Part shown: one piece after another, positions 1 to 64,000 of the stretch | Layout of the letters: every line of letters begins with the position of its first letter | How positions within the stretch are numbered: position 1 is the stretch's first letter | Virus record (IMG/VR): IMGVR_UViG_3300045988_137804 | Coordinates: 1-64,000 of that record | Length of the DNA stretch: 64,000 nucleotides | Source: a virus | Strand: one strand, 5' to 3' | Made by a program: the position numbers and the translations under genes | Notes under the pieces: model-generated | What the model was told of the DNA's origin: nothing | Databases searched by the model: none | What the model saw: the letters and a program-made list of their open reading frames with translations, nothing else

Positions 1-68
1 TCAAATTCACAGAAGTTTACCAGTTTCCAATCTTTTTTGAATGAATTTATGCTTTTATCAGTATTCAT
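1..68 (-). CDS. C5 DNA methyltransferase paralog, first 22 codons only (gene runs off the left edge of the window)
   Basis: Minus-strand ATG at 68-66, with AAGGGA 5 nt upstream. It reads MNTDKSINSFKKDWKLVNFCEF. From codon 6 onward it is nucleotide-identical to the 5' end of the plus-strand methyltransferase. Confidence 0.4.
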   Translation of the reverse strand, partial: MNTDKSINSFKKDWKLVNFCEF

Positions 69-238
69 AAAAATCCCTTATTTATAGGGGATTGCGCAAT
101 CTCTTTATTCTAGAATTTACCTGTTTTCACCTTTCTTAATTTTAAAAACTCCTCGCTTTCAAGGCATTTGCAACTACCATGTGAAAGCATAAATTCATTC
201 AAAAAAGATTGGAAACTGGTAAACTTCTGTGAATTTGA
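1..238. repeat. Perfect 55-bp inverted repeat (1-55 vs 184-238) around a 128-bp spacer
   Basis: Bases 1-55 are the exact reverse complement of 184-238. The left arm touches the window edge, so the repeat may be longer. Confidence 0.95.
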
Positions 239-1679
239 TAAGTATGCAACAAAATCATACTGTGCAATTCATGGTGTAGATGAATCATTGAATCTTGGTG
301 ATATTACAAAAGTTGATGAGACAAATCTTGAACAATTTAATATGATTTGTGGAGGTAGCCCGTGTCAGGATTTTTCTGTAGCAGGTAAACAAAAGGGTTC
401 TGTTTGGACTTGTAAAGAATGTGGACATGAATATAATCCATTAACAGTTCATTGGGCTGAACGTGATAAGTGTCCAAATTGCAACAGTGAAAATATTGAA
501 AAGACAAGATCATCATTACTTGTTGAATATTTAAGAGTTATCAGAGCAAATAAACCAAATTTTGGAATTTATGAGAATGTAAAGAACATTGTCGGTAGAC
601 AGTTTAAAGACACAACATTTAAATTGTTTACTGATGAGTTGGAAGAATACGGATATAACGTGTATTGGAAGGTGCTTAATGCAAAGAATTATGGTATTCC
701 ACAAAATAGGGAGCGTGTGTATCTGATTTTTATTAAGAAAGATTTGGATAATGGTAAGTTTAAATTTCCAGAACCATTTGATAATGGTGTTAGATTGAAA
801 GATTTATTGGAAGACGTTGTTGATCAAAAATATTATCTTAGCAAAGAAGTTCAAGATAGATTCAAGCTAACTGATGATACTTTTACAAAAAATATTATTG
901 GCACAACAAAACCAGAGTTTAGAACAATCGGTCAAAGAGATTTGGTATATCAGAAAGATTCCGTAATGGGTGCATTAGTAGCAATAGATTATAAGCAACC
1001 GAAACAGATTTTGGATAATGATATTAAAACAGTTGCAATTCCACAAGCCACCAAAAAAGGTTACATAGAATGTGAAATTGGTGGAGTTGCAGATTTATCA
1101 TATCCAGATTCTAAAACTAGACGTGGAAGAGTACAAGATGGTGGTAATATTTGTCCAACATTAACTGCTACAGAGACAGGTGTATGTAGAATCGAATCTG
1201 TTGAAGACAAGCCTAAAGAAAGATTTTTTAGACAAGCATTAGATACATTTGATGATTCCGATGCAGAATATGGAGATACAATTGATGCATTTAATAAAAG
1301 AGTAAATAAATCGGGCTGTTCACCTACATTAACGACAAGACCAGAAGGGTTTAAAACAGCTATTTTGCCAGTAACAAATAATTTACGAGTAAGAAAATTA
1401 ACTCCGAAAGAATGCTTTAGACTTATGGGATTTTCGGATGAAAATTTCAATGCAGCACATAATGCAGGTATTTCAAATTCGCAGTTGTATAAGCAAGCTG
1501 GAAATTCAATCGTGGTAGATGTTTTATATTACATATTTGTTGAGCTGTATAAAGCCATGCCATATCTTTTTGATGATTTAAAGTTAAGCAGTTTCTTCTC
1601 AGGAATCGGAGCATTTGAAGTGGCATTGGACAGATTATACAAAGGAATTAATTTTGGAAATTTTACAAATTCACATTAA
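168..1679 (+). CDS. DNA (cytosine-5)-methyltransferase with motif I at the C-terminus (circularly permuted) and a zinc-ribbon insert
   Basis: Motif order: FCEFDKYA (II), GGSPCQDFSVAG (IV, catalytic PCQ), ENVKNI (VI), QNRERVYLIF (VIII), LTPKECFRLMGF (IX), AGNSIVVDVL (X), then FFSGIGAFEVAL (motif I, FxGxG) at 1593-1616. TTG start with a weak RBS, so the start is uncertain. Confidence 0.85.
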   Translation: MQLPCESINSFKKDWKLVNFCEFDKYATKSYCAIHGVDESLNLGDITKVDETNLEQFNMICGGSPCQDFSVAGKQKGSVWTCKECGHEYNPLTVHWAERDKCPNCNSENIEKTRSSLLVEYLRVIRANKPNFGIYENVKNIVGRQFKDTTFKLFTDELEEYGYNVYWKVLNAKNYGIPQNRERVYLIFIKKDLDNGKFKFPEPFDNGVRLKDLLEDVVDQKYYLSKEVQDRFKLTDDTFTKNIIGTTKPEFRTIGQRDLVYQKDSVMGALVAIDYKQPKQILDNDIKTVAIPQATKKGYIECEIGGVADLSYPDSKTRRGRVQDGGNICPTLTATETGVCRIESVEDKPKERFFRQALDTFDDSDAEYGDTIDAFNKRVNKSGCSPTLTTRPEGFKTAILPVTNNLRVRKLTPKECFRLMGFSDENFNAAHNAGISNSQLYKQAGNSIVVDVLYYIFVELYKAMPYLFDDLKLSSFFSGIGAFEVALDRLYKGINFGNFTNSH

Positions 1680-1699
1680 GCGAAAGGAACTGTCTATAT

Positions 1700-1993
1700 A
1701 TGGATAATTATTGTCTTAAATATTCAATTTATATTTTTGACGAAGAAGGAAAACTTTATGATTTAGTACATTCTAAATTTGGAATAAAAATAATTATGCA
1801 TACGAAAGAGAAAGGTCATAAAGAACCACATGTGCATGTCAAGTACGAAAATAAAGAAGCAGTGCTAAGTTTGATAGATGGAAGATTTATGAAAGGAAAC
1901 ATACATCCAAACAAAAGGAAATATGCGGAAGAATGGGTAATGAATAACAAAGAGGAACTTCTAAAAAGGTATAAAGAAGTGATTGTTTTATGA
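1700..1993 (+). CDS. DUF4160-like protein
   Basis: HKEPHVHVKYENKEAVLSL...G.IHPNKRKYAEEWVMNNKEELLKRY matches my recollection of the DUF4160 pattern (PPHFHA.Y....G.lp......eW......L...W). Confidence 0.55.
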   Translation: MDNYCLKYSIYIFDEEGKLYDLVHSKFGIKIIMHTKEKGHKEPHVHVKYENKEAVLSLIDGRFMKGNIHPNKRKYAEEWVMNNKEELLKRYKEVIVL

Positions 1994-2247
1994 ATCACAT
2001 AGAGAACACAATAGCTGTAAAATATGAAAACTTTAAGGAGAGAATAAACATTATGACGATTAAATTTATTAAAGATGTTGTCTTCAAAGACCAAAAAGAA
2101 GACAGTGTAAAGATTAAAAAAGGAAAGATTCTCACAGCAAAGGTTGTAAGAAACGAAGATGGTAAGGAAGAATATGAGATTACTCATAGGAAAAATACAT
2201 TCATGATTCCATCTTCTATGAAAGATGTAGTATTTGAGATTTTGTAA
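1990..2247 (+). CDS. hypothetical protein (possible small partner of the DUF4160 gene)
   Basis: ATGA overlap with the upstream gene, same strand. No recognisable motif. Confidence 0.45.
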   Translation: MNHIENTIAVKYENFKERINIMTIKFIKDVVFKDQKEDSVKIKKGKILTAKVVRNEDGKEEYEITHRKNTFMIPSSMKDVVFEIL

Positions 2248-2309
2248 ATTTGTTCAGATTCTTTTGGAGAATAAGTAAGTATACAAATAATGATTGCGAG
2301 GTATATAAA

Positions 2310-2819
2310 ATGCTTAACAAAGAACAAAAGAATCTGGTGGAAGAAAATTATAATCTTACATATAAATATGCAAAAGATCACAAGTTGGATATGGAAGAAT
2401 TCAGTGGATTGCTTTCTATTGGTTTGTGTAAAGCTGCGTTAAATTACGATTCAGATAAAACAAAGTTCTCTACGTTTGCATACAGATGTATGGGAAATGA
2501 AGTAAGTAATTATCTGAGAAAAGTTAATGCAGGTAAATACTTGAGACATGATGAAGTATATTCCATGGAAGCATTGAATGAAAACGAGAATAGAGCTATA
2601 GAAGAGACATTTCTTATGACTTCATCGGAGAATATTGAGATAGACTATATGTTCAAGGCTAAGTTTCAGAAAGAATATGACAAGCTGAAAGACCAGGTTA
2701 AGAACATTGTTGCTCTCAAATATCATGGATACACAAACAATGAAGTTGCAGAAATTATGAATATAAAAGCATCTACTATAAGTATGGCTTTGAAAAAGTT
2801 CAAATATGCGCTGGTATAA
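2310..2819 (+). CDS. phage sigma-70 family (ECF-like) sigma factor
   Basis: Region-2-like segment LLSIGLCKAALNYDSDKTKFSTFAYRCMGNEVSNYLRK and region-4 HTH YTNNEVAEIMNIKASTISMALKKFKY. Start moved to the ATG at 2310, which has GAGGT upstream. Confidence 0.7.
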   Translation: MLNKEQKNLVEENYNLTYKYAKDHKLDMEEFSGLLSIGLCKAALNYDSDKTKFSTFAYRCMGNEVSNYLRKVNAGKYLRHDEVYSMEALNENENRAIEETFLMTSSENIEIDYMFKAKFQKEYDKLKDQVKNIVALKYHGYTNNEVAEIMNIKASTISMALKKFKYALV

Positions 2820-2870
2820 ATGCTATATTATGAGATATATAGATAATATTGTGTGTTGCAATAAATCGTA

Positions 2871-2886
2871 ATACTACATGTAGTAT
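2871..2886. promoter_or_regulatory. perfect 16-bp palindrome ATACTACATGTAGTAT in an intergenic region
   Basis: Self-complementary by eye. TTGCAA lies 10 nt upstream and TATAAA just downstream, so it looks like an operator overlapping a promoter. Confidence 0.4.
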
Positions 2887-2900
2887 ATAAATATATCATC

Positions 2901-2918
2901 ACACACTATATATAGTAT
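2901..2918. promoter_or_regulatory. ACACACTATATATAGT operator-like motif, copy 1
   Basis: 16 nt identical (17 of 18) to the motif at 11947-11964. Followed by TAAAAT at 2919-2924. Confidence 0.4.
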
Positions 2919-2977
2919 TAAAATATAGATGAAATGCGAATTTCATTGGTGGAGAATATATAAGCGGAGGTGATAAC

Positions 2978-3502
2978 GTGGGAACAAATTATTACATGAT
3001 GATGAAGGACAAGGAACTTGCAATGAAGTATTTCGATAATGAGTACGAGCTTACAGATACTCCGTATTTTGGCTATGAAGTACATATCATGAAACTGAGT
3101 TATGGTTGGAAACCTTTATTTGAGTGGCATGGGAATGCGTATAAATCAGTAGAAGATATGCTAAAGTTCTTGGAATTTCATAGAATGGATATTGATATTT
3201 TTGACGAATATAATCGAGAATATACCATTGAAGAATTAAAAGAAGAGTTCGTAAGTCATAAAAATGTAAAACCAAGATATATGAAACATATTCCAGAAGG
3301 CATTCCGAATCATACATTTGGTGGTAGAGATTATTTAGCTGAGTCCACTGAGGATGATTATGACATTAAAATGCCATATGACCATGTAGAGTATCATAAA
3401 TTAGATCCTTACAATGAAAAAAGATGGATAGATGAAAGTAGAGAGCCATTATATTTTCACGATAAGGATGGTTATGATTTTACGAAAGGATGGTTCGAAT
3501 AA
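2978..3502 (+). CDS. hypothetical protein
   Basis: GTG start 6 nt after GGAGGTG. 174-aa ORF with no recognised motif. Confidence 0.6.
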   Translation: MGTNYYMMMKDKELAMKYFDNEYELTDTPYFGYEVHIMKLSYGWKPLFEWHGNAYKSVEDMLKFLEFHRMDIDIFDEYNREYTIEELKEEFVSHKNVKPRYMKHIPEGIPNHTFGGRDYLAESTEDDYDIKMPYDHVEYHKLDPYNEKRWIDESREPLYFHDKDGYDFTKGWFE

Positions 3503-3612
3503 TGAATAAACCAACATTATGGGTTATGGTTGGCTTGTCTGGAAGTGGTAAATCAAGTGTTGCAAAAGAAATCGCAGAGAATAATCCTAAGAAGGAGATG
3601 AATAACAAATAA
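3502..3612 (+). pseudogene. P-loop kinase remnant (Walker A only, 36 codons)
   Basis: MNKPTLWVMVGLSGSGKSSVAKEIAENNP then a stop. Looks like the N-terminus of an AAA_33/polynucleotide-kinase-type protein, truncated at the edge of the homing-endonuclease insert. Confidence 0.5.
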
Positions 3613-4477
3613 CAAAAAGAAAAATTTATTGTGGAATATATATGATACGCAATAAAATAAACGATAAAAAATATATAGGTCAAAGTATAGATATATGGTA
3701 TAGATATAGAAATCATTTGAGTGAATCATATAATGTAAACAAAAAAGCTTACAATATGGCAATTCATAAGGCGATAAGAAAATATGGTAAAAGTAATTTT
3801 GAATTAATTGTTTTAGAAGAATGTCCAAAAGAAAAATTAAATGAACGAGAAATTTATTGGATAGAATATTACGATACATACAATGATGGTTACAATCAAA
3901 CAATTGGTGGGGATACATTAAAAAATACAATTGATAGAGCAAATATATATATCGTCTGTGGGATGAAGGAAAATCTATTAAAGACATTCGTGAAATAACT
4001 AAGCATGGAAAACATCAAATTATTCGTATTTTAGAAGGTTATGATAAATATTCACCTGAAGAAAGCAAGAGAAGAGGATTTTCGTCTGCTTCAAAGACTA
4101 GGGGCAAAACTGTGTATAGATATCAAATGAATGGTGAATATATAGATGAATTTTGGTCAATTGCTGAAGCCGGAAGAAAAACAGGAACAAGAAATACAGA
4201 TATAAGTTTATGCTTAAATGGTTCTCAACAATCTGCAAATAATTATAGATGGAGTTTTGAGAAAAAAGATAATATCGGAGAATACAAAGCGGAGATGGCA
4301 AACAAAAAGAAAGCAGTTATAAAATATGATGAGGACAATAATTTTATTGAAGAATTTGCATCAATTACAGATGCGGCGAAATCAGTAGGGCTAAAAGGTT
4401 TATCTGGAATAATAAAATCATGTGAAAAAGATGTTTTGTGCAAAGGGTATAAGTGGAAATATAAATATCAAATCTAA
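3606..4477 (+). mobile_element. GIY-YIG homing endonuclease with NUMOD/IENR1-type DNA-binding repeats; frameshifted, no canonical start (probably decaying)
   Basis: The GIY motif (YCGIYMIRNKINDKKYIGQS) starts upstream of the first ATG (3642). The catalytic frame ends at 3998. The HTH and NUMOD-like part (LWDEGKSIKDIREI..., VYRYQMNGEYIDEFWSIAEAGRKTG..., VIKYDEDNNFIEEFASITDAAKSVG...) continues in another frame that opens after the stop at 3935-3937. The shift falls in the AAATATATATAT run near 3941-3952. Confidence 0.7.
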
Positions 4478-4561
4478 GGAACGTTGGAAGAAAAGGTTTG
4501 GAGAATATAAATATCAGATGCTTTTGGATTTTCATGAATGTGATAAAGTGAGGTGAGATAC

Positions 4562-4909
4562 ATGAGATGTAATACAGATTTGGAGACTTGGCTGCATGAT
4601 TTCGAAGACGATATATTCCGTATCTTAGTTTACAGAAAGCCTGGTCAGTATACTCCATACGAAGTGGAGAATAAGTTTAGTGATGAGTCTTTATATGTAG
4701 ACAATGAATACAAGAAAGTATTTATTGAAGACGTAATTGAACTACCGGACAAAGATGTTCTGATTGGATTTAGAGAAGTTCTTGATGTGAATCAAAATAA
4801 AGACGGAGAATATGAATGTGAGTTGGCAGATAGCATTGAATATTATAAGCTTTCTGAAATTAAACTGGAATGTTTTAAATGTGATCAAGTGATTGGAGGT
4901 GAGTTCTAA
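4562..4909 (+). CDS. hypothetical protein
   Basis: ATG at 4562, 6 nt after GAGGTGAG. No motif recognised. Confidence 0.55.
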   Translation: MRCNTDLETWLHDFEDDIFRILVYRKPGQYTPYEVENKFSDESLYVDNEYKKVFIEDVIELPDKDVLIGFREVLDVNQNKDGEYECELADSIEYYKLSEIKLECFKCDQVIGGEF

Positions 4910-5169
4910 TGGATATTTTCCAAAACATTGTATTGATCTTCATGGGAGTATTGCTCTTAGGAATTTTGGTTGCATTTTCAATCCTATTAGAGAAGTTCAT
5001 GGAGCTGTCAGACGAAGTACATAAGAAACTCTTTGAAATGTCAGTAGAGAATAATACAAATGTAGATGATGGATTCATTCTTGGAGATGAGTTCTTGACA
5101 GAAGACGAATTGACAAATGAAAGCGATGAAGATTCAAGAGAAGAATTCGGAATTTATTCTGAACGATAA
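4909..5169 (+). CDS. small membrane protein with acidic tail
   Basis: One hydrophobic helix (IVLIFMGVLLLGILVAFSILL) followed by a D/E-rich C-terminus. GGAGG RBS. Confidence 0.55.
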   Translation: MDIFQNIVLIFMGVLLLGILVAFSILLEKFMELSDEVHKKLFEMSVENNTNVDDGFILGDEFLTEDELTNESDEDSREEFGIYSER

Positions 5170-5384
5170 AAGAGTAATAGTATTATGGTTATACGTCAGA
5201 TATGAGGACAAATTCTTGCCGTAATCGTTCAAGATTAACAATTGGATACTGAAAAATAAAGAACTGAATTTGCTCTATGTATATATCAAATAGTAAGCAA
5301 TATATGATGTATTTTTGGACTTAAATTAGCTTAATTAAACTAACTAATTTTTGTATAAATATTTAAAAAAGAGGAGAAAGAAAA

Positions 5385-6965
5385 ATGGTAAATGAGATTA
5401 TTAATGGACTTGGTGTTTTAGTTCCTGTAGTGATTGTAGGAGCAGGTGGAATTGGAATTGTTGGTTCTGGATATGTAAAAGCATCGCCAGATAAAGCCTA
5501 TATCATTTCTGGTTTAAGAAAAGATCCAAAAGTTCTTATTGGAAAAGCTGGGCTTAAGATTCCATTCTTTGAAAAGAAAGACGAGCTAAATCTTCAGTTA
5601 ATTCCAATTGATGTAAAAACATCAAGTGCAGTTCCAACAGCAGATTACATCAACATTAACGTTGATGCAGCAGTAAACGTAAAGGTAAGTAGCGACACAG
5701 AAAGACTTAAACTTGCAGCAGAGAACTTTCTTAATAAACCAACTGACTACATTGGACAGGTTGCAAGAGAAGTTCTTGAGGGTAATATGCGTGAGATTGT
5801 TGGCAAAATGAACTTGGAAGAAATGGTTTCCGATCGTCAGAAGTTTGCAGAACTCGTAAAAGAAAATGCCGAACCAGATCTTGCTGCAATGGGACTCGAC
5901 ATTGTGAGCTTCAATGTACAGAATTTTGTTGATGAAAATGGAGTAATTGAAAATCTTGGTGTTGACAACATTGTTAAAATTCAGAAAAATGCAGCTATTT
6001 CAAGAGCTGATAGCGAAAAAGAAATTGCCAAGGCTCGTGCTATGGCTAAAAAAGAAGCGAATGATGCAGAGGTAACTTCTGAATTGGAAATTGCAAATGC
6101 TCAGGCTGAAGCACAGAAGAAGAAAGCAATTGTACAGGCTAACGCAGATAGAGAGTCAAGAGAAGCTCAAATTGCAGCAGACACACTTATTGCACAGAAA
6201 GAAAATGAACTTGAAATTAAAAAAGCAGAACTTCAGAAAGATGCTGATACGAAAAAGGCTTCAGCAGATGCAGCTTATAGTATTCAGGAAGAAAATGAAA
6301 GAAAATCTGTGGAGATTGCTACGGCAGATGCTAATCTTGCTAAACAGGAAAAAGCTGTGGAGATTAAAGAGAAAGAGATTGCACTCACAGAAAAAACTCT
6401 TGAAGCTACTGTAAAGAAACAGGCTGAAGCAGAAAAATATGCAAAACAGCAGGAAGCAGATGCAAGACTGTATGAAACACAGAGAAAATCAGAAGCAAAT
6501 CTTTTTGAGAGACAGAAAAATGCTGAAGCAGAGAAGTTTGAACGTGAGAAAGAAGCTGAAGCTATGAAAGCAACAGCAGAAGCTAACAAATATGCTATGG
6601 AACAGGAAGCAGAAGGTATTCGTAGTAAAGGACAGGCTGAAGCCGATGCAATCAAAGCAAAAGCTCTTGCAGAAGCAGAAGGTATTCAGAAGAAAGCAGA
6701 AGCAATGAAACAGATGGGTGAAGCAGCAGTTCTTGATATGTATTTCAAAGCTATGCCAGAAATCGCCAAGAATATCGCAGAACCTCTTGCCAAAGTTGAC
6801 AAAATTACAATGTATGGAGATGGAAACTCTTCAAAATTGATGAAAGATATCATGAACACTCTTAATCAGGTTACAGATGGTATGAAAGAGTCAACTGGAA
6901 TCGACTTAAATTCTATTCTTGCAGGTTTTGCAGGTGCTAAAATTGCTGAATCTACAGACAAATAA
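5385..6965 (+). CDS. flotillin-like SPFH (band-7) domain protein
   Basis: N-terminal TM segment, an SPFH core (YIISGLRKDPKVLIGKAGLKIPFFEKKDELNLQLIPIDV...MGLDIVSFNVQNF), then a long A/E/K-rich coiled coil as in FloT/YqiK. Strong RBS AGAGGAGAAAG. Confidence 0.85.
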   Translation: MVNEIINGLGVLVPVVIVGAGGIGIVGSGYVKASPDKAYIISGLRKDPKVLIGKAGLKIPFFEKKDELNLQLIPIDVKTSSAVPTADYININVDAAVNVKVSSDTERLKLAAENFLNKPTDYIGQVAREVLEGNMREIVGKMNLEEMVSDRQKFAELVKENAEPDLAAMGLDIVSFNVQNFVDENGVIENLGVDNIVKIQKNAAISRADSEKEIAKARAMAKKEANDAEVTSELEIANAQAEAQKKKAIVQANADRESREAQIAADTLIAQKENELEIKKAELQKDADTKKASADAAYSIQEENERKSVEIATADANLAKQEKAVEIKEKEIALTEKTLEATVKKQAEAEKYAKQQEADARLYETQRKSEANLFERQKNAEAEKFEREKEAEAMKATAEANKYAMEQEAEGIRSKGQAEADAIKAKALAEAEGIQKKAEAMKQMGEAAVLDMYFKAMPEIAKNIAEPLAKVDKITMYGDGNSSKLMKDIMNTLNQVTDGMKESTGIDLNSILAGFAGAKIAESTDK

Positions 6966-7040
6966 TCTGTACATAGTTTAATTTTACACATTCCAACTTT
7001 GCATAGTGTCACAGCTATGCAGAGTATTTCTAAAAATAAT

Positions 7041-7535
7041 ATGAGAGGAAGTGATTGTGTGGTTAATTTAGAACCACGGATGATGCAAAAAGTACAAAAG
7101 TGTTTAGAAACACATGTTGGTGGTGAAGCATATTTTAATGAATTAGACGCTGCGATTAAATCAGATGAAAATCTTTTGAAGTCTTTCATTAATCGCATTG
7201 TCATAGAAACGAAGTGTCGCAACTTTGTAATGTCAGGTGAAATTGGTGTTGTATATTCTAAATTATATTCATACGATGACATTCATTTGTTGTTGCTGCC
7301 AGGTGGCTTGAGACACGATAAAGAAATTCCTTATGACATTGGGAGAATATATGAAGGAATGGAATTTGTATTCGTAGACGATTCATATTACTCAGGAAAA
7401 ACTTTGAATGCTGTGAAGAAATATATGGAATCTACTGGTGCAAAAATCATTGCAAATTATGTTTTCTACGATGGTAGCAGAGAAAATAAAGATAATGTGA
7501 GATCAATTTACAGATATTATGATCATCACGAATAA
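7041..7535 (+). CDS. phosphoribosyltransferase-like protein (start uncertain; GTG at 7059 also possible)
   Basis: PRPP-binding-type motif FVFVDDSYYSGKTL. Confidence 0.5.
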   Translation: MRGSDCVVNLEPRMMQKVQKCLETHVGGEAYFNELDAAIKSDENLLKSFINRIVIETKCRNFVMSGEIGVVYSKLYSYDDIHLLLLPGGLRHDKEIPYDIGRIYEGMEFVFVDDSYYSGKTLNAVKKYMESTGAKIIANYVFYDGSRENKDNVRSIYRYYDHHE

Positions 7536-7549
7536 GGAGAATAACATAT

Positions 7550-7747
7550 ATGGGAAGAAAATTCAGATGGTTGGATGCAATCAGGACAATGAATGTAAAT
7601 GATCTTGCACCATATTTAATAAAGGAATGTTTCAATTTTCATGATGGAACATGGTGGTCATCTCCAAGTGGTAATAAATTTGATTATCATGATGATGCTC
7701 TTGAAGATTGTATTCGGTGGTTAAATTCTAAATATGATGGGAGATAA
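7550..7747 (+). CDS. hypothetical protein
   Basis: AAGGAGAATA RBS, 65-aa ORF. Confidence 0.5.
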   Translation: MGRKFRWLDAIRTMNVNDLAPYLIKECFNFHDGTWWSSPSGNKFDYHDDALEDCIRWLNSKYDGR

Positions 7748-7755
7748 TAATTATT

Positions 7756-8127
7756 ATGGGATGGTATGAAGAGTACAAGACTGATGAATATATAAAAAGT
7801 CTCCAGTCTGTAGTAGAAGGATTAAAAACAAAAGATAAGACAATTAATTCACTACAAGAAGAGAATAATAGATTGAGAGATGAACATTACAAGGATGGAG
7901 AGTTAAAGAAATTGCAAGAAAAAATTGATAAGTTGCAAGGCGACTGTAATAGAGGATTTCCAATTAGTTTCAATGAGCAAGAAGTGATTGATGAATTTCG
8001 AGAAGAACACAAGAAGGAATGTCCTCATTGTAGCTTCAAATACATATTTGAGCCTTATTCGATTGTTGAGTTTGGATATCTAAAATGCAATGTTTGTGGT
8101 GAAGAAATAAAATTTGCAGAACGGTGA
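7756..8127 (+). CDS. hypothetical coiled-coil protein with C-terminal CxxC...CxxC zinc ribbon
   Basis: CPHC ... CNVC pair at the C-terminus. Heptad-like N-terminal half. Confidence 0.5.
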   Translation: MGWYEEYKTDEYIKSLQSVVEGLKTKDKTINSLQEENNRLRDEHYKDGELKKLQEKIDKLQGDCNRGFPISFNEQEVIDEFREEHKKECPHCSFKYIFEPYSIVEFGYLKCNVCGEEIKFAER

Positions 8128-8169
8128 TGGAGAATAAGTAATTAAAGGTTATAGAAAGGAGTTTGTGAA

Positions 8170-8592
8170 ATGAGATTTTCTGAAGCAATCGAACATCTTC
8201 TTAACGGAGAACGCATAAAGGAAGCGTGTTGGGAAAATGGTTATTACATCAAGCTGGAAAACGACAAAATTGTGGATTGTGATGGATCAGCAGAAGTGTT
8301 CGATAGTAAAGACATTATATCTAACGATTGGGAGCTATATCAGCCTAAATTAGATGTAGGTGCGGTTATTCAATACAATGACGGTACAATCGGAATTGTG
8401 CTTAGTTTATCTGAACTAGATAAGGAATACATCATTTTAGATGAGAATTGGTGCGTAGAAACAGTGAATGAAAGCCAGGTTTCATTAATCAATATTGACT
8501 ATGGAAAAGTTAGTTTGCATGAAGATTCTGCGAGTAAAAATCTCAAAAGTATAGTTTTATCATTACAGATGATTTCAGAGTTAGTAAATTAA
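8170..8592 (+). CDS. DUF2829-like protein (family that, to my recollection, includes the Thoeris anti-defence protein Tad2)
   Basis: N-terminus MRFSEAIEHLLNGERIKEACWENGYYIKL fits the remembered DUF2829 start (M.F.eAl.al..G..v.R..W). The C-terminal half is unassigned. Confidence 0.4.
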   Translation: MRFSEAIEHLLNGERIKEACWENGYYIKLENDKIVDCDGSAEVFDSKDIISNDWELYQPKLDVGAVIQYNDGTIGIVLSLSELDKEYIILDENWCVETVNESQVSLINIDYGKVSLHEDSASKNLKSIVLSLQMISELVN

Positions 8593-8666
8593 TGATTTTA
8601 TCCACTACGAAGTGGAGAATAAATAAGTATAAAGTTTAAGTTTCAAAGATTAAAGGAGAAAACATT

Positions 8667-9311
8667 ATGAGTACAATTGAGAAAATGAGTGTTCACAAAG
8701 CATTAGCAGAGTTAAAGATTATTGATTCCAGAATTGAGAGATCAATTGATGATGCACAGTTCTGTGTAGCAAACAAACATTCTAATGAAAAGATTAATGG
8801 TATTCCGGTTGAGGACGCTAAGAAGTTAATGGTTGGAAGTTACGACAAAGCATCAGATCTTATTAAGAGAAGAAATGCAATCAAGAGAGCAGTTGTGCTT
8901 TCTAATGCTAAGACAATTGTTACGATTGCAGACAGAGAATATACTGTTGCAGAAGCAATTGAGATGAAAAATCATGGCATTGAGTTTGAGGAATTTCTTT
9001 TAAATGAAATGAGATGTCAATACGCAGATGCTAATAGAACTATCTCAGCAGAGAATGGCGAAAAACTGAGTGAAAGAGCAGATAAATTTGTCATTGACAT
9101 GTATGGATCAAAAGAGGGTAAAACAAATACTGCTGATTTTGAGAAAGCAAAGAAAGATTTTATCACAGCAAATTCTTATGACTTGGTTGATCCACTTGAT
9201 ATCAAGAAGAAGATTGATGAATTGGAAGAATATATCTCAAACTTCAAGACAGAAGTAGATGCTGCATTAAGTGTTAGCAATGCTATTACAGAAACTACTG
9301 TAGAGTATTAG
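8667..9311 (+). CDS. hypothetical protein
   Basis: AAAGGAG RBS, 214-aa ORF, no motif recognised. Confidence 0.6.
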   Translation: MSTIEKMSVHKALAELKIIDSRIERSIDDAQFCVANKHSNEKINGIPVEDAKKLMVGSYDKASDLIKRRNAIKRAVVLSNAKTIVTIADREYTVAEAIEMKNHGIEFEEFLLNEMRCQYADANRTISAENGEKLSERADKFVIDMYGSKEGKTNTADFEKAKKDFITANSYDLVDPLDIKKKIDELEEYISNFKTEVDAALSVSNAITETTVEY

Positions 9312-9507
9312 AGAATATATAAATAGGAAATTATTTCACTGTTTGCTGAAAACTTAGAACTACAATCATTCAGACTTTTGCAAGTATAGCCTGAATCAAA
9401 ATAATAAAGAAGCTTGCAACATAATAAAACATAAAAAGCAAGTATAGCAAATTATTACAGGAATGCTTGATGCACAGTGTTGAGCGTTTATAAATTACAA
9501 GATGACT

Positions 9508-9594
9508 GTAAAGAGTAAAGTTCAAATGTCAAGTAGTAAAGCTCAAAATTCAAAGATTATTTTTTATGTAAAGTTTAAGCAGTAAATAGTAAAG
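9508..9594. repeat. five GTAAAG-centred degenerate direct repeats (iteron-like)
   Basis: GTAAAG at 9508, 9515, 9536, 9568 and 9589, with similar flanks (AGTAAAGTTCAAATGTCAA / AGTAAAGCTCAAAATTCAA). Lies inside a 430-nt ORF-free stretch. Confidence 0.5.
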
Positions 9595-9744
9595 ATATAA
9601 AGTTTTATAAAATCTTCGACAAACAGTTTTCAGTATGATTGTACTTGGCTGTAAGTTGTCTGCGAAGCTAGTAAATGGTGAATTAATTAATAAATGTCAA
9701 CCTACATAATAATATGCATAGTTGTCGTGAGGGTTGGCAAATAT

Positions 9745-9833
9745 GGATCATTACATCAACTGGTAAGATGAGCTGCCTCATAAGCAGAAAGCCCTAATAA
9801 GGTATAAACTGGGTTCGACTCCCAGATGATCCA
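9745..9833 (+). tRNA. tRNA-like gene, anticodon CAU, unusually long (20-nt) variable region
   Basis: Acceptor GGATCAT/ATGATCC, D arm CATC-AACTGGTAA-GATG, anticodon loop CTCATAA, T arm CTGGG-TTCGACT-CCCAG. 89 nt, no encoded CCA. Confidence 0.55.
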
Positions 9834-9968
9834 CTGTATCTGAATATTCACAGAATGTGTTATTCGTTTCCTTTCTTTCTATGAACATTCTAGTTCAGAT
9901 ACAATGTTTTTCATAACTTCCTTTTGTTTGGTTGGCAACTTACCATATAGACAAAAAAGTTGCAATAA

Positions 9969-10039
9969 TGGGCTGTGGTGTAATGGTAGCACATAATACT
10001 TTGACTATTATAGATCCAGTTCAAATCTGGACAGCCTAG
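9969..10039 (+). tRNA. tRNA-Gln (UUG)
   Basis: Canonical cloverleaf: TGGGCTG/CAGCCTA acceptor with U1-A72 as in bacterial tRNA-Gln, anticodon arm TAATA-CTTTGAC-TATTA, T arm TCCAG-TTCAAAT-CTGGA. Confidence 0.85.
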
Positions 10040-10124
10040 CTTGTGAGATTTTGGAACGTCTCACAAATATTACTCCTTTCATGGGTTATTTATAGTGCAA
10101 AAGATGTGCAGAAATGCACATCGA

Positions 10125-10210
10125 GCTGGCATGGCGGAATTGGTAGACGCAATGGACTTAAAATCCATCGGTAAAAACACACCATACGAGTTCGAGTCTC
10201 GTTGCCAGTA
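10125..10210 (+). tRNA. tRNA-Leu (UAA)
   Basis: Type II tRNA: D arm GCGGAATTGGTAGACGC, anticodon arm ATGGA-CTTAAAA-TCCAT, long variable arm, T arm ACGAG-TTCGAGT-CTCGT. An 8-bp GAAA-tetraloop hairpin (10103-10122) lies immediately upstream. Confidence 0.8.
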
Positions 10211-10367
10211 TTAGCCATATGAGACACTTATTCCCTGAGCAAGAATGATGAAGTCGGTACAAAAGTGCTCAATTTCTGTATTTTACATTCGTGTGTTATG
10301 CAAGCAGCACGAATGACATATGGCATTAACCCCCAACATAGGGTATTTACATTTTACAAAAATGGTT

Positions 10368-10437
10368 TGGCTGTTAGTTCAGTGGGAAGAACATCTATTG
10401 CAAGAGAGGGTCACAGGTTCGAGTCCTGTACAGTCAA
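10368..10437 (+). tRNA. tRNA-like gene with a non-canonical anticodon arm (possible GCA/Cys)
   Basis: Good acceptor (TGGCTGT/ACAGTCA), D arm (GTTC-AGTGGGAA-GAAC) and T arm (ACAGG-TTCGAGT-CCTGT). The anticodon region folds only as a 3-bp stem TCT/AGA with an 8-nt loop ATTGCAAG. Confidence 0.4.
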
Positions 10438-10505
10438 CTTGACGCAGAAAACATTTGATTTTTGCATTCATGTTTTGCACGCCTCATTTCTTCAATGTGC
10501 AAAGT

Positions 10506-10627
10506 AGATTGTTAGTTCATTGGTAGAATATCTTATTGAAAAATAATGTAATCCTGTTCTTTTCGCTTTCTTAACGATGTGATGCATTATTAATAGGAAG
10601 AAACACGTTCGAATCGTGTGCAATCTA
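10506..10627 (+). tRNA. tRNA-like gene (possible GAA/Phe) with a roughly 51-nt insertion in the anticodon loop
   Basis: Acceptor AGATTGT/GCAATCT, D arm GTTC-ATTGGTA-GAAT, T arm ACACG-TTCGAAT-CGTGT. The anticodon stem TCTTA (10531-35) / TAGGA (10594-98) encloses 58 nt instead of 7. Confidence 0.4.
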
Positions 10628-10714
10628 TCAGTCTTGGTTGACTTACCACTTTCAAACGAGGACTTTAAATTCGGTAGTAAAGTGGAGAATAATAATCATA
10701 GGTGGTGAAAAATT

Positions 10715-11056
10715 ATGAGATGTCCGTATTGTGACAAAGAAATGATTAAGAAGTACAAGATTAAGCACTTCTGTAATTTCGATGATCCGTGTGACTCATG
10801 GGAAAAAGAAATACATATCTGTAAGAAGTGTGGTATCAAGAAAGTAGATGGCAAGTGGAAGATTCCACATAAGTACAGAAGACCATCAACTAATCAGATT
10901 CGCAGATGCAAGACTTTAGCTAAGATACACGACATAGATTTTGAGCCACTTCTTGCCAGACAATGCAAGAGATTCATCACAACAATGCTGAAAAAGTTAT
11001 ATGTTCAGGATCATTATTGTGATGGAGAACTCCATATCATTGGAGAGAATAAATAA
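10715..11056 (+). CDS. hypothetical zinc-ribbon protein
   Basis: CPYC ... CKKC pairs. GGTGGTG RBS. Confidence 0.55.
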   Translation: MRCPYCDKEMIKKYKIKHFCNFDDPCDSWEKEIHICKKCGIKKVDGKWKIPHKYRRPSTNQIRRCKTLAKIHDIDFEPLLARQCKRFITTMLKKLYVQDHYCDGELHIIGENK

Positions 11057-11074
11057 GAAAAGGAGATAAGAAAC

Positions 11075-11314
11075 ATGACAAGAGAAGAAAGAATGCAGAA
11101 AAGAAGAGACGCAGGTAAGGTTTATACTTACAAGAAAAATCCTTACGAGAAAGGAACTAAAGAGTGGGTTAAGGAAGAATGTGCGAGAGCAGAGAAAAGA
11201 AAATCCAAGAAACCACATTACGCTAAGATGACTTCTGTGTTTGCCAAGTTAGATAATGAGCTTGCAAAGGCTGAACTTGCTGCAAAGAAGAAGTCTAAAA
11301 AAGAGGGTAAGTAA
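11075..11314 (+). CDS. small basic hypothetical protein
   Basis: AAAGGAG RBS. K/R/E-rich 79-aa ORF. Confidence 0.5.
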   Translation: MTREERMQKRRDAGKVYTYKKNPYEKGTKEWVKEECARAEKRKSKKPHYAKMTSVFAKLDNELAKAELAAKKKSKKEGK

Positions 11315-11551
11315 ATGAGAGAAACTTTATTTTGGATTACCATTATCGTTGGAATCGGACTTGGTATTTACACTGGTGGTTGGTTGTTATTTATTAAACC
11401 GATTATTGTTGCATGTGCTGCATATGACGCAGGGACACTTACAGGAAGTATGATTGGATGGACAATTATCAAATGTTTGGTGTTTGCACCAATTGTTGCA
11501 AGAGTAATTATAAATGTTACACTTACGATTGCAGGAGATATTTTGGATTAA
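11315..11551 (+). CDS. small membrane protein (2-3 TM helices)
   Basis: Hydrophobic throughout (FWITIIVGIGLGIYTGGWLLFIKPIIVACAAY...). Start follows the upstream stop directly. Confidence 0.55.
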   Translation: MRETLFWITIIVGIGLGIYTGGWLLFIKPIIVACAAYDAGTLTGSMIGWTIIKCLVFAPIVARVIINVTLTIAGDILD

Positions 11552-11572
11552 TTTCAATAGGAGAACAAACCA

Positions 11573-11848
11573 ATGATAGAGATTATCGAAACTAATCTTG
11601 CTATAGATGAGAATAAAGATATTAGAGATCATCAGTCTAGAGTAGTTCTTGCAGATGATTGGGAGTCTTATTGCGAAGCATATGAAAAGTATGACGGATC
11701 AAGAGTGACATTTCCATCAAAGAGTCCTGGTGCTAGTATCTATGAAGACAGTAAAATAGAAGATTTAGAATATGACGAGTATCATTTGCATTGCAGAATT
11801 AATAAAGTATATTTTACAGATACAAGATTGGCATACAAAATCAGTTAA
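11573..11848 (+). CDS. hypothetical protein
   Basis: TAGGAG RBS, 91-aa ORF. Confidence 0.5.
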   Translation: MIEIIETNLAIDENKDIRDHQSRVVLADDWESYCEAYEKYDGSRVTFPSKSPGASIYEDSKIEDLEYDEYHLHCRINKVYFTDTRLAYKIS

Positions 11849-11943
11849 TCACTTTTGAGCAATTCGCTCACAATTTCAAATCAAAATTGAATAGAGAATA
11901 TAAATTTAGAGGTTGCACAGCGTACCTTTGGTTTCTTGTAAAA

Positions 11944-11972
11944 TTGACACACTATATATAGTGTTTATAAAT
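11944..11972 (+). promoter_or_regulatory. sigma-A-type promoter with a palindromic operator in the spacer
   Basis: TTGACA (11944-49), 16-17 nt spacer, TATAAA/ATAAAT (11966-72). The spacer holds the perfect 16-bp palindrome ACACTATATATAGTGT (11949-11964) and precedes the highly expressed-looking gene at 12134. Confidence 0.55.
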
Positions 11973-12133
11973 AATATAAATACAATATATTGACATAAAA
12001 ACACCATAAAATCGCTGTTTCATATAGATTTTTGCATAAATTTATTTTTGTGTTCCGTCCGGTTGGGCGTTTAGATAGATTGTTTTATTAACAATATTTA
12101 CATAAATTTTTTATTTTTAAGGAGGATTTTCTG

Positions 12134-13162
12134 ATGGCAGAAAAGAAAAAAGGTATTGATTTACCACAGACAAAAGGAACATTTCAGGTAAGAGGTAAGG
12201 TTAGTGGTACACAGAAAGATAATTTCTATGTCGAAAAGCTTACAAAAACAAACAAGCCTTGGAGATCAACAAGTTTTGGAATTGAATTCAATCCAGGTTC
12301 TACAATGTATGTTGGTTTAAATGGAATGGAAAGAGATGTTGTCAAGTTTTCAAAAAAAGATAACGAAACAGGTAAATATGTTTCAAAAGATGTTCCTTGG
12401 AAAGACCGTTTTACATTCAATGAGGAAGGTTATGGGCTGATGGGTGTAAAAGTTGGTGTTGAAAAAGTAAAAGACGAAAAAGGCAACGATGTAAACAATA
12501 AGAAAACTCTTGTTGAATTTGATGCTGCAAAAGAGATTTCCGACCATCTCGTTGATGATAAGACAGTATTTGTAAAAGGAAGAATTGAGTATGGAAGTTA
12601 CAATGACAGTCATACAACAAAATTTGTTCCTAGTCAGGTATCACTTGCAAAAGATATTGACTTTGAAGCAGAAGATTTTAATTCACTTGCAGACTTCACA
12701 CAGACAATTGTATTTATGTCAGTCACACCAAACGATGATAAAACAAAAGCGACTGTTGAAGCAAAGATTGTTAATTACGATTCCATTGAAGATGCAGAAT
12801 TTGTAATTACAGATATGGGTCTTGCTCGTGTATTCGCAAAACAGCTTAAGCCATACACAAGTATCAAAGTATGGGGAAATATTTCTGTAGAAAAAGATAC
12901 AACAGAAGTTGAGACAACAGATTGTTGGGGACAGAAAAATAATATGGAGCGTGTAAACACACCTACAGTTCGTGAACTTATTATCACTGGTGCTGATCCG
13001 GAGACAATCGACACAGAAACATACACAGAAGCAGAGATTGACAGAGCAATCGAAACAATCAAGGCATCCAAAGAAGCTGCTAAAGACTTTGGTGGTTCTG
13101 AAAATGGTACATGGGGTTCAGTTCACGCAGGTTCAGAAGATGATGATAATGCAGGTTGGTAA
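12134..13162 (+). CDS. putative ssDNA-binding protein (acidic C-terminal tail)
   Basis: Very strong RBS (AAGGAGG). First gene of the replication block. C-terminus GSEDDDNAGW resembles SSB-type acidic tails. No domain verified. Confidence 0.35.
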   Translation: MAEKKKGIDLPQTKGTFQVRGKVSGTQKDNFYVEKLTKTNKPWRSTSFGIEFNPGSTMYVGLNGMERDVVKFSKKDNETGKYVSKDVPWKDRFTFNEEGYGLMGVKVGVEKVKDEKGNDVNNKKTLVEFDAAKEISDHLVDDKTVFVKGRIEYGSYNDSHTTKFVPSQVSLAKDIDFEAEDFNSLADFTQTIVFMSVTPNDDKTKATVEAKIVNYDSIEDAEFVITDMGLARVFAKQLKPYTSIKVWGNISVEKDTTEVETTDCWGQKNNMERVNTPTVRELIITGADPETIDTETYTEAEIDRAIETIKASKEAAKDFGGSENGTWGSVHAGSEDDDNAGW

Positions 13163-13217
13163 AAACCAATCTGCAACTAACGAAGTGATTATTTTTAAAA
13201 TTTAGGAGGAATTACAC

Positions 13218-14384
13218 ATGGCAACAGGACGTGGTGGAAAGAAAATTAAGACAAGACTTGGATTTTTACTTTATGGAGCATACGGAACATGGAAATCTAG
13301 CTTTTGTCTTGAGTCAATGAAACTTGTAAATGAAGATGGAAGTCCGTTTAAGGTATTGTTTATTGATCCAGAAAACGGTGGTATTGACACATACTTAGAT
13401 AAGTACGAAGAAGAGGGTTATGATCTTCAGAATATTTACATCGTATACACACAGTCACTTTCCGAGGTGAGCGAATTTATTAAGAGGGCAAAAGACGGAG
13501 ATGACTTTTACGAATTTGATGATGACGGAAATGAAACAGATGAAGTATATCTTGATTCTGATGGAAAACCATTTAGACCAGACATGATTGTTGTTGACGG
13601 AGCAACACTTCTTTACACAGCAAAACAGCAGAGTATTATTGAATTCTCAAAGAAGAGAGCAACCGTAAGAGCTAAGAAAAATGAACTTACAGGAATGTCA
13701 AAAGAAGTTGCAATCGAAGGCGCAGGAATGGAGCAGAAAGATTGGGGAACACTGAAGTTTGATGGTCAGAATTTAATTCTTGATCTTCTTGCATCTGGAA
13801 AACACTTTGCTGTTACATCAAGAGAGAAACCAGAAACCGATCAGTTTAAAGACAAGAATGGTGAGTTTAAAACTGTAAGAACTGGTGCATTTGTTCCTGA
13901 TGGATTTAAAGATGTTGGATACAACTGCAAAACTGTAATCCGTATGTTTAAAGACGATGATGGAATTATCAAAGGTCTTATTGACAACAAAGACAGAACT
14001 CTTGTACATCAGCAGAATGAAGTAATTATTGAACCATCCATTCTTGATTGGCAGACAGCAATCACAAAGAATAAAGACAAAAAAGACTTTGTTGTACAGA
14101 ACAACATGAACTCTGCGATCCAGAAAGAACTCAAGGCTGTTGAAAAAGATAATGCTAAGTATGATTCAGAGTTTGAAGAGAAGTCTGAAACAAATGTAGG
14201 TTCAGACCTTAAAACAGTAGAGGATTACTGTGATGCAATCAAAGCTGTTATTACAGCACTTCCTGCAACAGAAAAGAACAAAAAACAGACAGAGATTACA
14301 AAAGCAGGTCTTCCAAAGGCTTATATGAAGTTGACAGACATTGAAGAACTGAAGAAATATTACGATATTGTTTCTGCTAAATAA
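13218..14384 (+). CDS. RecA-fold/AAA_24-like ATPase with a degenerate Walker A
   Basis: LLYGAYGTWKSS (GxxGxWKS instead of GxxxxGKS/T) and a Walker-B-like MIVVDGATLLY. Confidence 0.4.
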   Translation: MATGRGGKKIKTRLGFLLYGAYGTWKSSFCLESMKLVNEDGSPFKVLFIDPENGGIDTYLDKYEEEGYDLQNIYIVYTQSLSEVSEFIKRAKDGDDFYEFDDDGNETDEVYLDSDGKPFRPDMIVVDGATLLYTAKQQSIIEFSKKRATVRAKKNELTGMSKEVAIEGAGMEQKDWGTLKFDGQNLILDLLASGKHFAVTSREKPETDQFKDKNGEFKTVRTGAFVPDGFKDVGYNCKTVIRMFKDDDGIIKGLIDNKDRTLVHQQNEVIIEPSILDWQTAITKNKDKKDFVVQNNMNSAIQKELKAVEKDNAKYDSEFEEKSETNVGSDLKTVEDYCDAIKAVITALPATEKNKKQTEITKAGLPKAYMKLTDIEELKKYYDIVSAK

Positions 14385-14448
14385 ACTAAATTTATAAAAA
14401 CGTTACGCCAGTATATTTTTATATGCTGGTGTAACTATTGGAGAAAAA

Positions 14449-15135
14449 ATGGCTAGAAGTAAAAAATACAAATGCGGATATTGTAAAAATGAAATAAATT
14501 TAGAAAAAGAAGATGAGCAATCATATTTTTTTATAGTAGACGAAAAAAGAAATACTAGAAAATGTTTTCATTGTGATTGTTTTGTAGAACATCAGACTTC
14601 AAAAAAGAAAAAACCATTAACTGTCGATGAATGTATTGAAAAAATTGACCAATATAGAACATTGGAAAAACAGTACGAAGATAAAATCCAAAAAAGTGAA
14701 AATCCAAGAAATCAATTGTTTGAATATGTAATGGACATGTATGATTTAACTTTTGTGCCATCATATTTTTATGTAAGAATGAGCGAAGTTTTTAATGGTA
14801 GTTACAAAGGACTTAGCAAGCCAGTTCCACCGGAAGACTTATTGGACATGTGGCAACAAAAAAGAAATTTTCTTTTACAGAATGCGGAAAAACAAAGAAA
14901 ACGTGACAAGAATATAGATGGTATTTCAAGAGTATGGTATGACATGTCTATTTTGCTTTCCAGATACGATGCGTATTTAGATTGGAAAGAAAAACAAAAA
15001 TTAGCAATGATTGATATAGAAGAAAAGAAGAAAGAAAGCATTGACTTTGTTAAATACAATGACATTGTTAAAAATTCAAATACAAAGAAAGAGAATAATG
15101 CAATAGATATCAATTCAATGCTTGATGAAATTTAA
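14449..15135 (+). CDS. hypothetical protein upstream of the helicase (possible initiator or loader)
   Basis: Call rests on position only. N-terminal CGYC...CFHC cysteine pairs. Confidence 0.3.
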   Translation: MARSKKYKCGYCKNEINLEKEDEQSYFFIVDEKRNTRKCFHCDCFVEHQTSKKKKPLTVDECIEKIDQYRTLEKQYEDKIQKSENPRNQLFEYVMDMYDLTFVPSYFYVRMSEVFNGSYKGLSKPVPPEDLLDMWQQKRNFLLQNAEKQRKRDKNIDGISRVWYDMSILLSRYDAYLDWKEKQKLAMIDIEEKKKESIDFVKYNDIVKNSNTKKENNAIDINSMLDEI

Positions 15136-15150
15136 AGGCAGGTGTTTTCA

Positions 15151-16671
15151 ATGGAGATAATTAGTAACGTAACAAATGAAATATTGCTCGTTGGAAGCAT
15201 ATACAAAAAACCAGATTTGTTTGTAGAACATGGTAATAACATTAGGTCAAAATATGATTTTTATGATGAAGCAACAAAGTTCTTTTATGACAATGCAGAA
15301 ATTTTATATAAGACTCGCAGCCAGGAATTTAACAGAAGTATTGTTAGTACATACATGGCAGAAGAATCTGAGAGATTAAGCCTGTATAAAAAATATGGTG
15401 GATGGAAAACAATTGAAAAATGGATGGAACTTTCAGTACCAGACAATATGGCTGGGTACTATGAAGTCCTTAAAAAGTATTCGTTACTTAGAGAATATCA
15501 AAGAAATGGTTTTGATGTAAGTAAGATTGTTTCTCATCCTAAATTTGAAATGTTATCAGCAATGGATATTTACAGATTGATCCGTTCAAAAACAGATAGA
15601 ATTCATACTGTAATTTTAACGAACGAAGAAGCTGAAATATTAAATAGCAATATTCGTACAACATTATTGCACTGTATGGAAACACCTGACTTGGGACTTC
15701 AAATGCCATTTCCTATTATGAATGATATCACAAGAGGAATGAAAAAGAAGTCTGTAATGGCTGTTGGTATGCTTAGTAATGCAGGTAAAAGTAGACTTAT
15801 GACAAAGTTAATTGCTTATATTACTTTGGTATTAAAAGAAAAAGTCTTTGTTCTTTTAAACGAGATGTCTGTTGAAGAAATAAGATATGCATTAATAACA
15901 ACTGTTATTAACAATCCAGAGTTCCAAGAAATTCACGGATTAAAGATAAAAAAGAAAGAAAAAGAATTCACTCTTGGGTTATACAAAGATAACAAAGGTG
16001 AATTTATTTATCAGAAACGTGACGAATGGGGAGATATTACAGAATCTATTGAAGATTATATAGAGAGAGTCGCTGCAAACTCTGACGAATACATAAAGAT
16101 TATGCAGATTGCAGACTGGATCGAACAAGAGACACAAGGTCTTATTTTTGTAAAAGATGTTGCTTCTGCATATGATGATAAAACACTTGAATTCGAAATA
16201 AGAAAAGCACATCTTACTCTTGGAATAGATTATTTTTTCTATGATACATTCAAAAATGACATTTCCACAACTGGTGATTGGGCAGCAATGAAAGTAACAG
16301 CAACAAGGCTTACAGAAGTTGCGAAGGATCTTAATATGTTTGGCTACTTGTCAATTCAGTTGACGGACGATGCAAACTTTGTAAAACCAGACGAGCTTAC
16401 ATCAAGTAACATTGCAAACTGTAAATCAATCAAACATGTCTTACATACATTGTTTTTATTCAAAGAAATTCCAAAATCAGATTTTCATAAATATGGATAT
16501 ACTACAACAACAGATTGGGGGACTAATACAGTTCATTCGTTAGACGAGACAAAACGATATTATTGTTGTGTTTGTGATAAGAACAGATTTGGCGCAAAGA
16601 AAAAAACATTATTTGAAATAAATTTAGATTACAACATTTGGTTGGAAGTCGGAGAAATTATTAAAAAATAA
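15151..16671 (+). CDS. DnaB-like replicative DNA helicase
   Basis: DnaB-type N-terminal region (ILLVGSIYKKPDLF), Walker A MLSNAGKSRLM, RecA-like C-terminal domain. ATG at 15151 preferred over GTG at 15142. Confidence 0.65.
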   Translation: MEIISNVTNEILLVGSIYKKPDLFVEHGNNIRSKYDFYDEATKFFYDNAEILYKTRSQEFNRSIVSTYMAEESERLSLYKKYGGWKTIEKWMELSVPDNMAGYYEVLKKYSLLREYQRNGFDVSKIVSHPKFEMLSAMDIYRLIRSKTDRIHTVILTNEEAEILNSNIRTTLLHCMETPDLGLQMPFPIMNDITRGMKKKSVMAVGMLSNAGKSRLMTKLIAYITLVLKEKVFVLLNEMSVEEIRYALITTVINNPEFQEIHGLKIKKKEKEFTLGLYKDNKGEFIYQKRDEWGDITESIEDYIERVAANSDEYIKIMQIADWIEQETQGLIFVKDVASAYDDKTLEFEIRKAHLTLGIDYFFYDTFKNDISTTGDWAAMKVTATRLTEVAKDLNMFGYLSIQLTDDANFVKPDELTSSNIANCKSIKHVLHTLFLFKEIPKSDFHKYGYTTTTDWGTNTVHSLDETKRYYCCVCDKNRFGAKKKTLFEINLDYNIWLEVGEIIKK

Positions 16672-16688
16672 AGGAAGTGGTGGTTTAA

Positions 16689-17711
16689 TTGGATATCGAA
16701 TCTCTCAAAGAAAATATACTAGAAAATGATTTAATACCAGTAGTTTTAGAAGAAGTTGGATGTCATCATATCAAACATAGAGATGGGTTTTATCAATGTG
16801 CAAATCCAGATGGTGATAACACAACAGCGGTTTGTGTGTATGAAAATACCAATTTAACCACCATTAATTATACAAGAGATATAACAAACGGAAGAAAAGG
16901 TTCTGATTTAATCTCTTTAGTTGAATTTTATAAGAACGAAACATTTCCACATGCAATCAAATGGATTTGTGATGTTCTTGATATAGATTACTATTCTAAT
17001 CCAGAAGATGAACTTCCAGAAAGTCTTAAATTGACGAAAATGTTGTTAGATTTACAGGAAAATGACAATGTGGAAGAAGAGGAAAAACCATTAAAACCAA
17101 TCTCTGAAAGAATTCTTTCCTATTATAAGCCTTATGTAAATGACATGTTTCTTGAAGATAATGTTGATTACGATACACAGTCAGAATTTGAGATTGGATA
17201 TGATGAAGAAAGTAACAGAATAACAATTCCTATAAGAGATGATTTGGGAAATTTAGTTGGTGTAAAAGCAAGGTATTTTTATAGAGAAGTGCCAGAAGAT
17301 ACTATGAAATTTATCTATCTTGAAAAATGTGCAAGGTCACAAATCTTATACGGTCTGTATAAAACAATCAATTTTATAAAACAGAAAAAAAGAGTATTTG
17401 TTGTAGAAGCAGAAAAGGGTGTTCAGCAATTATGGAATGCTGGATATCAAGAAGCTGTTGCAACTGGTGGAAAAAAGATAACGCAATGTCAAATTAATAA
17501 ACTAACAAGACTTTGTGTTCCGATCATTTTTGTTTTTGACAAGGATGTTGAAAAAGAAGAATTGGATTCTATAGCAAAGCGTTTTATAGACGAAGTTGAG
17601 ATTTATGCATTGATAGATAAAGATGGAATTTTATCTAAGAAAGAATCACCGACAGATAATATAGAAAAATTTGAACAATTATTAAATAAGAATATTTATA
17701 AATTACGATAG
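16689..17711 (+). CDS. DNA primase (zinc-binding N-terminus plus Toprim)
   Basis: CHHIKHRDGFYQCANPDGDN zinc-finger-like region. Toprim-like VFVVEAEKGVQQLW ... FVFDKD. TTG start with an AAGGAAGTGG RBS. Confidence 0.65.
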   Translation: MDIESLKENILENDLIPVVLEEVGCHHIKHRDGFYQCANPDGDNTTAVCVYENTNLTTINYTRDITNGRKGSDLISLVEFYKNETFPHAIKWICDVLDIDYYSNPEDELPESLKLTKMLLDLQENDNVEEEEKPLKPISERILSYYKPYVNDMFLEDNVDYDTQSEFEIGYDEESNRITIPIRDDLGNLVGVKARYFYREVPEDTMKFIYLEKCARSQILYGLYKTINFIKQKKRVFVVEAEKGVQQLWNAGYQEAVATGGKKITQCQINKLTRLCVPIIFVFDKDVEKEELDSIAKRFIDEVEIYALIDKDGILSKKESPTDNIEKFEQLLNKNIYKLR

Positions 17712-17718
17712 GAGTGAT

Positions 17719-19446
17719 TTGTTGAAATATAGATTAATCAAAGACTCATTAAACGATGAGTACAACGTACAAAAAACGATCCTACTAAATCGTGGTGTAG
17801 AAAATTGGAAAGAATATTTAAACATAGACGAATCATGTATTAACGACTATTCGATGCTCGACAATATTCACGAAGCAGTTTTATGTTATATATCACATTT
17901 AGACAGAGGGTCAAAAATTCATGTAATTGTAGATCCTGATGTTGATGGCTTTTGTTCTGCCAGCGAGATTATAAGATATACAAAAAAGATAAATTCTGAA
18001 GCAAATATAACATATTCATTGCATACGCAAAAACAGCATGGAATTTCTGAAGATATTACAATTCCAGAAGATATAGATTTATTAATTGTACCAGACGCAG
18101 GAAGTAATGATGTAATTCAATGTAAGGAATTGAATGAAAACGGAATTGACGTTATCGTTTTAGATCATCATATTTGTGATAAAAAGAATCCGTATGCAAT
18201 TGTTGTAAATAATCAGATGTGCGATTATCCAAACAAAAACTTTTGTGGTGGCGGTATTGTATATAAGTTCTTAAAAGCTGTAGATGATGAGCTTTGGGAG
18301 AATTACGCAGATGATTTTCTTGATATGGTAGCACTGTCAAACATTAGTGATGTAATGGACATGAGAGAATTTGAGACAAGATATTATGTCAATACAGGAT
18401 TAAACAAGATTAGAAGTAAGGTTTTTAAAGCACTTATTGATAAGCAATCATACTCAATGAAAGATGTTGTGAACATTATTTCTGTGCAATTTTACGTAAC
18501 ACCAATCTTAAATGCAATGATTAGAGTTGGTAATCAGGATGACAAAGACTTATTATTCAGAGCGTTTATTGAAACTGATGAAGTGTTTAAGTATAAAAAA
18601 CGTGGTGCTACAGAAGAAACGGATGAAGATATTTACACAAGAGCAGCAAGACTTTGTTATAACGCTAAAAATAGACAGGGAAAAGAAGTGTCTAAAAGCG
18701 TTGATGAAATTGATAATATTATAAAACAGAACGAGTTATATAAGAACAAAGCAATTTTTGTCAATGTCTCTAATGTTCTTAGCCAAACATTGACTGGTCT
18801 TGTAGCAATGAAAATTGCAGATAAATATAATAAACCATGCTTATTATTACGAAGACAGAAGTTACGTGATGATGGTGGAATGTTCTATGGTGGTTCTTGC
18901 AGAAACTTTGATCATAGTCCAATTGGCAGTCTAAAGAATGAACTTGATAGCACCAATCTATTTGAGTTTGTACAAGGTCATGATAATGCAGCAGGTTTTA
19001 GTATCAACAGAAACAATGTTGAAAAAGCAATTAGTAGAATAAATACAATGTGGAAAAACATTGATTTTACAGCATATTACGAAGTTGATTTTGACAAAGA
19101 TGTTAGTGAGATTGATATATCATTTGTAAAAGAAATTGATGATATAAAAGACTTGTTTGGACAAGGGATCAAAGAACCTTATGTTCATATATCAAATATT
19201 CCTGTTGTAAAAGAAGATACATTTGTTATGGGGAAAGAGTCAAATAGTTGGAAAGTCATTTACAATGATGAACTTGCATTTGTAAAGTTCTCAGTTGATA
19301 AAGAAAAAGATGCAATTATCAATAGTATGTTTTCTGATACGGACGGACTTCTTGGAACAATGGATGTTGTAGGAACAGTTAGTTTAAATAATTACAAAGG
19401 AATTTTAACACCACAAGTAATTGTAAAAGACTATGAATTTAAGTAG
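17719..19446 (+). CDS. DHH-family phosphoesterase / RecJ-like exonuclease
   Basis: DHH motifs VIVDPDVDG, VPDAGS and VLDHH. Confidence 0.7.
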   Translation: MLKYRLIKDSLNDEYNVQKTILLNRGVENWKEYLNIDESCINDYSMLDNIHEAVLCYISHLDRGSKIHVIVDPDVDGFCSASEIIRYTKKINSEANITYSLHTQKQHGISEDITIPEDIDLLIVPDAGSNDVIQCKELNENGIDVIVLDHHICDKKNPYAIVVNNQMCDYPNKNFCGGGIVYKFLKAVDDELWENYADDFLDMVALSNISDVMDMREFETRYYVNTGLNKIRSKVFKALIDKQSYSMKDVVNIISVQFYVTPILNAMIRVGNQDDKDLLFRAFIETDEVFKYKKRGATEETDEDIYTRAARLCYNAKNRQGKEVSKSVDEIDNIIKQNELYKNKAIFVNVSNVLSQTLTGLVAMKIADKYNKPCLLLRRQKLRDDGGMFYGGSCRNFDHSPIGSLKNELDSTNLFEFVQGHDNAAGFSINRNNVEKAISRINTMWKNIDFTAYYEVDFDKDVSEIDISFVKEIDDIKDLFGQGIKEPYVHISNIPVVKEDTFVMGKESNSWKVIYNDELAFVKFSVDKEKDAIINSMFSDTDGLLGTMDVVGTVSLNNYKGILTPQVIVKDYEFK

Positions 19447-19456
19447 GAGATAAAAT

Positions 19457-22400
19457 ATGGCTAGTTCATTACATAATCATAGTGAGTATTCAGTTTTGGA
19501 TGGATTTTCCCATCCTGAAGAATACTTAAAAAGAGCGCAAGAGATTGGACTACATGCTTTTGCCATTACGGAACACGGAAATGAATACAGTTGGATTTAT
19601 TTTGACAAGTTAAAAAGTAAGTATCCAGATGTGAAAATGATTTACGGAGTAGAACTTTACGAATGTTTTGATATAAAAGTGCAAGATCCAGACAATAAAT
19701 ACTTTCACTTGGTTGCACTTGCGAAGAATGAAAAAGGAAGAATTGCTTTAAACGAGATTGTTACAAAAAGTAATTTTGAAGGATTTTATTACAAGCCTAG
19801 AACAGATTTGAAAATGTTAAAACCATACGCAAAAGATTTAATCATTCTTTCTGCATGTTTGGCATCCAAAATTGCTCGTGAAAAAGACTTTGATAAATGC
19901 GTAGATTATATCAATGAATACAAAAGTATTTTTCCAAATTTCTTTCTTGAAATGCAAAGTCATAAAACAGAAGACCAATCTATTTACAATCAAAAAATTC
20001 TTAAATTATCAGAAGTAACAAATACACCATATACAATTACAACTGATTCTCATGCTGCCACAGAAGAAGATTTGTATTATCAAGCAAGACATGTTCAGAT
20101 TGCTCGTGATAATGAAACAATGACAGAACTATATGATGGTTGCTATGTACAATCAGAAAATGAAATTCATTCAATAATGGACAAACAAATCGGACATGAT
20201 AATGTGTCAAAAGGAATTGAAATGTCTGATTACATTGCTGATATGGTTGATGATGTAAGTATGCCATTTCAGTCTCCGCAGTTGCCTACATTTCCATTGC
20301 CTGATGGTTTTAAAGACAATTTTGAATACTTGAAATATCTTTGTGAAGATGGTTGGAAAACAAGAAAACTAGATGAATTGTCAGAAGAAGATAAAGAAAT
20401 AAGAAGAAAAAGACTTGATTATGAGCTTGGAATCATTCATCAAATGGGTTTTGACGGTTATTTCCTTATAGTTTGGGATTTTATAAAATGGTCAAAACAT
20501 AATGGCGTTTACGTAGGTGACGGAAGAGGAAGTGGCGGAGGATCTATTGTAGATTATCTGCTTGGAATTTCTCAGCTTGATCCAATTACATACAATCTGA
20601 TTTTTGAACGTTTTCTTAACCCAGAACGTGTATCTATGCCTGATATTGATACCGATTTCTCTGATAGAGAAAAAGTTGTTCAGTATCTAATGGATAAATA
20701 CGGTGCAGATAGGGTATGTCAGATTATCAACTTTTCTTATATCACTCCGGTTGTAGCGATTAAAGATGTTGGTCGTGTATTAAAGATTCCATATAAAATC
20801 TGTGACAAAATCAGCAAGAAGTTTACATATCCTACGTTTGAAGAATGCGTAGATAACAATCCATCATTGTATGAAGAATATGCAGACTACAAAGAACTAT
20901 TTGACATCGCAGGAAAAATAAGTGGAAGAGTTAGACAGACATCCGTTCATGCAGGTGGAGTTGGAATTGTAGATACAAAAGTTACAGATTACATGGCTAT
21001 GAAAGTTGGTAGCAAAGGTGAGCATGTAATTCAAGTAGACAAAAAGAACGTTGAAGAAATTGGAATTATTAAGTTTGACTGTTTGGGATTGGCAGATACA
21101 TTAAATACAATCAAATACGCTGTTGAATATGCAGGTATTGATGAATGGGAGATTGATGCAAATAATCCAGATTTCTTAAACAATAAGGAAATGTATGAAC
21201 TACTATGTTCAGCAAAAACAAATGGTGTGTTCCAAGTTGAATCACAGGGAATGAAAGACCTTCTATTAAGACTTCAACCATCAAATCTAGAAGATGTATC
21301 TGCTGTATTGGCTCTGTACAGACCTGACAGTATGGGTGCGTTGGATGAATATATTGAGTGCAAACACGGTAGAAAGACAGTTGAATATATGCATCCAGAT
21401 ATGAAACCAATTTTGGAAAGCACTTATGGTTGTATGATCTATCAAGAAGAAATGATGGATATAGTACGTATTTTTGGTGGAAGAACTTACGGTGGAGCAG
21501 ACAAGTTTCGTAAGGCTGTAGGCAAGAAGGATGTAAAGCTTATAAAAACAGAGTCTGAAAAAATATATAAAGAAATTATTGACTGTGGATATGGAGAAGA
21601 TATTGCAAAAGAAATTAGTGATTTTTTAGCAAGTAAGGGTAATTACCTCTTCAACAAAAGTCATTCCGCCCTGTACTCGCTTTTGACTCTTAAAACAGCA
21701 TATCTTAAAGCAAAATATCCAGTTGAATTCTTTTGTGCATTATTAAATCAAAAAAGAGATGATTATGGCGCATTGAACAAATATATTCTTGATGCAAAAG
21801 ACTTTGGAGTTGAACTTTTACCACCACATCTTAATCGTTCTGAACGTGGATTCAAAGTATTTAATGGCAAGATTTTGTTTGGTCTTGAAGCAATCAAGGG
21901 TGTTGGAGAAAAATTCGTAGATGCATTGATCGAAGAAAGAAATAAAAAACCATTTGAGAACTTTAAAGATTTCTACGAAAGAATGTCTCCGTCAGTGTCT
22001 ATTGTAGTATCACTTGCAAAGGCTGGTGCAATTCCATGTAAGGATAAGCGTCAATTATTAATTAATTTTGCAGCAGGTCAATATCAGAAAAAAGAATTTA
22101 CACCAGTAAAAACATTGCCAAAACTATCAATTCTTAAAGAAAAATATGGAATTGATGGTGGAGTTATCAAAGACAAAGAAGAGAGAATAAGATTATATAA
22201 CATAGAAAAAGAAAAAGAATTCAATAAATTGCAAAAAGAGAAGTTTGACAAGTCAATGCAGACGTTCTGTGACAAATACCTACAGAATGAAAACCTATGG
22301 GAATTTGAAGCATTATCTGTTTTTATTGACAAAAATCCATTTGTAGAAGCATACCAATATATTCAAAAAGATTTTGACGAAGTTGAAGATGGTGGAGATG

Positions 22401-22663
22401 GAGTTGTTGTAGGTATTGTTGCAAACATTCAAAAGAAAAAAGACAGAACAGGAAAACAGTTTGCTTTTGTATGGTTGTATTCTGCATATGGGCTTATAGA
22501 AGTAACTTGTTGGCATTCTCAATTAAAATCTTATGAAGACTTAATTAAAAAAGGAACACAAGTTTCTGTGTTGTATAGAAAGAGTGATGACAAAGCGATT
22601 GTAAAAGAGATGAAAACATACGAACAATGGCTTTCGGATCGTCACATACAAATGTCAAAATAA
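19457..22663 (+). CDS. dnaE: DNA polymerase III alpha subunit (DnaE-type, PHP domain)
   Basis: PHP start HNHSEYSVLDG, ITEHGN, palm region PDIDTDF, YQEEMM, fingers FNKSHSALYS. 1068 aa. Confidence 0.9.
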   Translation: MASSLHNHSEYSVLDGFSHPEEYLKRAQEIGLHAFAITEHGNEYSWIYFDKLKSKYPDVKMIYGVELYECFDIKVQDPDNKYFHLVALAKNEKGRIALNEIVTKSNFEGFYYKPRTDLKMLKPYAKDLIILSACLASKIAREKDFDKCVDYINEYKSIFPNFFLEMQSHKTEDQSIYNQKILKLSEVTNTPYTITTDSHAATEEDLYYQARHVQIARDNETMTELYDGCYVQSENEIHSIMDKQIGHDNVSKGIEMSDYIADMVDDVSMPFQSPQLPTFPLPDGFKDNFEYLKYLCEDGWKTRKLDELSEEDKEIRRKRLDYELGIIHQMGFDGYFLIVWDFIKWSKHNGVYVGDGRGSGGGSIVDYLLGISQLDPITYNLIFERFLNPERVSMPDIDTDFSDREKVVQYLMDKYGADRVCQIINFSYITPVVAIKDVGRVLKIPYKICDKISKKFTYPTFEECVDNNPSLYEEYADYKELFDIAGKISGRVRQTSVHAGGVGIVDTKVTDYMAMKVGSKGEHVIQVDKKNVEEIGIIKFDCLGLADTLNTIKYAVEYAGIDEWEIDANNPDFLNNKEMYELLCSAKTNGVFQVESQGMKDLLLRLQPSNLEDVSAVLALYRPDSMGALDEYIECKHGRKTVEYMHPDMKPILESTYGCMIYQEEMMDIVRIFGGRTYGGADKFRKAVGKKDVKLIKTESEKIYKEIIDCGYGEDIAKEISDFLASKGNYLFNKSHSALYSLLTLKTAYLKAKYPVEFFCALLNQKRDDYGALNKYILDAKDFGVELLPPHLNRSERGFKVFNGKILFGLEAIKGVGEKFVDALIEERNKKPFENFKDFYERMSPSVSIVVSLAKAGAIPCKDKRQLLINFAAGQYQKKEFTPVKTLPKLSILKEKYGIDGGVIKDKEERIRLYNIEKEKEFNKLQKEKFDKSMQTFCDKYLQNENLWEFEALSVFIDKNPFVEAYQYIQKDFDEVEDGGDGVVVGIVANIQKKKDRTGKQFAFVWLYSAYGLIEVTCWHSQLKSYEDLIKKGTQVSVLYRKSDDKAIVKEMKTYEQWLSDRHIQMSK

Positions 22664-22675
22664 AGGAGATATTCA

Positions 22676-24922
22676 ATGAAAGTTGGAGAAGAAGTAAAGT
22701 TTAAATGTGTTCCAGTTACAGAAAGATATTACAATGATGATTCTTCGTATGGGGTATTTGTATTCCATACGAAGGACGAAATACCAGAATACGATGAAGT
22801 TCCTGATTCTCCATTTGAAAGTATTGAATCAACTTCTGGTAAACGAATGTCTATATTAGCTGGAAACATGCAGCAGTTATATGTTGGATCAGAATACGAA
22901 GTAACTGCTACGTTAGATTACAATAGTAAATACAAATCTTATCAGTATAAGCCAAAGATTATTACATCTATAACGCCCAAAACAGAAGAACAACAAAAGA
23001 AATTCTTGCAATCAATTGTTACGAAAAACCAAGCAGAAACATTATTAGCAAAATATCCAAATATTGTAGAAGATATTATTAATGGCAATGATAATGTTGA
23101 TATTCGTTCTTTGAAAGGAATAGGGGACAGGACATATGCTTCAATTAAAAAGAAAGTAATTGATAATTATGTTATTTCAGACATTCTAACATTGCTTCAA
23201 CCACTTGGAGTTACTTATGCAAAAATCAAAAAGTTGCTTTCCAATGAACCAAATCCAACATTATTAAAAGAAAAGTTGCTAAGTAACCCATATATCATGC
23301 TTAATATTAGAGGGTTTGGATTCAAGACAGTGGATCAACTTGCGTTAAAACTAAATCCAGGAATCAAATGTTCTGCAAAAAGAACTTACGCTTTTATAAA
23401 ATATTACCTTAAAGATATTGGAAACAATCAAGGACATACATGGGTTGATATAGATGCACTTGAAAATGCTGTCATTGACAACATTAACGAATGCACAGAT
23501 ATTTTTAAATCAATCATTGAGAATGAGAAAAATAAAGAAATAAATCTTCATTTCTATTATGACAAAGTTGGTCTTATGGAGTATTACGAATCTGAAAAAA
23601 ATGTATTTGAACAGTTAAAAAGATTAAATAATACAACTCCGTTAAAGATAACTGAAGAAGATATAAGAATAGGAATAGAACAGTCAGAAAAGGATCAAGG
23701 TTTTACACTTACAGAAGAACAAAAAGAACTTGTCAAAAACAGCGTAAAAAGCAATGTTGTAATAGTAGTTGGATTCGCAGGTGTTGGTAAAACTTGTGTT
23801 TCAAGAGCAATTCTTAATGTTTACAAACATGCAAAATATTCAATTTCCTGTTGTGCTTTATCAGCAATGGCAGGTCAGAGAATAACTGAAGCAACAGGTT
23901 TTGAAGCATCTACAATTCATAGATTACTTGGCTATAGTCCAAATGGTTTTGCATTTAACTCAGATGTACCATTACAACAAGACGTTATTTTCGTAGATGA
24001 ATGTTCGATGATTAATTCGTATCTATTTGAATCAATCGTTTCTGCAATACAGACTGGCAAAAAAATTATCATGTGTGGTGATAACAGACAGTTACCACCA
24101 ATAGGATATGGAAATATATTTGGTGATTTGCTTGAAAAAACAGATGATTTCTCAATATTCAAATTGACAAAAGTTCTTAGACAGGCTGAAAAGTCTGGAA
24201 TTCTTATGGACGCAAATAAAATTCGTGAAGGAAAATTTCCAATAAAACAACCGGAATTGAAAATTATCAACGGTGAACTGCAAGATATGACATATATGTT
24301 CAGAGATTCAAGAGAAAGTCTATCGTCAATTGCAATAAAAACATATATGAAAGTAGTTGAAAAAGATGGTCTTGATAATGTTGTAATCATAACACCAAGA
24401 CGTGAGAATTGTGAGAACAGTGCAAACGAAATGAACAAAAAGATTGTGAATTTAATAGCAGACAAGACTCAAAAATATATGAAAATCGGAGATAAGACAT
24501 TTTATGTTGGTTCTAAAGTGATGCAGACAGATAACAACTATGACAAGAATGTATTTAATGGCGAGATAGGATATATCAAAGATATTAAAACTGAGTATGA
24601 CGGTAATGAAAAAACAACAGTTTTTAATGTTGAATATAAGATGAATGGGAAATCGAAAGTTGTTAAATACAATAGAAACGAATTAGGTCAGATTGATTTG
24701 GCGTATGCTATGACAGTTCATAAAGTACAGGGACAATCAATTAAATCTGTAATTATTATTACGGATATGACTCATTACACATTGCTTGATACATGTTTAT
24801 TATATACAGCAATAACTAGAGCAAAAGAAAGATGCTTGCTATTATCAGAGCCTATGGCATTTAAAATCTGTATGGAGAATAACAAAAGTAGAAACAGACA
24901 AACATGGTTAAGTTTAATGTAA
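22676..24922 (+). CDS. RecD2-like SF1 helicase
   Basis: Walker A GFAGVGKT, FVDECSM, CGDNRQLPPI, AMTVHKVQGQS, YTAITRAK. HhH-like N-terminal half. Confidence 0.8.
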   Translation: MKVGEEVKFKCVPVTERYYNDDSSYGVFVFHTKDEIPEYDEVPDSPFESIESTSGKRMSILAGNMQQLYVGSEYEVTATLDYNSKYKSYQYKPKIITSITPKTEEQQKKFLQSIVTKNQAETLLAKYPNIVEDIINGNDNVDIRSLKGIGDRTYASIKKKVIDNYVISDILTLLQPLGVTYAKIKKLLSNEPNPTLLKEKLLSNPYIMLNIRGFGFKTVDQLALKLNPGIKCSAKRTYAFIKYYLKDIGNNQGHTWVDIDALENAVIDNINECTDIFKSIIENEKNKEINLHFYYDKVGLMEYYESEKNVFEQLKRLNNTTPLKITEEDIRIGIEQSEKDQGFTLTEEQKELVKNSVKSNVVIVVGFAGVGKTCVSRAILNVYKHAKYSISCCALSAMAGQRITEATGFEASTIHRLLGYSPNGFAFNSDVPLQQDVIFVDECSMINSYLFESIVSAIQTGKKIIMCGDNRQLPPIGYGNIFGDLLEKTDDFSIFKLTKVLRQAEKSGILMDANKIREGKFPIKQPELKIINGELQDMTYMFRDSRESLSSIAIKTYMKVVEKDGLDNVVIITPRRENCENSANEMNKKIVNLIADKTQKYMKIGDKTFYVGSKVMQTDNNYDKNVFNGEIGYIKDIKTEYDGNEKTTVFNVEYKMNGKSKVVKYNRNELGQIDLAYAMTVHKVQGQSIKSVIIITDMTHYTLLDTCLLYTAITRAKERCLLLSEPMAFKICMENNKSRNRQTWLSLM

Positions 24923-24940
24923 AGGAGAAATAAGAATCAA

Positions 24941-25747
24941 ATGATTAAAATTTCATGTAAAGAATACGCAGCCAATCTAAAAGAAGAACTAAAAGAGTTA
25001 TGCGAAAAATCACCAAGACAGCGTTGCCTTACAGTGGTTCAGATTGGGAATGATGCAGCAAGTAACTCTTATGTAAATGGCAAAAGAAAAGATTGTGAGT
25101 ATGTTGGGATCAAGTTCAATCATGTACATATTACAGATTATGAAAATCTTGACGAATCAGATCTATGCCAAATTATTAAAGAACTTGATAAATCAGAGGA
25201 AGTAGATGGAATCATCATCCAGCTTCCTATTCCAGACAAATACAATGTAAAAATATTGCAGCAGTTCATTAGTCCAGAAAAAGATGTTGATGGTTTCAGA
25301 AAGGATTCGCTTTACAATCCATGCACTCCGCAAGGAATTATTGATTGGCTCGAAGCTAATGACATTGATTTAAGAGGTAAGTTAATAACTGTATTAGGAA
25401 GAAGTGAGATAGTAGGTAAGCCACTTGTAAACATGTTGATTGATAATGGTGCAACAGTTATTAATTGCAACAGCAAAACACCAGAGAATAAAATAAAGTA
25501 TTTTACTAGAATGTCAGATATTGTTGTTTCTGCAATTGGTAAACCACTTAAGTTAGATTGGATTTATTTTGATGATTATACAATTATTGTAGATGTTGGA
25601 ATCAATAGAGATAAGGACGGTAAGTTATGTGGAGATGTAAATACGAAAGACTTTGATAAATTCTTTTCATCTAATTATGTAACACCTGTTCCGGGTGGTG
25701 TTGGTCTGTTAACAAGGGTTACATTGCTGAAAAATGTGATGAGATAA
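24941..25747 (+). CDS. folD: bifunctional methylenetetrahydrofolate dehydrogenase/cyclohydrolase
   Basis: YVNGKRKDCEYVGI, IIIQLPIP, GRSEIVGKPL, TPVPGGVGLLT. Confidence 0.85.
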   Translation: MIKISCKEYAANLKEELKELCEKSPRQRCLTVVQIGNDAASNSYVNGKRKDCEYVGIKFNHVHITDYENLDESDLCQIIKELDKSEEVDGIIIQLPIPDKYNVKILQQFISPEKDVDGFRKDSLYNPCTPQGIIDWLEANDIDLRGKLITVLGRSEIVGKPLVNMLIDNGATVINCNSKTPENKIKYFTRMSDIVVSAIGKPLKLDWIYFDDYTIIVDVGINRDKDGKLCGDVNTKDFDKFFSSNYVTPVPGGVGLLTRVTLLKNVMR

Positions 25748-25782
25748 GCAGATGAAAGAATCGTTTCATTAGGAGGAAACAT

Positions 25783-26112
25783 ATGAAAATGTTGTATACA
25801 GTAATGATTATTGCTTGTGCTATTGCTTACGTTGTTAGTGTTATTTCTCTTCTAAACCCAGATGGATGGAAAAGGAAGAAGTTCACAGCAGATGAGGCTA
25901 GGAAGATATCTGATGATTATTCTGAAGATATTGCCTTTATCGAGAAAGAAATTAAACAAACCGCTAAACAAAACAAAACTTCTGTCGAACTGACTATTAA
26001 CAGTGAAGAAGTAGTGAAGCATTTCGAGAACGCTAAATTTGTTGTAACACATGTCGATAAATGTATTTATAACATTGATTGGAGCAATGATGCAGAAAGT
26101 AAAAGACATTAG
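25783..26112 (+). CDS. membrane-anchored hypothetical protein
   Basis: N-terminal TM helix. AGGAGG RBS. Confidence 0.5.
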   Translation: MKMLYTVMIIACAIAYVVSVISLLNPDGWKRKKFTADEARKISDDYSEDIAFIEKEIKQTAKQNKTSVELTINSEEVVKHFENAKFVVTHVDKCIYNIDWSNDAESKRH

Positions 26113-26239
26113 AGAATATTCAATAGAGGAAATAATCTATCCTAAAACATTGGAACTCCGAGTCAGTATGGAAGATTTCAAACGCTGGCTTGGAGTCGAT
26201 GAAGAAAGAAAATTTGGTTACACATTGGAGGAGAATAAA

Positions 26240-26932
26240 ATGGGAACAGTAATAATTACAAAAGACACAACAAAATATCCTATCACAATGATTGGAAGAT
26301 ATGCAGGTGTATGTTGGGGAGCAAATACATCAGACAATGAAAAAAATTACAAACGTGGTTTGGATTGCATTGAAAGTGAACACGGAAGGACATGGGAGTT
26401 TCCAGATGTATATGCAATTATTGATGGATATTCAGCCAAGGTTTTGCGTGAATGGTATACACATGTAGGAGGTTTGCCAACCAGATTACAAGCATCTACG
26501 AGATATATCAATTATTCTAAGGGTGAAGGATTTAAATATGTAACTCCACCTACAATTGCAAATAATAATGATGCGTTGGCAGAGTGGTCATCAATGATGA
26601 GTAATATTAATGATATGATTAGCAAATTTATCAATGTATATAATATTCCGGTCGAAGATGCGACAATGGCACTACCTATAGCATATCAAAGTAAAATGGT
26701 AGACAAACGTAATTTTAGAAACGTTGTAGATATGTCAAATCAGAGAACTTGTACAAGAGCATATTGGGAATATAGAAATCAGTTAATGAAAGATTACCTT
26801 CATGCATTAAGAGAATATTCAGAAGAGTGGAAGACATTAATAGATATGAAATGCAAACCAAAATGTGAGAAAACAGGATTCTGTACAGAAAAGAAGACAT
26901 GTGAAAGAAAACCAAAAAGAGACGAAAAATAG
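26240..26932 (+). CDS. thyX: ThyX-like flavin-dependent thymidylate synthase (divergent; an in-frame N-terminal extension back to 26087 is possible)
   Basis: ESEHGRTWEF..., LQASTRY (SxRY of the ThyX motif) and TRAYWEYR. The usual RHR is replaced by THV. Confidence 0.65.
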   Translation: MGTVIITKDTTKYPITMIGRYAGVCWGANTSDNEKNYKRGLDCIESEHGRTWEFPDVYAIIDGYSAKVLREWYTHVGGLPTRLQASTRYINYSKGEGFKYVTPPTIANNNDALAEWSSMMSNINDMISKFINVYNIPVEDATMALPIAYQSKMVDKRNFRNVVDMSNQRTCTRAYWEYRNQLMKDYLHALREYSEEWKTLIDMKCKPKCEKTGFCTEKKTCERKPKRDEK

Positions 26933-26945
26933 GAGAGTATTTATT

Positions 26946-27125
26946 ATGAATAAAAATATCGAAAAAGAAATTTTAAACAATCAAAAAGTAATTATGAGAG
27001 TATTACGCACAATTACGTCAGAAAAATACAATAATAACGATAATTCTAAATTGGATTATGACCTGCTCGAATACAGAATTGGGAAAACAGGTGAACTTTT
27101 AAGAACCTTGGAGGATGAAAATTAA
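26946..27125 (+). CDS. hypothetical protein
   Basis: ATG after TAGGAGAG. 59 aa. Confidence 0.45.
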   Translation: MNKNIEKEILNNQKVIMRVLRTITSEKYNNNDNSKLDYDLLEYRIGKTGELLRTLEDEN

Positions 27126-27331
27126 TGAGAGATCCGAATAGAACATATCCATTTTGCAGAGAATTAGCAACAATTTGGAGTGAAAAATATCCTGACTTAA
27201 GATTTGGTCAGCTTATGTATAACTTCATTGTTTGGTGCAGCAATACAAAGAAGCGTGATATTTTCTTTCCAGAAGAAAAAGAATTTATGGAACTGTTTAA
27301 AGAATTTTGTGGAGTTGAAGAAGGAGAATAA
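27125..27331 (+). CDS. hypothetical protein
   Basis: TAATG overlap, GGAGG RBS. Confidence 0.5.
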   Translation: MRDPNRTYPFCRELATIWSEKYPDLRFGQLMYNFIVWCSNTKKRDIFFPEEKEFMELFKEFCGVEEGE

Positions 27332-27334
27332 AGA

Positions 27335-27832
27335 ATGAACACATTAATGGGTTATTTATTACAACCAGACACAGTGATTTTCTTTGATGTGGACGGAGTA
27401 TTAGCACCGTATGAATTTGGTGTTAATAAACATTGTATTGATGACGAAGAATGGGATAGAAAAATGACAGCAGGAGAAGACATGTATTCTACGGTATCTC
27501 CAATTAGATTGTTCCAAAATTTTATTGAAAGAAAAGGAACAGATAATGTATATGTTTGCTCTAAAGCATCGACAGAAGAGTATGCGTCCAAAATGAAATT
27601 CTGCCAAGATGGATATGGTATTCCATCTGACCACATTTTTCTAGTTGCTTCTAAAAAGGAAAAGCTTGATATCCTGAGAAGTTTTTCAGTTGCTCTTGGT
27701 ATTCCAGAAGAAAAGATTGCAATGGTAGAGGATACAGTAGAAACGCTTGATATGATTTTTAATAATACAAATTGTGCAACAGTACATGTATCTTCGTTCC
27801 TTGATTATAATGATGAGGTAATTTATGAATAA
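27335..27832 (+). CDS. HAD-superfamily hydrolase (nucleotidase-like)
   Basis: HAD motif I FFDVDGVL. Confidence 0.5.
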   Translation: MNTLMGYLLQPDTVIFFDVDGVLAPYEFGVNKHCIDDEEWDRKMTAGEDMYSTVSPIRLFQNFIERKGTDNVYVCSKASTEEYASKMKFCQDGYGIPSDHIFLVASKKEKLDILRSFSVALGIPEEKIAMVEDTVETLDMIFNNTNCATVHVSSFLDYNDEVIYE

Positions 27833-29780
27833 AGTAGATAGAATTAAAGAATTAATTTCAACACTCAACAAAGCATCAGACGCTTATTATAACAGTGGTA
27901 ATCCTATTATGACAGATTATGAATGGGATAACTTATATGATGAGCTTGCGAAATTAGAGAGAGAAACAGGTGTTGTTTATCTTAATAGTCCTACGCAACA
28001 GGTTGGATATGAGGTTAAAACAAAACTTGAAAAAGTAACTCATTCACATCCAATGCTTTCTCTTGGGAAAACAAAGTCTGTTAATGATTTAGTGAAATTT
28101 TCCAATGGGAGAGATTGTATTATTTCTCTTAAAATGGATGGTCTTACGGTTTTAAATACATATGAAGATGGCAAATTGACCCAAAGTGAGACTAGGGGGA
28201 ATGGTGAGGTTGGTGAATTGATTACTCACAACGCCAAAGTATTTGATAATTTACCTGTATCTATTGATATGGATAAGAAGTTTGAGATTGAGGGAGAAGC
28301 AATTATCACAAAAGAAGACTTCCACAATATTAATTTAAAACTTAAAAATGGTGAGAAATATAAGAACCCTCGTAACTTGGCAAGCGGATCAGTTAGACAG
28401 TTAGATAGTAAAATTACAAAAGACCGTCATGTAAAATTTATTGCTTGGAAGATTCCTCATGGATTTACAAGATTTACAGATGGTTTCAAATTTGCAGAAG
28501 AATTAGGCTTTGATGTTGTGCCTTATTCAAAATATAACAGTAAAACAGATGATATTAATGTAATTGTTGAATATCTAAAAGACCTTGCAGACGTAAAAGG
28601 TTATCCGATTGATGGTCTTGTTATTACATATGATAATGTAGAATATGGCAAATCACTTGGTAACACGGGACACCATCCTAGACATTCGTTGGCGTTCAAA
28701 TTTTATGATGAAGAAGAAGTTACCATATTAAAAGATATTGAATGGGGAATGGGTAAAACAGGACAGCTCACGCCAGTAGCAATTTTCGATGACGTAGAAA
28801 TTGATGGTACAACAGTTAATAGAGCATCACTCCATAATGTTTCCATTCTTAAAGAACTGCAACTTGGTATTGGGGATAAGATTACAGTATATAAAGCCAA
28901 TCAGATAATTCCTCAGCTACGAGAAAATCTTACAAAAAGCAATACAATCACAATCCCATCAACCTGTCCTATTTGTGGAAAACCTACAAAGATTGTAAAA
29001 GATAACGATTCAGAAGTTCTTATGTGTACGAATGATAACTGTGCAGGTAAACTTCTTGGTAAACTTTGTCATGCAGTTAGCAAAAATGCATTGAATATTG
29101 ATGGTTTATCTGAAGCAACAATTCAGAAATTCATTGACCTTGGCTGGTTAAAATCAATCAGAGATATCTATTACCTGCATCTTCATAAGATGGACATGTA
29201 TAAACTCGAAGGATTTGGTAAGAAGTCAGTAGATAAACTTCTTAAATCAATTGAAGAAAGTAGAAATACAGACTTAGTTAGATACATTTATGCACAATCA
29301 ATTCCTTTAATTGGACACACTGCAAGTAAAGCAATTTCTAGAGTGTGTAATGGAGATTTTGACATATTTTTAATGCGTATGTCTGGAATGGAGGATTATA
29401 ATTTTTCATCAATAGATGGCTTTGGGACAGAAATGGTCAAATCACTTAGTAGTTGGTGGGATAAAAATGCTTGGCAATTTACAGATACTGGTCACAACGA
29501 ATTTACATTTAAGAAGAAAGAAACAGTTAATGTATCAGGAACAGATTTAACAGGAAAAGTATTCGTAATCACCGGAAGCCTTAGTCAATTCAGAAATCGT
29601 GATGAGTTAAAAGAAGTGATTGAGAGTCTTGGTGGTAAAGTTTCTGGATCAGTAAGTACCAAAACAGCAGCTTTAATTAACAACGATATTGAATCTTCAA
29701 GTAGTAAGAATAAGAAAGCAAAAAGTCTTGGTATTCCGATTCTTACAGAGAATATGTTTATGGAGAAATATCTAAGATAA
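27825..29780 (+). CDS. ligA: NAD-dependent DNA ligase
   Basis: Adenylation lysine LKMDG, OB and zinc-finger region (CPICG...C), HhH repeats, C-terminal BRCT (FVITGSL...). Confidence 0.9.
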   Translation: MNKVDRIKELISTLNKASDAYYNSGNPIMTDYEWDNLYDELAKLERETGVVYLNSPTQQVGYEVKTKLEKVTHSHPMLSLGKTKSVNDLVKFSNGRDCIISLKMDGLTVLNTYEDGKLTQSETRGNGEVGELITHNAKVFDNLPVSIDMDKKFEIEGEAIITKEDFHNINLKLKNGEKYKNPRNLASGSVRQLDSKITKDRHVKFIAWKIPHGFTRFTDGFKFAEELGFDVVPYSKYNSKTDDINVIVEYLKDLADVKGYPIDGLVITYDNVEYGKSLGNTGHHPRHSLAFKFYDEEEVTILKDIEWGMGKTGQLTPVAIFDDVEIDGTTVNRASLHNVSILKELQLGIGDKITVYKANQIIPQLRENLTKSNTITIPSTCPICGKPTKIVKDNDSEVLMCTNDNCAGKLLGKLCHAVSKNALNIDGLSEATIQKFIDLGWLKSIRDIYYLHLHKMDMYKLEGFGKKSVDKLLKSIEESRNTDLVRYIYAQSIPLIGHTASKAISRVCNGDFDIFLMRMSGMEDYNFSSIDGFGTEMVKSLSSWWDKNAWQFTDTGHNEFTFKKKETVNVSGTDLTGKVFVITGSLSQFRNRDELKEVIESLGGKVSGSVSTKTAALINNDIESSSSKNKKAKSLGIPILTENMFMEKYLR

Positions 29781-29793
29781 GGAGAACAAGAAT

Positions 29794-29997
29794 ATGATAG
29801 AAACTATGATCGTATTTTTTCTATTTCTATTTATAAATTCATTTGTAATTTCTATATTCTTTTCAGGAATTAGTGGTCTATCATTATGTAGGCGTATATT
29901 ATATTCCTTATTACTTGCTTTAGTACTTTCCGGTTTATTAACATTTTCAACTTTAGCTGTTTACTTTATAGATACAGGAGTGAATTTATTAATATGA
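29794..29997 (+). CDS. small membrane protein
   Basis: Two hydrophobic helices. AAGGAG RBS. Confidence 0.5.
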   Translation: MIETMIVFFLFLFINSFVISIFFSGISGLSLCRRILYSLLLALVLSGLLTFSTLAVYFIDTGVNLLI

Positions 29998-30545
29998 TTT
30001 ATGTATTACTTGGCAAAACAGCCAGTGGTAAGGACACCATAGCTTCAAAACTGGCTAAAAAAGGACTTAAACGGGTTGTAACTTACACAACCCGTCCACC
30101 AAGAAAAGGTGAAAAAGATGGCGAGAATTATCATTTTATCACTAACGATGAATTTGAAGGATTGATTCAAAGCGGATTTTTCGCAGAGTGGAGGTCTTAC
30201 GACACTGTAGATGGTGTTTGGTATTATGGATCGTCAATAGATAGCTATGATACAGATGAAGATAGAATTATAATTTTGAACCCTGATGGGTTTCATCAAA
30301 TCAAAAAAATCTTAGAACCTGAAAAGGTCAAATCAATTTATGTATATTCAAACATAAAAACAATCAGAAATAGATTAAAAAAACGTGGAGACAAGAAAGA
30401 AGAAGCTGAAAGACGTATTGAACACGACTTAATTGACTTCAAAGGTCTTGAAAATGAAGTAGATAAGATTATGTATAACAACGAAGATGATAATCTCGAT
30501 GACGTAGTTCAAAAAATTCTTTCTTATATAACAGAGAATAAGTAA
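29994..30545 (+). CDS. gmk: guanylate kinase-like nucleotide kinase
   Basis: P-loop GKTASGKDT and the Gmk signature TTRPPRKGEKDGENYHF. Confidence 0.8.
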   Translation: MIYVLLGKTASGKDTIASKLAKKGLKRVVTYTTRPPRKGEKDGENYHFITNDEFEGLIQSGFFAEWRSYDTVDGVWYYGSSIDSYDTDEDRIIILNPDGFHQIKKILEPEKVKSIYVYSNIKTIRNRLKKRGDKKEEAERRIEHDLIDFKGLENEVDKIMYNNEDDNLDDVVQKILSYITENK

Positions 30546-30561
30546 GTGGAGGATTAGTTAA

Positions 30562-30756
30562 TTGGTATCAACGACAGCACAATTAGCTAGAGACTTGCAT
30601 AATTTAGGTGACAATTTTGTAATTGCAGTGGATGAAGATGGTGTGGAATACATCATCGATTCCATTGGCAAAGCGTGTAGACATTATGATAACCCATACG
30701 AATATTGTTTAGCACTTAAGTTAAAAAGAGCAAGTTCTGGCTGTATTAAAAGATAG
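30562..30756 (+). CDS. hypothetical protein
   Basis: TTG start after GTGGAGG. Confidence 0.4.
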   Translation: MVSTTAQLARDLHNLGDNFVIAVDEDGVEYIIDSIGKACRHYDNPYEYCLALKLKRASSGCIKR

Positions 30757-30768
30757 GAGAATATAGAA

Positions 30769-31002
30769 ATGTATATTAATTTTGCAACAGTTAATGACGT
30801 AGCATTATTTACAACAACGTGTGATAAATATGATGAAGATATAGATATCTACTTTGGTCACATGTGTTTTGATGCAAAATCTCTTGGAGCTAATATGAAT
30901 CTAATTGGCAAAGATGCAAAAGTTGTTATTCATACAGATGATGAGTCTGTGGAGAATAAATTTAAAGAGGATGTAAATTTGTGGATTGTAAAGAAAGGGT
31001 GA
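30769..31002 (+). CDS. HPr-like fold protein, paralog 1
   Basis: CDKYDEDIDIYFGHMCFDAKSLGANMNLIGKDAKVVIHTDD aligns by eye with the HPr core (..vnaKSimgvmsLg...g..i.i.a.G.de). The His15 region is not conserved. Confidence 0.4.
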   Translation: MYINFATVNDVALFTTTCDKYDEDIDIYFGHMCFDAKSLGANMNLIGKDAKVVIHTDDESVENKFKEDVNLWIVKKG

Positions 31003-31008
31003 TTAAAG

Positions 31009-31248
31009 ATGTGGATTCTATTGAACGACACAACTGAATTAGTTGCATTTAGGAATGGTGCAAGGTTCTTTGATGGAACAATTGAAGTGCAGCAGGGCAG
31101 ATATATTATTGATGCCAAAAGTACACTTGGTCTGTTTAGCTTGGATCTTTCAAAGCCTGTAGATGTGACCATCACATGTGATAGTGAGAGAGTAAAAAAT
31201 AATTTCTATGATTATGTCAAGAAGTGGAGAGCAGAAGATGGCATTTAG
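31009..31248 (+). CDS. HPr-like fold protein, paralog 2
   Basis: ARFFDGTIEVQQGRYIIDAKSTLGLFSLDLSKPVDVTITCD. Same pattern as the neighbouring gene. Confidence 0.4.
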   Translation: MWILLNDTTELVAFRNGARFFDGTIEVQQGRYIIDAKSTLGLFSLDLSKPVDVTITCDSERVKNNFYDYVKKWRAEDGI

Positions 31249-31603
31249 GTATTCTGCATACAATACAACAATTTTCAATTGTCCATGTAAATGCTGTTTG
31301 ACGTGGGAAGAATGTAGCGTTACACAACCATCAAAATGTCAAAGAATATTGGATAATTATGTGGACTACTACGAAAGTAAAAAGAAAATAACTAATAAAA
31401 CAAGATATTCCGAAACAAAGAAATCTAAAGCTATCCGTGAAAAACTTGAGAAAGATTCAAATGACATTGAGAAGTTAATTCTGCAATTGTCAAAAGATGG
31501 ATGTAAAAACGACAATAACGAACTTGTTTTTCTCACATCCAGGTATTCATACATAAAAGAATTGCTTAAAAAATATTGGAAAGATGGTGAGAAAAATGAA
31601 TAA
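31238..31603 (+). CDS. hypothetical cysteine-rich/basic protein
   Basis: ATG at 31238 after GGAGAG. Confidence 0.45.
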   Translation: MAFRYSAYNTTIFNCPCKCCLTWEECSVTQPSKCQRILDNYVDYYESKKKITNKTRYSETKKSKAIREKLEKDSNDIEKLILQLSKDGCKNDNNELVFLTSRYSYIKELLKKYWKDGEKNE

Positions 31604-32192
31604 ACCTAAACTATTTTTAGATTTTGACAACACAATCGTAGATACAATCGCAGCAGTTGTGTCTCTATACAATGAAGATTACGCATCTAATGAAGGCTTT
31701 GTTCAGATTAATCCTGAAGATGTAACAAGTTGGGAGTTTACCGAATGTAATCTTGCTACATATGAAGAGATTGACAGATATTTTGGTGATGAAAGATTCT
31801 TCCAAAGAGTCAAATTGTATCCAAGTGCAGGTCAAGTCTTACGATCGTTATCCCATAGATATGATATCACTATTGTCTCACATGGGTATGCTAACAATTT
31901 GAGACTGAAAGAAAAATGGGTAAAAGATAATTTGTTTAAAGAAATCTTCGATAGTAGTTGCAATGCTGAATTTGTTGGTGTTGATTGGGAAACACATAAC
32001 GACAAATCTCATGTAGACATGTCTAATTCTATTTTCGTAGATGATTCTATCAGAAATCTCGAAACAAGTAGTGCAAAATATAAAATCTTATATGGAGAAT
32101 ATATGGATTGGAATAATACAAATATTGAGTTCATTCGATGCAAGAATTGGCTCGATTTGAACAATCAGATTTGTCTGATCGAAAGATTTTAA
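31596..32192 (+). CDS. HAD-type 5'(3')-deoxyribonucleotidase-like protein
   Basis: HAD motif I LFLDFDNTIVDT. Size and layout resemble NT5C-family enzymes. Confidence 0.5.
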   Translation: MNKPKLFLDFDNTIVDTIAAVVSLYNEDYASNEGFVQINPEDVTSWEFTECNLATYEEIDRYFGDERFFQRVKLYPSAGQVLRSLSHRYDITIVSHGYANNLRLKEKWVKDNLFKEIFDSSCNAEFVGVDWETHNDKSHVDMSNSIFVDDSIRNLETSSAKYKILYGEYMDWNNTNIEFIRCKNWLDLNNQICLIERF

Positions 32193-32206
32193 GGAGGTAT
32201 CTGAAA

Positions 32207-32383
32207 ATGGTAGTAACTAATTTTTTATGTTTTTTAGTTGGTGCAGTTATTGGAGTCATAATGACGTGTTTTTGTAATGTTAATTACGATGATTCTCGTG
32301 AAAGAGAATGGAATGAATGGAAAAGTGATATGGAAGAATTCGAACTTGATGAAGATTTGAAAGAAACAAAGGAGGATAAGTAA
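32207..32383 (+). CDS. small membrane protein
   Basis: AAGGAGG RBS. One TM helix then an acidic tail. Confidence 0.5.
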   Translation: MVVTNFLCFLVGAVIGVIMTCFCNVNYDDSREREWNEWKSDMEEFELDEDLKETKEDK

Positions 32384-32385
32384 TA

Positions 32386-35300
32386 ATGGTAAGAGTTATT
32401 AAAAGAGATTGCTCTGAAGTTGATTTTGATAAGAATAAAATTTCAACGGCAATCTTAAAGGCTATGAAAAATGGTAGCGGAATTGTTAAACCCAAAATTG
32501 CGGAATCTATTGCAGATGAGATTGAAAAGGAATGTAAGGATCGAGAAGAGATTGATATTTCTGAAATTGAAGCAATGGTATTTGACAAGCTGATTACCAA
32601 AAAACAGAGACTTACTGCAAGAGCATATGAAGGTTATAGAAGTACAAGAGAATTCCAGAGAGAGAATGAGAATACTGTTGACGAGGAAATTCTTGGAATT
32701 GTAGAAGCAAACAACGAAGAATGGAAAGATGAAAATGCGAATAAAAATCCAGCATTAAACCCTACAATTCGTGATTATATTGCTGGATCTGTAAGTAAAG
32801 ACGCAACAAAAAGATTTTTATTATCTCCAGAAATTATTCAGAGTCATTTAGAAGGAATTATTCATTTCCATGATTCAGATTACTTTATTCAACATATGCA
32901 TAACTGCGGATTAGTAAATCTTGAAGATATGCTTCAGAATGGTACTGTTATTAGTGAAACAATGATTGAAAAGCCACATAGTTTTTCTACAGCATGTACC
33001 GTGACTACTCAGATCATTGCTCAAGTTGCATCTAGTCAGTATGGTGGACAGAGTATCTCACTTGCACATCTGGCACCGTTTGTGGATGTTTCCAGAGAGA
33101 AGATCCGTAAGGAAGTGATCAGCGAGCAGGAACTGGTCGGAATGGAATATCCGGAAGATGTGCTCAATGAGATCGTAGAGAGAAGACTGAAAAAAGAGAT
33201 TACAAAAGGTGTTCAAACAATTCAGTACCAGTTAATCACACTTATGACAACAAATGGGCAAGCACCGTTCATCACAATTTTTATGTATCTGAATGAAGCA
33301 AAGAATGAGAGAGAAAAGAAAGACCTAGCGATGTTAATTGAAGAAATGTTACTTCAGAGAAAACTTGGTGTGAAAAATGAAGATGGTGTTTATATTGCAC
33401 CAGCATTTCCAAAACTCATTTATGTTCTTGAGGATGACAATTGTAACGAATCAACAGAATATTGGTATTTAACAGAACTTGCTGCCGAATGCACGTCAAA
33501 AAGATTAGTTCCAGATTACATCTCTGAAAAAGTAATGAAAGAACTTAAAGGTGATGTGTATACATGCATGGGATGTGTTGATGGAAAAGAACTTGTTACA
33601 TATACATATAACAATAATCTTTACGTTGAATCATTTGAAAGAATGTGGAATAGACTTTCTGATAGATTTGAAATAAAACATCAGTATAATGACAACAACC
33701 CAAATCTATATATGGATTTGAGCGATGTAGAAATCTATGACACAGACAAAGGATTTGTTAATACAGAGAGAATAATCAGAAATATATCAACCTCTTGGCT
33801 TGATGTTAATTTTTCCAACGGAAGAAGATTACTTTGTACAGAAGATCACCCACTTACATTAAGAGATGGAAGAACAATCCATGCATCTGAATTAAAATTA
33901 AAGGATAGAATTCTCATTAATTCACATCAGTATAATGAAGAAAATATTGTATTCAATGAAGACAAGGCGTGGTTGTTAGGTTTTATGCTTTGTGATGGAT
34001 GTTATCAAGGCTCTTTATTTTCTTCAATTGCAGCAGAAAATGAAGATGAAATTGCAGATAAGTTTTCAGAAACAATGAAGAAATATTTTGATCTCGATAT
34101 TGAAAAAAAATTACAGCAAAGAGGTAAGAAAGGAACATATTACGATTTGATTGCACATAGTCAGAATGAAAAAATATCTGTGTATTGTAATTATTTCGCT
34201 AAAAAATTCGAAGGTCTGAATAAGATTGATAGACATGTTCCTAATGAAGTATTTTCATGGAATTATTCGTCAAAACTTGCTTTCCTGGCAGGAATGATTG
34301 ATGCAGATGGGTACATTAATAGTTCTCAGAATAAAGGATTTTCTATAGTTCAAATTGGTTCTACAAACAAAGAACTTGCATTACAACAAATGGCACTTGC
34401 ACAGTCTTTAGGTATGCCAGCAAAGCTGTACCATAACCATTACAGTAAACGTAACCCAGAATTGATTAGATACAGAGTTGAGTTTTATCCAACAGATGAA
34501 CTAATTAATTATATTGTATGTAAAAAGAAATATGATAATTATATTGATTCAAATGTATCTAGTTATAATCATGAATCTGAAGTTACTGAAATCAACAAAA
34601 TTAATAAAAAAATGTTTTCTTACGATGTAACAACAACAAGTGAGCATTTTGAAATTAGCGGAATCTATAGTCATAATTGTAGGTCTTTTTTAACTGTTGA
34701 TAGATTTTCTGATAAAGTTGGAAACATTTCTAACGCTAAAAACTTTAATGGAAAACATAAATATTACGGAAGATTTAATCAGGGTGTTGTTACAATTAAT
34801 CTTCCAGATATTGCATTTTCATCTGATGGCGACATGGATAAGTTTTGGGGAATTTTCGAAGAAAGAACAGAATTATGCCATAAGGCTTTAAAGGCTAGAC
34901 ATAACCGTTTGCTTAAAACTTCTTCTGATATTGCACCAATCCTGTGGCAGAACGGAGCATATGCAAGACTTAAAAAACATGAACCAATTGACAAACTTTT
35001 ATTTGATGGATATTCAACGATTTCTCTTGGATATGCAGGACTTTATGAGTGTGTGAAATATATGACAGGAAAATCCCATACAGATGGTGATGTAGGAGAA
35101 AAGTTTGGATTGGAAGTAATGCAAGCATTAAATGATAAATGTAATCAGTGGAAAGAAGCTGAAAACATTGATTATAGTTTGTATGGCAGCCCAATCGAAA
35201 GCACTACGTATAAATTTGCAAAGTGCTTAAAAAATAGATTCGGTGATGATATTTTTATTAAACTTGATGGATTTGATAGAAATTATATTACAAATAGTTA

Positions 35301-35730
35301 TCACGTTCCTGTGTTTGAAAGAATTACAGCATTTGACAAATTTAAAATTGAATCAAAATTCCAAAACCTTAGTCCAGGAGGCGCAATTTCGTATTGTGAA
35401 ATCCCATCAATTAACGTAAATATTCCAGCATTATTGGAAGTAATTAAATTTATTTATGACAATATTATGTACGCAGAAATCAATACAAAAGATTGTTATT
35501 GCGAAGTGTGTGGATACGATGGAGACATTCCACTTATTGACGATGATAACGGTAAACTTGTATGGGAATGCCCTAATTGTGGCAACACAGATAATACAAA
35601 AATGGACATCGCATTTAGAGTTTGTGGTTATGTTGGTACTGCAAAAAATGGTGGAAACCAAGGAAGATATGGAGATATCCACGATAGAGTTTACCACATC
35701 GATGACTTTGAATACGAGGAAAATGAATAA
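32386..35730 (+). CDS. nrdD: anaerobic ribonucleoside-triphosphate reductase (class III), interrupted by an intein
   Basis: ATP-cone start VIKRDCSEVDFDKNKI, conserved MGC|RSFL site split by the intein, C-terminal zinc site CxxC...CPNC and glycyl-radical motif RVCGYVG. Confidence 0.9.
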   Translation: MVRVIKRDCSEVDFDKNKISTAILKAMKNGSGIVKPKIAESIADEIEKECKDREEIDISEIEAMVFDKLITKKQRLTARAYEGYRSTREFQRENENTVDEEILGIVEANNEEWKDENANKNPALNPTIRDYIAGSVSKDATKRFLLSPEIIQSHLEGIIHFHDSDYFIQHMHNCGLVNLEDMLQNGTVISETMIEKPHSFSTACTVTTQIIAQVASSQYGGQSISLAHLAPFVDVSREKIRKEVISEQELVGMEYPEDVLNEIVERRLKKEITKGVQTIQYQLITLMTTNGQAPFITIFMYLNEAKNEREKKDLAMLIEEMLLQRKLGVKNEDGVYIAPAFPKLIYVLEDDNCNESTEYWYLTELAAECTSKRLVPDYISEKVMKELKGDVYTCMGCVDGKELVTYTYNNNLYVESFERMWNRLSDRFEIKHQYNDNNPNLYMDLSDVEIYDTDKGFVNTERIIRNISTSWLDVNFSNGRRLLCTEDHPLTLRDGRTIHASELKLKDRILINSHQYNEENIVFNEDKAWLLGFMLCDGCYQGSLFSSIAAENEDEIADKFSETMKKYFDLDIEKKLQQRGKKGTYYDLIAHSQNEKISVYCNYFAKKFEGLNKIDRHVPNEVFSWNYSSKLAFLAGMIDADGYINSSQNKGFSIVQIGSTNKELALQQMALAQSLGMPAKLYHNHYSKRNPELIRYRVEFYPTDELINYIVCKKKYDNYIDSNVSSYNHESEVTEINKINKKMFSYDVTTTSEHFEISGIYSHNCRSFLTVDRFSDKVGNISNAKNFNGKHKYYGRFNQGVVTINLPDIAFSSDGDMDKFWGIFEERTELCHKALKARHNRLLKTSSDIAPILWQNGAYARLKKHEPIDKLLFDGYSTISLGYAGLYECVKYMTGKSHTDGDVGEKFGLEVMQALNDKCNQWKEAENIDYSLYGSPIESTTYKFAKCLKNRFGDDIFIKLDGFDRNYITNSYHVPVFERITAFDKFKIESKFQNLSPGGAISYCEIPSINVNIPALLEVIKFIYDNIMYAEINTKDCYCEVCGYDGDIPLIDDDNGKLVWECPNCGNTDNTKMDIAFRVCGYVGTAKNGGNQGRYGDIHDRVYHIDDFEYEENE
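33574..34677 (+). mobile_element. 368-aa intein with a LAGLIDADG homing endonuclease inside nrdD
   Basis: Starts at Cys (CVDGKELVT) right after YTCMG. Block B TEDHP. Two LAGLIDADG motifs (LLGFMLCDGC, LAGMIDADGYI). Ends ...IYSHN followed by the +1 Cys of CRSFL. Confidence 0.85.
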
Positions 35731-36275
35731 TGAAATATAACTCAATTAGATACATGGACATCAGTAATGGAGAGGGCGTTGGAGTCGCCCTTTTCGTACA
35801 AGGCTGCAATTTCCATTGTCCTTCTTGTTTTAACCAAGATACTTGGGACTTCAATGGTGGCAAAGAATGGACAGAAAAAACTAAAGAAACATTTCTTAAA
35901 TTAGCAGATAAACCATACATAAAAAGAGTTTCATTTCTTGGTGGAGAATGTTTAGCAAATGAAAATCTTGAAGGAGTTTATGATGTTATCAAAGATGTAA
36001 ACGAATTATTTCCTGATAAAAAGATATGGATGTATACAGGCTATACTTGGGAATCTATTTTTAATCCAATTGTGACTGACAATCTTGATCTGGAAAGAGA
36101 TAGACTTATTGAACTCAGAAAAATGATTGTTAAAATGACAGATGTTCTTATTGATGGACAATATATTCATGAACAAAGAGATATGAATTTAAAATTCCGT
36201 GGCAGCAAAAATCAGTGTGTTATTGATACAAAAAAATCTCTTGATCAGGGCAAAATAGTTCTATATCTTGATTAA
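35730..36275 (+). CDS. nrdG: anaerobic RNR activating protein (radical SAM)
   Basis: CNFHCPSCFN cluster motif. ATGA-type overlap with nrdD. Confidence 0.85.
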   Translation: MKYNSIRYMDISNGEGVGVALFVQGCNFHCPSCFNQDTWDFNGGKEWTEKTKETFLKLADKPYIKRVSFLGGECLANENLEGVYDVIKDVNELFPDKKIWMYTGYTWESIFNPIVTDNLDLERDRLIELRKMIVKMTDVLIDGQYIHEQRDMNLKFRGSKNQCVIDTKKSLDQGKIVLYLD

Positions 36276-36331
36276 TTAATTATAATGAGGACGCATTAAT
36301 TTGTGTCCTCTTAATTAAAAGGAGCAACAAA

Positions 36332-36604
36332 ATGAACGAAGAAATCAAACCAAAACAAGTTCTATATTATGCACAAATTCTTCCGACAGTTGGTATTTAT
36401 CATGTATTAGAAATGAAAGTAGCAACAGTCTATGATACTTATTTTGCAGTCACAGAAAAGCGTGATAAACATCGCTATTTGTTCAATTATGAAGATGTTG
36501 GTAGAACCATTTTCTTCAATAGAAGTGAGTGTTTAGAAAAAGTAAAATACGCTGAAGCTCATGGCAAAAAAGTAAGCAACGAAACATATTACGAAGAAGA
36601 TTAA
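36332..36604 (+). CDS. hypothetical protein
   Basis: AAAGGAG RBS, 90 aa. Confidence 0.5.
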   Translation: MNEEIKPKQVLYYAQILPTVGIYHVLEMKVATVYDTYFAVTEKRDKHRYLFNYEDVGRTIFFNRSECLEKVKYAEAHGKKVSNETYYEED

Positions 36605-36615
36605 GGTGATAAAAC

Positions 36616-37365
36616 ATGGCGAATAAATTATTAGAATATAAAAATAGATTTCGTTTACGTGTACCTATTTGCGAATCAACTCATGATTTTTCACGTAAGC
36701 TAGATGGAAGTTTAGAAGATATTGATATCTATGTTGATTGTGCTTGTGATTGTAAAATTTTTCATTATGGTCATAAAATTTTTGAAGCATATATTCCATC
36801 TATACAAAGAGGACATAACATTTTAAAACAATTATATTATGAAAATATTAATCCAAATAATGTAAATGTTACTGAGAAAGAAATGGTAGCAAGAGGAACA
36901 AAAACAACAAAACTTTCTTACCATATCATCGACAATGATCTATATAAATCAGAATTAAAATCATCAGATTTTTTCCCATTTATTCAGGAATCAGATTCAG
37001 AAGTTATCTTTAGATTTCACGAAAAAGATTTTGAGAAAGTAATTAAATTATTAAAACCAAAAACTCTTGGTGCAGGTATTTCTCCATTCAGTACGAAGAA
37101 TTTACCTAAACGAAAGTATGAAATAAGTGATGACCAGTTAAGAGAATATAAGAGTATAAACGACTCTATTCCTCAGTCTGATAAATTAAAGCTCTCAAGA
37201 ATTACGAGCGATTTTATCAACAATATTATGTCGAAAAACAAACGATATAATATTGTTGATATGAAAAAATTAATGAGAAAAAAGATGCTAAATGGTAAAG
37301 AATTTATTCACGAAGAAGGTTTCTGGAATGAATATATTTCTTATTTAAAGAAGAGATTGTGGTGA
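36616..37365 (+). CDS. hypothetical protein
   Basis: 249-aa ORF with an RBS. No motif recognised. Confidence 0.55.
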   Translation: MANKLLEYKNRFRLRVPICESTHDFSRKLDGSLEDIDIYVDCACDCKIFHYGHKIFEAYIPSIQRGHNILKQLYYENINPNNVNVTEKEMVARGTKTTKLSYHIIDNDLYKSELKSSDFFPFIQESDSEVIFRFHEKDFEKVIKLLKPKTLGAGISPFSTKNLPKRKYEISDDQLREYKSINDSIPQSDKLKLSRITSDFINNIMSKNKRYNIVDMKKLMRKKMLNGKEFIHEEGFWNEYISYLKKRLW

Positions 37366-37371
37366 AGAAAA

Positions 37372-37719
37372 ATGAAACAATTAAAGTTGAGTAAAAAATG
37401 CAAGCATGAAGATTTAGTTGCGTATGGTTTCAGAAAACACGGACTGAATTATAAACTTTCAGTTCCATTATATACATATAAAAAGATTCCGGTTATTAGT
37501 GTAAGTTTTCTCGTTTCATGTCTTGATAATTATGTTGGTTATGATGTGATCGACAACAATTCTGACATGATTTACACAGCTTATTATGACACAAGTTTGT
37601 GCGGAGAGAATAAAGTATTAGAGAAAGTTAAACGAAAACTTGATGAAGTTTTTGAGGAAATGACTGAGAAAAATATTTTAAAAGGAGATAAAGAAGATGC
37701 AGAGAATTGCGAAATTTAG
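37372..37719 (+). CDS. hypothetical protein
   Basis: 115-aa ORF directly following the previous gene. Confidence 0.5.
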   Translation: MKQLKLSKKCKHEDLVAYGFRKHGLNYKLSVPLYTYKKIPVISVSFLVSCLDNYVGYDVIDNNSDMIYTAYYDTSLCGENKVLEKVKRKLDEVFEEMTEKNILKGDKEDAENCEI

Positions 37720-38203
37720 TAAAGTTAGTTTTGAACAGTTTAAAAAAGATTGGATTGATACATTTGGAGATGTAACAGAAGATAAGATTAAAGAGGTTTA
37801 TGATAACATTAAATTGCCAAAAAGAGCTACTGCAATGTCAGCAGGTCATGATATAAGCATTCCATTTGATACAAGTATTAAGAATGGCGAGGTTGTAAAA
37901 ATTCCTACCGGAATTCGATGCAAAATGGATGATGGATATGTAATGTTTGTGTTCCCCCGAAGTAGCATGGGAATTAAAAAAGGAATGGTAATTTGTAATA
38001 CTATTCCTGTAATTGATGGAGATTATTTTGGAGCAGATAACGAAGGTCATATCTTTATTTGTGTCACAAATACATACAAAAAATCAATAGAATTAAATTC
38101 TGGGGATAATATTGTACAGGCAGTTTTCACTAAATTTGGTGTAGCAGATGACGAAAAAATTACAGAAAAACGATTGGGAGGAGTTGGTAGCACTGGATTA
38201 TAA
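37697..38203 (+). CDS. dut: dUTP diphosphatase (trimeric dUTPase)
   Basis: Motifs SAGHDI, PRSSMGIKKG, IDGDYFG and RLGGVGSTG. Confidence 0.85.
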   Translation: MQRIAKFSKVSFEQFKKDWIDTFGDVTEDKIKEVYDNIKLPKRATAMSAGHDISIPFDTSIKNGEVVKIPTGIRCKMDDGYVMFVFPRSSMGIKKGMVICNTIPVIDGDYFGADNEGHIFICVTNTYKKSIELNSGDNIVQAVFTKFGVADDEKITEKRLGGVGSTGL

Positions 38204-38855
38204 ACCTATAGATTTTGACGAATCAAAAGAAGTATGGAAATTATGTGATGATTATCCTGGCAATTATATTAGTAATTATGGAAGAGTTAAAAGGGATTCT
38301 TATACATATCATTATAAAAATGGAAAAATAAAAAATTACAAGCCTATAATAAAAAAATTAACTGAAACTAGCAAAAGGAAAGGTACAATTCAAGGGTATT
38401 TATGTACTCGAATGATTGGTTCTGATGGAAATAGTAAATGTGAAATGGGTCATAGGCTTGTAGCAAAAGCTTTTATTCCTAACCCAAATAACCTACCTAC
38501 AGTAAATCATAAAAATGGCAATAAACATGATAACCGAGTAGAAAATTTAGAATGGACTTCTTATTCTGACAACAATCAACATGCATACGCAAATGGCTTA
38601 AAAGGCGATAATGTTATAATGCTACAAGTTGACCAAGATAATTATATCAAACAAATATATTTTTCTGAAGAATATGCAGCGTTATGTAATTGTTTATCTA
38701 CGAAAAACATTAGAAATAGTTCTGAGAAAAATACGTTAGATTATTATAATAATAAATGGATTAGATTTTATCCAAACAAATACAAAATTACAGTAGACGA
38801 CAACGCAACGGAAGTTCGCAATGGTGGTTTCGGATCTACAACAAAATCTAAATAA
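38148..38855 (+). mobile_element. HNH homing endonuclease (NUMOD4-like N-terminus plus HNH_3 core)
   Basis: WKLCDDYPGNYISNYGRVKR, then HRLVAKAFIPNP...VNHKNGNKHDNRVENLEW. The ATG overlaps the dut 3' end by 56 nt, so the start is uncertain. Confidence 0.8.
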
Positions 38856-38871
38856 ACACATGTAATAATTA

Positions 38872-38899
38872 TTGACAGGAATGCATAGTGTGGTAAAAT
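38872..38899 (+). promoter_or_regulatory. near-consensus sigma-A promoter (TTGACA, 16 nt, TGnTAAAAT)
   Basis: TTGACA at 38872-77, extended -10 TGGTAAAAT at 38891-99. The 10-bp inverted repeat AGGAATGCAT / ATGCATTCCT (38877-86 / 38911-20) straddles it. Confidence 0.65.
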
Positions 38900-38905
38900 G
38901 ATACT

Positions 38906-39240
38906 AACAAATGCATTCCTCTATGTCCCTATGCAATCCAAATTTGCATTTTTTCATCAAAATTGTGTAAATTATTTTTGCACTTTTGTCGAGCGTCAAA
39001 TAAACGAAATAGTTTACAAAATAGACATAGAAGGTAGTGTTTTTGGGAAAATCTAAGAAAATGGTTTTAGTACCCAATTTTTGCTCTATGTCGAGTTCGA
39101 AAAATGGCTTAAAATAAGGCTTTTTTGAGGGTCAAAATCCTAATGAAATACCAATTTCATTCGAACTCAAAATCCACATTAAAAAGTAAAAATAAAGGGT
39201 ACTAGACTTAGCAAATTGCTGGTTTAGTACCCTTTTATAA
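38906..39240 (+). ncRNA. putative ~330-nt structured leader or non-coding RNA (promoter to terminator)
   Basis: No credible ORF. Bounded by the promoter at 38872 and the terminator at 39194-39240. Several strong helices and repeated GGTTT(T)AGTACCC segments. Confidence 0.4.
39194..39240 (+). terminator. intrinsic terminator (long hairpin plus T-tract)
   Basis: AAAGGGTACTA (39194-204) pairs perfectly with TAGTACCCTTT (39225-35). The helix extends through most of the intervening 20 nt. Followed by TTTTAT. Confidence 0.6.
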
Positions 39241-39299
39241 AACGCAAAAATTATTTGCCCCAAAAGTGCAAAATTAGATTACACAATGACATAGAGAAT

Positions 39300-39442
39300 T
39301 TCCCAAAAACGATTTTTGGGAAGAAGATGAAAATGCCGATAAAGCCCGTGGTTGACACGTTTTCTCTTTCCCAAAAATTTTCCCAAAAATGAAGAAAAAG
39401 TTCCCAAAAACGATTTTTGGGGAAAATAGCCATTTTTGGGAA
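39300..39442. promoter_or_regulatory. array of TTCCCAAAAA sites including two 23-bp palindromes
   Basis: TTCCCAAAAA-CGA-TTTTTGGGAA at 39300-22 and 39401-23 (one mismatch). Half-sites at 39368, 39380 and 39433, plus 39040. They flank a TTGACA at 39352-57 upstream of the tns operon. Confidence 0.6.
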
Positions 39443-39518
39443 GCTTTATTCTTACACATGAATGCATTTGTTATTCATCAAAAACTGTATAAACATACAG
39501 ATGAAAGGAGCAAATGCT

Positions 39519-39863
39519 ATGCAGAAAAAGAATTACAAAGGTCGCTGCGAGAAATTAACAGTGCCAAAATCTAAGGATGTCTGCCATATCTATAATGACA
39601 TCCAAAAGTCTTATCTATTACAACTTCAGGACGATCCAAACATCAAAGAGATAAAATGTAATGTCCTTATGCTTGGATTGGAACTTGGAGAATTCACATC
39701 TGATTTTCAGTGTGTTACAGCAGACAACAATCTAATAGTGCGTGAATGTATCTCACGAGATGCTATCGCCAAACCAATGACAGCAAAACGATTAGATGCT
39801 TCAAGAGAGTATTGGTTTCGTCATGGCATAACAGATTGGGGGATTGTAACCGATGAAAAATAA
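39519..39863 (+). CDS. tnsA: short TnsA-like protein (endonuclease N-terminal-domain-like, 114 aa)
   Basis: AAAGGAG RBS. LQDDPNIKEI...GEFTSDFQCV...LIVRECIS...REYWFRHGITDWGIVTDE resembles the TnsA core (..YTPDF.V....EVK....E.yW...g..w.ivte). The expected E and K positions do not look conserved. Confidence 0.45.
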   Translation: MQKKNYKGRCEKLTVPKSKDVCHIYNDIQKSYLLQLQDDPNIKEIKCNVLMLGLELGEFTSDFQCVTADNNLIVRECISRDAIAKPMTAKRLDASREYWFRHGITDWGIVTDEK

Positions 39864-41661
39864 GAGTCTATTTTATAATCCAAAAACCAAAGAAATATTT
39901 CGTGTGTTAGACAGTAAAGGTTCAAAAGTTCTTATCATTAATTGCACAAAGAAACAGATGCCTTATTGGACAGAATTCGATTCAATTTCTTCCTGTCGTT
40001 TAATCACAGAAGATGAATTACAGGACATGACTGGCACACATTTTCAAGAACTAACTGTACCATCAAAAGAATACAGATATGTTCAAGAAAGGTTTTCACT
40101 GATTTCAAATATCATTCCTATCATCGGAAATAAAAGCAAGCGTACTCAGATGATACGAATCATATCTGAAACAAATAATTGCAGTAAACAAACAATCAAA
40201 AACATCTTGTGCCAGTATCTCATCTATCAAAATATTTCTGCATTAGCACCGCAAAAGAGCAATGAAAAAGAACTAACAACAGATGAGAAAAACATGCGTT
40301 GGGCATTAAATAAGTTCTTCTATACAAAGAATAAGAATTCATTATCAACCGCTTACGTCATGATGCTTAAAGAAAAATATACAGATGAATACAACAACTT
40401 ATTACCACACCCAACCATTCATCAGTTCCGTTATTTCTATCGCAAAACAAAAAAGATGGAAACGTATTATATCTCAAGAGATGGCATAAAAGATTACCAA
40501 AGAAATCACAGACCATTGCTAGGAGAAGGAATTAGAACAGTTGCAAATAGCATTGGAACAGCTATGTTGGATTATACAATCTGTGATATTTATCTCGTAA
40601 ACGATAAACAAGAATTAATTGGTCGTCCATTAATGACAGCTTGCATTGATGTCTACAGCGGATTGTGTTGTGGTTACTCATTAACATGGGAAGGTGGAAT
40701 GTACAGTTTGCGTTCTTTGATGTTAAATGTGGTCACTAATAAGAAAGAACATTGTAGAAAGTTTGGAATAAATATCGAAGAATCCGACTGGAATTGTCAT
40801 CAATTACCTGCAACATTAATCACAGATAAAGGTTCAGAATATGCGTCAGAAAACTTTGAACAACTTACAGATTTAGGAGTGTCTATTATAAATCTACCAG
40901 CCTATAGACCAGAGTTAAAAGGATCAGTTGAAAAGTTTTTTGATATGATTCAATCACTTTATAAGCCACAGTTACTAGGAAAAGGTGTCATAGAATCTGA
41001 TTTCCAGGAACGTGGCTCACATGATTATAGAAGAGATGCTTGTCTAACATTAGAACAATTTGAAAAAATAATTCTTCGTTGCATCATCTATTATAATACA
41101 CAGAGAATTATCAAAAATTCACCACTGATTGAACAAAATATTCCGCCACATTCTTGTGACATATGGAACTATTATTTGACCTATAATGATGACTTTTTGA
41201 TAAGAATATCGCCACAGAATCTACTTTTATGTTTGCTACCAAGAACGAAAGGAGTGTTTAAAAGAAATGGTTTAAACGTCAATAGTCTCCGCTATAAGCA
41301 TAAAACATACACCGAAATGTATCTTGTAGGAGGAGATGTAACAGTAGCCTACAATCCAGAAGATGTTTCTTACATTTGGCTCATTGAAGAAAATGGAACG
41401 TATGTAAAATTTGAATTAATCAATTCTCAGTTCTATGGAAAGGATTTATCATTTGTAGAAAAATATATGGAGTCATCTAAGAAGCTAATTGCAGAAAATA
41501 CCGATGATAATTTACGAGCAAAAGTTACGCTTTCAAAAGATATAGATTTTGTAATTTCTGAAAGTGTACGTTCTAATGTAAGCACAAAAAATATCCGCAA
41601 GAATCGTCAGAAAGAACAGGAACTTACTCATAGAGATTTCGTAAAGGAGTATGAATTATGA
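39853..41661 (+). CDS. tnsB: TnsB/MuA-family DDE transposase
   Basis: DDE candidates in MLDYTICDIYLV, LITDKGSEYAS and RPELKGSVEKFF. 602 aa. Overlaps tnsA-like by 11 nt. Confidence 0.8.
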   Translation: MKNKSLFYNPKTKEIFRVLDSKGSKVLIINCTKKQMPYWTEFDSISSCRLITEDELQDMTGTHFQELTVPSKEYRYVQERFSLISNIIPIIGNKSKRTQMIRIISETNNCSKQTIKNILCQYLIYQNISALAPQKSNEKELTTDEKNMRWALNKFFYTKNKNSLSTAYVMMLKEKYTDEYNNLLPHPTIHQFRYFYRKTKKMETYYISRDGIKDYQRNHRPLLGEGIRTVANSIGTAMLDYTICDIYLVNDKQELIGRPLMTACIDVYSGLCCGYSLTWEGGMYSLRSLMLNVVTNKKEHCRKFGINIEESDWNCHQLPATLITDKGSEYASENFEQLTDLGVSIINLPAYRPELKGSVEKFFDMIQSLYKPQLLGKGVIESDFQERGSHDYRRDACLTLEQFEKIILRCIIYYNTQRIIKNSPLIEQNIPPHSCDIWNYYLTYNDDFLIRISPQNLLLCLLPRTKGVFKRNGLNVNSLRYKHKTYTEMYLVGGDVTVAYNPEDVSYIWLIEENGTYVKFELINSQFYGKDLSFVEKYMESSKKLIAENTDDNLRAKVTLSKDIDFVISESVRSNVSTKNIRKNRQKEQELTHRDFVKEYEL

Positions 41662-42917
41662 TTAATATGAATAAAGTAATCAAAGAACTTCCTGATATGC
41701 TGTCCGGAAATGAACTTCAGAAAGCAATGTCTATTATTCCAAAATACGACAAACAGATTCAGGAAGATGGAAGTATGACCGAAAGACTTTTGAAATTATC
41801 TGACCTTTATAGCATTTATATTCCATCACAAATGTCTACTGAAATTTATAGCAAACTATATCTTGGAATCATTCGTTCTATGCAGAAAAAAGGAAACAAG
41901 TTAACTGTACAACAATTCAATTCAACTTATAGAACGATGCAGAATATTAAGAATAAAACTGGCAATCAGCAATATGATGGAATCATAGGTGGATCAGATT
42001 CATTTACAATTATTGGTGCAAGTGGGATAGGAAAATCATCAGCTATTTCTCGTGCATTGAATCTGATTGAAGCAAATCATGTAATAGAAATTGAACAGCC
42101 TTACACTAAAATACTTCCATGCTTAACAGTGCAATGTCCATTCGATTCTTCTGTAAAAGGATTATTACTTGAAATTCTTCGCAAAGTTGATGAGCAGTTA
42201 GGAACAGATTATGCACAAACAAAAAGGTTCACGACTGATATGCTTATAGGTGCTGTTAGTCAGGTGTGTTTAAATCATATTGGCTTGCTTGTTGTAGACG
42301 AAATACAGAACGTAGTTAATTCAAAGAACGGCAAGAACTTAATCGGATCATTGACGCAGCTAATCAACAATTCAGGCATTAGCATCTGCATGGTTGGAAC
42401 ACCAGATAGTGAAATATTCTTTGAACAGGCTATGCAATTAGCTCGTAGAAGTGTCGGATTAAAATACACAGCTTTGCCATACGATGAACATTTTTGCGAA
42501 GTATGTGAATGCTTATTTTCTTACCAATATGTAAAAAATATCACATATATAAATAGCACGACTATAGAATGGTTGTATCAACACAGTGCAGGAGTTATCT
42601 CTATTGTTGTATCATTAATTCATGATGCACAAGAGATTGCAATCTTAAATGGGAGAGAAGTATTAGATATTAAATCGTTAGACGAAGCATACAACAATAG
42701 ACTTTCTATGTTGCACGATTATATTAGACCTACTATGAGAAAGAAATCTATCGGCAATAATAAAATAAAGAAACAAAATATCATTACAACTTTGTCGATA
42801 AAAAATAGCGCAGATATTCAAACAGATTTAATACAAAGTCTTGCGAAAGAATGTAAGAAAGATGGAACAGATATTGTAGAAATACTGAGTCAACATATTA
42901 CAATTGAGGTGATTTAA
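41658..42917 (+). CDS. tnsC: TnsC/TniB-type AAA+ transposition ATPase
   Basis: Walker A IIGASGIGKSSAI, Walker B LLVVDEIQN. ATGA overlap with tnsB. Confidence 0.8.
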   Translation: MINMNKVIKELPDMLSGNELQKAMSIIPKYDKQIQEDGSMTERLLKLSDLYSIYIPSQMSTEIYSKLYLGIIRSMQKKGNKLTVQQFNSTYRTMQNIKNKTGNQQYDGIIGGSDSFTIIGASGIGKSSAISRALNLIEANHVIEIEQPYTKILPCLTVQCPFDSSVKGLLLEILRKVDEQLGTDYAQTKRFTTDMLIGAVSQVCLNHIGLLVVDEIQNVVNSKNGKNLIGSLTQLINNSGISICMVGTPDSEIFFEQAMQLARRSVGLKYTALPYDEHFCEVCECLFSYQYVKNITYINSTTIEWLYQHSAGVISIVVSLIHDAQEIAILNGREVLDIKSLDEAYNNRLSMLHDYIRPTMRKKSIGNNKIKKQNIITTLSIKNSADIQTDLIQSLAKECKKDGTDIVEILSQHITIEVI

Positions 42918-44318
42918 ATGATTGGATTTATGCCTAAATTATATCCAGATGAATTAGTGTATAGTTGGATTGCTAGGTATCATGTAAGAACTGGACATTA
43001 TAGTTATCAGCAAACAGCAAAACATCTACTAGATAAGAAAGCAAATATTGTCTCGAAAAAGTTTTTAAACGAATACTCAAATGAATTTTTTAACATCATC
43101 AAAAAGAATATTCCAATAAAAGAGTTAGTAATAAATCATAGTATGCTGTCAGCTTATATTAAATTTTTGCCAAAAGATAAGCGCAATAATCTAATAGAAT
43201 CCTATGAAAACAATTTAAGATATAAAGAGTCATCAATTGGATTTAAGACAAGAAGTAATGGTATTAGTATGCGATATTGTCCTATATGTGTAAAGGAAGA
43301 TCGAGAAAAATATGGAGAAACTTACTGGCACAGAGAACATCAATTTGTTGGAATTAATGTATGCACAAAGCATAAATGTTATCTTATAGATTCCAAAATG
43401 TCTGTAAAAAGTATTGATAAGTCTGAGTTTTATACCGCAGAATATGTCATAGAACAACATGATGATGTTAAGATTTCCAATAATGAGTATGAGATAAAGT
43501 TTGCCAAGTATTTTACAGAAGTCATAAATACAGAGTCAAATAATGACTCAAATATTGTGGAATATCTCAATACTATATTATTGAACTCAAAGTATAGAGC
43601 AAATGGATGTATGCTAAAAGATTTTAATAAATTGTACGATGATTATTCTGAATTATGCGAAAAGATTAATGTAAATATAATTTCTTCACAACCATCGTTA
43701 AGAGAGATATTAAAAAATAAACGCAGAACATTGGATATTTGTATCCTTGGAATGCTATTGAATATTTCGCCTTACGATCTCGTGAATAGAGTATTGCCAA
43801 ATACAAACAAAGAGGATATCAGAGAGCAAGTCATATTTTTAAGAGATGTAAAAAAGATGAGTTATAATCGTATTGCAAAAGAATTAAACGCAAGTAGAAG
43901 AGCAGTTGGTACAATATATCATAGTAAAAAAACTGAAAATGATTTAGATGTTCTTAAACTTCTTAAAGATGAACTGCCAAAATTCTATAATGGAGATTTA
44001 ACTAATGGAAGACCGCAAAAAATAACAGTATACACAGTTGAAAAACAATTTGATATTCCACAAAAAGTATTAATAAATAATAAATCCTATTATAACGAAA
44101 TAATCAAGTATGAAGAGTCTTATCCTGAATATTGGGCGAGAGAATTAGTATGGTCTTATAATAAACTAAAGGAAGATAAAGCATATATAAGTCAAAATAA
44201 AATAACCAAACAAATAAATATTCGTAAGGAGCAACCTGTAAAAGCTATACCATACATCTCTAAATATACAGACAAAGAAACTGCTGAAGCTATTAAATCA
44301 TTATTGCAAAAATCGTAA
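42918..44318 (+). CDS. tniQ: TniQ/TnsD-family target-selection protein with C-terminal HTH
   Basis: N-terminal LYPDELVYSWIARYHVRTGH, zinc module RYCPICVKED...HREHQFVGINVCTKHKCYL, and a later HTH-like MSYNRIAKELNASRRAVGTIY. Starts immediately after the tnsC stop. Confidence 0.8.
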   Translation: MIGFMPKLYPDELVYSWIARYHVRTGHYSYQQTAKHLLDKKANIVSKKFLNEYSNEFFNIIKKNIPIKELVINHSMLSAYIKFLPKDKRNNLIESYENNLRYKESSIGFKTRSNGISMRYCPICVKEDREKYGETYWHREHQFVGINVCTKHKCYLIDSKMSVKSIDKSEFYTAEYVIEQHDDVKISNNEYEIKFAKYFTEVINTESNNDSNIVEYLNTILLNSKYRANGCMLKDFNKLYDDYSELCEKINVNIISSQPSLREILKNKRRTLDICILGMLLNISPYDLVNRVLPNTNKEDIREQVIFLRDVKKMSYNRIAKELNASRRAVGTIYHSKKTENDLDVLKLLKDELPKFYNGDLTNGRPQKITVYTVEKQFDIPQKVLINNKSYYNEIIKYEESYPEYWARELVWSYNKLKEDKAYISQNKITKQINIRKEQPVKAIPYISKYTDKETAEAIKSLLQKS

Positions 44319-44324
44319 AAAAAT

Positions 44325-44360
44325 GGGGAATAGAAGAGTATTAAATCTCAACTATTCCCC
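44325..44360. terminator. hairpin terminator shared by convergent tniQ and the endolysin gene
   Basis: GGGGAATAG (44325-33) / CTATTCCCC (44352-60). The T-tract (ATTTTTTT) is on the minus-strand side, so it fits best as the endolysin terminator. Confidence 0.6.
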
Positions 44361-44378
44361 ATAATTAATTATAGAAAA

Positions 44379-45524
44379 TTATTTTAAAGCACCGCTTGAA
44401 TTAAAGCTATATTCTTTTCCACCTATTTTAATTATTTCATTACAAGCCATTGATCCATCATCTTTAAGATAATATTTTGTGCCTTTATCTGTAACCCAAT
44501 GATTTCTCATCATTGCTCCGACTGGGATACAATCCTTATCTTTATTATACCAATACCATTTATTATTTTTTTTTAACCAACCAGTTACCATTGAACATCC
44601 TGGAAATCCAGAGACTTCTCCACTTGATACAAAATAATAATCATTTGTCCCATCATTATATTCGCCTAAAACTGCTGAACCAGTTTGATGATTTTTACCT
44701 CCACTTGTTCTCAATAGATACCAAAAACCATCAATTTTTCTCCAACCCGTAACCATCGCACCGATTGCATAATATGGCGTATTAGATTCACTTAAATAAT
44801 ACCAGTCGCCATTATCACAAAGCCAACCAGTTTTCATACTGCAATCATCATTAAAATAATACCAATGTCCATTTATTGATTCCCATTTATTATTTATAGC
44901 ATAACCATTTTTGTCAAAGTAGTACCAAACGTTATCTAGACATTTCCACTGTTCCTTTGGGTATGATTCGTCATCATTTCTATACCACCAGCCAATATTG
45001 TCTTTTTTCCAACCAACAGATATTTTATTAGTAATATCTTTCTTGAACTGATTCCAAATAGAAGAGTCACAACCGTTTGCACCCCAACCTGTCCAACCTG
45101 GACAAGACTTAGAGCATACATCCCAATGACGAACAACATGAGCTGCATCGATGTTATATTTCTTCATAAGTGTTTTAGTAAGTTCAACTGTATTTCTATA
45201 TGTTCCATCAGAAATCTTTCCGTCTGTAGAACACATTTCGATGCTAATTGAATTACTATTCGTACATTTTCCAAATAAGTTATTTGAACCGTAATTTCTT
45301 CCAACAGCCCAAGCCGTGTCACTATCGGAAACTACCTGTACTACGTTCTCTGTATCAACGAAATAATGAGCAGATGCACCACGGTTAGTACTTTTAAAGT
45401 AGTTGCCGTTGTTCACAGATTTGTCCCACCAATTTCCTGTGTAGTGAATTACAATATACTTTCTTCCGTTATTACCTTTTGTGTAATTAACTTTAGTAAG
45501 GTTTTGAATAAGTTTGTAAGCCAT
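44379..45524 (-). CDS. endolysin: N-acetylmuramoyl-L-alanine amidase (Amidase_2/PGRP-like) plus cell-wall-binding repeats
   Basis: IVIHYTGN...ASAHYFVD...AWAVG...SISIEMC amidase core. The C-terminal half holds about 6 GW..(x)..WYYF/WYYL repeats. Confidence 0.85.
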   Translation of the reverse strand: MAYKLIQNLTKVNYTKGNNGRKYIVIHYTGNWWDKSVNNGNYFKSTNRGASAHYFVDTENVVQVVSDSDTAWAVGRNYGSNNLFGKCTNSNSISIEMCSTDGKISDGTYRNTVELTKTLMKKYNIDAAHVVRHWDVCSKSCPGWTGWGANGCDSSIWNQFKKDITNKISVGWKKDNIGWWYRNDDESYPKEQWKCLDNVWYYFDKNGYAINNKWESINGHWYYFNDDCSMKTGWLCDNGDWYYLSESNTPYYAIGAMVTGWRKIDGFWYLLRTSGGKNHQTGSAVLGEYNDGTNDYYFVSSGEVSGFPGCSMVTGWLKKNNKWYWYNKDKDCIPVGAMMRNHWVTDKGTKYYLKDDGSMACNEIIKIGGKEYSFNSSGALK

Positions 45525-45561
45525 AAAAATACCTCCTTTGAAATAAAAGAACTTTATAGAT

Positions 45562-45598
45562 ACAAAAAGAGAGCAACGAATAAAATCGTCACTCTCTG
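45562..45598 (-). terminator. candidate intrinsic terminator between the fibre genes and the endolysin
   Basis: AGAGAG/CTCTCT plus ACG/CGT helix with an internal loop, followed on the minus strand by TCTTTTTG. Confidence 0.4.
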
Positions 45599-45624
45599 AA
45601 TTAATAAAATTAGATATTTAGTTG

Positions 45625-46887
45625 TTAGATTCCTCTGGTTACTAGTAATGTTCCACTTGTAAGATCTGGTAATCCTGTAAGTTTTCCATTAGATACCCCT
45701 AGTGTAATAGAAGTGGCAGATGGTGTTCCATATGTTACAGATTTATAATAACTTGTTCCGTTGAATGCATACATAGTAGTGGTTGAAGTTCCCCATGAAC
45801 TTGAACTGGAAGCTGTAGCATAACCATACGCTTTGATTGTCCCAGATGTAGTTTTAAATGATACTGTTGGGTTTGTAACATCAATCAAATAAGCTTCGCA
45901 ATTGTTATTGGACGATGTTGAAGATGAAGAATCTCCAGTATATGTACCAGTTACTCCAAGAATTGATACTCCAGATTTGATATTAGAAGCAATAATTTTA
46001 TTTTGTTCTGTAGAAGAAATTGATACTTTTCCAGAGCCATTATGGTATCCGGATGGAATAGTATATGTTCCAGCTTTAGTAGAAATTGTTCCAGTAACCG
46101 CACCATTATTTGTCATTGTACCTGTAGTTTTACCACTACTAATATAAGCGGTTTTACCAGAGAGAATGTTTGTTGCTGTAGCTGTTGCATCTGAAGTGTT
46201 TGTGCCTGTGGAAGTACCAGAAGAGGAGACATCGAGTGTTCCAGTCAATTTAACGCCGTTAATTGATGTAAATGTAACACCTTTTTTTACTTCTCTAACA
46301 GAAGCATTACCAAATTTGCTTGCATCCACAAGCAAAGTCAAATCTTGATCACCTACATATGCGCCGATTTTATCATCATTATTAGGATTCCAAGTCCCAG
46401 TTATTTTTGCAAATTTTAAATTATAACCTCCAATCGAGCTTACATGTGTTTCTACTGAAGACACGGTATGTGCAACATCTGGATTTCTAGGTAATGTTCC
46501 ACTAATATTTACGCCATTCGCACTTGTAAAAGTATAGCCTGATACAACAGCGTCTTGTGGCGCGTCACCAAATTTATTAGCTCTTGTTGTTGTTGTTAAA
46601 ATATCGCCCTGTTGAACAATTGCTTTGTTTGTATCTGCATTAGATCCCAAATTATTTACATTTTGTGAAATACTAATACTTGCTGATGTACCGCTTTTAT
46701 TATATATAGGATCTGTACCAACTGAGCCATATTGAAACAAATCTGTTCTATGTTCAAGCGTACCAGTAATAGCAGTACCACTTTTATTATGAGCCTTTAC
46801 GCCACTTGCCATACCACTCGCAGTAACCGTATCCCCTGTCAAATCAATCAGAGTTTTTCCATTATAAACAACTTTATTTGTCGCCAT
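45625..46887 (-). CDS. tail fibre / structural repeat protein
   Basis: G/T/S-rich with repeated G.TA.I.G(T)L and SGKT.GTM units. Located in the fibre cluster. Confidence 0.45.
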   Translation of the reverse strand: MATNKVVYNGKTLIDLTGDTVTASGMASGVKAHNKSGTAITGTLEHRTDLFQYGSVGTDPIYNKSGTSASISISQNVNNLGSNADTNKAIVQQGDILTTTTRANKFGDAPQDAVVSGYTFTSANGVNISGTLPRNPDVAHTVSSVETHVSSIGGYNLKFAKITGTWNPNNDDKIGAYVGDQDLTLLVDASKFGNASVREVKKGVTFTSINGVKLTGTLDVSSSGTSTGTNTSDATATATNILSGKTAYISSGKTTGTMTNNGAVTGTISTKAGTYTIPSGYHNGSGKVSISSTEQNKIIASNIKSGVSILGVTGTYTGDSSSSTSSNNNCEAYLIDVTNPTVSFKTTSGTIKAYGYATASSSSSWGTSTTTMYAFNGTSYYKSVTYGTPSATSITLGVSNGKLTGLPDLTSGTLLVTRGI

Positions 46888-46899
46888 ATAATCCCTCCT

Positions 46900-48618
46900 T
46901 TATCCTATTGTTACAGTAGTACCAGAGCTATTTGACTCTTCCTTATACGGAATCGCACTTACTGATACGTTATCTTTCATGACCTTACCGCTTGTACTAA
47001 GTGACTGTGTGGTAGCTGACGGAGTTACACTATATGAGCCTGAATAAGTCTCTGGAAGTTTAGCGATAATTGCTTTAAGAATTGAAGTCACATCTGAGCC
47101 ATAAGATGAGAGAGAAGATAAGTCTCCCAGTTTTGTATTGATTTCTGATTCTGTGTAATAACGATCATCGTGCGTATGACTTGAAGCTGCTTTTCCATTA
47201 AGAGCGGTAGTAATTGTACTCTGTGTCATAGTACCATCTGTTGCAGTACCCGTACCTGTATAAAGTTTTGTAAGACCTGCTGTTGATGTTGTTCCTGTAC
47301 TGTAAGTAGTATTTGTAGGAACTACCCATGTACCATCTCCACGTAAAAATGATGCTTGTTTTCCAGCCGCAGGAGCCGGAACTAAACCTGCTTTTCCAGC
47401 AGCACTTGCTGTAGCGGCAGTCATATTGCTATAAGTTGTATTATTATCCGGTGGAACAGTCCAAGTTCCATCCTCTCTAAGATATTTTGTAGTACCTGCT
47501 GTTGTAGATGGAGCAGGTACAAGACCAGCCTTTGCTCCAGAACCAGACTTAACAAAATTTGAATATGTTGTGTTGTTATCTGCTCCCCAAACAGCAGTAC
47601 CATCCGCTGACCATCTAAGAATTTGCCCAGAAGACCCTCCGGATGGAATATGTTTATTTCCAGATGTTGTTGGGTGAGTATATACTGTATCTGTGAATTT
47701 TGCCCCGGATGGAACATCTGCATTAACTGTATGATTATTTACTTTTGATGCATTTGTTGCAGTTGAAGCATTTCCACTTAAAGCACCTTTAAAGGTTGTT
47801 GCTCTGATTGTTCCAGAAGACGGCTGAACAGACAATCCAGCACTTGAGAAAACTTGATCCGTAACAGTTGTTGGCGAGAATCCTTCTGTAGCACTATTTG
47901 AAGCACCCCAAACCAATGATCTCCAGTTTGTATAATCTGAATCTTTTACAGCTGCCTGTGTTACCTTTGTGTCCGTATTCGTATCACTTCCAGGAATACC
48001 TAATCCTGTAATATCTGCCTTTGTAACAGCAGTAGCAGCACTAACATGTCCTGTTGCATCAACTGTAACTTTGTAAAGTCCAGAAGATTTTGCTGTGTAA
48101 CTTGGATGGGTATAAACTGTATTATTATCAGTTAATTCGATAGTTGTGTTCCCAGATTGGTTCATAGTAAAAGTCCCTTTACTAGTGCCATTTTGTTTGA
48201 CAGTCACTGTACCATTACCAACTGACGGTATTGTAGCAGAACTATAAGCAAGAGAACCAAGTCCAAGCCATGATTTCAATGCGTCTTTACTGACATCCTT
48301 GATTTTTGCAATATTTGAACCACCGTCTCCGCCTGTATATCCTGCAATGAATTTAATGTTATCTCCTGTAATTCCACTTCCGCTATAACCAATCTTAATA
48401 TTTTTTGATGTATTTCCATAATCGACTACAGTAGTAGCCGAATCCGCACTTGTTGCTTTAGTCGCAGTATCTGCATTTCCCTGTAATTTTCCAATAAATG
48501 TTGGAGCTGTAACTGAGTCGCTTACATATAATTTTGACAAAAGCCTCGAAACTCCCGTTACGATTAGATTGCTTAACTGAGCCAAGTTAACTCCTCCTTT
48601 CGTATATTTAAAAATCAA
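46900..48618 (-). CDS. tail fibre protein
   Basis: Shares modules with 54527-57607 (VYTHPSYTAKSSGLYKVTVDATGHVS; GLTKLYTGTGTATDGTMTQ; SSHTHDDRYYTESEINTKL). His-x-His fibre-type motifs. Confidence 0.65.
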   Translation of the reverse strand: MIFKYTKGGVNLAQLSNLIVTGVSRLLSKLYVSDSVTAPTFIGKLQGNADTATKATSADSATTVVDYGNTSKNIKIGYSGSGITGDNIKFIAGYTGGDGGSNIAKIKDVSKDALKSWLGLGSLAYSSATIPSVGNGTVTVKQNGTSKGTFTMNQSGNTTIELTDNNTVYTHPSYTAKSSGLYKVTVDATGHVSAATAVTKADITGLGIPGSDTNTDTKVTQAAVKDSDYTNWRSLVWGASNSATEGFSPTTVTDQVFSSAGLSVQPSSGTIRATTFKGALSGNASTATNASKVNNHTVNADVPSGAKFTDTVYTHPTTSGNKHIPSGGSSGQILRWSADGTAVWGADNNTTYSNFVKSGSGAKAGLVPAPSTTAGTTKYLREDGTWTVPPDNNTTYSNMTAATASAAGKAGLVPAPAAGKQASFLRGDGTWVVPTNTTYSTGTTSTAGLTKLYTGTGTATDGTMTQSTITTALNGKAASSHTHDDRYYTESEINTKLGDLSSLSSYGSDVTSILKAIIAKLPETYSGSYSVTPSATTQSLSTSGKVMKDNVSVSAIPYKEESNSSGTTVTIG

Positions 48619-49295
48619 TATTCGATAAAGTCATCGAACTCTATTTTGTTTTCGTATATCTTGTTTGAATTTGGGATAGAATAAATCCCGTGAATTTGAT
48701 CATTATAAGACGGTCTATAAATTTCTGTTCCTTCATGGATTCTAAGACCTGTAAATAAAATGTATCCTTGTGTAAACGTATTTTCCAAATTTGGGTTTGG
48801 GTAAAACATAATATAAATCTTTCCATCATCTGCATTTGATCTAAATTTTGCCCAAACCAATATCACTTTTCCTTTTGTAGTGTCTACAATACTCCACGAG
48901 TTACCGTTTGTATTATATTTTTCTGTATACGAACAACCATGTTCTAAATGTAATCGAAAATCCGCATCACAATCCTCAGAAACATAAGCGTACATGCTTA
49001 CTGTGAAATCTCCATTTTTTATTCTTTCTTTTTGCCAATCGAGAATATAAGAGTAAACCATGAATCGTTTTGTATTATTCCAATATTTTCGTTTCTCCTC
49101 TGATACGGGATTAATTTTTTTACAAGTATCAAATCCATAAGGAAGAAAAATATCCGTCTTATAGTTAGATTCACAGGTACAATTACTATTTGCTATATTT
49201 TGTTTTCCTAAATATAAATTTTGCGGGGGGGGGGTAACAGAATAGTTTACATCAATTATCCCATTTTCATTAAGTTGCGTCATTCTATCCTCCAA
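48615..49295 (-). CDS. hypothetical fibre-locus protein carrying a C10 tract at codons 21-24
   Basis: 226-aa ORF overlapping the next gene's start by 4 nt. C-terminus ...FDDFIEY like its neighbours. Confidence 0.55.
   Translation of the reverse strand: MEDRMTQLNENGIIDVNYSVTPPPQNLYLGKQNIANSNCTCESNYKTDIFLPYGFDTCKKINPVSEEKRKYWNNTKRFMVYSYILDWQKERIKNGDFTVSMYAYVSEDCDADFRLHLEHGCSYTEKYNTNGNSWSIVDTTKGKVILVWAKFRSNADDGKIYIMFYPNPNLENTFTQGYILFTGLRIHEGTEIYRPSYNDQIHGIYSIPNSNKIYENKIEFDDFIEY
49225..49234. repeat. G10/C10 homopolymer inside the 5' end of the 48615-49295 gene
   Basis: gcGGGGGGGGGGta counted directly. Encodes TPPPQ on the coding strand. Confidence 0.95.
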
Positions 49296-49313
49296 AAATC
49301 CATTTAAATAAGG

Positions 49314-49709
49314 CTAAAATTCAATGAAATCTGCCGATGAAATTCCACTTTCATTAAAAGTACATTTTGATGTTATTTCTGTGTCTATGCGGTAATATAA
49401 GTCGTAATAACCATCTATAACCACTTCTCCAAGTGTAGATGGAATACCACCATTAAATTTATTCCAACAACCGATAGCTCCCCACCAGTTACTGCTATAT
49501 GTATTGTTCATACAGAGATAAGTATTACCTTTCTTTAGATAAACTCCACCGTAACTACTTGAAGTCCAATATTCATCACCTGTATAGACCTCAACATCAT
49601 CGTGACCCACATCTGCGAAAGCAGCAGTCATCGGATTTACATTTTGAATAAACCTATATTTAAAATCTGGATTACTTTCTGTTATTTTTGAATTGTCATA
49701 AGTTCCCAT
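49314..49709 (-). CDS. hypothetical fibre-locus protein
   Basis: 131-aa ORF. C-terminus ...SSADFIEF. Confidence 0.5.
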   Translation of the reverse strand: MGTYDNSKITESNPDFKYRFIQNVNPMTAAFADVGHDDVEVYTGDEYWTSSSYGGVYLKKGNTYLCMNNTYSSNWWGAIGCWNKFNGGIPSTLGEVVIDGYYDLYYRIDTEITSKCTFNESGISSADFIEF

Positions 49710-49960
49710 TTGCCTGACGTGTTGTAATTACATAATGAAACATTAAACCATGCATTTTCGTTCTTGTATACATGTGTTGCAAATGAGTCAGATTCTGAGA
49801 ATAAGTTAAAAGAACCGTCAGATAAGACGGGAGTATGATGAAAGACTCTTACCCATACTGATCCATCTGATTCAGTATAAAAGTTTGAGTCATACATATT
49901 AATAATAGGAGAGGTAGCAAATGCAGTTGCAAGGATGTTTCCATTTTTACAAATATTCAT
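49682..49960 (-). CDS. hypothetical fibre-locus protein (N-terminal KNGN motif)
   Basis: Starts MNICKNGNI. Overlaps the downstream ORF by 28 nt. Confidence 0.45.
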   Translation of the reverse strand: MNICKNGNILATAFATSPIINMYDSNFYTESDGSVWVRVFHHTPVLSDGSFNLFSESDSFATHVYKNENAWFNVSLCNYNTSGKWELMTIQK

Positions 49961-49962
49961 AA

Positions 49963-50523
49963 TTACACCTCCTCAATCTGTATTGCTACGATTTTATCTG
50001 AAGCAATTGAACCAGATTTAGTAGAGTTGTCAATAGCATATTCTGCTGGCATAACCTTGATATTTGAGAATGTAATTCTTCCTATACCATTCGAATAGTC
50101 ACTACGAACTCCTAAGTATTGTCGTGTCCATTTGTCGTCTTTATTATTAAAGAATCCAGATACAAATTTTGATCCAGATTTTGCACTAAGAACCAAATCT
50201 TTGTTTAATACTTTATTTACAACAGTACACATCGAGTTTCCACTAGACCAATAATATGTATTATCATTTTTGTTAAACGTTGATCCTTGCGCCCATATAT
50301 CAAAATTATCTGCAACATTTTCTTGAAATCCGTCCCAAGAAATAAGAAGCTCAATGTAATACCTTTTAGTTCCTTCAAATCCAGCAATTGATTCTCCAGT
50401 TAATGTTGAGTTATTAGTATCTTTCCTTGGAACATATGTAACACTTTTGACATTATTCATCAACACTCCACCATGCTCATACATTTCAGTTCCAGTTACA
50501 TTACCATTCTTATATATACTCAT
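49963..50523 (-). CDS. hypothetical fibre-locus protein (N-terminal KNGN motif)
   Basis: Starts MSIYKNGNV. 186 aa. Confidence 0.5.
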   Translation of the reverse strand: MSIYKNGNVTGTEMYEHGGVLMNNVKSVTYVPRKDTNNSTLTGESIAGFEGTKRYYIELLISWDGFQENVADNFDIWAQGSTFNKNDNTYYWSSGNSMCTVVNKVLNKDLVLSAKSGSKFVSGFFNNKDDKWTRQYLGVRSDYSNGIGRITFSNIKVMPAEYAIDNSTKSGSIASDKIVAIQIEEV

Positions 50524-50524
50524 A

Positions 50525-50770
50525 TTAAACCACCGCCTTCCGGTAATTTAGATTTCCATAACTTCTCTTGTTGGTCTGTTTTGTCATATAATAATATATT
50601 TTTCCTGGCGTTATATGGCAATACTGATTTGTTATTGTATATATATCATTACTTATTCCGGAAAGAACATATGGATTTTCTTTTGTATATTTCTCAGAAT
50701 TTACTAATATATTCATCGCATCTGATTCATATATATTTTCTTTTTTAATATTTCCATTTTTATTTATCAC
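50525..50770 (-). CDS. hypothetical fibre-locus protein (N-terminal KNGN motif)
   Basis: Starts MINKNGNI. 81 aa. 4-nt overlap with the upstream LamG gene. Confidence 0.45.
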   Translation of the reverse strand: MINKNGNIKKENIYESDAMNILVNSEKYTKENPYVLSGISNDIYTITNQYCHITPGKIYYYMTKQTNKRSYGNLNYRKAVV

Positions 50771-52575
50771 TGCTCAATAAATTCTCCTTGTGTCATTAGA
50801 GTACCTGTATTAGTAATAGATACAGGTGTCTTATATAAGTTCATAACATCTTCAGCAGAGAGTGCTGTGGCGTAGATACGAAAGTCAGAAAGATAACCGT
50901 TAGTCCAATTACCTTTTGGGATTCCATTATCAGAATTTTCCGATCCTCCAATTGTCCCTTTTGTGCCAACTCCTTGTAATGTCCCAACTTCATCTTTTGT
51001 CGAAACTAAATTTCCATCTACGTATAATTTTTTGGCTGTGTTACTTCTTGTTACACAAATATGATGCCAACAATTTGTGGTCACAAGATAATCAAATTCT
51101 GTATGTACTTCATCATCAAGTCTTATTACACCTCCAAGAAAGAATACGGCTACTCCAACACCAACGGCTGTTCTTGCAGTATATATAGTGTGCACAGTAT
51201 TTTTTGTAAAATAAGCCCAACAAGCAATAGAAAAATCTGTAGCTGTAGAATTGATTGGATTTTGGACTCCGATATAATTTGAACTACCATTAAATTTATA
51301 ACAACAATTATATCTAGGTGAATCATTATAGATGGTAGGAGCAGAAGAGGAAGTAATCCATCCGTGATGACCAAAGCCAGAAGTATCATAGATTGTGTTA
51401 TCATACATTTCTGGAGTATCTTTTAGAGATGTCATATAAGGAGTGGGAGATGAACCAAGTTCCACTTTTGCATTCTTTACATAAAGATCAGCATTATATC
51501 CGCCTCCGACACAAAAGTAATCAGAATCTTTGCCAGTATACAAATCTCTTAATGTCACGGTTACAGAATATCTTGTCCATTCATCACTTTTAACATCATC
51601 CATTAAATCTCCAAACTCGCGTCTGTTCCAGAAATCAATAGAAGAAGTTGTTGTACTCCAATACTGAATATAAGGACTTCCGCTATCTATAGTTCCTTTT
51701 ACATCAACTGAAAAGGTTACAACATCTCCTGTTTTTAATCCGGAATTCTTACGTTCAAAATTTATACAAATCCCATTTGAATTAAAAATGCCAGTATTTC
51801 CAGTTTTAAAATGCCAACCTTCCGATGTTACTTCGTTGATGATGATATTATTTATTACACCATCACCCCAGTTTCTCCCATTCCAATCAATTAACCCTGA
51901 AGAATCTAATAAGTTTCTTCCAATGATATTTCCATCAATCATACTCATCGGATAATGGCACATTAACCCTTGAGATAAAAGACGAACTTCTTTAGGAGAT
52001 ATGGCATTATTGTAAATACGATAATCATTAAACATATGATATTCTGAATTGTAAATCATCTGTGTGTCATAAGCAAATGTAGAAGAGTTACTAACTTTTC
52101 CGCCTTCAGACCATTTTAGTTGTCCATTAATATAGATATTAATAGTAGGATTTTTATATACAACTGCAACATGTGTCCATTGATAGGATGGAAGTACACC
52201 TTTTATAAAATTTCCACAAAATATTGTATTTTCAGCATCATTCATCCAACTCCAATGAAAGTCATTACATGTAGGATATTGAAATAATGAAAACTTTCTA
52301 CTATTGTTTGCTGTCATATTATCGTTTCCAAATATCCTTGTGCGATTTGTAGTACTTCCTTCTTCCGCATTTACATATATCCAGAAAGCAATAGTAAGTT
52401 CATCATTATTTAGAACCTTTTCTGTACCTTCAGCCGGAATCAAAACTCCGCCTTTATTTAAACACTTTCCAAGTTTTCCGTCTTTGTAAGTTGCTCCTGT
52501 AACTTGTAAATCTACGTCCAGTAATCCCTGATTATTAGTATGTCCGTTCAGTGGCAGGTGTATCATCAAACTCAT
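50767..52575 (-). CDS. double LamG/concanavalin-like lectin-domain protein (putative receptor-binding protein), paralog A
   Basis: Two LamG-type units (ELTIAFWIYV...WTHVAVVY...IYINGQL...DYRIYNNAISPKEV and FSIACWAYF...WHHICVTRS...LYVDGNLV...DFRIYATALSAEDV). C-terminus NTGTLMTQGEFIEQ. Confidence 0.65.
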   Translation of the reverse strand: MSLMIHLPLNGHTNNQGLLDVDLQVTGATYKDGKLGKCLNKGGVLIPAEGTEKVLNNDELTIAFWIYVNAEEGSTTNRTRIFGNDNMTANNSRKFSLFQYPTCNDFHWSWMNDAENTIFCGNFIKGVLPSYQWTHVAVVYKNPTINIYINGQLKWSEGGKVSNSSTFAYDTQMIYNSEYHMFNDYRIYNNAISPKEVRLLSQGLMCHYPMSMIDGNIIGRNLLDSSGLIDWNGRNWGDGVINNIIINEVTSEGWHFKTGNTGIFNSNGICINFERKNSGLKTGDVVTFSVDVKGTIDSGSPYIQYWSTTTSSIDFWNRREFGDLMDDVKSDEWTRYSVTVTLRDLYTGKDSDYFCVGGGYNADLYVKNAKVELGSSPTPYMTSLKDTPEMYDNTIYDTSGFGHHGWITSSSAPTIYNDSPRYNCCYKFNGSSNYIGVQNPINSTATDFSIACWAYFTKNTVHTIYTARTAVGVGVAVFFLGGVIRLDDEVHTEFDYLVTTNCWHHICVTRSNTAKKLYVDGNLVSTKDEVGTLQGVGTKGTIGGSENSDNGIPKGNWTNGYLSDFRIYATALSAEDVMNLYKTPVSITNTGTLMTQGEFIEQ

Positions 52576-52612
52576 ACAACTACCTCCAGAATATTCAGAC
52601 AGTTTCTATCTA

Positions 52613-52629
52613 TTTTTTTTTTTTTTTTT
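52613..52629. repeat. T17 (A17 on the coding strand) homopolymer between the two LamG paralogs
   Basis: 17 consecutive T counted (52613-52629). Lies 37 nt upstream of the ATG of the 50767-52575 gene. Confidence 0.95.
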
Positions 52630-52659
52630 GAATAATTTCTTCGCATCTCGTTCATTTTC

Positions 52660-54513
52660 CTACATCTCCTTAAATTCACCCTGAGTCATTAATGTTCCAG
52701 TATTCGTAAGTGACACTGGCGTATTGTATAATTCTTTTATATCTTGATCCGATAGAGCAGTAGCATACATTCTGAAATCTGATATAGAATAATCAGAAGT
52801 GGAAGAGCTGTCCTCACTATAACAATTACCAATACGATGTAATGCATGTGCTGATGCATACTCGGTATCTATATTGCTGTGTGTAACAGTTTTTCTCAAC
52901 ACGCCATTTAAATAATATTTGGCTGTATGTGTTTCTAAATCCCATGTGATTGTGAACATATTCCATACATTTAAATTAACATCAAACGTACATGTATTAC
53001 TGCAACAATCCATTGTAATAGCTTGTGCCCCTGTAGAACCAATTATAATAAAATCATATTTGTTTCCTGTCCAGTTATAACCATTTGCAAAAAATAGATA
53101 AGTTCTCCATGTATTGCTAGTTGAATGTCTATTAATCCAGAGATTTGCTGTTCCCTGAGACATATTTTCAAATGAAAAATTCGGTGTAATTATTCCTGTT
53201 TGCGCACCATTTAATAGTTTGCATGAACCATCATATCTTGGAGCATCGTTGTTATATGAAATATAATCTTTATTATACATTGTTCCATGATTCCCATAAC
53301 CACTTGTATCATAAACAATTCCATCATTCCAAGCACCATTACTTATAGGAGTATCAACATCACATTCTGATACTTGCACATCTTTAAGGTCAAAATCAAA
53401 TGAAAAAGTTGCGTCTTTAGTAGCCATAGCACTTGTATAAAATTCTAAGATTGGGTTAGTTTTATAAGTTGTTCCAGATCTATCTGATGTTTCTTCAAGT
53501 TGGATAATTAAATGATGTTCTCGCCATTTACCATCAGCCAAACTTGACGAGCAGACTGTTGAATTTTTAGGTCTAGCCCAGTCATTATCCATTCTACTTG
53601 CTCTTAATTCAAAAGATACATTAGAAGTACATGTATTGCATCTAGTCTTACAACTATAATCATATTTCTTTCCTGCCGTGAAATTAAATACTGGAAAGCT
53701 AATTGACTTCCAACTATTTGTTCCAGTACCTGTATATGTATATTTATAATTATATCCACGTTCATCTGTTAGCTTTGTACATGTTATATCATTTACACCA
53801 CCATTGGCTCTTCCTTCAAAGAAATCTCCGGAATATTTATTAATAGAAGCAGTAGGATACGGATCGTTTAAAGGATAGTGACAGATCATACCTTTTGCTA
53901 ATTCTTTAATTTCGCGTGGTGATAGGGCGTTGTCGTAGATGCGGATGTCTGACATATAAGATTGATACATCATATCGCCTTTAATTCTAGAGCCAATTGT
54001 AATTGATTTGTTTGAACCCCAAATATCAGACAAGTTATTAACCTTTGTTTTTTCTACTATTAAAGAACCATTAACATAAAATTTTCTACTTGTTCCATCA
54101 ATTATAAATGCAATATGATGCCATTTGTCATTTGACAAATTAAAAAGACATGTATTTCCACCAATTAAACCTTTTGAGTCTGAAAACCAATAGTAACCAG
54201 TCGTCGTATTTACTTCTAACCGATTATCATATTCGCCTATTGCAAATATATCTGACCATGCTCTAGGTGTCTTTGGTTTTACCCATAATGCAATAGTCAA
54301 TTCTTCTGAGTCATATTCCCACGGGACTCTTAAACAATAATCTCCCATAGATATACTCTTACCAAATTTATCATCTATATACGAAGGACTTGATGATGCT
54401 GTAATATTCATCGTACCAAGTCCATGATTTTCTAAGTTGTTCTGTGTGTTTAACCACACTTGTAAAGCCAATAAAGACCACTCCCTTTCTTTGAAAAAAG
54501 GAGCAGAATTCAT
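52660..54513 (-). CDS. double LamG/concanavalin-like lectin-domain protein, paralog B
   Basis: Same architecture and C-terminus (NTGTLMTQGEFKEM) as paralog A. Start moved to the ATG at 54513 (AAGGAG upstream), which avoids the overlap with the preceding fibre gene. Confidence 0.65.
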   Translation of the reverse strand: MNSAPFFKEREWSLLALQVWLNTQNNLENHGLGTMNITASSSPSYIDDKFGKSISMGDYCLRVPWEYDSEELTIALWVKPKTPRAWSDIFAIGEYDNRLEVNTTTGYYWFSDSKGLIGGNTCLFNLSNDKWHHIAFIIDGTSRKFYVNGSLIVEKTKVNNLSDIWGSNKSITIGSRIKGDMMYQSYMSDIRIYDNALSPREIKELAKGMICHYPLNDPYPTASINKYSGDFFEGRANGGVNDITCTKLTDERGYNYKYTYTGTGTNSWKSISFPVFNFTAGKKYDYSCKTRCNTCTSNVSFELRASRMDNDWARPKNSTVCSSSLADGKWREHHLIIQLEETSDRSGTTYKTNPILEFYTSAMATKDATFSFDFDLKDVQVSECDVDTPISNGAWNDGIVYDTSGYGNHGTMYNKDYISYNNDAPRYDGSCKLLNGAQTGIITPNFSFENMSQGTANLWINRHSTSNTWRTYLFFANGYNWTGNKYDFIIIGSTGAQAITMDCCSNTCTFDVNLNVWNMFTITWDLETHTAKYYLNGVLRKTVTHSNIDTEYASAHALHRIGNCYSEDSSSTSDYSISDFRMYATALSDQDIKELYNTPVSLTNTGTLMTQGEFKEM

Positions 54514-54526
54514 CCGCTCCTTAATA

Positions 54527-57500
54527 TTAATTAAATGTAAAGTCAATACACTTATTTGTGCTGTTGTATGTAATAGTCGCTCCGCCACCAAGCTGGAATG
54601 ATGTGGCACTTGTTTCTAGTTTACCTGATGCAGAAGAACCAATATTACATAAATTTGTTCCATCTGATTTAACAAAAGTTGCTTTAGGTGATCCATTAAG
54701 ACCTTTAATTCCAAGTGAACCAGTTTTATCATGGTCGCCAATGGCAACATCGTCACCAAGCGTATTCCATGTATTATTTGCAAGGTTTAATGCGCCCGTC
54801 ATGGTTCCTCCAGAGAGTTTTAAATATGTTGAATCATGATTGTGTGTAGCCGGAGTAAATGTACTTGGTTTTCCAGATACATTAGCCCATGTAACTGAGT
54901 TAGCTACTTTTGCTACATCCGCAGTTCCAGCTGTGTTTGCTTTACCAGAATAAATACCGTTGGTATCAATGTATGTATGTGTTGCACCTGCAATACCATT
55001 ATTGCAATTAGTGTAAAAGTCAATATTGCCATCATTTGTAAGGAATAATTTTTCATCTCCGCCATTACTAAGCAATGATTTAGCTGCATCTGCGGATTCT
55101 CCACCACCAACGATAGTTGCTCCACCTCCGCCAATTACAACACCATTACCATATACATCTGAGGTATTGTCGATAAATTTAATCATCTCATAAGTAGATT
55201 TTGAACCTTTGTAGCTAATATTCCCTGTCATCACACCACCAGTTAGCTTCAAATAACTACTATCATGATTATGACTACTTGGTGGGTAAGTAGCAGGTTT
55301 ACCAGTAATTCCACTCCAAGGTGCAGAAGTAGCACTACCAGCGGTATAAACTGTATATCCATCTTCAGAAGATAACTTCGTATCATCTATAACGAAATAC
55401 ATCTTTCCTGTGCCTGTAACTTTTACAGTATCACCTTTCTGGATACTTGCTGTAGTTAATTTAAAACGATCCGTATCGTCAGCTACAATAACACAGCGTT
55501 CTAATGCACCTTGAGGAAGACGAGCAATATCAATTGTTCCTGTAGTGATTTTACTTGCATCTACAGATGTAATAGTAGAATTATCATGATTATGAGTTGA
55601 TGGAGTATAAGTAGATGGTTTATTTTTTACATTATTCCATTCTACAGATTGTGCAGAAGCTGCGGTTGTCGCAGATGTTGCGCTTTTAACTGAAGCATTT
55701 GCAATATCTGTAATCTGAGAAATTGTATGATTGTGAGAAGTGTTTGCCTTACCACTAAGTTTTGAATCTACTTCAGATTCAGTGTAATATCTATCATCAT
55801 GGGTGTGAGAAGATGGTGTGAATGTGGAAGGTTTGCCTGTGACATTTCCCCAAGCTACAGCACCAGCAGAATTTGCGTAGTTTACAGAACCTCCGTCGGA
55901 CGAAGTAACTGTTGCTGTTGGAGTGGCGGATTCTGGTGTGTCATTACTTTTTATTTCCATGTTCCAATTGTTAGAAGTGTTAGTTGACTCTAAAACACGG
56001 ACTTTCATTCTGCCATATTGATTTTGATGGTTATAAATATAAAGAGTCCACGTATTTCCATTTGTGTTGATGATTGCATCACCAGGCAAGAAAGCTGTGC
56101 CTGTTCTTGATTCCCATTTTAATTCTCTTACATATATAGTGGTAGAATTATCACATCTTATATGCAAATCTAAAATAGCAGAACCGATATTACCATATCC
56201 ATATGTAAAGAGTAATCTCGCAACATGATTTGAGTATCCGGTTAATGTCGTACTATAAACTTTATACCAACCTGCTGTATTAGCCTTATCTGAACCAATA
56301 TAAGCTACGCTACCTATTTTGTCTAGTGAGACATGTGTATGCCCCGTATCTGATTTCCCATCCAAAACACTCTTAATAGCAGCTTGTGTCATTGTTCCGT
56401 CAGTAGCTGTTCCGGTTCCAGTATATAACTTAGTCAATCCGGAAGTAGAAGCAGTACCCGTAGAATATGTTGTATTTGTACTTGGGATTCCAAGAGCTGT
56501 GATATCAGATTTTGCTACCGCAGTTGTTCCAGAAACATGACCTGTAGAATCTACAGTTACTTTGTATAATCCATTTGTTTTAGCAGTATAAGAAGGATGC
56601 GTGTAGACGGTATCGGTGAGTTTTTCTTCTGTCCAGTTTCCCCATGTGCCATCTTGACAAAATCTTCTATACGATTTGTTTATTGTTGTAGAGCCAGTTG
56701 TAAATAGAATTTGGGTATAATATGTTCCATTTGCTGTATGCGATACAATTAATCCAAAATTGTCAACTCCAGATGGTTTATTTGAAACGGTATTTCCACC
56801 ACCAGCGTTATAAAAACCAGGAGTAGTAACACTATTTAAATTTTGATTTGTAAGTGTCATCATTGCGGCTTTATTTTCATTTAACCACTTACCCTGTGCT
56901 GCACTCAAACTTTTATCTGTCGCTGTAGAAGTAAGATTATCTATAACATCACGCCATGTATTTGTATTATTATCTGTAAGTTCAATAGTGGTTGCACCAG
57001 ACTGATTAGTTGTAAATGATCCTTTTACAGCTCCAGCCTGCTTTATTGTAATTGTTCCATTACCTACACTTGGAATAGTAGGCTTATTAGAAAGATCATT
57101 ATAAGAACCACTGATAGCAACCTTATGTAATTTACTTTTAATGTATTCAAATAATGCTTTCAATGGTCTACGATGATAAGTAGTTGTTGTAGTTCCTCCA
57201 CCTGCGTATTGAGACACGTAATAGTCATCATCATTCGGTGTGGCAGTTCCGGTTGTTAACGTATTAATCATCGTAGATAAATCATGTGTATGATTTGTAT
57301 TTGATTTTCCAGCCAAAGCAGAATTTACAACTTTATTTTGCACTGGATTTGTAGAAGTAGAACTCAACGCAGAGTCTACAGTTGTTTTATTGGCTCCAGA
57401 TGCGATGCCATCAAGTTTGGAACGGTCGTCTGGAGATAAGGATTCGTAAAGTGGAAGTTCTGACCATTTCTTAGAACCATCTCCAATTTTAAAATTGCCA

Positions 57501-57607
57501 GAATTTTTTACAAACCCGAGTTCGTCTTCACCGAGAACTGGGTTGGTGGATTCCCAGTTCTTTTCAGTGTCTGATCTTTGTAAAAGTTTAACTGATAAAG
57601 TTTTCAT
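54527..57607 (-). CDS. long tail fibre protein (1026 aa)
   Basis: N-terminal fibre-anchor-type sequence (TEKNWESTNPVLGEDELGFV...KIGDGSKKWSELPLY). Repeated S.HTH/HNHD motifs. Modules shared with 46900-48618 and 60286-62025. Confidence 0.7.
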   Translation of the reverse strand: MKTLSVKLLQRSDTEKNWESTNPVLGEDELGFVKNSGNFKIGDGSKKWSELPLYESLSPDDRSKLDGIASGANKTTVDSALSSTSTNPVQNKVVNSALAGKSNTNHTHDLSTMINTLTTGTATPNDDDYYVSQYAGGGTTTTTYHRRPLKALFEYIKSKLHKVAISGSYNDLSNKPTIPSVGNGTITIKQAGAVKGSFTTNQSGATTIELTDNNTNTWRDVIDNLTSTATDKSLSAAQGKWLNENKAAMMTLTNQNLNSVTTPGFYNAGGGNTVSNKPSGVDNFGLIVSHTANGTYYTQILFTTGSTTINKSYRRFCQDGTWGNWTEEKLTDTVYTHPSYTAKTNGLYKVTVDSTGHVSGTTAVAKSDITALGIPSTNTTYSTGTASTSGLTKLYTGTGTATDGTMTQAAIKSVLDGKSDTGHTHVSLDKIGSVAYIGSDKANTAGWYKVYSTTLTGYSNHVARLLFTYGYGNIGSAILDLHIRCDNSTTIYVRELKWESRTGTAFLPGDAIINTNGNTWTLYIYNHQNQYGRMKVRVLESTNTSNNWNMEIKSNDTPESATPTATVTSSDGGSVNYANSAGAVAWGNVTGKPSTFTPSSHTHDDRYYTESEVDSKLSGKANTSHNHTISQITDIANASVKSATSATTAASAQSVEWNNVKNKPSTYTPSTHNHDNSTITSVDASKITTGTIDIARLPQGALERCVIVADDTDRFKLTTASIQKGDTVKVTGTGKMYFVIDDTKLSSEDGYTVYTAGSATSAPWSGITGKPATYPPSSHNHDSSYLKLTGGVMTGNISYKGSKSTYEMIKFIDNTSDVYGNGVVIGGGGATIVGGGESADAAKSLLSNGGDEKLFLTNDGNIDFYTNCNNGIAGATHTYIDTNGIYSGKANTAGTADVAKVANSVTWANVSGKPSTFTPATHNHDSTYLKLSGGTMTGALNLANNTWNTLGDDVAIGDHDKTGSLGIKGLNGSPKATFVKSDGTNLCNIGSSASGKLETSATSFQLGGGATITYNSTNKCIDFTFN

Positions 57608-57628
57608 TAATTATTTACTCCAATCTTT

Positions 57629-60271
57629 TTATTCAAGTTTCGTATTTATAAGTTTATACAAAGATGCTCCAAAATCTATAGGAGTGCCTTTGTACCCAGC
57701 CGACACAGCTCCAGCATATATACTACCAGCAATGTCTATCTTTTCTCCTTTTAAATCATAACAATAAACACTACCTTTTTCTGTAATATATAAAGCGTTT
57801 CTAAATTTTGAAGGAGTTAAATTTTCCTGTTCTTCATTAATTCTACATAATCTCAACGAAGCATTAGTGGATGATTTTCCACGTATGGACACCTCCTCGT
57901 CCAAATCATACATATATACATCATCTAATGTTAATGTTACATTTGTACCGAATCCAAAACTTTGGAAGCCAACACACAAGCTTGTTGCATTATCTGGAAT
58001 GGTATATCTTATACAACATATTTTTTCACCAGACCACACATCTGATTTATTTTTTGTATTACTATACAAACGCACTGTGTTTGGATTATCTGTATTAACT
58101 CCTAATCCAAAAGCATAATTTACCCATCCGTTAGATGCTGTTCCTAATCCAGTTGATCCATCAGAAAACACAAATGTTGAACAGCCAAGTTCTATAGTGT
58201 GTCCTCTTAAAGCTATGACATCATCTCCACTATATTTGTATTTAGACCATCCCCATGCATTAGTATGTGATATATTGTAATCATATACTTTCCAACCATT
58301 CTTTGTATCTGGTGTCATTTTTGCACTCATTTCTGATGAATTATTGAAGCTTGTTGGAAAAATATTTGTATACCATTTTTTTGAAACTTCGTCTGAATGT
58401 TCGCCAAGATCAATGAGGTATGCGTTTTTAAGTGTCACTGTTCCATTAAACTTTTCGTTCTCTGGTGCATGAAACCATACTCTTATATTGTAAGAAGTAA
58501 ATATATCTTCAGACGTTTTATCATAGTATCCAGTTGCCGTACCAAGATCACTTCCAACACCACTGATTTTATAGTTTGTTACAGCATCCCCGTTTAAAGG
58601 TTGCATATCAACATAGATGTAAAAAGATGGCACAGACCATAACCATTTCGCATCATATACTGTTCCATTTGGTAAAGTCCAACTATCTTCTGACATATCA
58701 AACACAACGTCAGAAAAACCGAATTCTAGCCCTTTACCTGTTTGTTTAAAGTCTTCGTAGTTTGTTGGTTGTATAACATTCAAATAAATTCCACCTTGGT
58801 TCAAATCTGTATAGCTACAAACAATATCAGTTGTTCCATCAGAATTTTGAACAACTTCAATCGCTCCTCCAGAAATTCCATGACTTTCTGAGTCAGTTGA
58901 TATAAAATTTGTGTAATCCGAAAATGATAATGTGTTATTCCAGTCATCGATTGCCATTCTCCAGTATGAAACAGCGTTTCTTTTTGAATCAGCAGTGGCA
59001 TTATTTACAAGGTCTGATAAGGTAGTAATTTCGTCCATCAGTTCATGTTCAATAACTGGTGCAGTTAGGAATCCATTATTGAACTTATGTCCATCTAAAA
59101 TACAGTAATTTTTAATTGCTGTTTCTTTAGATACTTTACCAGATAAATTTTTCCATTTATGAACCTCTAAAACATGAGAATTAACTTTTAATTGATAGAT
59201 ATTGTCATCAATTTTTTTGATAACTTTTGTATTCCCTTTAGAAAACATATCTACAAATTCAGGCTTTTCAATACAATTAAACGTCCCCATAGATACATAT
59301 CCACCGCCACAAGCTAGTGTTGTGGCGCATAAATATGTAAGCAAAATATCTTTATAGTCTCCAGCATCATTTGGAAGATAATTCAATGTCCAAATTTTTG
59401 CTTTACATTTTCCAGTTGAATACCAATTCGCACAATAATCATATATGTTTGTTTGACCGTTTTGCCAAGCATAATCATCTTTATAATTTGTTGAAGAAAT
59501 CAAACACGATTCTAAACATATAACGTCATCAGCATTTAGAGATGAATACCAATCCCCAACAGTAAATGGCATTCCACCATTAGTGATAACAAATAAACCT
59601 CTTGAATAACAGGCATTGATAAGAGTAATCCATTTCTGATTTAATGCTTCGTTTTTATCTTTGAAGTTATCTGGCTTCCATCCAAATTGATAACAAATAT
59701 CTTCTTTTGTAAAATCATATCCCCAATCATCAAAGAACACACCATCTGTGCCAGATCCTTTAAAATAATCTAACCAGTCACAAATTTGCTGGAATGTATA
59801 TATTCTTGTACAACCAGATAAATCTGCTGTTGAACCGTCCCATGAACCATCTGAATTCAGATGTGCATGATCTCCGTTATATGTAAAATCAGTACGTCCA
59901 CTTTCTGATTGGAGATATTCAAATGTACGTAATTTTGGATTTAATTCTTTGGCACGTTTTAGTATTTTTGTTGTATTATCTGTGAAAGTCGGTCTTGAAT
60001 CGGCTAATCTATTTAAATTTAAACGTTGCATTCCAACAAGATCATGTTTTGAAAACATAATTGCATCATTTTCAATTCCGTTTCCACGTTCAATATTATT
60101 ACTCCAACCTAACCAAACAAGTCCCAAACTTTGATCTATAGGCATTGTGTTTTCATATTTCTCAAGCGATTTATTGATTTCATCAATTGAATTTCGAGAT
60201 GCTTCATCCATAATCTCATATACTGGAGAATTATTTATGGCAAAAGTTTTCATAACTTTATTCGTGCTCAA
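57629..60271 (-). CDS. tail-associated protein, possible TIM-barrel glycosidase-like depolymerase
   Basis: 880 aa in the fibre cluster. The segment GSGTDGVFFDDWGYDF loosely resembles the GH114/GHL-type DGVFLD motif. Unverified. Confidence 0.35.
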   Translation of the reverse strand: MSTNKVMKTFAINNSPVYEIMDEASRNSIDEINKSLEKYENTMPIDQSLGLVWLGWSNNIERGNGIENDAIMFSKHDLVGMQRLNLNRLADSRPTFTDNTTKILKRAKELNPKLRTFEYLQSESGRTDFTYNGDHAHLNSDGSWDGSTADLSGCTRIYTFQQICDWLDYFKGSGTDGVFFDDWGYDFTKEDICYQFGWKPDNFKDKNEALNQKWITLINACYSRGLFVITNGGMPFTVGDWYSSLNADDVICLESCLISSTNYKDDYAWQNGQTNIYDYCANWYSTGKCKAKIWTLNYLPNDAGDYKDILLTYLCATTLACGGGYVSMGTFNCIEKPEFVDMFSKGNTKVIKKIDDNIYQLKVNSHVLEVHKWKNLSGKVSKETAIKNYCILDGHKFNNGFLTAPVIEHELMDEITTLSDLVNNATADSKRNAVSYWRMAIDDWNNTLSFSDYTNFISTDSESHGISGGAIEVVQNSDGTTDIVCSYTDLNQGGIYLNVIQPTNYEDFKQTGKGLEFGFSDVVFDMSEDSWTLPNGTVYDAKWLWSVPSFYIYVDMQPLNGDAVTNYKISGVGSDLGTATGYYDKTSEDIFTSYNIRVWFHAPENEKFNGTVTLKNAYLIDLGEHSDEVSKKWYTNIFPTSFNNSSEMSAKMTPDTKNGWKVYDYNISHTNAWGWSKYKYSGDDVIALRGHTIELGCSTFVFSDGSTGLGTASNGWVNYAFGLGVNTDNPNTVRLYSNTKNKSDVWSGEKICCIRYTIPDNATSLCVGFQSFGFGTNVTLTLDDVYMYDLDEEVSIRGKSSTNASLRLCRINEEQENLTPSKFRNALYITEKGSVYCYDLKGEKIDIAGSIYAGAVSAGYKGTPIDFGASLYKLINTKLE

Positions 60272-60285
60272 AAAATCACCTCCAT

Positions 60286-62025
60286 TTAAATAGTTAAAAC
60301 AACGTTGCCGTTATCATCATCTGCTACAGAAATTTCCTTCCCAGCAAGCTGTGTGTCTCCGTTACTATCAGTAACAGTAGAACTTACAACACTGGTAACT
60401 TTAAGATTTCCATCATTATTTGATACATAAGTTGTTGCGCCACCGGCATTTCCACCATCAAGAATTAATAATTCAGTCCCTTGAACCAAATAATTTGTTG
60501 ATACATTCGCCTCTACAGGAATACCATTTGCAAAATATACTGGATGTGTTGTAGAACCTGCGTTTGTTCCTAATTTACTTGCAGTTGTAGCATTAGTAGC
60601 AGAACTAGCAGATCCTGCACTTGTTGCATATTTAACAGATTTATCCTTATCTGCCGTATTATCTACATTTCCAAGACCTACTTCCGATTTCGTGTAAGTT
60701 GGCTTTTTTGCTGCTTTCGCCCATGCAGGAACGTCAGATGCAGGTAGAGTAGTAGGATAAGCTGGAAGAGTTACCGTAGTTCCGGATTTATATTCTGTTG
60801 TACCAATTTTTACAGACTGAACAGCGCTATCAGCTTTTGCTCCCTGTGCAGCCGTAGCTTTTCCATCAAGAGCAGCCTGTAATCCTGTAATAGTGCTAAT
60901 TGCCTGATTATGCGCAGATGGTGTATATGATGTTGGTTTGCCTGTTACACCAGACCACGGAACAGAAGTAGCTGATCCGGCTGTGTAAATCTCATAACCT
61001 TCTTCACTTGAAAGTTTGCTTTCGTCAACAACATAGTACATTTTTCCAGTACCAGTTACTTTGACTGTATCACCAAGCTGTACATTAGTTTTTGTAAGCT
61101 TAAATCTTGCAGTGTCATCTGCAACGATTGTTAATCTTTCAAGAGCACCTTGAGGCAATCTTGCGATATCAATCGTTCCTGTTGTAATCTTTCCTGCATC
61201 AATTGCTGTGATATCAGCATTTCCATGTGTATGATGTTTAGCGGCGGCATCTGTAATTCCATAACCACCTAAAGTTGTAGGATTAGAACCACCTGTTACA
61301 TGTCCCTGTGCATTCACCGTAACTTTAGTGTATGTACCAGCAGAAACTCCGGAAGTAGGATGTGAATATTTTGTATCTGTAGAATTGACTACAATTGCCC
61401 CATTAGCATCTGTTGTTACAGAAGTAGCTCCGGAACCTTTAATTGTAACAGACTGTTTCTTGGAGTCGCTGTCTACAATATCTACGGTCGCATTACCATT
61501 CGTTGCATTTGTTGGAGTTCCAAGAGTGTATGTTGTATTTTTATAAGAAGAAATATAATTCTTATCGTTTGTAAGTTCTGAGACTTTGGTTGGTACTTTT
61601 ACATTTACAGCCTTAGAATTTGGTGTGAGGGCAGTACCATTTACTTTCACAGTCTCAATTACGTTAGCCTGTGCATTACTTGGAGCATGTGCTGACTGAG
61701 AATGCGTAAAAGCTTTATCATAATTTGATTTTAATCCTGTTGTAAATGAAGCTGTAATAGCATCTAGGATCGCTTTATTTGAGTGAGAATGTGAAGCTGC
61801 CTTAACCGCAGCATTAATAGCATTTGTAATTTCTGTTGGAGTATTTGTAAGATAAGGAAGGTCTGCAAATTTGTCTGTACCATTACCAACCTTTACTTTC
61901 GGTTCTCCGCTTTCAGGAAATTCAATAGCGTACTCACCTTTTAGCAGTACTTTTTCAGAAGTCCCCCAATTTGCAGTAGTATCGTTACAAATAACCAGTC
62001 TTGTGTTTAAAGTATTATTTGCCAT
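60286..62025 (-). CDS. tail fibre protein
   Basis: N-terminus NDTTANWGTSEKVLLKGEYAIE...VGNGTDKFADLPYL. Shares ITTGTIDIARLPQGALER...GDTVKVTGTGKMY...YTAGSATS.PWSG.TGKP with 54527-57607. Confidence 0.7.
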   Translation of the reverse strand: MANNTLNTRLVICNDTTANWGTSEKVLLKGEYAIEFPESGEPKVKVGNGTDKFADLPYLTNTPTEITNAINAAVKAASHSHSNKAILDAITASFTTGLKSNYDKAFTHSQSAHAPSNAQANVIETVKVNGTALTPNSKAVNVKVPTKVSELTNDKNYISSYKNTTYTLGTPTNATNGNATVDIVDSDSKKQSVTIKGSGATSVTTDANGAIVVNSTDTKYSHPTSGVSAGTYTKVTVNAQGHVTGGSNPTTLGGYGITDAAAKHHTHGNADITAIDAGKITTGTIDIARLPQGALERLTIVADDTARFKLTKTNVQLGDTVKVTGTGKMYYVVDESKLSSEEGYEIYTAGSATSVPWSGVTGKPTSYTPSAHNQAISTITGLQAALDGKATAAQGAKADSAVQSVKIGTTEYKSGTTVTLPAYPTTLPASDVPAWAKAAKKPTYTKSEVGLGNVDNTADKDKSVKYATSAGSASSATNATTASKLGTNAGSTTHPVYFANGIPVEANVSTNYLVQGTELLILDGGNAGGATTYVSNNDGNLKVTSVVSSTVTDSNGDTQLAGKEISVADDDNGNVVLTI

Positions 62026-62050
62026 TGTTCCTCCAATCTAAAAAGGAACT

Positions 62051-62482
62051 CTAAGAGTTAGAGTTCCCACAGTTTATAATATTAATTTCATCATAATTGC
62101 TACCTACGCAATAGTATTTTGTATTCTCGTTGTCCCAACGATAAATACGATTTGTTTTAGTAGCAACATAAATATGATATGTATCTCCCATAGTCGGGAA
62201 AGAATATATTGTATCTTTTGTCACGATAGGAGATTCATTCAGTTCAATCCATTCTCCGTTAAAATAATATAATGTATTTGGTAAGAGCAAATAAATTTTA
62301 TTAGCTAATGGAGCAAGAGGAAGTTCTGAACAAATAACCAAATCAGATGACATTTTTATTCGTGTTGTTGCATCATCTTTATAAAAATTCCCCGTATCTC
62401 TACAGAAAATCAATTGACCATCTGTAATAGGGATGTCTGACAAACGAGACTGTGATGCTTCTGTAAGAGATAAAAATCCCAT
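62051..62482 (-). CDS. hypothetical tail/fibre-associated protein
   Basis: 143-aa ORF in the cluster. Confidence 0.45.
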   Translation of the reverse strand: MGFLSLTEASQSRLSDIPITDGQLIFCRDTGNFYKDDATTRIKMSSDLVICSELPLAPLANKIYLLLPNTLYYFNGEWIELNESPIVTKDTIYSFPTMGDTYHIYVATKTNRIYRWDNENTKYYCVGSNYDEINIINCGNSNS

Positions 62483-62517
62483 ATCATCCTCCTTTTATAA
62501 CATCCCATAAGGAAAAA

Positions 62518-63456
62518 TTATGCAATTTCTGTCCAAGTAATTGCGTTTTCAGTTGCTTTTACTCTTGTATCCATTGCTCCATTAAGACCATCGGCATAGG
62601 CTTTTGCATCATTAAGAGCCTTTGTAGCTTTTTCCTGTGCATCTGTTGCAGCCGCATCGATCGCAGCCTGTTTTGCTGTATCAATAGCAGAATTGATAGT
62701 CTGTACTTTTTCATCAATCTGCTCTTTTGTATAGTAGTCCTCAAGAGATTTTGTAACTTCTGCAAATTTGTCATTGATTGCTTTTGTCACAGCTTCAGTT
62801 GTTGCATAAGCAGAGAGGTCTACTGTAAATCCAAGAAGCTCCCAAGCTGTTCCTGTATATACATACTCTTTACCATCGTCATTTGTATGCCATACATCAC
62901 CTGTAACCATACCCTTAACTGCTTCGAGTTCTTTGTAATTCTCTTTAGCTCCTTTAAATCTAAAAACGGACGCTACCTTAGAATCAATCTGCTGCTGAAG
63001 TTCTGATTTTGCGTCATTAACTTTCTTTGTTGCGTCAGCAGAAGCTGTTTCTGTTGCAGACTTAATAGCATCCTCTTTTGCTGCATCAATCTTAGCCTGA
63101 ATTGCTTCGGAGCCTTCTACGCCCTTAAGCTTTTTGGCAAGATAAGTCTTTACGGCAGCCTGTGTTACAACTTTTCCATCATTGTCTGTTGTATCACCAA
63201 TAGTACCGATTGTACCTACTGCAAGATCAACATAATCTGCACCTGTATAAATTTTTGCTGAATAATCATCCAGAACATAAATTACTCCCTGTGATGGTGT
63301 TCCTGGAAGAGCAGAAACTTTTACAACTTTCTGGCTGTATACTTTGTCTCCTTTAAAAATCTGACCATCTGCAAAATAGAGTGTGTCATTGTCTTTTGTT
63401 TCAATTGCATTATACTTATCAAGAGTACCAAATTTAAAATTAATAATGTTATTCAT
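62518..63456 (-). CDS. coiled-coil fibre-like structural protein
   Basis: N-terminal domain similar in style to its neighbours (FKFGTLDKYNAIETKDNDTLYFADGQIF), followed by a long A/K/E-rich coiled coil. Confidence 0.45.
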   Translation of the reverse strand: MNNIINFKFGTLDKYNAIETKDNDTLYFADGQIFKGDKVYSQKVVKVSALPGTPSQGVIYVLDDYSAKIYTGADYVDLAVGTIGTIGDTTDNDGKVVTQAAVKTYLAKKLKGVEGSEAIQAKIDAAKEDAIKSATETASADATKKVNDAKSELQQQIDSKVASVFRFKGAKENYKELEAVKGMVTGDVWHTNDDGKEYVYTGTAWELLGFTVDLSAYATTEAVTKAINDKFAEVTKSLEDYYTKEQIDEKVQTINSAIDTAKQAAIDAAATDAQEKATKALNDAKAYADGLNGAMDTRVKATENAITWTEIA

Positions 63457-63471
63457 CGATTTTCTCCTTTA

Positions 63472-63837
63472 CTAAAATTCTGTCCATACCATACCTGCAC
63501 CGGAAATCTGTGTAATTACTGGTTCTACAGTAAATGAAGAAGTTCCCTGTTGTACAAGATATGGATAAAACTTACCGTCTGAAGCACTTTTAATTACTAC
63601 TGGTTGTCCGGCATATGTATCTGAGCTTTTATTGACTGTAGTAGTAGCTTCCTCAGTACTATTGAAACAAAGAATACGTGGGCGAATTGCCTGTTTTTCT
63701 TTGTTGTCGGTAATATAGAAAAGCTCTGCTGTATCTTTTGTCAGAACCAAATCTCTTTCATCAATGATTCCATTTTCAATTGCAGTATCAAGATTCGCAA
63801 TATTACCGTAACCAAATTTCATAGATGTGTCTGCCAT
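63472..63837 (-). CDS. hypothetical tail/fibre-associated protein
   Basis: 121 aa. N-terminus FGYGNIANLDTAIENGIIDERDLVLTKDT resembles the N-terminus of the 62518 gene. Confidence 0.45.
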   Translation of the reverse strand: MADTSMKFGYGNIANLDTAIENGIIDERDLVLTKDTAELFYITDNKEKQAIRPRILCFNSTEEATTTVNKSSDTYAGQPVVIKSASDGKFYPYLVQQGTSSFTVEPVITQISGAGMVWTEF

Positions 63838-63858
63838 GATGTACCTCCTTTGAATTTA

Positions 63859-64000
63859 TTAAAATTCGACCACTTCAATTTTGCCTGGATTATCAGTGCC
63901 AGGATCAGGACTTGTTCCTTTTGAAATGTCAATTTTATTTCCAATTGGTGTACCATTTGCAAGTAACTGGAGAATATTATCTCTAAGAGTAATATTGTCA
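63859..64000 (-). CDS. 3' end of a further minus-strand structural gene (partial, continues beyond the window)
   Basis: Open minus-strand frame ending ...EVVEF with the stop at 63859-61. GGAGG for the next gene follows. Confidence 0.35.
   Translation of the reverse strand, partial: DNITLRDNILQLLANGTPIGNKIDISKGTSPDPGTDNPGKIEVVEF

Follow-up and report, generated by a model that had tools for sequence, protein, structure and literature searches.

Tn7 is inserted in a specific orientation at a fixed short distance past the stop codon of a conserved gene, its attachment site attTn7 lying downstream of glmS. The tns module of the gut phage DNA analysed here (a window of 64,000 nucleotides from an IMG/VR virus record) shares this mode of insertion, and resembles Tn7 also in its TGT...ACA ends, its repeated internal candidate sites and its 5-bp target duplication; for its TnsB, TniQ/TnsD and TnsA-fold proteins alike, the nearest solved structure is the respective protein of Tn7. 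It differs from Tn7 in that, in the free form, the two ends are adjacent, within 368 bp, and do not enclose the tns genes. Its TnsA has only 114 aa, without the C-terminal domain and without equivalents of E63 and K132. A further difference is that a whole self-replicating phage of ~205 kb appears to be mobilised, with tandem insertions at one site.

May and Craig, in 1996, reportedly described replicative transposition of Tn7 with a catalytically dead TnsA. Tn7-like elements without TnsA activity form cointegrates, which can be resolved by a resolvase or by host recombination (PMC11406308). The phage module would resemble Tn7 with a dead TnsA and the TnsA-less type V-K CAST in that no cleavage of the 5' strands leads to a cointegrate in which the donor replicon lies between direct copies of the transposon (PMC11406308). 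However, the cointegrate arises in those systems as an artefact of the laboratory or an undesired by-product, whereas in the phage it is apparently the selected outcome, and the phage layout would make every event integrate the replicon. Unlike the type V-K CAST, the phage module has no Cas12k, CRISPR array or guide RNA.

Tn5053/Tn402 (TniA-TniB-TniQ-TniR) has the same trio of TnsB-like, TnsC-like and TniQ proteins and transposes replicatively via a cointegrate, as the phage module presumably does. It carries a serine resolvase and a res site that resolve the cointegrate, whereas no resolvase was found in the 64 kb of phage DNA and the cointegrate would stay as the prophage; in addition, the phage TnsB and TniQ are nearer to Tn7 TnsB and TnsD than to TniA (~22-24% identity to tniA matches). 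Mu-like phages (MuA, MuB) also combine a DDE transposase bearing a Mu-transposase C-terminal domain with an AAA+ partner and generate a 5-bp duplication. In Mu the transposon ends coincide with the genome termini, insertion is near-random and replication proceeds by transposition, whereas the present phage has its own replisome and metabolic genes (Pol III alpha, helicases, ligase, nucleotide metabolism), a TniQ selector, one specific attachment site and adjacent internal ends. In IS26-type cointegrates and Hfr-type replicon fusion, too, a short element fuses two replicons and leaves direct copies at both joints, but these systems use an unrelated enzyme family, have no dedicated target selector and do not serve as a phage lysogeny module.

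In a systematic survey, viral genomes were found to lack homologues of Tn7-like transposases altogether (Benler et al. 2021, PMC8649781), and our literature search returned nothing linking TniQ to tailed phages or describing lysogeny by Tn7-type cointegration. The phage (~204.6 kb; a 204,597-nt NCBI record contains the methylase of the window) apparently inserts its entire genome at one bacterial site by Tn7-type machinery and not by an integrase. We consider it probable that the tns genes are its integration (lysogeny) module and not a decayed passenger transposon, and that TniQ-directed replicative transposition yields a cointegrate that is the prophage.

The double-ended cassette upstream of the tns operon

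A sequence-only reading of the window had looked for the second transposon end beyond tniQ. Its coordinates for the tniQ stop codon (TAA, 44316-18), a hairpin (44325-60) and the stop codon of a convergent endolysin gene (44379-81) are all correct; 60 nt separate the two stop codons. The hairpin (minus strand; 9-bp stem; arms GGGGAATAG at 44325-33 and CTATTCCCC at 44352-60) is the right-hand limit of the tns gene set. As minus-strand RNA it folds at -21.7 kcal/mol (z = -5.1), with AUUUUUUU after it, and it therefore reads as the endolysin terminator, as had been proposed from the T-tract on that strand. The endolysin (381 aa, 44379-45524, minus strand; Amidase_2 and choline-binding repeats) opens the minus-strand late region and is outside the transposition module; contigs of the P0028 subfamily diverge ~55 nt past the tniQ stop. 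The convergent junction is kept in relatives, with a gap of 60-90 nt, even where the endolysin at this position is of a different type (Amidase_3). As the same reading stated, no transmembrane holin-like ORF adjoins the endolysin in the window. The relatives equally lack one, the small genes next to their endolysin having neither transmembrane segments nor a homologue in the window, and the absence of a holin is thus no evidence of the rearrangement suggested for this conserved junction.

No transposon end was found between tniQ and the endolysin or anywhere in 44.3-64 kb, in agreement with that reading. The upstream-leader motifs are indeed absent downstream, TTCCCAAAAA being restricted to 39040-39442 and GACATAGAR to four copies within 38919-39296 and one at 12224 in the 64-kb window. 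Nor does any 14-mer of 38856-39470 recur elsewhere in the 64 kb on either strand. A matching inverted end with repeated sites and a target-site duplication does exist within a few kb, but upstream of the tns genes.

Both ends are contained in a 368-bp cassette (38924-39291, plus strand) with the termini 5'-TGTC...GACA-3', delimited by host junctions, a solo copy and assembly breaks. It has terminal inverted repeats of ~31 bp and two inward-facing candidate TnsB sites per end. End A (38924-38988, plus strand), proximal to the target gene when integrated, has candidate TnsB cores at 38940-52 and 38974-86 and forms an inverted repeat with End B (39236-39291, minus strand), whose candidate cores lie on the minus strand at 39239-51 and 39263-75; the reverse complement of End B, TGTCATTGTGTAATCTAATTTTGCACTTTTGG, aligns to End A. 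The core AWWTTTGCRYTTT occurs four times in the 64 kb (0.37 expected), always inward-facing and twice per end, the End A pair being on the plus strand. As long as the element is free or circular, its ends are 368 bp apart, with the first tns gene starting 228 bp outside End B; only in the integrated state, with its duplicated cassette, are genes enclosed by an End A and an End B. The 204,597-nt record and several contigs have the cassette ends next to each other and away from the sequence termini, and one attachment site recurs.

On the phage side of End A, a promoter-like element, P1 (38872-38899, plus strand; TTGACA, 16 nt, TAAAAT, with TG; 11/12 consensus), reads into the cassette and is bracketed by a GAATGCAT / ATGCATTC pair. 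It is kept in a diverged phage, L022, and missing from the host-flanked left junctions. The cassette itself contains a small hairpin with a T-run (~39104-39122) and a larger terminator-like hairpin (39194-39240, plus strand; GGGTACTAGAC...GTTTAGTACCC followed by TTTT), which presumably shields the tns operon from upstream transcription and has a differently placed equivalent in the cassettes, shorter than this one, of L022 and of a second relative, L024. A folding energy of -91.5 kcal/mol (z = -7.2) was obtained for the 341-nt stretch spanning P1 and the terminator. A structured or guide RNA in the cassette, beyond the terminator-like hairpins, was considered and rejected. RNAalifold analysis of 12 cassettes gave an unfavourable covariation term (+3.98), the long-range pairs were the terminal inverted repeats and compensatory changes were seen in only one small hairpin. 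The Rfam scan of the window, which returned RAGATH-27 and tRNAs only and no CRISPR array or guide RNA, had no match in the cassette.

An array of TTCCCAAAAA / TTTTTGGGAA motifs in both orientations around a conserved block, GATAAAGCCCGTGGTTGACAC, occupies 39297-39445, outside End B and directly upstream of the tns operon. Six of the seven exact copies of TTCCCAAAAA in the window (0.49 expected) lie at 39300-39442, and the seventh, at 39040, is inside the cassette. These repeats were rejected as TnsB end sites because the host junctions place them outside End B. The suggestion that the ends do not resemble the leader motifs therefore holds in part: the conspicuous TTCCCAAAAA, almost all of it outside the cassette, is not the end sequence. 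Relatives that target guaA have an equivalent, larger array upstream of a small tnsA-like gene; that the array is an operator or an enhancer is a guess.

Host junctions and the attachment site

At the left junction, host SulP and deacetylase genes are followed by TGTC (38924), the whole cassette, the array and the tns operon. This junction is present in metagenome contigs, namely L001 (a scaffold of 287,853 nt, ENA ERZ28639385 scaffold_15) and L017/L045, and in the isolate [Ruminococcus] faecis JCM 15917, and host DNA abuts 38924 in L001, L015 and L017. The cassette of L017/L045 is 100% identical to that of the window and its mini-TnsA is an exact match. At the right junction (L009, L035, L037), a host ABC-F gene comes after the dUTPase and HNH genes and the cassette, which ends in GACA (39291). 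End A lies 36 nt past the stop codon of the polysaccharide-deacetylase gene, in a fixed orientation, in L001, L015 and L017/L045. The two host flanks, which have ACACA in common, are the halves of one terminator hairpin downstream of that gene. Rejoined as an empty site, they fold at -36.2 kcal/mol (z = -7.7), and the loop is where insertion takes place.

A solo cassette in L016 has AAGGT on both sides, a 5-bp duplication, and the single contig L035 reads cassette-ACACA-cassette-ACACA-host. Tandem cassettes at one site point to weak target immunity, unlike that of Tn7. Since bacterial DNA abuts both 38924, on the tns side, and 39291, on the dUTPase/HNH side, the prophage appears to be bracketed by two direct copies of the cassette; this picture is a composite of junctions from different samples and of length arithmetic, the L001 scaffold corresponding to ~38 kb of host, 205 kb of phage and 45 kb of host DNA. 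The sequence-only reading had also proposed that the other end lies beyond the window, with the lysis and fibre genes as cargo. In the prophage the whole phage would indeed lie between End A and End B, but the second end is at 39291 and not beyond the window.

Contigs of 205-288 kb have a junction near one end, and the same junctions were found again across different assemblers and samples. Assemblies break one k-mer away from both cassette boundaries: Logan (k = 31) contigs begin 30 nt before 39291, and SPAdes contigs end 31 and 53 nt past 38924. A 368-bp repeat common to the free phage and to a chromosomal solo cassette could in principle generate chimeric metagenome contigs.

The tns proteins and the proposed route of integration

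All four tns genes are intact and conserved over relatives of 56-96% identity. The first (39519-39863, plus strand) encodes mini-TnsA, which has the fold of the TnsA N-terminal endonuclease domain. It was identified only by an alignment-based model (pLDDT 95, against 42 for a single-sequence model) and a fold search, in which the best PDB matches were the Tn7 TnsA structures 1T0F and 1F1Z (query-normalised TM 0.79, E = 2e-6); a profile search of PDB sequences did not find TnsA. In a weak alignment (hhalign probability 4.7%), TnsA E63 corresponds to Q29 and D114 to D62, and K132 has no lysine counterpart. The glutamine at E63 and the lack of lysine at K132 extend across 34 members of the family. 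With two of the three catalytic residues missing, mini-TnsA is predicted not to be competent for cut-and-paste. The protein is conserved at 46-97% identity, with D62, R75, E76 and C77 invariant, and the invariance of the last three makes an unusual active site possible.

The remaining genes, all on the plus strand, encode a TnsB-type DDE transposase (602 aa, 39853-41661; Pfam Mu-transpos_C, HTH_TnsB in homologues), a TnsC/TniB AAA+ ATPase (419 aa, 41658-42917; Pfam TniB 5.8e-13, AAA_22 9e-14) and a TniQ/TnsD-like target selector (466 aa, 42918-44318; Pfam TniQ 6e-21, with a C-terminal helix-turn-helix region). The best PDB match of TnsB is Tn7 TnsB 7PIK (E = 1e-37), and all three residues of the DDE triad are present in the alignment. 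The N-terminus of TniQ matches Tn7 TnsD 8GLU (1.8e-9) and the zinc-finger motif is conserved; identity to the TniQ of relatives at other insertion sites is only 29-37%. No integrase, resolvase or recombinase domain was found in the ORFs scanned (64 kb of ~205 kb), no resolvase or recombinase in the gene tables of identical loci and no Cas domain around the tns module.

We propose the following scenario. In the free genome both Tn7-type ends are held in the 368-bp cassette, with the tnsA*-tnsB-tnsC-tniQ operon just outside End B. After infection, the TnsD-like TniQ would recognise the 3' end of the host polysaccharide-deacetylase gene, and TnsC and TnsB would join the 3' ends of the cassette ~36 bp past its stop codon, in the intergenic terminator loop and in a fixed orientation. 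The TnsA-like protein has kept its fold but apparently lost two of the three catalytic residues, so that the 5' strands would presumably remain uncut. Replication through the cassette would then convert the strand-transfer intermediate into a cointegrate with the order host, 5-bp duplication, cassette, tns operon and late genes, early genes with dUTPase/HNH, cassette, 5-bp duplication, host. Recombination between the two 368-bp direct repeats would restore the circle and leave a solo cassette.

The same module could conceivably install the prophage by a non-replicative route, which we regard as unlikely. Cut-and-paste could act on a concatemer or dimer, pairing End A of one cassette with End B of the following one, or linear virion DNA with 368-bp direct terminal repeats ending in TGT/ACA would integrate directly. 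The product would be identical to the observed one, and the strong conservation of mini-TnsA, with D62, R75 and E76 invariant, makes some activity conceivable. However, the family as a whole has substitutions at two of the three positions that are catalytic in Tn7 TnsA. Ends 368 bp apart should also out-compete ends 205 kb apart, so that most cut-and-paste events would be unproductive, and the terminal-repeat version requires a terminase that cuts exactly at the transposon tips.

It is more doubtful still that the tns genes mobilise only the 368-bp cassette and that the phage enters Campbell-style, by homologous recombination with a resident solo cassette. Such cassettes are known (L016 and the second unit of L035), the phage encodes recombination functions (including an AAA_24/Sak4-like protein and RecJ) and the end product would be the same. 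In L035, however, the phage-linked cassette stands unmerged beside an older solo copy with a fresh ACACA between them, the signature of a new transposition into the same target, and the phage would gain little by seeding a landing pad in a cell soon to be killed. An ordinary Tn7-like transposon that has lost its distal end and persists as an immobile or domesticated passenger, a possibility raised by the sequence-only reading, with the host-phage joins being assembly chimeras through a common repeat, would suit the lack of an end downstream of tniQ, the mostly short-read metagenomic junction evidence and the absence of close relatives from curated phage collections, but it is largely refuted and very improbable, as both ends are intact upstream, the four genes are intact and conserved, the same phage is joined to bacterial DNA at a specific site, target-site duplications are present, the junctions recur and are carried by long contigs, no chimera can produce a tandem unit-duplication-unit, and the complete chromosome of Roseburia hominis has a related module integrated after guaA.

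Relatives and significance of the module

The design behind TniQ-directed replicative cointegration, the reading we prefer, recurs in related modules. The diverged phage L022 has a TnsB 79% identical to that of the window, the L024 module lies 16 nt past a macB-type gene, and those of L018-L021, which have a 194-bp cassette and carry plasmid-like cargo, are inserted 6 bp past guaA. In close relatives whose dUTPase is identical, an Xis-like HTH_17 gene takes the place of the cassette; these relatives are prophages integrated at a different site, which looks like a module swap. Searches of sequence collections returned little: megablast of 37-47 kb against phages gave no match, tblastn of TnsB and TniQ against phages gave matches of 22-24% or none, and neither TnsB nor the end pattern was found in IMG/VR. 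The TnsB of a guaA-site relative (P0032, 60% identical to that of the window) reached at most 27% against plasmids. One IMG/VR match, L030, was rejected as a relative; it has only the promoter-like block in common and no tns genes.

On balance, we are inclined to see in this 'inside-out' Tn7-like family a general device for placing whole circular replicons, the ~205-kb phage as well as plasmid-like elements, at chosen chromosomal sites. It would consist of a double-ended mini-cassette and an external operon for a nuclease-dead mini-TnsA, TnsB, TnsC and a TnsD-like TniQ; the cointegrate would be the intended product, enforced by the degenerate TnsA, and solo cassettes would be scars of past lysogeny. 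Such elements will escape boundary finders designed to look for tns genes flanked by two distant ends, and solo 368-bp cassettes could flag past lysogeny in Lachnospiraceae genomes. Genome engineering regards cointegrates as a defect of TnsA-less systems, whereas in the phage they are apparently the product under selection. Four genes together with a 368-bp cassette may be all that is needed to insert an entire large replicon at a specific site, and the module would be a natural precedent for integrase-free, site-specific integration of 200-kb DNA.

If our interpretation is correct, the phage would offer the first natural case of lysogeny by means of Tn7 machinery and a third route to the prophage state, beside integrases and Mu-type transposition. 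A survey of huge phages observed prophages of >200 kb only once (PMC7162821). A phage of ~205 kb capable of lysogeny would mean that huge phages can be temperate.

The tniQ-endolysin junction and the double-ended cassette

The sequence-only reading saw no room for a transposon end between tniQ and the endolysin gene, and its description of this junction holds. The TniQ ORF (42918-44318, 466 aa; Pfam 6e-21) ends with TAA at 44316-18, the hairpin arms GGGGAATAG (44325-33) and CTATTCCCC (44352-60) pair, and the minus-strand endolysin (44379-45524, 381 aa, Amidase_2/choline-binding) has its stop codon at 44379-81. As minus-strand RNA the 44325-60 hairpin folds with -21.7 kcal/mol (z = -5.1), and a U-run comes after it. 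The leader motif TTCCCAAAAA is indeed absent downstream, all seven copies lying within 39040-39442 (0.49 expected), and no 14-mer of 38856-39470 is repeated elsewhere in the 64-kb window on either strand. Contigs of one subfamily part ways about 55 nt past tniQ, which agrees with a tight right-hand limit at 44318-44360, and comparison with relatives showed that the convergent junction is kept although the endolysin type differs. Among close relatives, the endolysin beside tniQ is exchanged between Amidase_2 with choline-binding repeats and Amidase_3 (window 44379-45524; L001 14550-15467; L022 10505-11542; L007 16685-17713). Some 2 kb beyond the endolysin, locus L007 also encodes a tyrosine recombinase of 331 aa, of which L003 keeps a 132-aa remnant; neither is present in the window. 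A sequence of about 25 nt, GGAGTTTTTCGTTGATCCGAAAAA, is common to L037 (11640-11670) and to L027 and L029 (about 120 nt past the tniQ stop), in otherwise unrelated flanks, and could represent a terminal repeat from some other mobile element.

The TGT...ACA termini that this reading proposed to look for lie upstream of the tns genes, at a 368-bp cassette (38924-39291) delimited by contigs that join the phage to bacterial DNA. Its termini are 5'-TGTC (End A, 38924) and GACA-3' (End B, 39291), and its two ends are inverted repeats over their first ~31 bp. The 64 kb contain exactly four copies of a 13-nt core, AWWTTTGCRYTTT (0.37 expected), two per end and all facing inward. GACATAGAR is also found four times in the region: two copies (38919-38927, 39288-39296) lie across the cassette termini, so that the phage-side flanks CTCTA and TAGAG lengthen the inverted repeat by 5 bp past the cleavage sites, and two (39024-39032, 39084-39092) are internal pseudo-ends. 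Since relatives' cassettes of 241-250 bp are without the middle part, a portion of the window's cassette seems to have been duplicated internally. A conserved RNA in the cassette was considered and rejected, the strong predicted transcript fold being accounted for by the inverted repeats and hairpins.

TTCCCAAAAA and TTTTTGGGAA motifs form a dense array in both orientations, with 12-13 bp spacing, in the stretch that separates End B from the tns operon (39297-39445), around a conserved TTGACA-containing block; an extra copy lies at 39040-39049. Relatives targeting guaA have a larger equivalent array (L019 9330-9665). The 21-nt block GATAAAGCCCGTGGTTGACAC (39337-39357) is shared with an unrelated IMG/VR phage (UViG_3300002185_000022, L030, 1185-1205), where another repeat, AAGTGGCCAATTGGCCAC, surrounds it and the gene that follows is not a tns gene. 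Such a block could be a phage promoter element that is conserved while its operators are exchanged. A perfect 14-nt inverted pair, TAACAAATGCATTC (38905-38918) and GAATGCATTTGTTA (39460-39473), has one arm at the transcript start of P1, a promoter-like site on the phage side of End A (38872-38899, plus strand), and its second arm within the leader of the tns genes. With an additional GAATGCAT within P1 (38879-38886), the pair may represent a shared operator connecting the two promoters.

Junctions with bacterial DNA

Left-junction contigs were reached via close TnsB homologues and right-junction contigs via the window's dUTPase. In L001, a 287,853-nt scaffold, the small tns ORF is immediately preceded by bacterial RecQ, SulP and polysaccharide deacetylase genes, amidase and fibre genes come after tniQ, and the alignment with the window starts at TGTC, 38924. 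The same left junction recurs in [Ruminococcus] faecis JCM 15917, an isolate genome, and in L017/L045, which matches the window exactly in its small protein and at 100% in its cassette. At the right junction (L009, L035, L037), dUTPase and HNH genes are followed by the sequence from 38924 onward to GACA (39291), then by a bacterial ABC-F gene. Thus, both prophage joints carry 38924-39291, similarly oriented, and the window and several independent contigs have a single copy, located between HNH and the tns operon.

The left host flank finishes with GGCACAACACA and the right one starts with ACACACGGTGTC; joined through one ACACA, they rebuild an 18-bp hairpin (-36.2 kcal/mol, z = -7.7) whose loop holds the insertion point, 36 nt past the deacetylase stop codon. 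This reconstruction, together with L035 and contig sizes, suggests that the two joints, seen in different samples, form a pair. The single L035 contig reads HNH-cassette-ACACA-cassette-ACACA-CGGTGTCTG and is a fresh insertion at the identical 5 bp, next to an older solo cassette, that is, a copy standing alone in bacterial DNA. In L016 a solo cassette within a bacterial ORF has AAGGT on either side.

Assemblies break at the cassette: k = 31 Logan contigs start 30 nt before 39291 and one k = 141 contig some 140 nt before it; those from SPAdes stop 31 and 53 nt after 38924. This pattern fits a repeat with four different exits. Chimeric assembly via the shared repeat is possible for some contigs, but leaves the tandem units, the duplications and the recurrence across assemblers unexplained.

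The attachment site also gathers debris (L032 11595-12540; L034 11596-11640; L035 11596-11968). Between cassette and ABC-F, L032 carries a 120-nt cassette remnant and a Gp49/HTH toxin-antitoxin pair; in L034 the cassette is followed after 6 nt by a different End-A-like sequence, TGTCTCTTAGCAACCC, and L035 has cassettes in tandem.

Transposition proteins and a proposed route to lysogeny

The operon encodes a small TnsA-fold protein (mini-TnsA, 39519-39863, 114 aa), TnsB (39853-41661), TnsC/TniB (41658-42917) and TniQ, whose N-terminus matches Tn7 TnsD. TnsB retains its DDE residues, and its nearest solved structure is Tn7 TnsB (7PIK, 1e-37). Mini-TnsA belongs to a family of ~115-aa proteins (103 matches, 46-97% identity). 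Its model, built with an alignment (pLDDT 95), has Tn7 TnsA (1T0F and 1F1Z) as sole strong PDB matches (query-normalised TM 0.79, E = 2e-6) and spans the N-terminal endonuclease domain alone. In a weak profile alignment (hhalign probability 4.7%), for which the TnsA sequence was checked against 1F1Z, TnsA D114 falls opposite the invariant D62 and E63 opposite Q29, with no lysine at K132; R75-E76-C77-V/I78 is invariant in the family. Because this alignment is weak, loss of nuclease activity is put forward as a prediction.

Tn7-like elements unable to cut 5' strands form cointegrates, in which the whole donor replicon lies between two direct transposon copies and which can be resolved by a resolvase or host recombination (PMC11406308). 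With adjacent ends and the genes outside them, every cointegrate event from a circular phage genome would give exactly the structure observed, and for this reason lysogenisation by TniQ-directed replicative transposition is the route we favour. The phage would then excise by recombination across its 368-bp repeats, and one solo cassette would remain. A terminally redundant linear genome would give the same product if it integrated. So would homologous recombination with a pre-existing solo cassette, although the tandem units of L035 argue against this as the only route. Cut-and-paste out of a concatemer, again with an identical product, is argued against by the putative catalytic substitutions in mini-TnsA and by competition of near ends with far ends.

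The module proposed here for replicative lysogenisation shares its proteins and end chemistry with Tn7-like elements, but two of their defining features differ: a competent TnsA is predicted to be missing, and the ends do not enclose the genes. It is not a CAST, having no Cas gene or guide RNA; nor is it of the Tn5053 type, as no resolvase (and no integrase) was found among the window ORFs scanned; nor is it Mu-like, since the ends are adjacent and internal, the attachment site is single and the replisome is the phage's own. Tn7-like transposases were reported to be absent from viruses (Benler et al. 2021, PMC8649781), and a survey of huge phages included just one prophage >200 kb (PMC7162821). 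No description of a comparable lysogeny system was found in the literature searched.

The phage, its relatives and a possible module exchange

The window is phage DNA of ~32% G+C, with plus-strand genes to 44318 and minus-strand tail and fibre genes from 44379 to its end. The former encode cytosine methylases, a sigma factor, Pol III alpha, RecD-like and DnaB-like helicases, RecJ, NAD ligase, ThyX, FolD, NrdD/NrdG, dUTPase and an HNH endonuclease; the early region includes a phage sigma-70-type factor (2250-2819), a flotillin/Band-7 protein (5385-6965) and a Tad2-like (anti-Thoeris) domain protein (8170-8592). The window's methylase was found on a 204,597-nt NCBI record, indicating a free genome of ~205 kb. 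A RAGATH-27 RNA (9335-9418; 80.2 bits, exceeding the gathering score) adjoins a cluster of four tRNA genes (9745-10438; Met, Gln, Leu), one of which has an irregular anticodon loop and was left unassigned by ARAGORN. NrdD, the anaerobic ribonucleotide reductase (32386-35730, 1114 aa), is interrupted by an intein that includes a LAGLIDADG homing endonuclease, as listed in the gene table for the identical locus L006; in relatives it is intein-free (~718 aa) or split, with HNH or NUMOD insertions.

Phage L022 (79% TnsB identity) shares the window's order of dUTPase, P1, 250-bp cassette, array, tns genes and endolysin, and L024 (73%) a 241-bp cassette 16 nt past a macB-type gene. More distant loci (56-60%), L018 in the complete Roseburia hominis chromosome and L019-L021, lie just past guaA; they keep the ~630-nt spacing and the joint of GACA followed by TAG(A/T)G seen in the window, have 37-bp inverted repeats at both edges of a 194-bp cassette, and carry Rep3, D5-type primase, ArdC and relaxase genes as cargo.

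The phages of L031 (11178-11387), L036, L040 (Lachnospiraceae bacterium SGI.054) and L041, whose dUTPases are mutually identical and at least 94% identical to that of the window, are prophages adjoining a LacI-family gene. Cassette and tns genes are absent there, and an HTH_17 (excisionase-like) gene follows HNH. In these close relatives the integration module looks to have been replaced at this position, the integrase itself being presumed; an Xis-like HTH_17 gene in place of the cassette would be expected if Tns and integrase-type modules were interchangeable.

Follow-up and report, generated by a model that had tools for sequence, protein, structure and literature searches.

Does the only long G/C homopolymer in the tail locus of an uncultured human-gut phage serve as a switch that turns a small gene on and off, or is it an incidental feature of a gene that the phage can afford to lose? 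The question arises from an earlier note on this DNA, in which a C10 run near the start of a fibre-locus gene was proposed to mediate slipped-strand phase variation. The window, that is, the whole stretch of 64,000 nucleotides that was analyzed, belongs to a phage of about 200-205 kb; the gene in question is denoted gene B below, and its upstream neighbour gene A. Comparison of this locus with its relatives leads us to consider it likely, with a probability of about 0.7, that the run is a hypermutable repeat and a slipped-strand ON/OFF switch (contingency locus) for gene B.

The C10 homopolymer and the gene that carries it

The run GGGGGGGGGG, which reads G10 on the plus strand and C10 on the coding (minus) strand, is present in the window as claimed (Table 1). 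No other G/C run in the 64-kb window exceeds 5 nt, a length that occurs six times. The window has a GC content of 33.2%, and chance alone would produce about 0.0005-0.002 G10 runs according to iid or first-order Markov models, in agreement with the earlier assertion that the genome is AT-rich and the run improbable. A runs of comparable length are present elsewhere in the window, for example A9 in the endolysin gene (44566-44574) and A8 at 34103-34110. Contingency loci carry a hypermutable repeat, of about 7-8 G/C or more, inside an ORF, and the C10 run exceeds this length. In gene B, the tract is read as ACC CCC CCC CCG, encoding TPPP. In the long ORFs of the window, CCC accounts for only 3 of the 385 proline codons (0.8%), and prolines elsewhere in the window are encoded by CCA or CCT in 89% of the cases; the use of such a rare codon in the tract (CCC CCC CCG) suggests that the homopolymer is maintained at the DNA level and not for protein reasons. 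Distant homologues of gene B (41-56% identity) show a 3-residue gap at the PPP site and, by this comparison, the C10/PPP is a lineage-specific insertion.

Table 1. Features of the tail locus, with positions in the 64-kb window
Feature	Position	Strand	Remarks
Downstream tail-fibre-like gene, 561 aa	46900..48585	-	TTG start behind AAAGGAGGAG; called on public contig
Gene B, 222 aa, predicted stand-alone lectin/CBM-like beta-sandwich module	48615..49283	-	ON (in frame) in the window
C10 homopolymer, candidate hypermutable tract	49225..49234	-	CDS nt 50-59, codons 17-20 of gene B
Shine-Dalgarno sequence GGAGG	49289..49293	-	5 nt 5' of the gene B ATG (49283); read from sequence; conserved in all relatives
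Gene A, upstream neighbour of gene B	49314..49960	-	single 215-219-aa gene in relatives
A5 remnant of the variable poly-A tract of gene A	49685..49689	-	followed by TAA stop at 49682-49684
Small gene, 186 aa	49963..50523	-	N-terminal motif as in gene B (MSIYKNGNV)
Small ORF, 81 aa	50525..50770	-	N-terminal motif as in gene B (MINKNGNI)
Laminin_G_3 (ConA-like lectin) tail/virion protein, 602 aa	50767..52575	-	ends ...GEFIEQ

Gene B most likely starts at ATG 49283 rather than at TTG 49295; the same ATG is used by gene callers on public contigs, yielding 222 aa. The placement of the tract near the 5' end of the gene stands, whereas its assignment to codons 21-24, 61 nt into a gene spanning 48615-49295, has to be shifted to codons 17-20 because of this start. 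The protein opens with an adapter segment of the form x-(K/E)NG-I-I and ends with DFIEY. Whether a full-length or a truncated product is encoded depends on the length of the repeat: C10 gives 222 aa, C9 and C12 give 24-25 aa, and C8 and C11 give 31-32 aa, and the natural alleles described below behave alike. The predicted truncation after about 25 residues upon a one-base change is thus borne out, with stops after 24 or 32 codons when a single C is lost or gained. The alternative frames close 5-13 codons past the tract, so that no second product is encoded; there is no open shifted frame for a conserved alternative or extended product, as would be expected of a recoding site, and gene callers find only 5'-truncated remnants. 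A programmed frameshift or a fusion to another ORF was rejected, both alternative frames being closed within 13 codons. Internal restarts were considered as well: Met75, the source of 148- and 152-aa gene calls, lacks a Shine-Dalgarno sequence, whereas Met97 is preceded by an SD-like GGAG but much of the fold would be lost, which makes functional truncated products of gene B unlikely.

The tail-fibre-like gene downstream of gene B most likely starts at TTG 48585, behind AAAGGAGGAG, 29 nt past the gene B stop. Given this spacing, the two genes are probably co-transcribed; no terminator-like site was found between them. The proposed 4-nt overlap, and with it translational coupling to the next gene, did not survive closer inspection: the overlap requires an upstream in-frame TTG that lacks a ribosome-binding site, public contigs use the SD-preceded TTG 48585, and coupling is not supported because the 561-aa gene possesses a strong ribosome-binding site of its own.

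Tract length and selection among related loci

We recovered 24 related loci from public metagenomes, so that, with the window, 25 loci were counted. Contigs of the phage occur in the Hadza/Nepal study and in several other metagenome assembly sets. No cultured relative was found among the 50,697 phage records of INPHARED with megablast of positions 48000-50600 and tblastn of gene B. The DnaE-type polymerase of the phage is at most about 34-39% identical to its matches in this collection, the best of these being human faecal fragments (up to 38.6%) and Brevibacillus phage Sundance (34%). A flank-pattern scan of GTDB genomes revealed no prophage or host; the host is probably a gut Firmicute, given that the endolysin of the phage combines Amidase_2 with choline-binding repeats.

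In the related loci, the tract takes the forms C6A, C8A, C9A, C9, C10, C11, C9AC, C8ACC and C3AC5ACC. The frame is preserved when the segment between the invariant flanks GTTA and GCAA is 7 or 10 nt long, which results in proteins of 222-226 aa; in these, the linker reads TPQQ, TPPQ, TPPQQ or TPPPQ, and all are predicted to be intact. Segments of 9, 11 or 12 nt lead to a stop after 22-37 codons. Altogether, gene B is in frame (ON) in 8 of the 25 loci, including the window, and out of frame (OFF) in the remaining 17.

Comparison of tract length among related phages, a check that the earlier note had proposed, revealed polymorphism between otherwise identical or nearly identical genomes on a C-rich homopolymer that is retained throughout the close clade (at least 82% protein identity). 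Genomes with C9 and C10 are otherwise the same over up to 3.4 kb (0 differences), and those with C9 and C11 are separated by 2 SNPs in 3.5 kb. Specifically, three contigs from samples other than that of the window carry C9, with a stop after codon 24: L014 (3,447 bp) and L016 (1,404 bp) differ from the window only by a 1-nt gap at the tract, with 0 mismatches, and L015 likewise matches with 0 mismatches apart from a scaffold N-gap, which accounts for an apparent 10-nt indel of no biological origin. Another contig, L001, is identical to the window, with C10 at 22.7x coverage. On a second background, L025 (C9) and L026 (C11), with 2 SNPs between them over 3,513 bp, encode the same truncated product, P0034, to which the C-terminal 170 residues of the 226-aa protein P0030 are identical; P0030 reads TPPPQ and, if C10 is read back from this protein, C9, C10 and C11 would all occur on one allele background, which hints, indirectly, at reversible switching in a clonal population.

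The variants recur across independent samples and studies: C9 in six contigs with the window allele (three of them read at the DNA level), C8ACC in three, C3AC5ACC in four and C8A in three. An OFF allele is present in a 208-kb contig at 36x coverage (L017). All 7 contigs of the P0022 lineage have a tract that is both interrupted (C3AC5ACC or C8ACC) and out of frame, as if the gene had been stably lost; several lesions at the 5' end of gene B are present in L008 and L009, which belong to a more distant lineage, and L008 encodes PP at the tract site as CCA CCA. A flank-pattern scan of IMG/VR and JGI metagenome contigs for further tract variants gave 0 matches, and the sole match of a second JGI scan (L031) was a chance match. 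Coverage of the C9 contigs L014 and L016 is low (4.4x and 1.6x, respectively), and short-read platforms are prone to errors in G/C homopolymers of 9-10 nt.

Apart from the tract, gene B appears intact. Repair of the tract alone restores an ORF of 222-226 codons with the same C-terminus in 17 of 17 OFF alleles, none of which contains a second lesion in the approximately 200 downstream codons. No other net frame-breaking indels were found in genes A or B among the relatives; those that appeared in pairwise alignments proved to be compensating clusters in divergent loops, i.e., alignment artefacts. For every pair of gene B alleles with measurable divergence, OFF-OFF pairs included, dN/dS is 0.16-0.39 and, judged by these ratios, gene B is under purifying selection. 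An otherwise intact gene that is subject to purifying selection is what is expected of a contingency locus, as opposed to decay of the OFF alleles.

A second variable tract is found in gene A, a single gene in the relatives that, in the window, is split by a frame change at a poly-A tract into ORFs of 92 aa (49682-49960) and 131 aa (49314-49709). The relatives contain A7, A9, A10, A11, A14, A15 or A16 at this site; across the range from A5 to A16, the ON/OFF states match the tract lengths, and most OFF alleles have no lesion other than the tract; nonsense mutations of gene A occur in L002 and L025/L026. All four combinations of ON and OFF states of genes A and B are present in human-gut metagenomes. 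Fibre-locus poly-G tracts also occur in distant relatives with a GC content of 28%: two IMG/VR contigs, L010 and L013, share 8,609 bp without any difference other than G9 versus G7 inside the fibre gene adjoining the gene B homologue, and a second tract, G8 versus G9, splits or fuses another ORF. An IMG/VR search with the L010 fibre protein for additional members of this clade returned only the same four contigs.

Predicted product, proposed switch and alternative explanations

The gene B protein is predicted, in a medium-confidence model, to fold as a CBM-like beta-sandwich (a CBM4/22-like jelly roll) that resembles solved CBMs. By sequence, the protein falls into no CBM family: it has no Pfam or PHROG match and no significant match among PDB sequences. 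The tract falls within the linker, modelled with low confidence (pLDDT about 50), that joins the N-terminal adapter segment (x-KNG-I-I) to the lectin/CBM-like beta-sandwich, a location that suggests that in-frame changes of its length are tolerated. The top BFVD hits of gene B include many tail, tail-fibre and baseplate proteins. In other phages, the gene B module occurs within Laminin_G_3 virion proteins of 565-1470 aa, as a C-terminal or an internal domain, including fusions directly after a C-terminus of the kind found in the 602-aa gene (...GEFIEQ), with the junction ...GFEFIEDESKQSIYKNGQIA...; in the window, the stop of the 602-aa gene overlaps the start of the 81-aa ORF (GTGA). Among the genes neighbouring gene B are matches to PHROG tail and tail-fibre families; Laminin_G_3 is found in the 602- and 649-aa genes. 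These observations agree with the fibre or receptor-binding setting that the earlier note had assumed. When gene B was compared, using hhalign, with gene A, the 186-aa gene and the two Laminin_G_3 proteins of the window, a short N-terminal motif was found to be shared, with no domain homology. Taken together, the model and the domain context point to an accessory carbohydrate-binding module of the tail or baseplate as the most likely identity of the gene B protein, which, as such, would be part of the virion.

The switch can be envisaged as follows. Nascent and template strands would misalign at the run during replication of the phage genome, and one or two C's would be gained or lost; replication slippage is the presumed cause of the tract variation, and the phage itself encodes a DnaE-type polymerase (19457-22663). 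Segments of 7 or 10 nt would yield the full 222-226-aa protein and those of 9, 11 or 12 nt an early stop, with switching that is probably reversible within one population. Virions with or without the accessory carbohydrate-binding module would result and, combined with the poly-A tract of gene A, up to four virion types. Such switching may affect adsorption, and the variety of virions could represent a bet-hedge against variable host surface glycans.

The phase-variation proposal of the earlier note draws its support from comparative evidence, namely, length variation in near-identical genomes, the tract as the sole lesion in 17 OFF alleles, and purifying selection. An alternative is that the tract is a non-adaptive mutational hotspot in a dispensable gene, such that the OFF alleles are early pseudogenes and not one state of a reversible switch. 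The prevalence of OFF loci (17/25), the interrupted tract that is out of frame throughout the P0022 lineage, the multiply disrupted 5' end in L008 and L009, and the nonsense mutations in the neighbouring gene A in some lineages all fit a dispensable, often lost gene. Nevertheless, we consider this explanation unlikely: early pseudogenes are difficult to reconcile with the lack of a second lesion in about 200 downstream codons of any OFF allele, with dN/dS of about 0.2-0.3 even between OFF lineages, and with the presence of ON and OFF states, and of C9, C10 and C11, on the same allele background. Furthermore, the homopolymer persists despite the strong codon bias against CCC, and variable G tracts are found in unrelated genes of the same locus in distant relatives. 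Nor does an explanation at the level of the protein alone, in which selection favours PPP for its rigidity as a linker or for an EF-P-dependent pause in translation, the homopolymer being incidental, appear credible: the tract does encode prolines in a predicted linker between two segments, but their number varies (1, 2 or 3), distant homologues have none, prolines elsewhere in the window are mostly written with CCA or CCT, and L008 writes the PP at this site without a homopolymer.

Homopolymers of 9-16 nt are known hotspots of sequencing error, and the thin coverage of two of the C9 contigs would be compatible with an invariant tract distorted by PCR stutter during library preparation or by base-calling or assembly errors. 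This is highly improbable, given that the same variants recur across independent samples and studies, that they differ by up to 5 nt, that the A interruptions in some of them cannot come from stutter, that an OFF allele (L017) and an ON allele (L001) are found in contigs at 36x and 22.7x coverage, respectively, and that in-frame variants of different length are predicted to be intact. Under yet another scenario, RNA-polymerase slippage or ribosomal frameshifting would restore the frame in some OFF transcripts, and the tract would set the amount of the product; this kind of dosage tuning is compatible with switching at the DNA level. The A9-A16 tracts, as in gene A, are within the range well known for slippage recoding. 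Transcriptional insertions indeed concentrate in homopolymeric runs but those caused by slippage prevail in A and T runs, not in C/G (Traverse and Ochman, PMC5574713); in addition, there is no conserved downstream stimulatory element, and the rapid closure of both alternative frames also speaks against recoding, which we regard as quite improbable in gene B.

The preferred reading, a contingency switch at gene B, can be extended to the whole fibre locus, an extension on which we would place somewhat less than even odds. The tract would then be one element of a fibre-locus 'phasome', a strategy common to the members of a broad clade of gut phages that are uncultured, AT-rich and about 100-400 kb in size. 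In this scenario, lectin-like modules, which some relatives carry as fused Laminin_G_3 domains, would have been split into separate small ORFs that keep the ...FIE / KNG... junction motifs, and different lineages would have gained G/C or A homopolymers in different genes of the locus, such as module genes A and B here and a fibre gene and another ORF in the 28%-GC relatives. If so, each phage population would continuously make combinatorial virion variants. More immediately, a widespread human-gut phage that is uncultured has, in its tail locus, what looks like a textbook switch, and different samples of one strain yield ON or OFF as the consensus state, so that existing public reads allow a direct test of slippage hedging of the host-recognition apparatus in gut phages. 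Without any warning, gene callers truncate tract-bearing genes such as gene B, the OFF alleles of which are annotated as 'proteins' of 148, 152 and 170 aa, and a small uncharacterised family of lectin-like modules becomes a candidate host-range determinant.

Comparison with known phase-variable systems

To our knowledge, contingency switches based on simple sequence repeats (SSRs) have been demonstrated experimentally in phages only for Campylobacter phages and, very recently, for T-even phages; the gene B tract would be a further case of this known kind of switch. In AT-rich Fletchervirus phages, polyG tracts of about 9-10 nt reportedly reside inside genes of the host-recognition region, and changes in their length shift the frame and yield subpopulations. 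Hypermutable polyG tracts in Campylobacter phage genes were described by Sorensen et al. (2021, Cell Rep 35:109214), as cited in PMC12823448 and PMC10877375. The gene B tract is alike in being a G/C homopolymer of about 9-10 nt inside a host-recognition-region gene of an AT-rich genome, a likeness of mechanism only: gene B shows no sequence homology to these phages (no match in megablast and tblastn against INPHARED), and the present phage is uncultured, about 205 kb in size, and comes from the human gut, probably from a Firmicute host. Also unlike in Fletchervirus, the switched product is predicted to be a small stand-alone lectin-like module and not the main receptor-binding protein, a second tract (poly-A) is located in the adjoining gene, and the switch is known from comparative metagenomics, not from experiment.

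In T2 and T4, contingency loci such as agt and rIIA undergo reversible frameshifts through polymerase slippage at SSRs in ORFs, which is read as bet-hedging; most of the repeats are A/T runs, 6-9 nt long, that belong to genes for anti-defence or regulation, and SSRs are under-represented among coliphage tail-fibre ('infection') genes (Gomez, Barrick and Waters, bioRxiv 10.1101/2025.10.21.683753). Gene B shares with these loci a frameshift-prone simple repeat inside a phage ORF, but its tract is a 10-nt C run, strongly against the base composition, in a fibre locus. Bacterial SSR loci are built alike, with a homopolymer near the 5' end of a surface-interaction gene that is turned ON and OFF by +/-1 nt, an intact downstream ORF, and a coding sequence under purifying selection. 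Poly-C/G contingency tracts are familiar from surface genes of Neisseria and Haemophilus; another example is the polyG of cj1421/cj1422 in Campylobacter jejuni (PMC8713573). Unlike in bacteria, the element in gene B is viral, the 'population' is a burst, and the phenotype would be the composition of the virion.

Among accessory modules of phage adhesion devices, gene B is only 8-13% identical to the Tuc2009 BppA tripod, the phi812 CBM-cenC baseplate protein and the N-terminal modules of CBA120 TSP4 and, unlike these, is a separate small ORF that appears to be genetically switched. In the text of PMC12823448, polyG tracts, diversity-generating retroelements (DGRs) and invertible fibre segments are named together as means of phage host-range diversification. 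The mechanism proposed for gene B differs from the latter two, and no reverse transcriptase, template repeat or invertase was seen in the fibre-locus ORFs examined; as with DGRs (Bordetella BPP-1 Mtd) and invertible fibre segments (Mu Gin, P1 Cin), though, the outcome would be heterogeneity of receptor binding within a phage population.

The C10 tract and its reading frame

The run of ten G noted earlier is present on the plus strand, and it is indeed improbable by chance: the window has 33.2% GC, about 0.0005-0.002 G10 runs are expected in it, and the remaining G or C runs are all 5 nt or shorter (six of 5 nt). On the coding (minus) strand, the run is a C10 tract within a 222-aa gene, here gene B. 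The earlier note had extended this gene to 49295 and placed the tract at codons 21-24; the longest ORF does reach this TTG, but the more likely start is the ATG at 49283, which is preceded by GGAGG at a distance of 5 nt and is chosen by gene callers on public contigs, so that the tract occupies CDS nt 50-59, codons 17-20 (ACC CCC CCC CCG, TPPP). The expected truncation after about 25 residues holds, the OFF (out-of-frame) peptide being 24 or 32 aa long. The proposed 4-nt overlap with the next gene rests on a TTG without a ribosome-binding site (RBS); an SD-preceded TTG, from which a 561-aa fibre product is called on a public contig, leaves a 29-nt spacer, and coupled translation loses its basis given that the fibre gene has an RBS of its own.

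Coordinates of the features
Feature	Sequence	Position	Strand
G10 run, GGGGGGGGGG	window	49225-49234	+
Gene B	window	48615-49283	-
TTG of longest gene B ORF	window	49295	-
GGAGG	window	49289-49293	-
TTG start of fibre gene	window	48585	-
Gene A	window	49314-49960	-
A5 remnant in gene A	window	49685-49689	-
T17 run (A17 on coding strand)	window	52613-52629	
Genes including several with (D/E)F-I/K-E-x ends	window	44379-52575	-
Tn7/Tn5053-like transposition module	window	39853-44318	+
NrdD gene	window	32386-35730	+
IS110-family transposase gene	L003 (scaffold_2749)	497-1618	-
Disrupted 5' end of gene B homologue	L008	2790-3000	
Disrupted 5' end of gene B homologue	L009	250-465	
G7-G9 runs in three fibre-locus genes	L010	5011-5019, 1463-1470, 7000-7006	

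Tract variation and selection on gene B

A word-index protein search detected 19 homologues of gene B, and the 90%-identity clusters mix full-length proteins of 222-226 aa with many 5'-truncated calls of 148, 152 and 170 aa. These short "proteins" are what automatic gene callers make of OFF alleles, by starting at internal Met codons (clusters P0020, P0022, P0023, P0025, P0027, P0029, P0032 and P0034); the length heterogeneity first revealed the tract variation and could serve to screen for similar switches in general. The DNA was read for 24 loci, the tract being delimited by GTTA and GCAA, flanks that do not vary; several OFF clusters (P0027, P0029) are represented by protein calls. The comparison of tract length among related phages suggested in the earlier note yielded nine forms, ON (in frame, full-length product) as well as OFF, in these loci and the window. 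Full-length proteins read TPQQ, TPPQ, TPPQQ or TPPPQ at the tract site, and three residues are absent there from distant homologues (41-56% identity), which indicates that the tract is a clade-specific insertion within a linker that appears tolerant of length.

Tract forms in genes B and A
Gene	Tract	Length	State	Locus
B	C6A	7 nt	ON	L003-L006
B	C8A	9 nt	OFF	L007, L029, L030
B	C9	9 nt	OFF	L014-L016, L024, L025
B	C10	10 nt	ON	window, L001, L002
B	C9A	10 nt	ON	L028
B	C11	11 nt	OFF	L026
B	C9AC	11 nt	OFF	L027
B	C8ACC	11 nt	OFF	L018, L019, L021
B	C3AC5ACC	12 nt	OFF	L017, L020, L022, L023
A	A7		ON	
A	A9		OFF	
A	A10		ON	
A	A11		OFF	
A	A14		OFF	
A	A15		OFF	
A	A16		ON	
A	A5 remnant		OFF	window

The strongest single result is the comparison within one strain. 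Contigs L014 (3,447 bp, ERZ1748955) and L016 (1,404 bp, ERZ1749280) each align to the window with 0 mismatches and one gap of 1 nt, located at the tract; the same holds for L015 (ERZ28621256) except for a scaffold N-gap, and L001 (ERZ1748977), covered 22.7x, matches the window exactly, C10 included. L025 (C9) and L026 (C11) differ by 2 SNPs over 3,513 bp; the truncated product that both encode, P0034, is identical to the last 170 residues of P0030 (226 aa), which reads TPPPQ. When an in-frame tract was swapped in, all 17 of 17 OFF alleles regained an ORF of 222-226 codons with a normal C-terminus. Among close relatives, the two homopolymers are the sole sites in genes A and B where indels cause a net break of frame, and dN/dS (Nei-Gojobori) is 0.16-0.39 for each allele pair with measurable divergence, OFF/OFF pairs included. 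Together, these sequence comparisons indicate that gene B has been held functional through the divergence of the clade and that the tract frameshifts recur and are young.

This pattern appears to be the signature of a contingency locus, not of decay, and replication slippage at the C run that toggles translation of gene B is the best-supported explanation. A non-adaptive mutational hotspot in a dispensable gene would fit the OFF state of the majority of loci, the one lineage with a stably interrupted OFF tract, and the decayed 5' ends in L008 and L009. In this more divergent lineage, where PP is encoded CCA CCA, the 5' end of the homologue contains several frame disruptions and the remaining 152-aa 3' ORF is identical in two independent samples; the copy is either in decay or represents a shorter version of the gene. 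Coverage is low in two C9 contigs, as might be expected if the length differences were sequencing artefacts, but the same variants recur across independent samples, the variants are up to 5 nt apart in length, some with A interruptions, and high-coverage contigs carry both ON and OFF alleles. A PPP motif that matters at the protein level only is at odds with the variable number of prolines and with codon usage: in the window's long ORFs, 3 of 385 prolines (0.8%) are encoded by CCC, so that two CCC in succession are not expected from protein-level selection.

Other homopolymers in the fibre locus

Gene A, the upstream neighbour of gene B, is broken into 92-aa and 131-aa ORFs in the window, whereas relatives have one continuous gene of 215-219 aa, in which a poly-A tract occupies the position of the break. 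In most OFF alleles the tract is the sole lesion, stop codons being additionally present in L002 and L025/L026, and all four ON/OFF combinations of genes A and B were found. Transcriptional or translational recoding is plausible for the long A runs of gene A and less so for C runs. The window break reads CAA AAA TAA, and the two halves would be joined again almost perfectly if tRNA-Lys slipped by -1 at the stop (…TIQK-ITESNPDF… vs …TIQKNITESNPDF… in L003).

In four distant IMG/VR relatives (L010-L013; 27-28% GC), the homologue of gene B (42% identity) has no tract, but tracts are present in other genes of the locus. The fibre gene directly downstream (N-terminus MANLKDLVVNGAARIVGKLYV; MAQLSNLIVTGVSRLLSKLYV in the window) has a G9 run; in L013 it is G7 and the ORF is broken, the sole difference from L010 over 8,609 bp. 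A second tract is G8 in three contigs, with a truncated ORF followed by a 138-aa ORF, and G9 in L012, with a single fused ORF. Together with the gene A tracts, these suggest that fibre-locus homopolymer switching recurs in this phage group. The 84-nt spacer between the two Laminin_G_3 genes contains the T17 run, which lies about 37 nt before the 602-aa gene's start codon and might be a third tract of variable length, affecting expression.

Domain context, mechanism and known systems

Gene B lies in a minus-strand block that contains, 5' to 3', a protein of 1026 aa that matches tail-fibre and minor-tail PHROGs, a 649-aa and a 602-aa Laminin_G_3 protein, four small genes (81, 186, about 216 and 222 aa, the last two being genes A and B), the 561-aa fibre-like gene, a 420-aa gene and an endolysin (Amidase_2 and choline-binding). 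Directly next to the endolysin gene is the transposition module, whose products are a protein of 602 aa carrying a Mu-transposase C-terminal domain, an ATPase (TniB/AAA_22, 419 aa) and TniQ (466 aa). An intein with a LAGLIDADG homing-endonuclease domain interrupts NrdD (1114 aa), the anaerobic ribonucleotide reductase. In L003, the transposase gene (DEDD_Tnp_IS110/Transposase_20) immediately precedes the 186-aa gene; the corresponding place in the window is taken by the 81-aa ORF and the last part of the 602-aa Laminin_G_3 gene.

Gene B has no match in Pfam or PHROG and no significant match among PDB sequences. When 1.84 billion representative proteins were searched in full with an HMM, just 35 family members were recovered, about one third of which are proteins of 565-1470 aa with the module C-terminal or between Laminin_G_3 domains. 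At the junction in P0039 and P0040 (...GFEFIEDESKQSIYKNGQIATKYELQNNLWSGTQ...), EFIE, which also ends the 602-aa protein of the window (...GEFIEQ), closes the Laminin_G_3 part, and x-KNG-x-I opens the module as it opens the four consecutive small genes (MINKNGNI, MSIYKNGNV, MNICKNGNI and MTQLNENGII; x-(K/E)NG-x-I). Because of these shared motifs, gene B gives the appearance of a detached copy of a lectin-like tail- or virion-protein domain, now encoded on its own. Since the terminal motifs (D/E)F-I/K-E-x and KNG meet within a single polypeptide in other phages (…GFEFIEDESKQSIYKNGQ…), the small genes are suggested to be split-off domains that dock through their terminal segments. The poly-C tract falls precisely where the adapter segment gives way to the beta-sandwich core (beginning NLYLGKQ). 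From the fold, modelled at medium confidence, and the domain context, we infer that the product may be located in the virion, bind sugars and affect adsorption.

The phage encodes its own DnaE-type polymerase, a RecD2-like helicase and an NAD-dependent ligase. Slippage during replication would switch gene B between the adapter segment with its lectin-like module and the short OFF peptide. No terminator-like site was found between gene B and the fibre gene, which has its own RBS, so any downstream effect would, speculatively, be exerted through polarity rather than coupled reinitiation.

The tract is probably a contingency switch of the SSR type, sited in the tail locus of an uncultured phage of the human gut (about 205 kb), with its natural ON/OFF polymorphism documented across metagenomes; phage-genome searches found no cultured relative, and a genome scan found no host. 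The closest precedents are the hypermutable polyG tracts of Campylobacter phages (Sorensen et al. 2021) and contingency loci described for T2 and T4 (bioRxiv 10.1101/2025.10.21.683753), a study in which repeats are under-represented in coliphage tail-fibre genes. Given that gene B matches nothing at the sequence level in the searched phage-genome collection, which should include the precedent phages, its likeness to these systems is one of mechanism only.

Follow-up and report, generated by a model that had tools for sequence, protein, structure and literature searches.

A hypermutable poly-A tract between two LamG paralogs of an uncultured gut phage and its candidate role in the leader of the downstream gene

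What could a run of 17 consecutive adenines be doing in the short spacer between two tandem LamG genes of a phage? The run lies on the minus strand of a stretch of viral DNA of 64,000 nucleotides, which was analysed as a whole (the window), and the following features define its surroundings:

52660..54513, minus strand: paralog B, two Laminin_G_3 domains, 617 aa when read from the ATG at 54513.
52576..52659, minus strand: spacer of 84 nt, from the stop of paralog B to the start of paralog A, as read from the sequence.
52613..52629, minus (coding) strand: poly-A tract, A17 in the window, very probably a hypermutable element, as judged from the sequence and from its lengths in relatives.
52583..52587, minus strand: GGAGG ribosome-binding site of paralog A, 7 nt 5′ of its ATG, as read from the sequence.
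50767..52575, minus strand: paralog A, 602 aa, two Laminin_G_3 domains, putative tail-fibre or receptor-binding protein.

On the minus strand, the TAG of paralog B (52662-52660) is followed by 30 nt (52659-52630), the A17, 25 nt, the GGAGG, another 7 nt, and the ATG of paralog A at 52575. The original prediction had laid out the spacer in the same way, with the exception of the stretch before GGAGG, which it put at 26 nt and which counts 25 nt. It had also called the tract (T17 on the plus strand) the longest homopolymer of the 64-kb window, and so it is: next come G10 (49225-49234), T9 (44566-44574), and one A8. According to a first-order Markov model, only ∼2e-3 A/T runs of at least 17 are expected in 64 kb. 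Runs of at least 9 are even depleted under the same model (2 seen versus ∼7 expected).

The window is AT-rich (33% GC) and part of a large phage genome of roughly 160-205 kb. Its plus-strand block encodes DNA polymerase, exonuclease V/helicase, and NrdD, whereas the minus-strand (late) block contains the tail-fibre genes, with an endolysin at its end. Identical or near-identical genes are present on human gut metagenome contigs of 160-209 kb. A close relative was sought with megablast and tblastn against INPHARED phages and by a single-protein scan of IMG/VR, neither of which returned one; exact-pattern scans for the tract flanks in IMG/VR, JGI metagenomes, and GTDB genomes yielded nothing, or one unrelated chance match (L120). 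Paralogs A and B are 26% identical end to end and have the C-terminus TPVSxTNTGTLMTQGEF in common. For paralog B, the TTG at 54471, which would yield 603 aa, is a more probable start than the ATG at 54513, because an AGGGAG site lies 9 nt upstream of the TTG and because the relatives start with TTG after GGAGTG. That both proteins are LamG paralogs, as proposed earlier, is borne out by the two Laminin_G_3 domains in each; that they bind receptors, the other half of this proposal, can reasonably be inferred from the lectin fold and from their position in the tail-fibre block. When paralog A was compared with PDB sequences (phmmer), only generic ConA-like or LamG matches, and no phage receptor-binding protein, were obtained.

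With 17 adenines, the two genes are in the same frame, separated by two TAG codons, and if TAG were recoded, a B-A fusion would result (frame 2 reads GEFKEM, stop, ENERDAKKLFKKKKKNR, stop, KLSEYSGGSCMSLMI). Among the larger ORFs of the minus-strand late block, TAG is indeed found only at the end of paralog B. However, TAG also ends four genes on the plus strand, with other stops following soon after, no suppressor tRNA was found in the window, and the large ORFs of the late block are intact under the standard code and closely spaced. Furthermore, the diverged relative L047 has TAA at the end of its paralog B, and further in-frame stops, so the B stop codon can be regarded as genuine. Read-through is, thus, extremely improbable, and the notion of a TAG-recoded phage was rejected, also because TAG is used as a terminator in 5 of 39 ORFs.

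Whether the tract varies in length was assessed in at least 12 independent metagenome assemblies from several studies, which had been retrieved through exact-protein look-ups. The lengths were as follows:

L001 and L004 (window-type, ERZ1748977): A18.
L005 (window-type, ERZ1749067): A18.
The window, L003, and L008 (window-type and 98% variant): A17.
L006 (98% variant): A16.
L007 and L009 (98% variant): A15.
L052 and L053 (diverged relative): A15.
L119 (diverged relative): A18.
L010 and L047 (diverged relatives): A11.
L054 (relative with a hardly alignable spacer): G9.

The length polymorphism that had been predicted is, thus, present, with A15 to A18 in an otherwise identical spacer and A11, A15, or A18 in the diverged poly-A relatives. 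Outside the tract, none of the window-type and 98%-variant assemblies differ from one another in the 84-nt spacer. The window and L001 differ by no substitution over 7,809 nt and by a single A in the tract. Likewise, no substitution separates L007 from L008 over 6,811 nt, their sole differences being the lengths of the A tract (15 versus 17) and of a poly-C tract (11 versus 10; see below), and L006 is distinguished from L008 by one substitution and by both tracts. Pairs with identical flanks and different tract lengths indicate that the tract mutates far faster than the sequence surrounding it.

The run, or the differences in its length, could in principle stem from Illumina stutter or from the behaviour of assemblers at homopolymers. 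Contigs do break at the tract, one scaffold is chimeric there, and A17 versus A18 (±1) is within the typical consensus uncertainty for so long a run. The tract is, however, found in all of the independent assemblies mentioned above, and its length differs by up to 3 nt within a lineage and by 7 nt between lineages. Moreover, the same lengths recur across independent samples (A15 together with C11 in L007 and L009; A15 in L052 and L053), and shorter tracts of C9-C11 and A5-A13, which are well within the reliable range, vary too. An artefact is, therefore, very improbable, and we regard it as highly likely that the polymorphism and the hypermutability of the tract are real. The contig breaks themselves fit this notion: L003 (a Logan contig) begins exactly with A17 plus 14 nt, i.e., one 31-mer, and L005 ends 14 nt past the tract, as would be expected if mixed lengths made the assembly graph branch, and read stutter could have the same effect. 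Together with the chimeric join, the breaks may be an indirect hint of length switching within a single population.

Two of the shorter tracts are located in the same gene block:

49225..49234, minus strand: poly-C (C10), the second hypervariable tract, spanning codons 17-20 of a gene for 222 aa (48615-49283) that is in frame in the window.
49685..49689, minus strand: third variable tract, a poly-A site (A5 in the window), at about codon 92 of a ∼217-aa gene.

The poly-C tract comprises 10 residues in the window, L001, and L008, nine in L002, L006, L010, and L119, and 11 in L007 and L009. Both C9 and C11 shift the frame of the 222-aa gene, leaving gene calls of only 148 or 170 aa. At the third site, A5 splits the ∼217-aa gene of the window into ORFs of 92 and 131 aa (49314-49960), whereas the gene is in frame with A13 in L047 (218 aa) and with A10 in L116 (217 aa); L119 has A17 and L006-L010 have A9 at this site. 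All three of the longest homopolymers are confined to the region from 44.5 to 52.6 kb of the window, within the late tail-and-lysis gene block, and two of them (A17 and poly-C) vary between otherwise identical genomes. As a control, 58 homologous LamG tail modules from IMG/VR (429 kb, from phages of up to ∼180 kb, nearly all with a single LamG gene) were inspected; none contained an A/T run of at least 10 or a G/C run of at least 8. As one of three unstable runs in the tail module, A17 resembles a switch, or dial, by which mutation might regulate the host-recognition genes.

Simple-sequence repeats (SSRs) that act as contingency loci are long for the genome that carries them, differ in repeat number between near-identical genomes, and are associated with surface or host-interaction functions. 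The next A/T run of the window after A17 comprises nine residues, the repeat number differs between near-identical genomes, and the tract is situated between two Laminin_G_3 proteins in the tail-fibre block. A repeat number that changes expression or reading frame is a further trait of such loci; the poly-C tract and the second poly-A site do alter frames, whereas for A17 the frame concerned is that of a hypothetical leader mini-ORF (see below). The tract is best filed with the SSR contingency loci, as an intergenic and phage-borne one that is documented from natural populations and for which a mechanism is proposed here.

A hypermutable tract could nevertheless be a neutral relic. The spacer would then be the remnant of a small gene that followed paralog B, and an A-rich stretch in it would have expanded by slippage and would now drift without effect. 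Some resemblance exists between the 5′ half of the spacer and the region after paralog A, i.e., the start of an 81-aa gene (by eye, GAAAAT..GAACGAGATGCGAAG versus GAAAATATATATGAATCAGATGCGATG), but this similarity is weak, as 14 of 300 shuffles score as well. A relic would also be consistent with the occurrence of all three length phases in nature, with the independent and strong ribosome-binding site of paralog A, and with a spacer in which no significant RNA structure, promoter, or Rfam match was found. What it does not readily account for is that such runs are otherwise avoided, as the homologous modules and the depletion of runs of at least 9 in the window indicate. Nor would it account for the fact that every lineage found with spaced tandem LamG genes keeps an uninterrupted homopolymer in the spacer, A11-A18 or, in the hardly alignable spacer of L054, G9. 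The latter spacer is 71 nt long, and its G9, separated from the stop by 29 nt and from the ATG by 33 nt, occupies the equivalent position. Finally, conservation is higher on both sides of the tract than in the coding DNA next to it: GAAATTATTC-An-TAGATAGAAACTRTCTGAATATTCWGGAGGTAGTTGTATG is kept across the poly-A lineages with 3 variable columns in ∼73, versus ∼23% in the flanking coding DNA (columns were counted manually from the alignment), whereas a 12-nt patch 5′ of it is fully diverged between lineages. Taken together, a neutral relic appears somewhat unlikely. Two other sequences were considered in the window: TAGATAGAAACTG, as a possible shared regulatory motif, occurs only once, and the palindrome CTGAATATTCAG has only scattered copies with 1-2 mismatches, mostly in coding DNA.

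If the tract is of consequence, transcription is one level at which it could act, either as the spacer or upstream element of an internal promoter for paralog A or through slippage of RNA polymerase that alters transcript yield. Two hairpins are relevant in this context:

54494..54520, minus strand: terminator-like hairpin GGAGC-N11-GCTCC followed by T6, between a 1026-aa fibre gene and paralog B; its function is presumed.
52596..52612, minus strand: possible weak 7-bp hairpin UAGAUAG-AAA-CUGUCUG directly 3′ of the tract, from the minimum-free-energy fold, not significant.

Because of the terminator-like hairpin, the genes downstream may need signals of their own; in single-LamG relatives, a comparable hairpin with a T run is found at this place. 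Where the tandem lineages have their spacer, single-LamG relatives carry a terminator-like hairpin or a gap of 18 nt. TTATTC and TAGATA directly flank the tract, A17 would space them by 17 bp, the lengths in the window lineage cluster at 15-18, and both flanks are conserved, all of which is compatible with a promoter. The two hexamers, however, match a sigma-70-like consensus at only 2/6 and 3/6 positions, and the second lacks the T at the last −10 position, although the late-promoter type of this phage may differ; no late-promoter consensus could be derived. In the two diverged A11 lineages, the flanks are identical and paralog A is intact and diversifying, albeit a promoter with 11-bp spacing would be dead, and in L054 the G9 has different flanks. 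The scan of the spacer revealed no promoter-like site of the kind in which a homopolymer sets the spacing. The variable promoter geometry that had been suggested for this locus is, therefore, disfavoured, and transcriptional control in general is improbable.

No intrinsic terminator was recognized in the spacer either: the run is A on the coding strand, and on the plus strand, the only stem before T17 contains two C-A mismatches. Rfam gave no match with E ≤ 1 between 50000 and 55000, and the fold of the spacer RNA was insignificant (z = 0.16 for the window and −1.58 for L054). In the weak hairpin 3′ of the tract, a G-to-A change in L052/L119 converts a G-U pair into an A-U pair. Slippage of RNA polymerase is to be expected on a run of 17 A, and it would have no frame consequence for paralog A or B.

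A homopolymer between paralogs also suggests recombination, and the tract had been proposed to be a hotspot for exchange between them. As a joint between modules, the run would promote the exchange or loss of the paralog A cassette. It is situated at the junction between the remnant of the putative small gene and the leader of paralog A, the C-terminal 60% of paralog A has been swapped between lineages, and the close relative L116-118 contains neither paralog A nor the tract. In the latter, a B-like gene with an A-type 3′ end is followed by the region that lies downstream of paralog A in the window, so that any join sits inside homologous gene ends, away from the tract. Paralog A was either lost there by recombination of gene ends, or the arrangement is the state before duplication; neither involves the tract. 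The domain swaps, too, are located within the genes. The only different upstream context was observed in L002, where GC-rich sequence with an apparently preserved small ORF lies 5′ of the tract. A degenerate-codon scan of GTDB genomes exposed this scaffold as chimeric: over positions 1-248 it matches an Oscillospiraceae MAG at 99.6% identity, this MAG contains an A23 run of its own, followed by TAGA, and the scaffold had been joined inside the poly-A. L002 was, therefore, discarded as an alternative junction, its tract count and mini-ORF are uninformative, and with it disappears the sole apparent evidence of recombination at the tract. The proposal of a hotspot is accordingly unsupported and highly improbable.

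The remaining level is translation, at which the variable UTR geometry of the original prediction might also come into play. In homologous tail modules, the gene after a LamG gene normally overlaps the LamG stop by 4 nt, and in the distant relative L107, two LamG-like ORFs overlap by 4 nt and have no spacer between them. Termination and reinitiation at ATGA overlaps couples the translation of adjacent genes; such coupling would, thus, be the norm of the family. The spacer contains elements by which it could be restored across the gap of 84 nt:

52666..52671, minus strand: AAGGAG, Shine-Dalgarno-like motif within the last codons of paralog B, 10 nt 5′ of the mini-ORF ATG.
52572..52655, minus strand: leader mini-ORF, predicted from the sequence, MNEMRRNYSKKKKKIDRNCLNILEVVV followed by a stop, 27 codons, ATG at 52655.

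The ATG of the mini-ORF is located 4 nt after the stop of paralog B, and the AAGGAG motif is kept in all tandem lineages, L054 included. The tract encodes five or six AAA lysine codons of the mini-ORF. Only in the A17/A11 phase does its TGA overlap the ATG of paralog A (ATGA), much like the overlaps that mediate coupling elsewhere. With A15 or A18, the predicted peptide ends in KKKKKNR, and with A16 in KKKKK, because TAGATAG supplies stops in these two frames. Ribosomes that terminate on paralog B might, thus, restart at the ATG 4 nt downstream, helped by AAGGAG, and translate the mini-ORF through the tract. In phase 11, 17, and so forth, they would terminate at the TGA that overlaps the ATG and would be delivered to the start of paralog A; in the other two phases, they would stop at TAGATAG just past the tract, 25-37 nt short of that start. 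Tract length would tune, rather than strictly switch, the amount of paralog A relative to B, and the outcome could be mixed tail-fibre compositions within a phage population.

Some observations in relatives are consistent with such a relay. L054 has an analogous arrangement, with AAGGAG, an ATG at a distance of 3 nt from the stop, and an ORF that runs through G9 and ends 8 nt past the next start; when its tract is altered to G8 or G10, the ORF stops directly after the tract. All three short, and presumably more stable, tracts (A11 twice and G9) are in the relay phase. In composition-matched shuffles, a relay ORF arose in 4.2% (window) and 2.4% (L054) of the cases in what was a post hoc test.

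Other observations speak against a relay. The strong GGAGG of paralog A, 7 nt from its ATG, together with the insignificant RNA structure, suggests that it should be translated without coupling. The mini-ORF peptide is not conserved (codons 3-6 are wholly different between lineages), and, as with the relic, the coexistence of all three length phases among natural genomes has to be reckoned with. A look-alike mini-ORF arose by chance even in the bacterial DNA of the chimeric L002, which illustrates how easily short open frames are found in A-rich DNA. Any effect of the frame would furthermore be blurred by sliding of ribosomes and slippage of RNA polymerase, both of which occur on long A runs; ribosomes reportedly slide on poly-A and on runs of AAA lysine codons (Koutmou et al. 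2015 eLife). Judged from the sequences, an influence of tract length on the expression of paralog A appears evenly balanced, and the leader-ORF relay, as its mechanism, would be possible yet rather doubtful. The reading as a whole, a slippage-prone homopolymer of the contingency type in the leader of paralog A, is tentatively put forward as falling just short of an even chance. Still more is assumed when the tail module is viewed as a set of three homopolymer switches, two of them turning genes ON and OFF in frame and A17 setting the frame of the leader-ORF relay by a mechanism not described before; this extension is unlikely at present. If true, tail-fibre compositions would be mixed within the population in a heritable and reversible manner. 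Around the G9 of L054, the relay design is seen a second time.

Intergenic homopolymers that modulate the expression of a surface or adhesion gene downstream are familiar from bacteria, where they are ∼9-20 nt long; examples are the poly-A promoter spacer of vlp in Mycoplasma hyorhinis (whose ON length is A17), the poly-G/C tracts of porA and opc in Neisseria meningitidis, and the poly-T "rheostat" of sabA in Helicobacter pylori. The tract in the phage resembles them in being an intergenic homopolymer upstream of a putative surface or adhesion gene. It is unlike vlp, porA, and opc in that convincing −35/−10 hexamers were not seen and in that the A11 lineages keep the downstream gene intact, and it differs from the bacterial tracts in its location inside a phage operon, 38 nt from a start codon.

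Among phages, one of the closest parallels is provided by Fletchervirus, whose poly-G lengths are said to change by slippage, so that populations acquire mixed tail-fibre phenotypes. In these Campylobacter phages, the hypermutable poly-G tracts lie within genes for receptor-binding proteins (Sorensen et al. 2021, Cell Rep 35:109214, as cited in PMC12823448 and PMC10877375). In both cases, homopolymers are part of the host-recognition module, and the poly-C tract (49225-49234) and the poly-A site (49685-49689) correspond to the Fletchervirus-style type that switches a gene ON and OFF in frame. A17, in contrast, consists of A, is intergenic, and is unable to frameshift either paralog, and the phage that carries it is an uncultured, AT-rich gut phage known from sequence. 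In T2/T4 and other phages, SSRs mutate by polymerase slippage and create heterogeneity, and a few of them are intergenic (Gomez, Barrick & Waters 2025 preprint, PMC12633550). The loci reported there are mostly short runs (≥6) within ORFs that act by frameshift, and in that study such repeats were under-represented in tail fibres. In the window, by comparison, the longest runs are concentrated in the tail module, and the tract (15-18) is far longer.

Variable homopolymers in the tail module are, thus, apparent from natural metagenomes for an abundant clade of uncultured gut phages. To our knowledge, experimental proof of phage contingency loci is limited to Campylobacter phages and, since very recently, T-even phages and a small number of other cultured ones; nearly all of these loci are situated within coding sequence. 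Nor do we know of a case in which translational coupling is gated by a hypermutable homopolymer through the frame of a leader ORF. If the relay existed, an intergenic variant acting at the level of translation would be added to the known mechanisms. If tract length tuned the second receptor-binding paralog, the phages would hedge their host range by slippage, which would bear on host prediction and on phage-bacterium dynamics in the gut. Assembly quality is affected as well, as contigs break and become chimeric at the tract.

Two further variable homopolymers lie in the same operon as the A17 tract (52613-52629, minus strand):
49225-49234, minus strand: poly-C tract (C10) in a gene of the tail module (222 aa; 48615-49283, minus strand), at codons 17-20
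49314-49960, minus strand: split gene of ∼217 aa, with A5 at 49685-49689

With C10, as in the window, the reading frame of the 222-aa gene is intact. In six other assemblies, the tract consists of either C9 or C11 and the gene is frameshifted; among the assemblies examined, OFF outnumbers ON. Judged from these alleles, the 222-aa gene is a phase-variable gene of the classical type. In the ∼217-aa gene, a frameshift at the short A run breaks the reading frame in the window into ORFs of 92 and 131 aa, and the corresponding site reads A9, A10, A13, or A17 among relatives, some of which are in frame.

In L116-L118, close relatives from the P0122 lineage, paralog A (the LamG gene downstream of the A17 tract) is wholly absent; the sole LamG gene of these relatives (around 6001-8076 of each locus) combines a B-like body with an A-type 3′ end. 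Paralog A is thus a presence/absence polymorphism. Where paralog A does find matches, they share 78-81% identity and are confined to the first 35-40% of the protein; by this comparison, the C-terminal ∼60% is swapped between lineages. In one relative with two LamG genes (L054), the spacer between them carries G9, and the 182-aa gene following the second LamG gene also contains a C9 run near its 3′ end (6137-6145 of that locus).

Upstream of paralog B, the region separating it from the 1026-aa fibre gene contains the following element:
within 54471-54529, minus strand: terminator-like hairpin, followed by T6

The ATG at 54513, which the gene callers assign as the start of paralog B, is located inside the hairpin loop, and a TTG at 54471 is accompanied by an AGGGAG site. 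The TTG is the more likely start codon of the two. The arrangement of a hairpin followed by the TTG is also found in the relatives with a single LamG gene.

The A17 site is an assembly hazard, since a chimeric scaffold was joined in poly-A and further contigs end at the tract. The scaffold (scaffold_1955 of the public metagenome ERZ28619677) fuses this phage to the Oscillospiraceae genome UMGS273, the junction falling within poly-A runs of both:
L002 (the chimeric scaffold), 1-248; L017, 6152-6399: positions concerned

Three other features of the window deserve mention:
9745-10438, plus strand: four clustered tRNA genes, namely those for Met, Gln, and Leu and a fourth to which ARAGORN assigns the two-base anticodon "gc"
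32386-35730, plus strand: NrdD (anaerobic ribonucleotide reductase), 1114 aa, interrupted by an intein
39853-44318, plus strand: three-gene transposition module within the phage genome, where plus- and minus-strand gene blocks meet

None of the four tRNAs in the cluster is a suppressor. The NrdD intein (about residues 436-764) carries a LAGLIDADG homing endonuclease. Of the three proteins encoded by the transposition module, one (602 aa) has a Mu-transposase C-terminal domain, another (419 aa) is a TniB-like AAA ATPase, and the third (466 aa) is TniQ; with these three genes, the module resembles a Tn7/Tn5053-like element.
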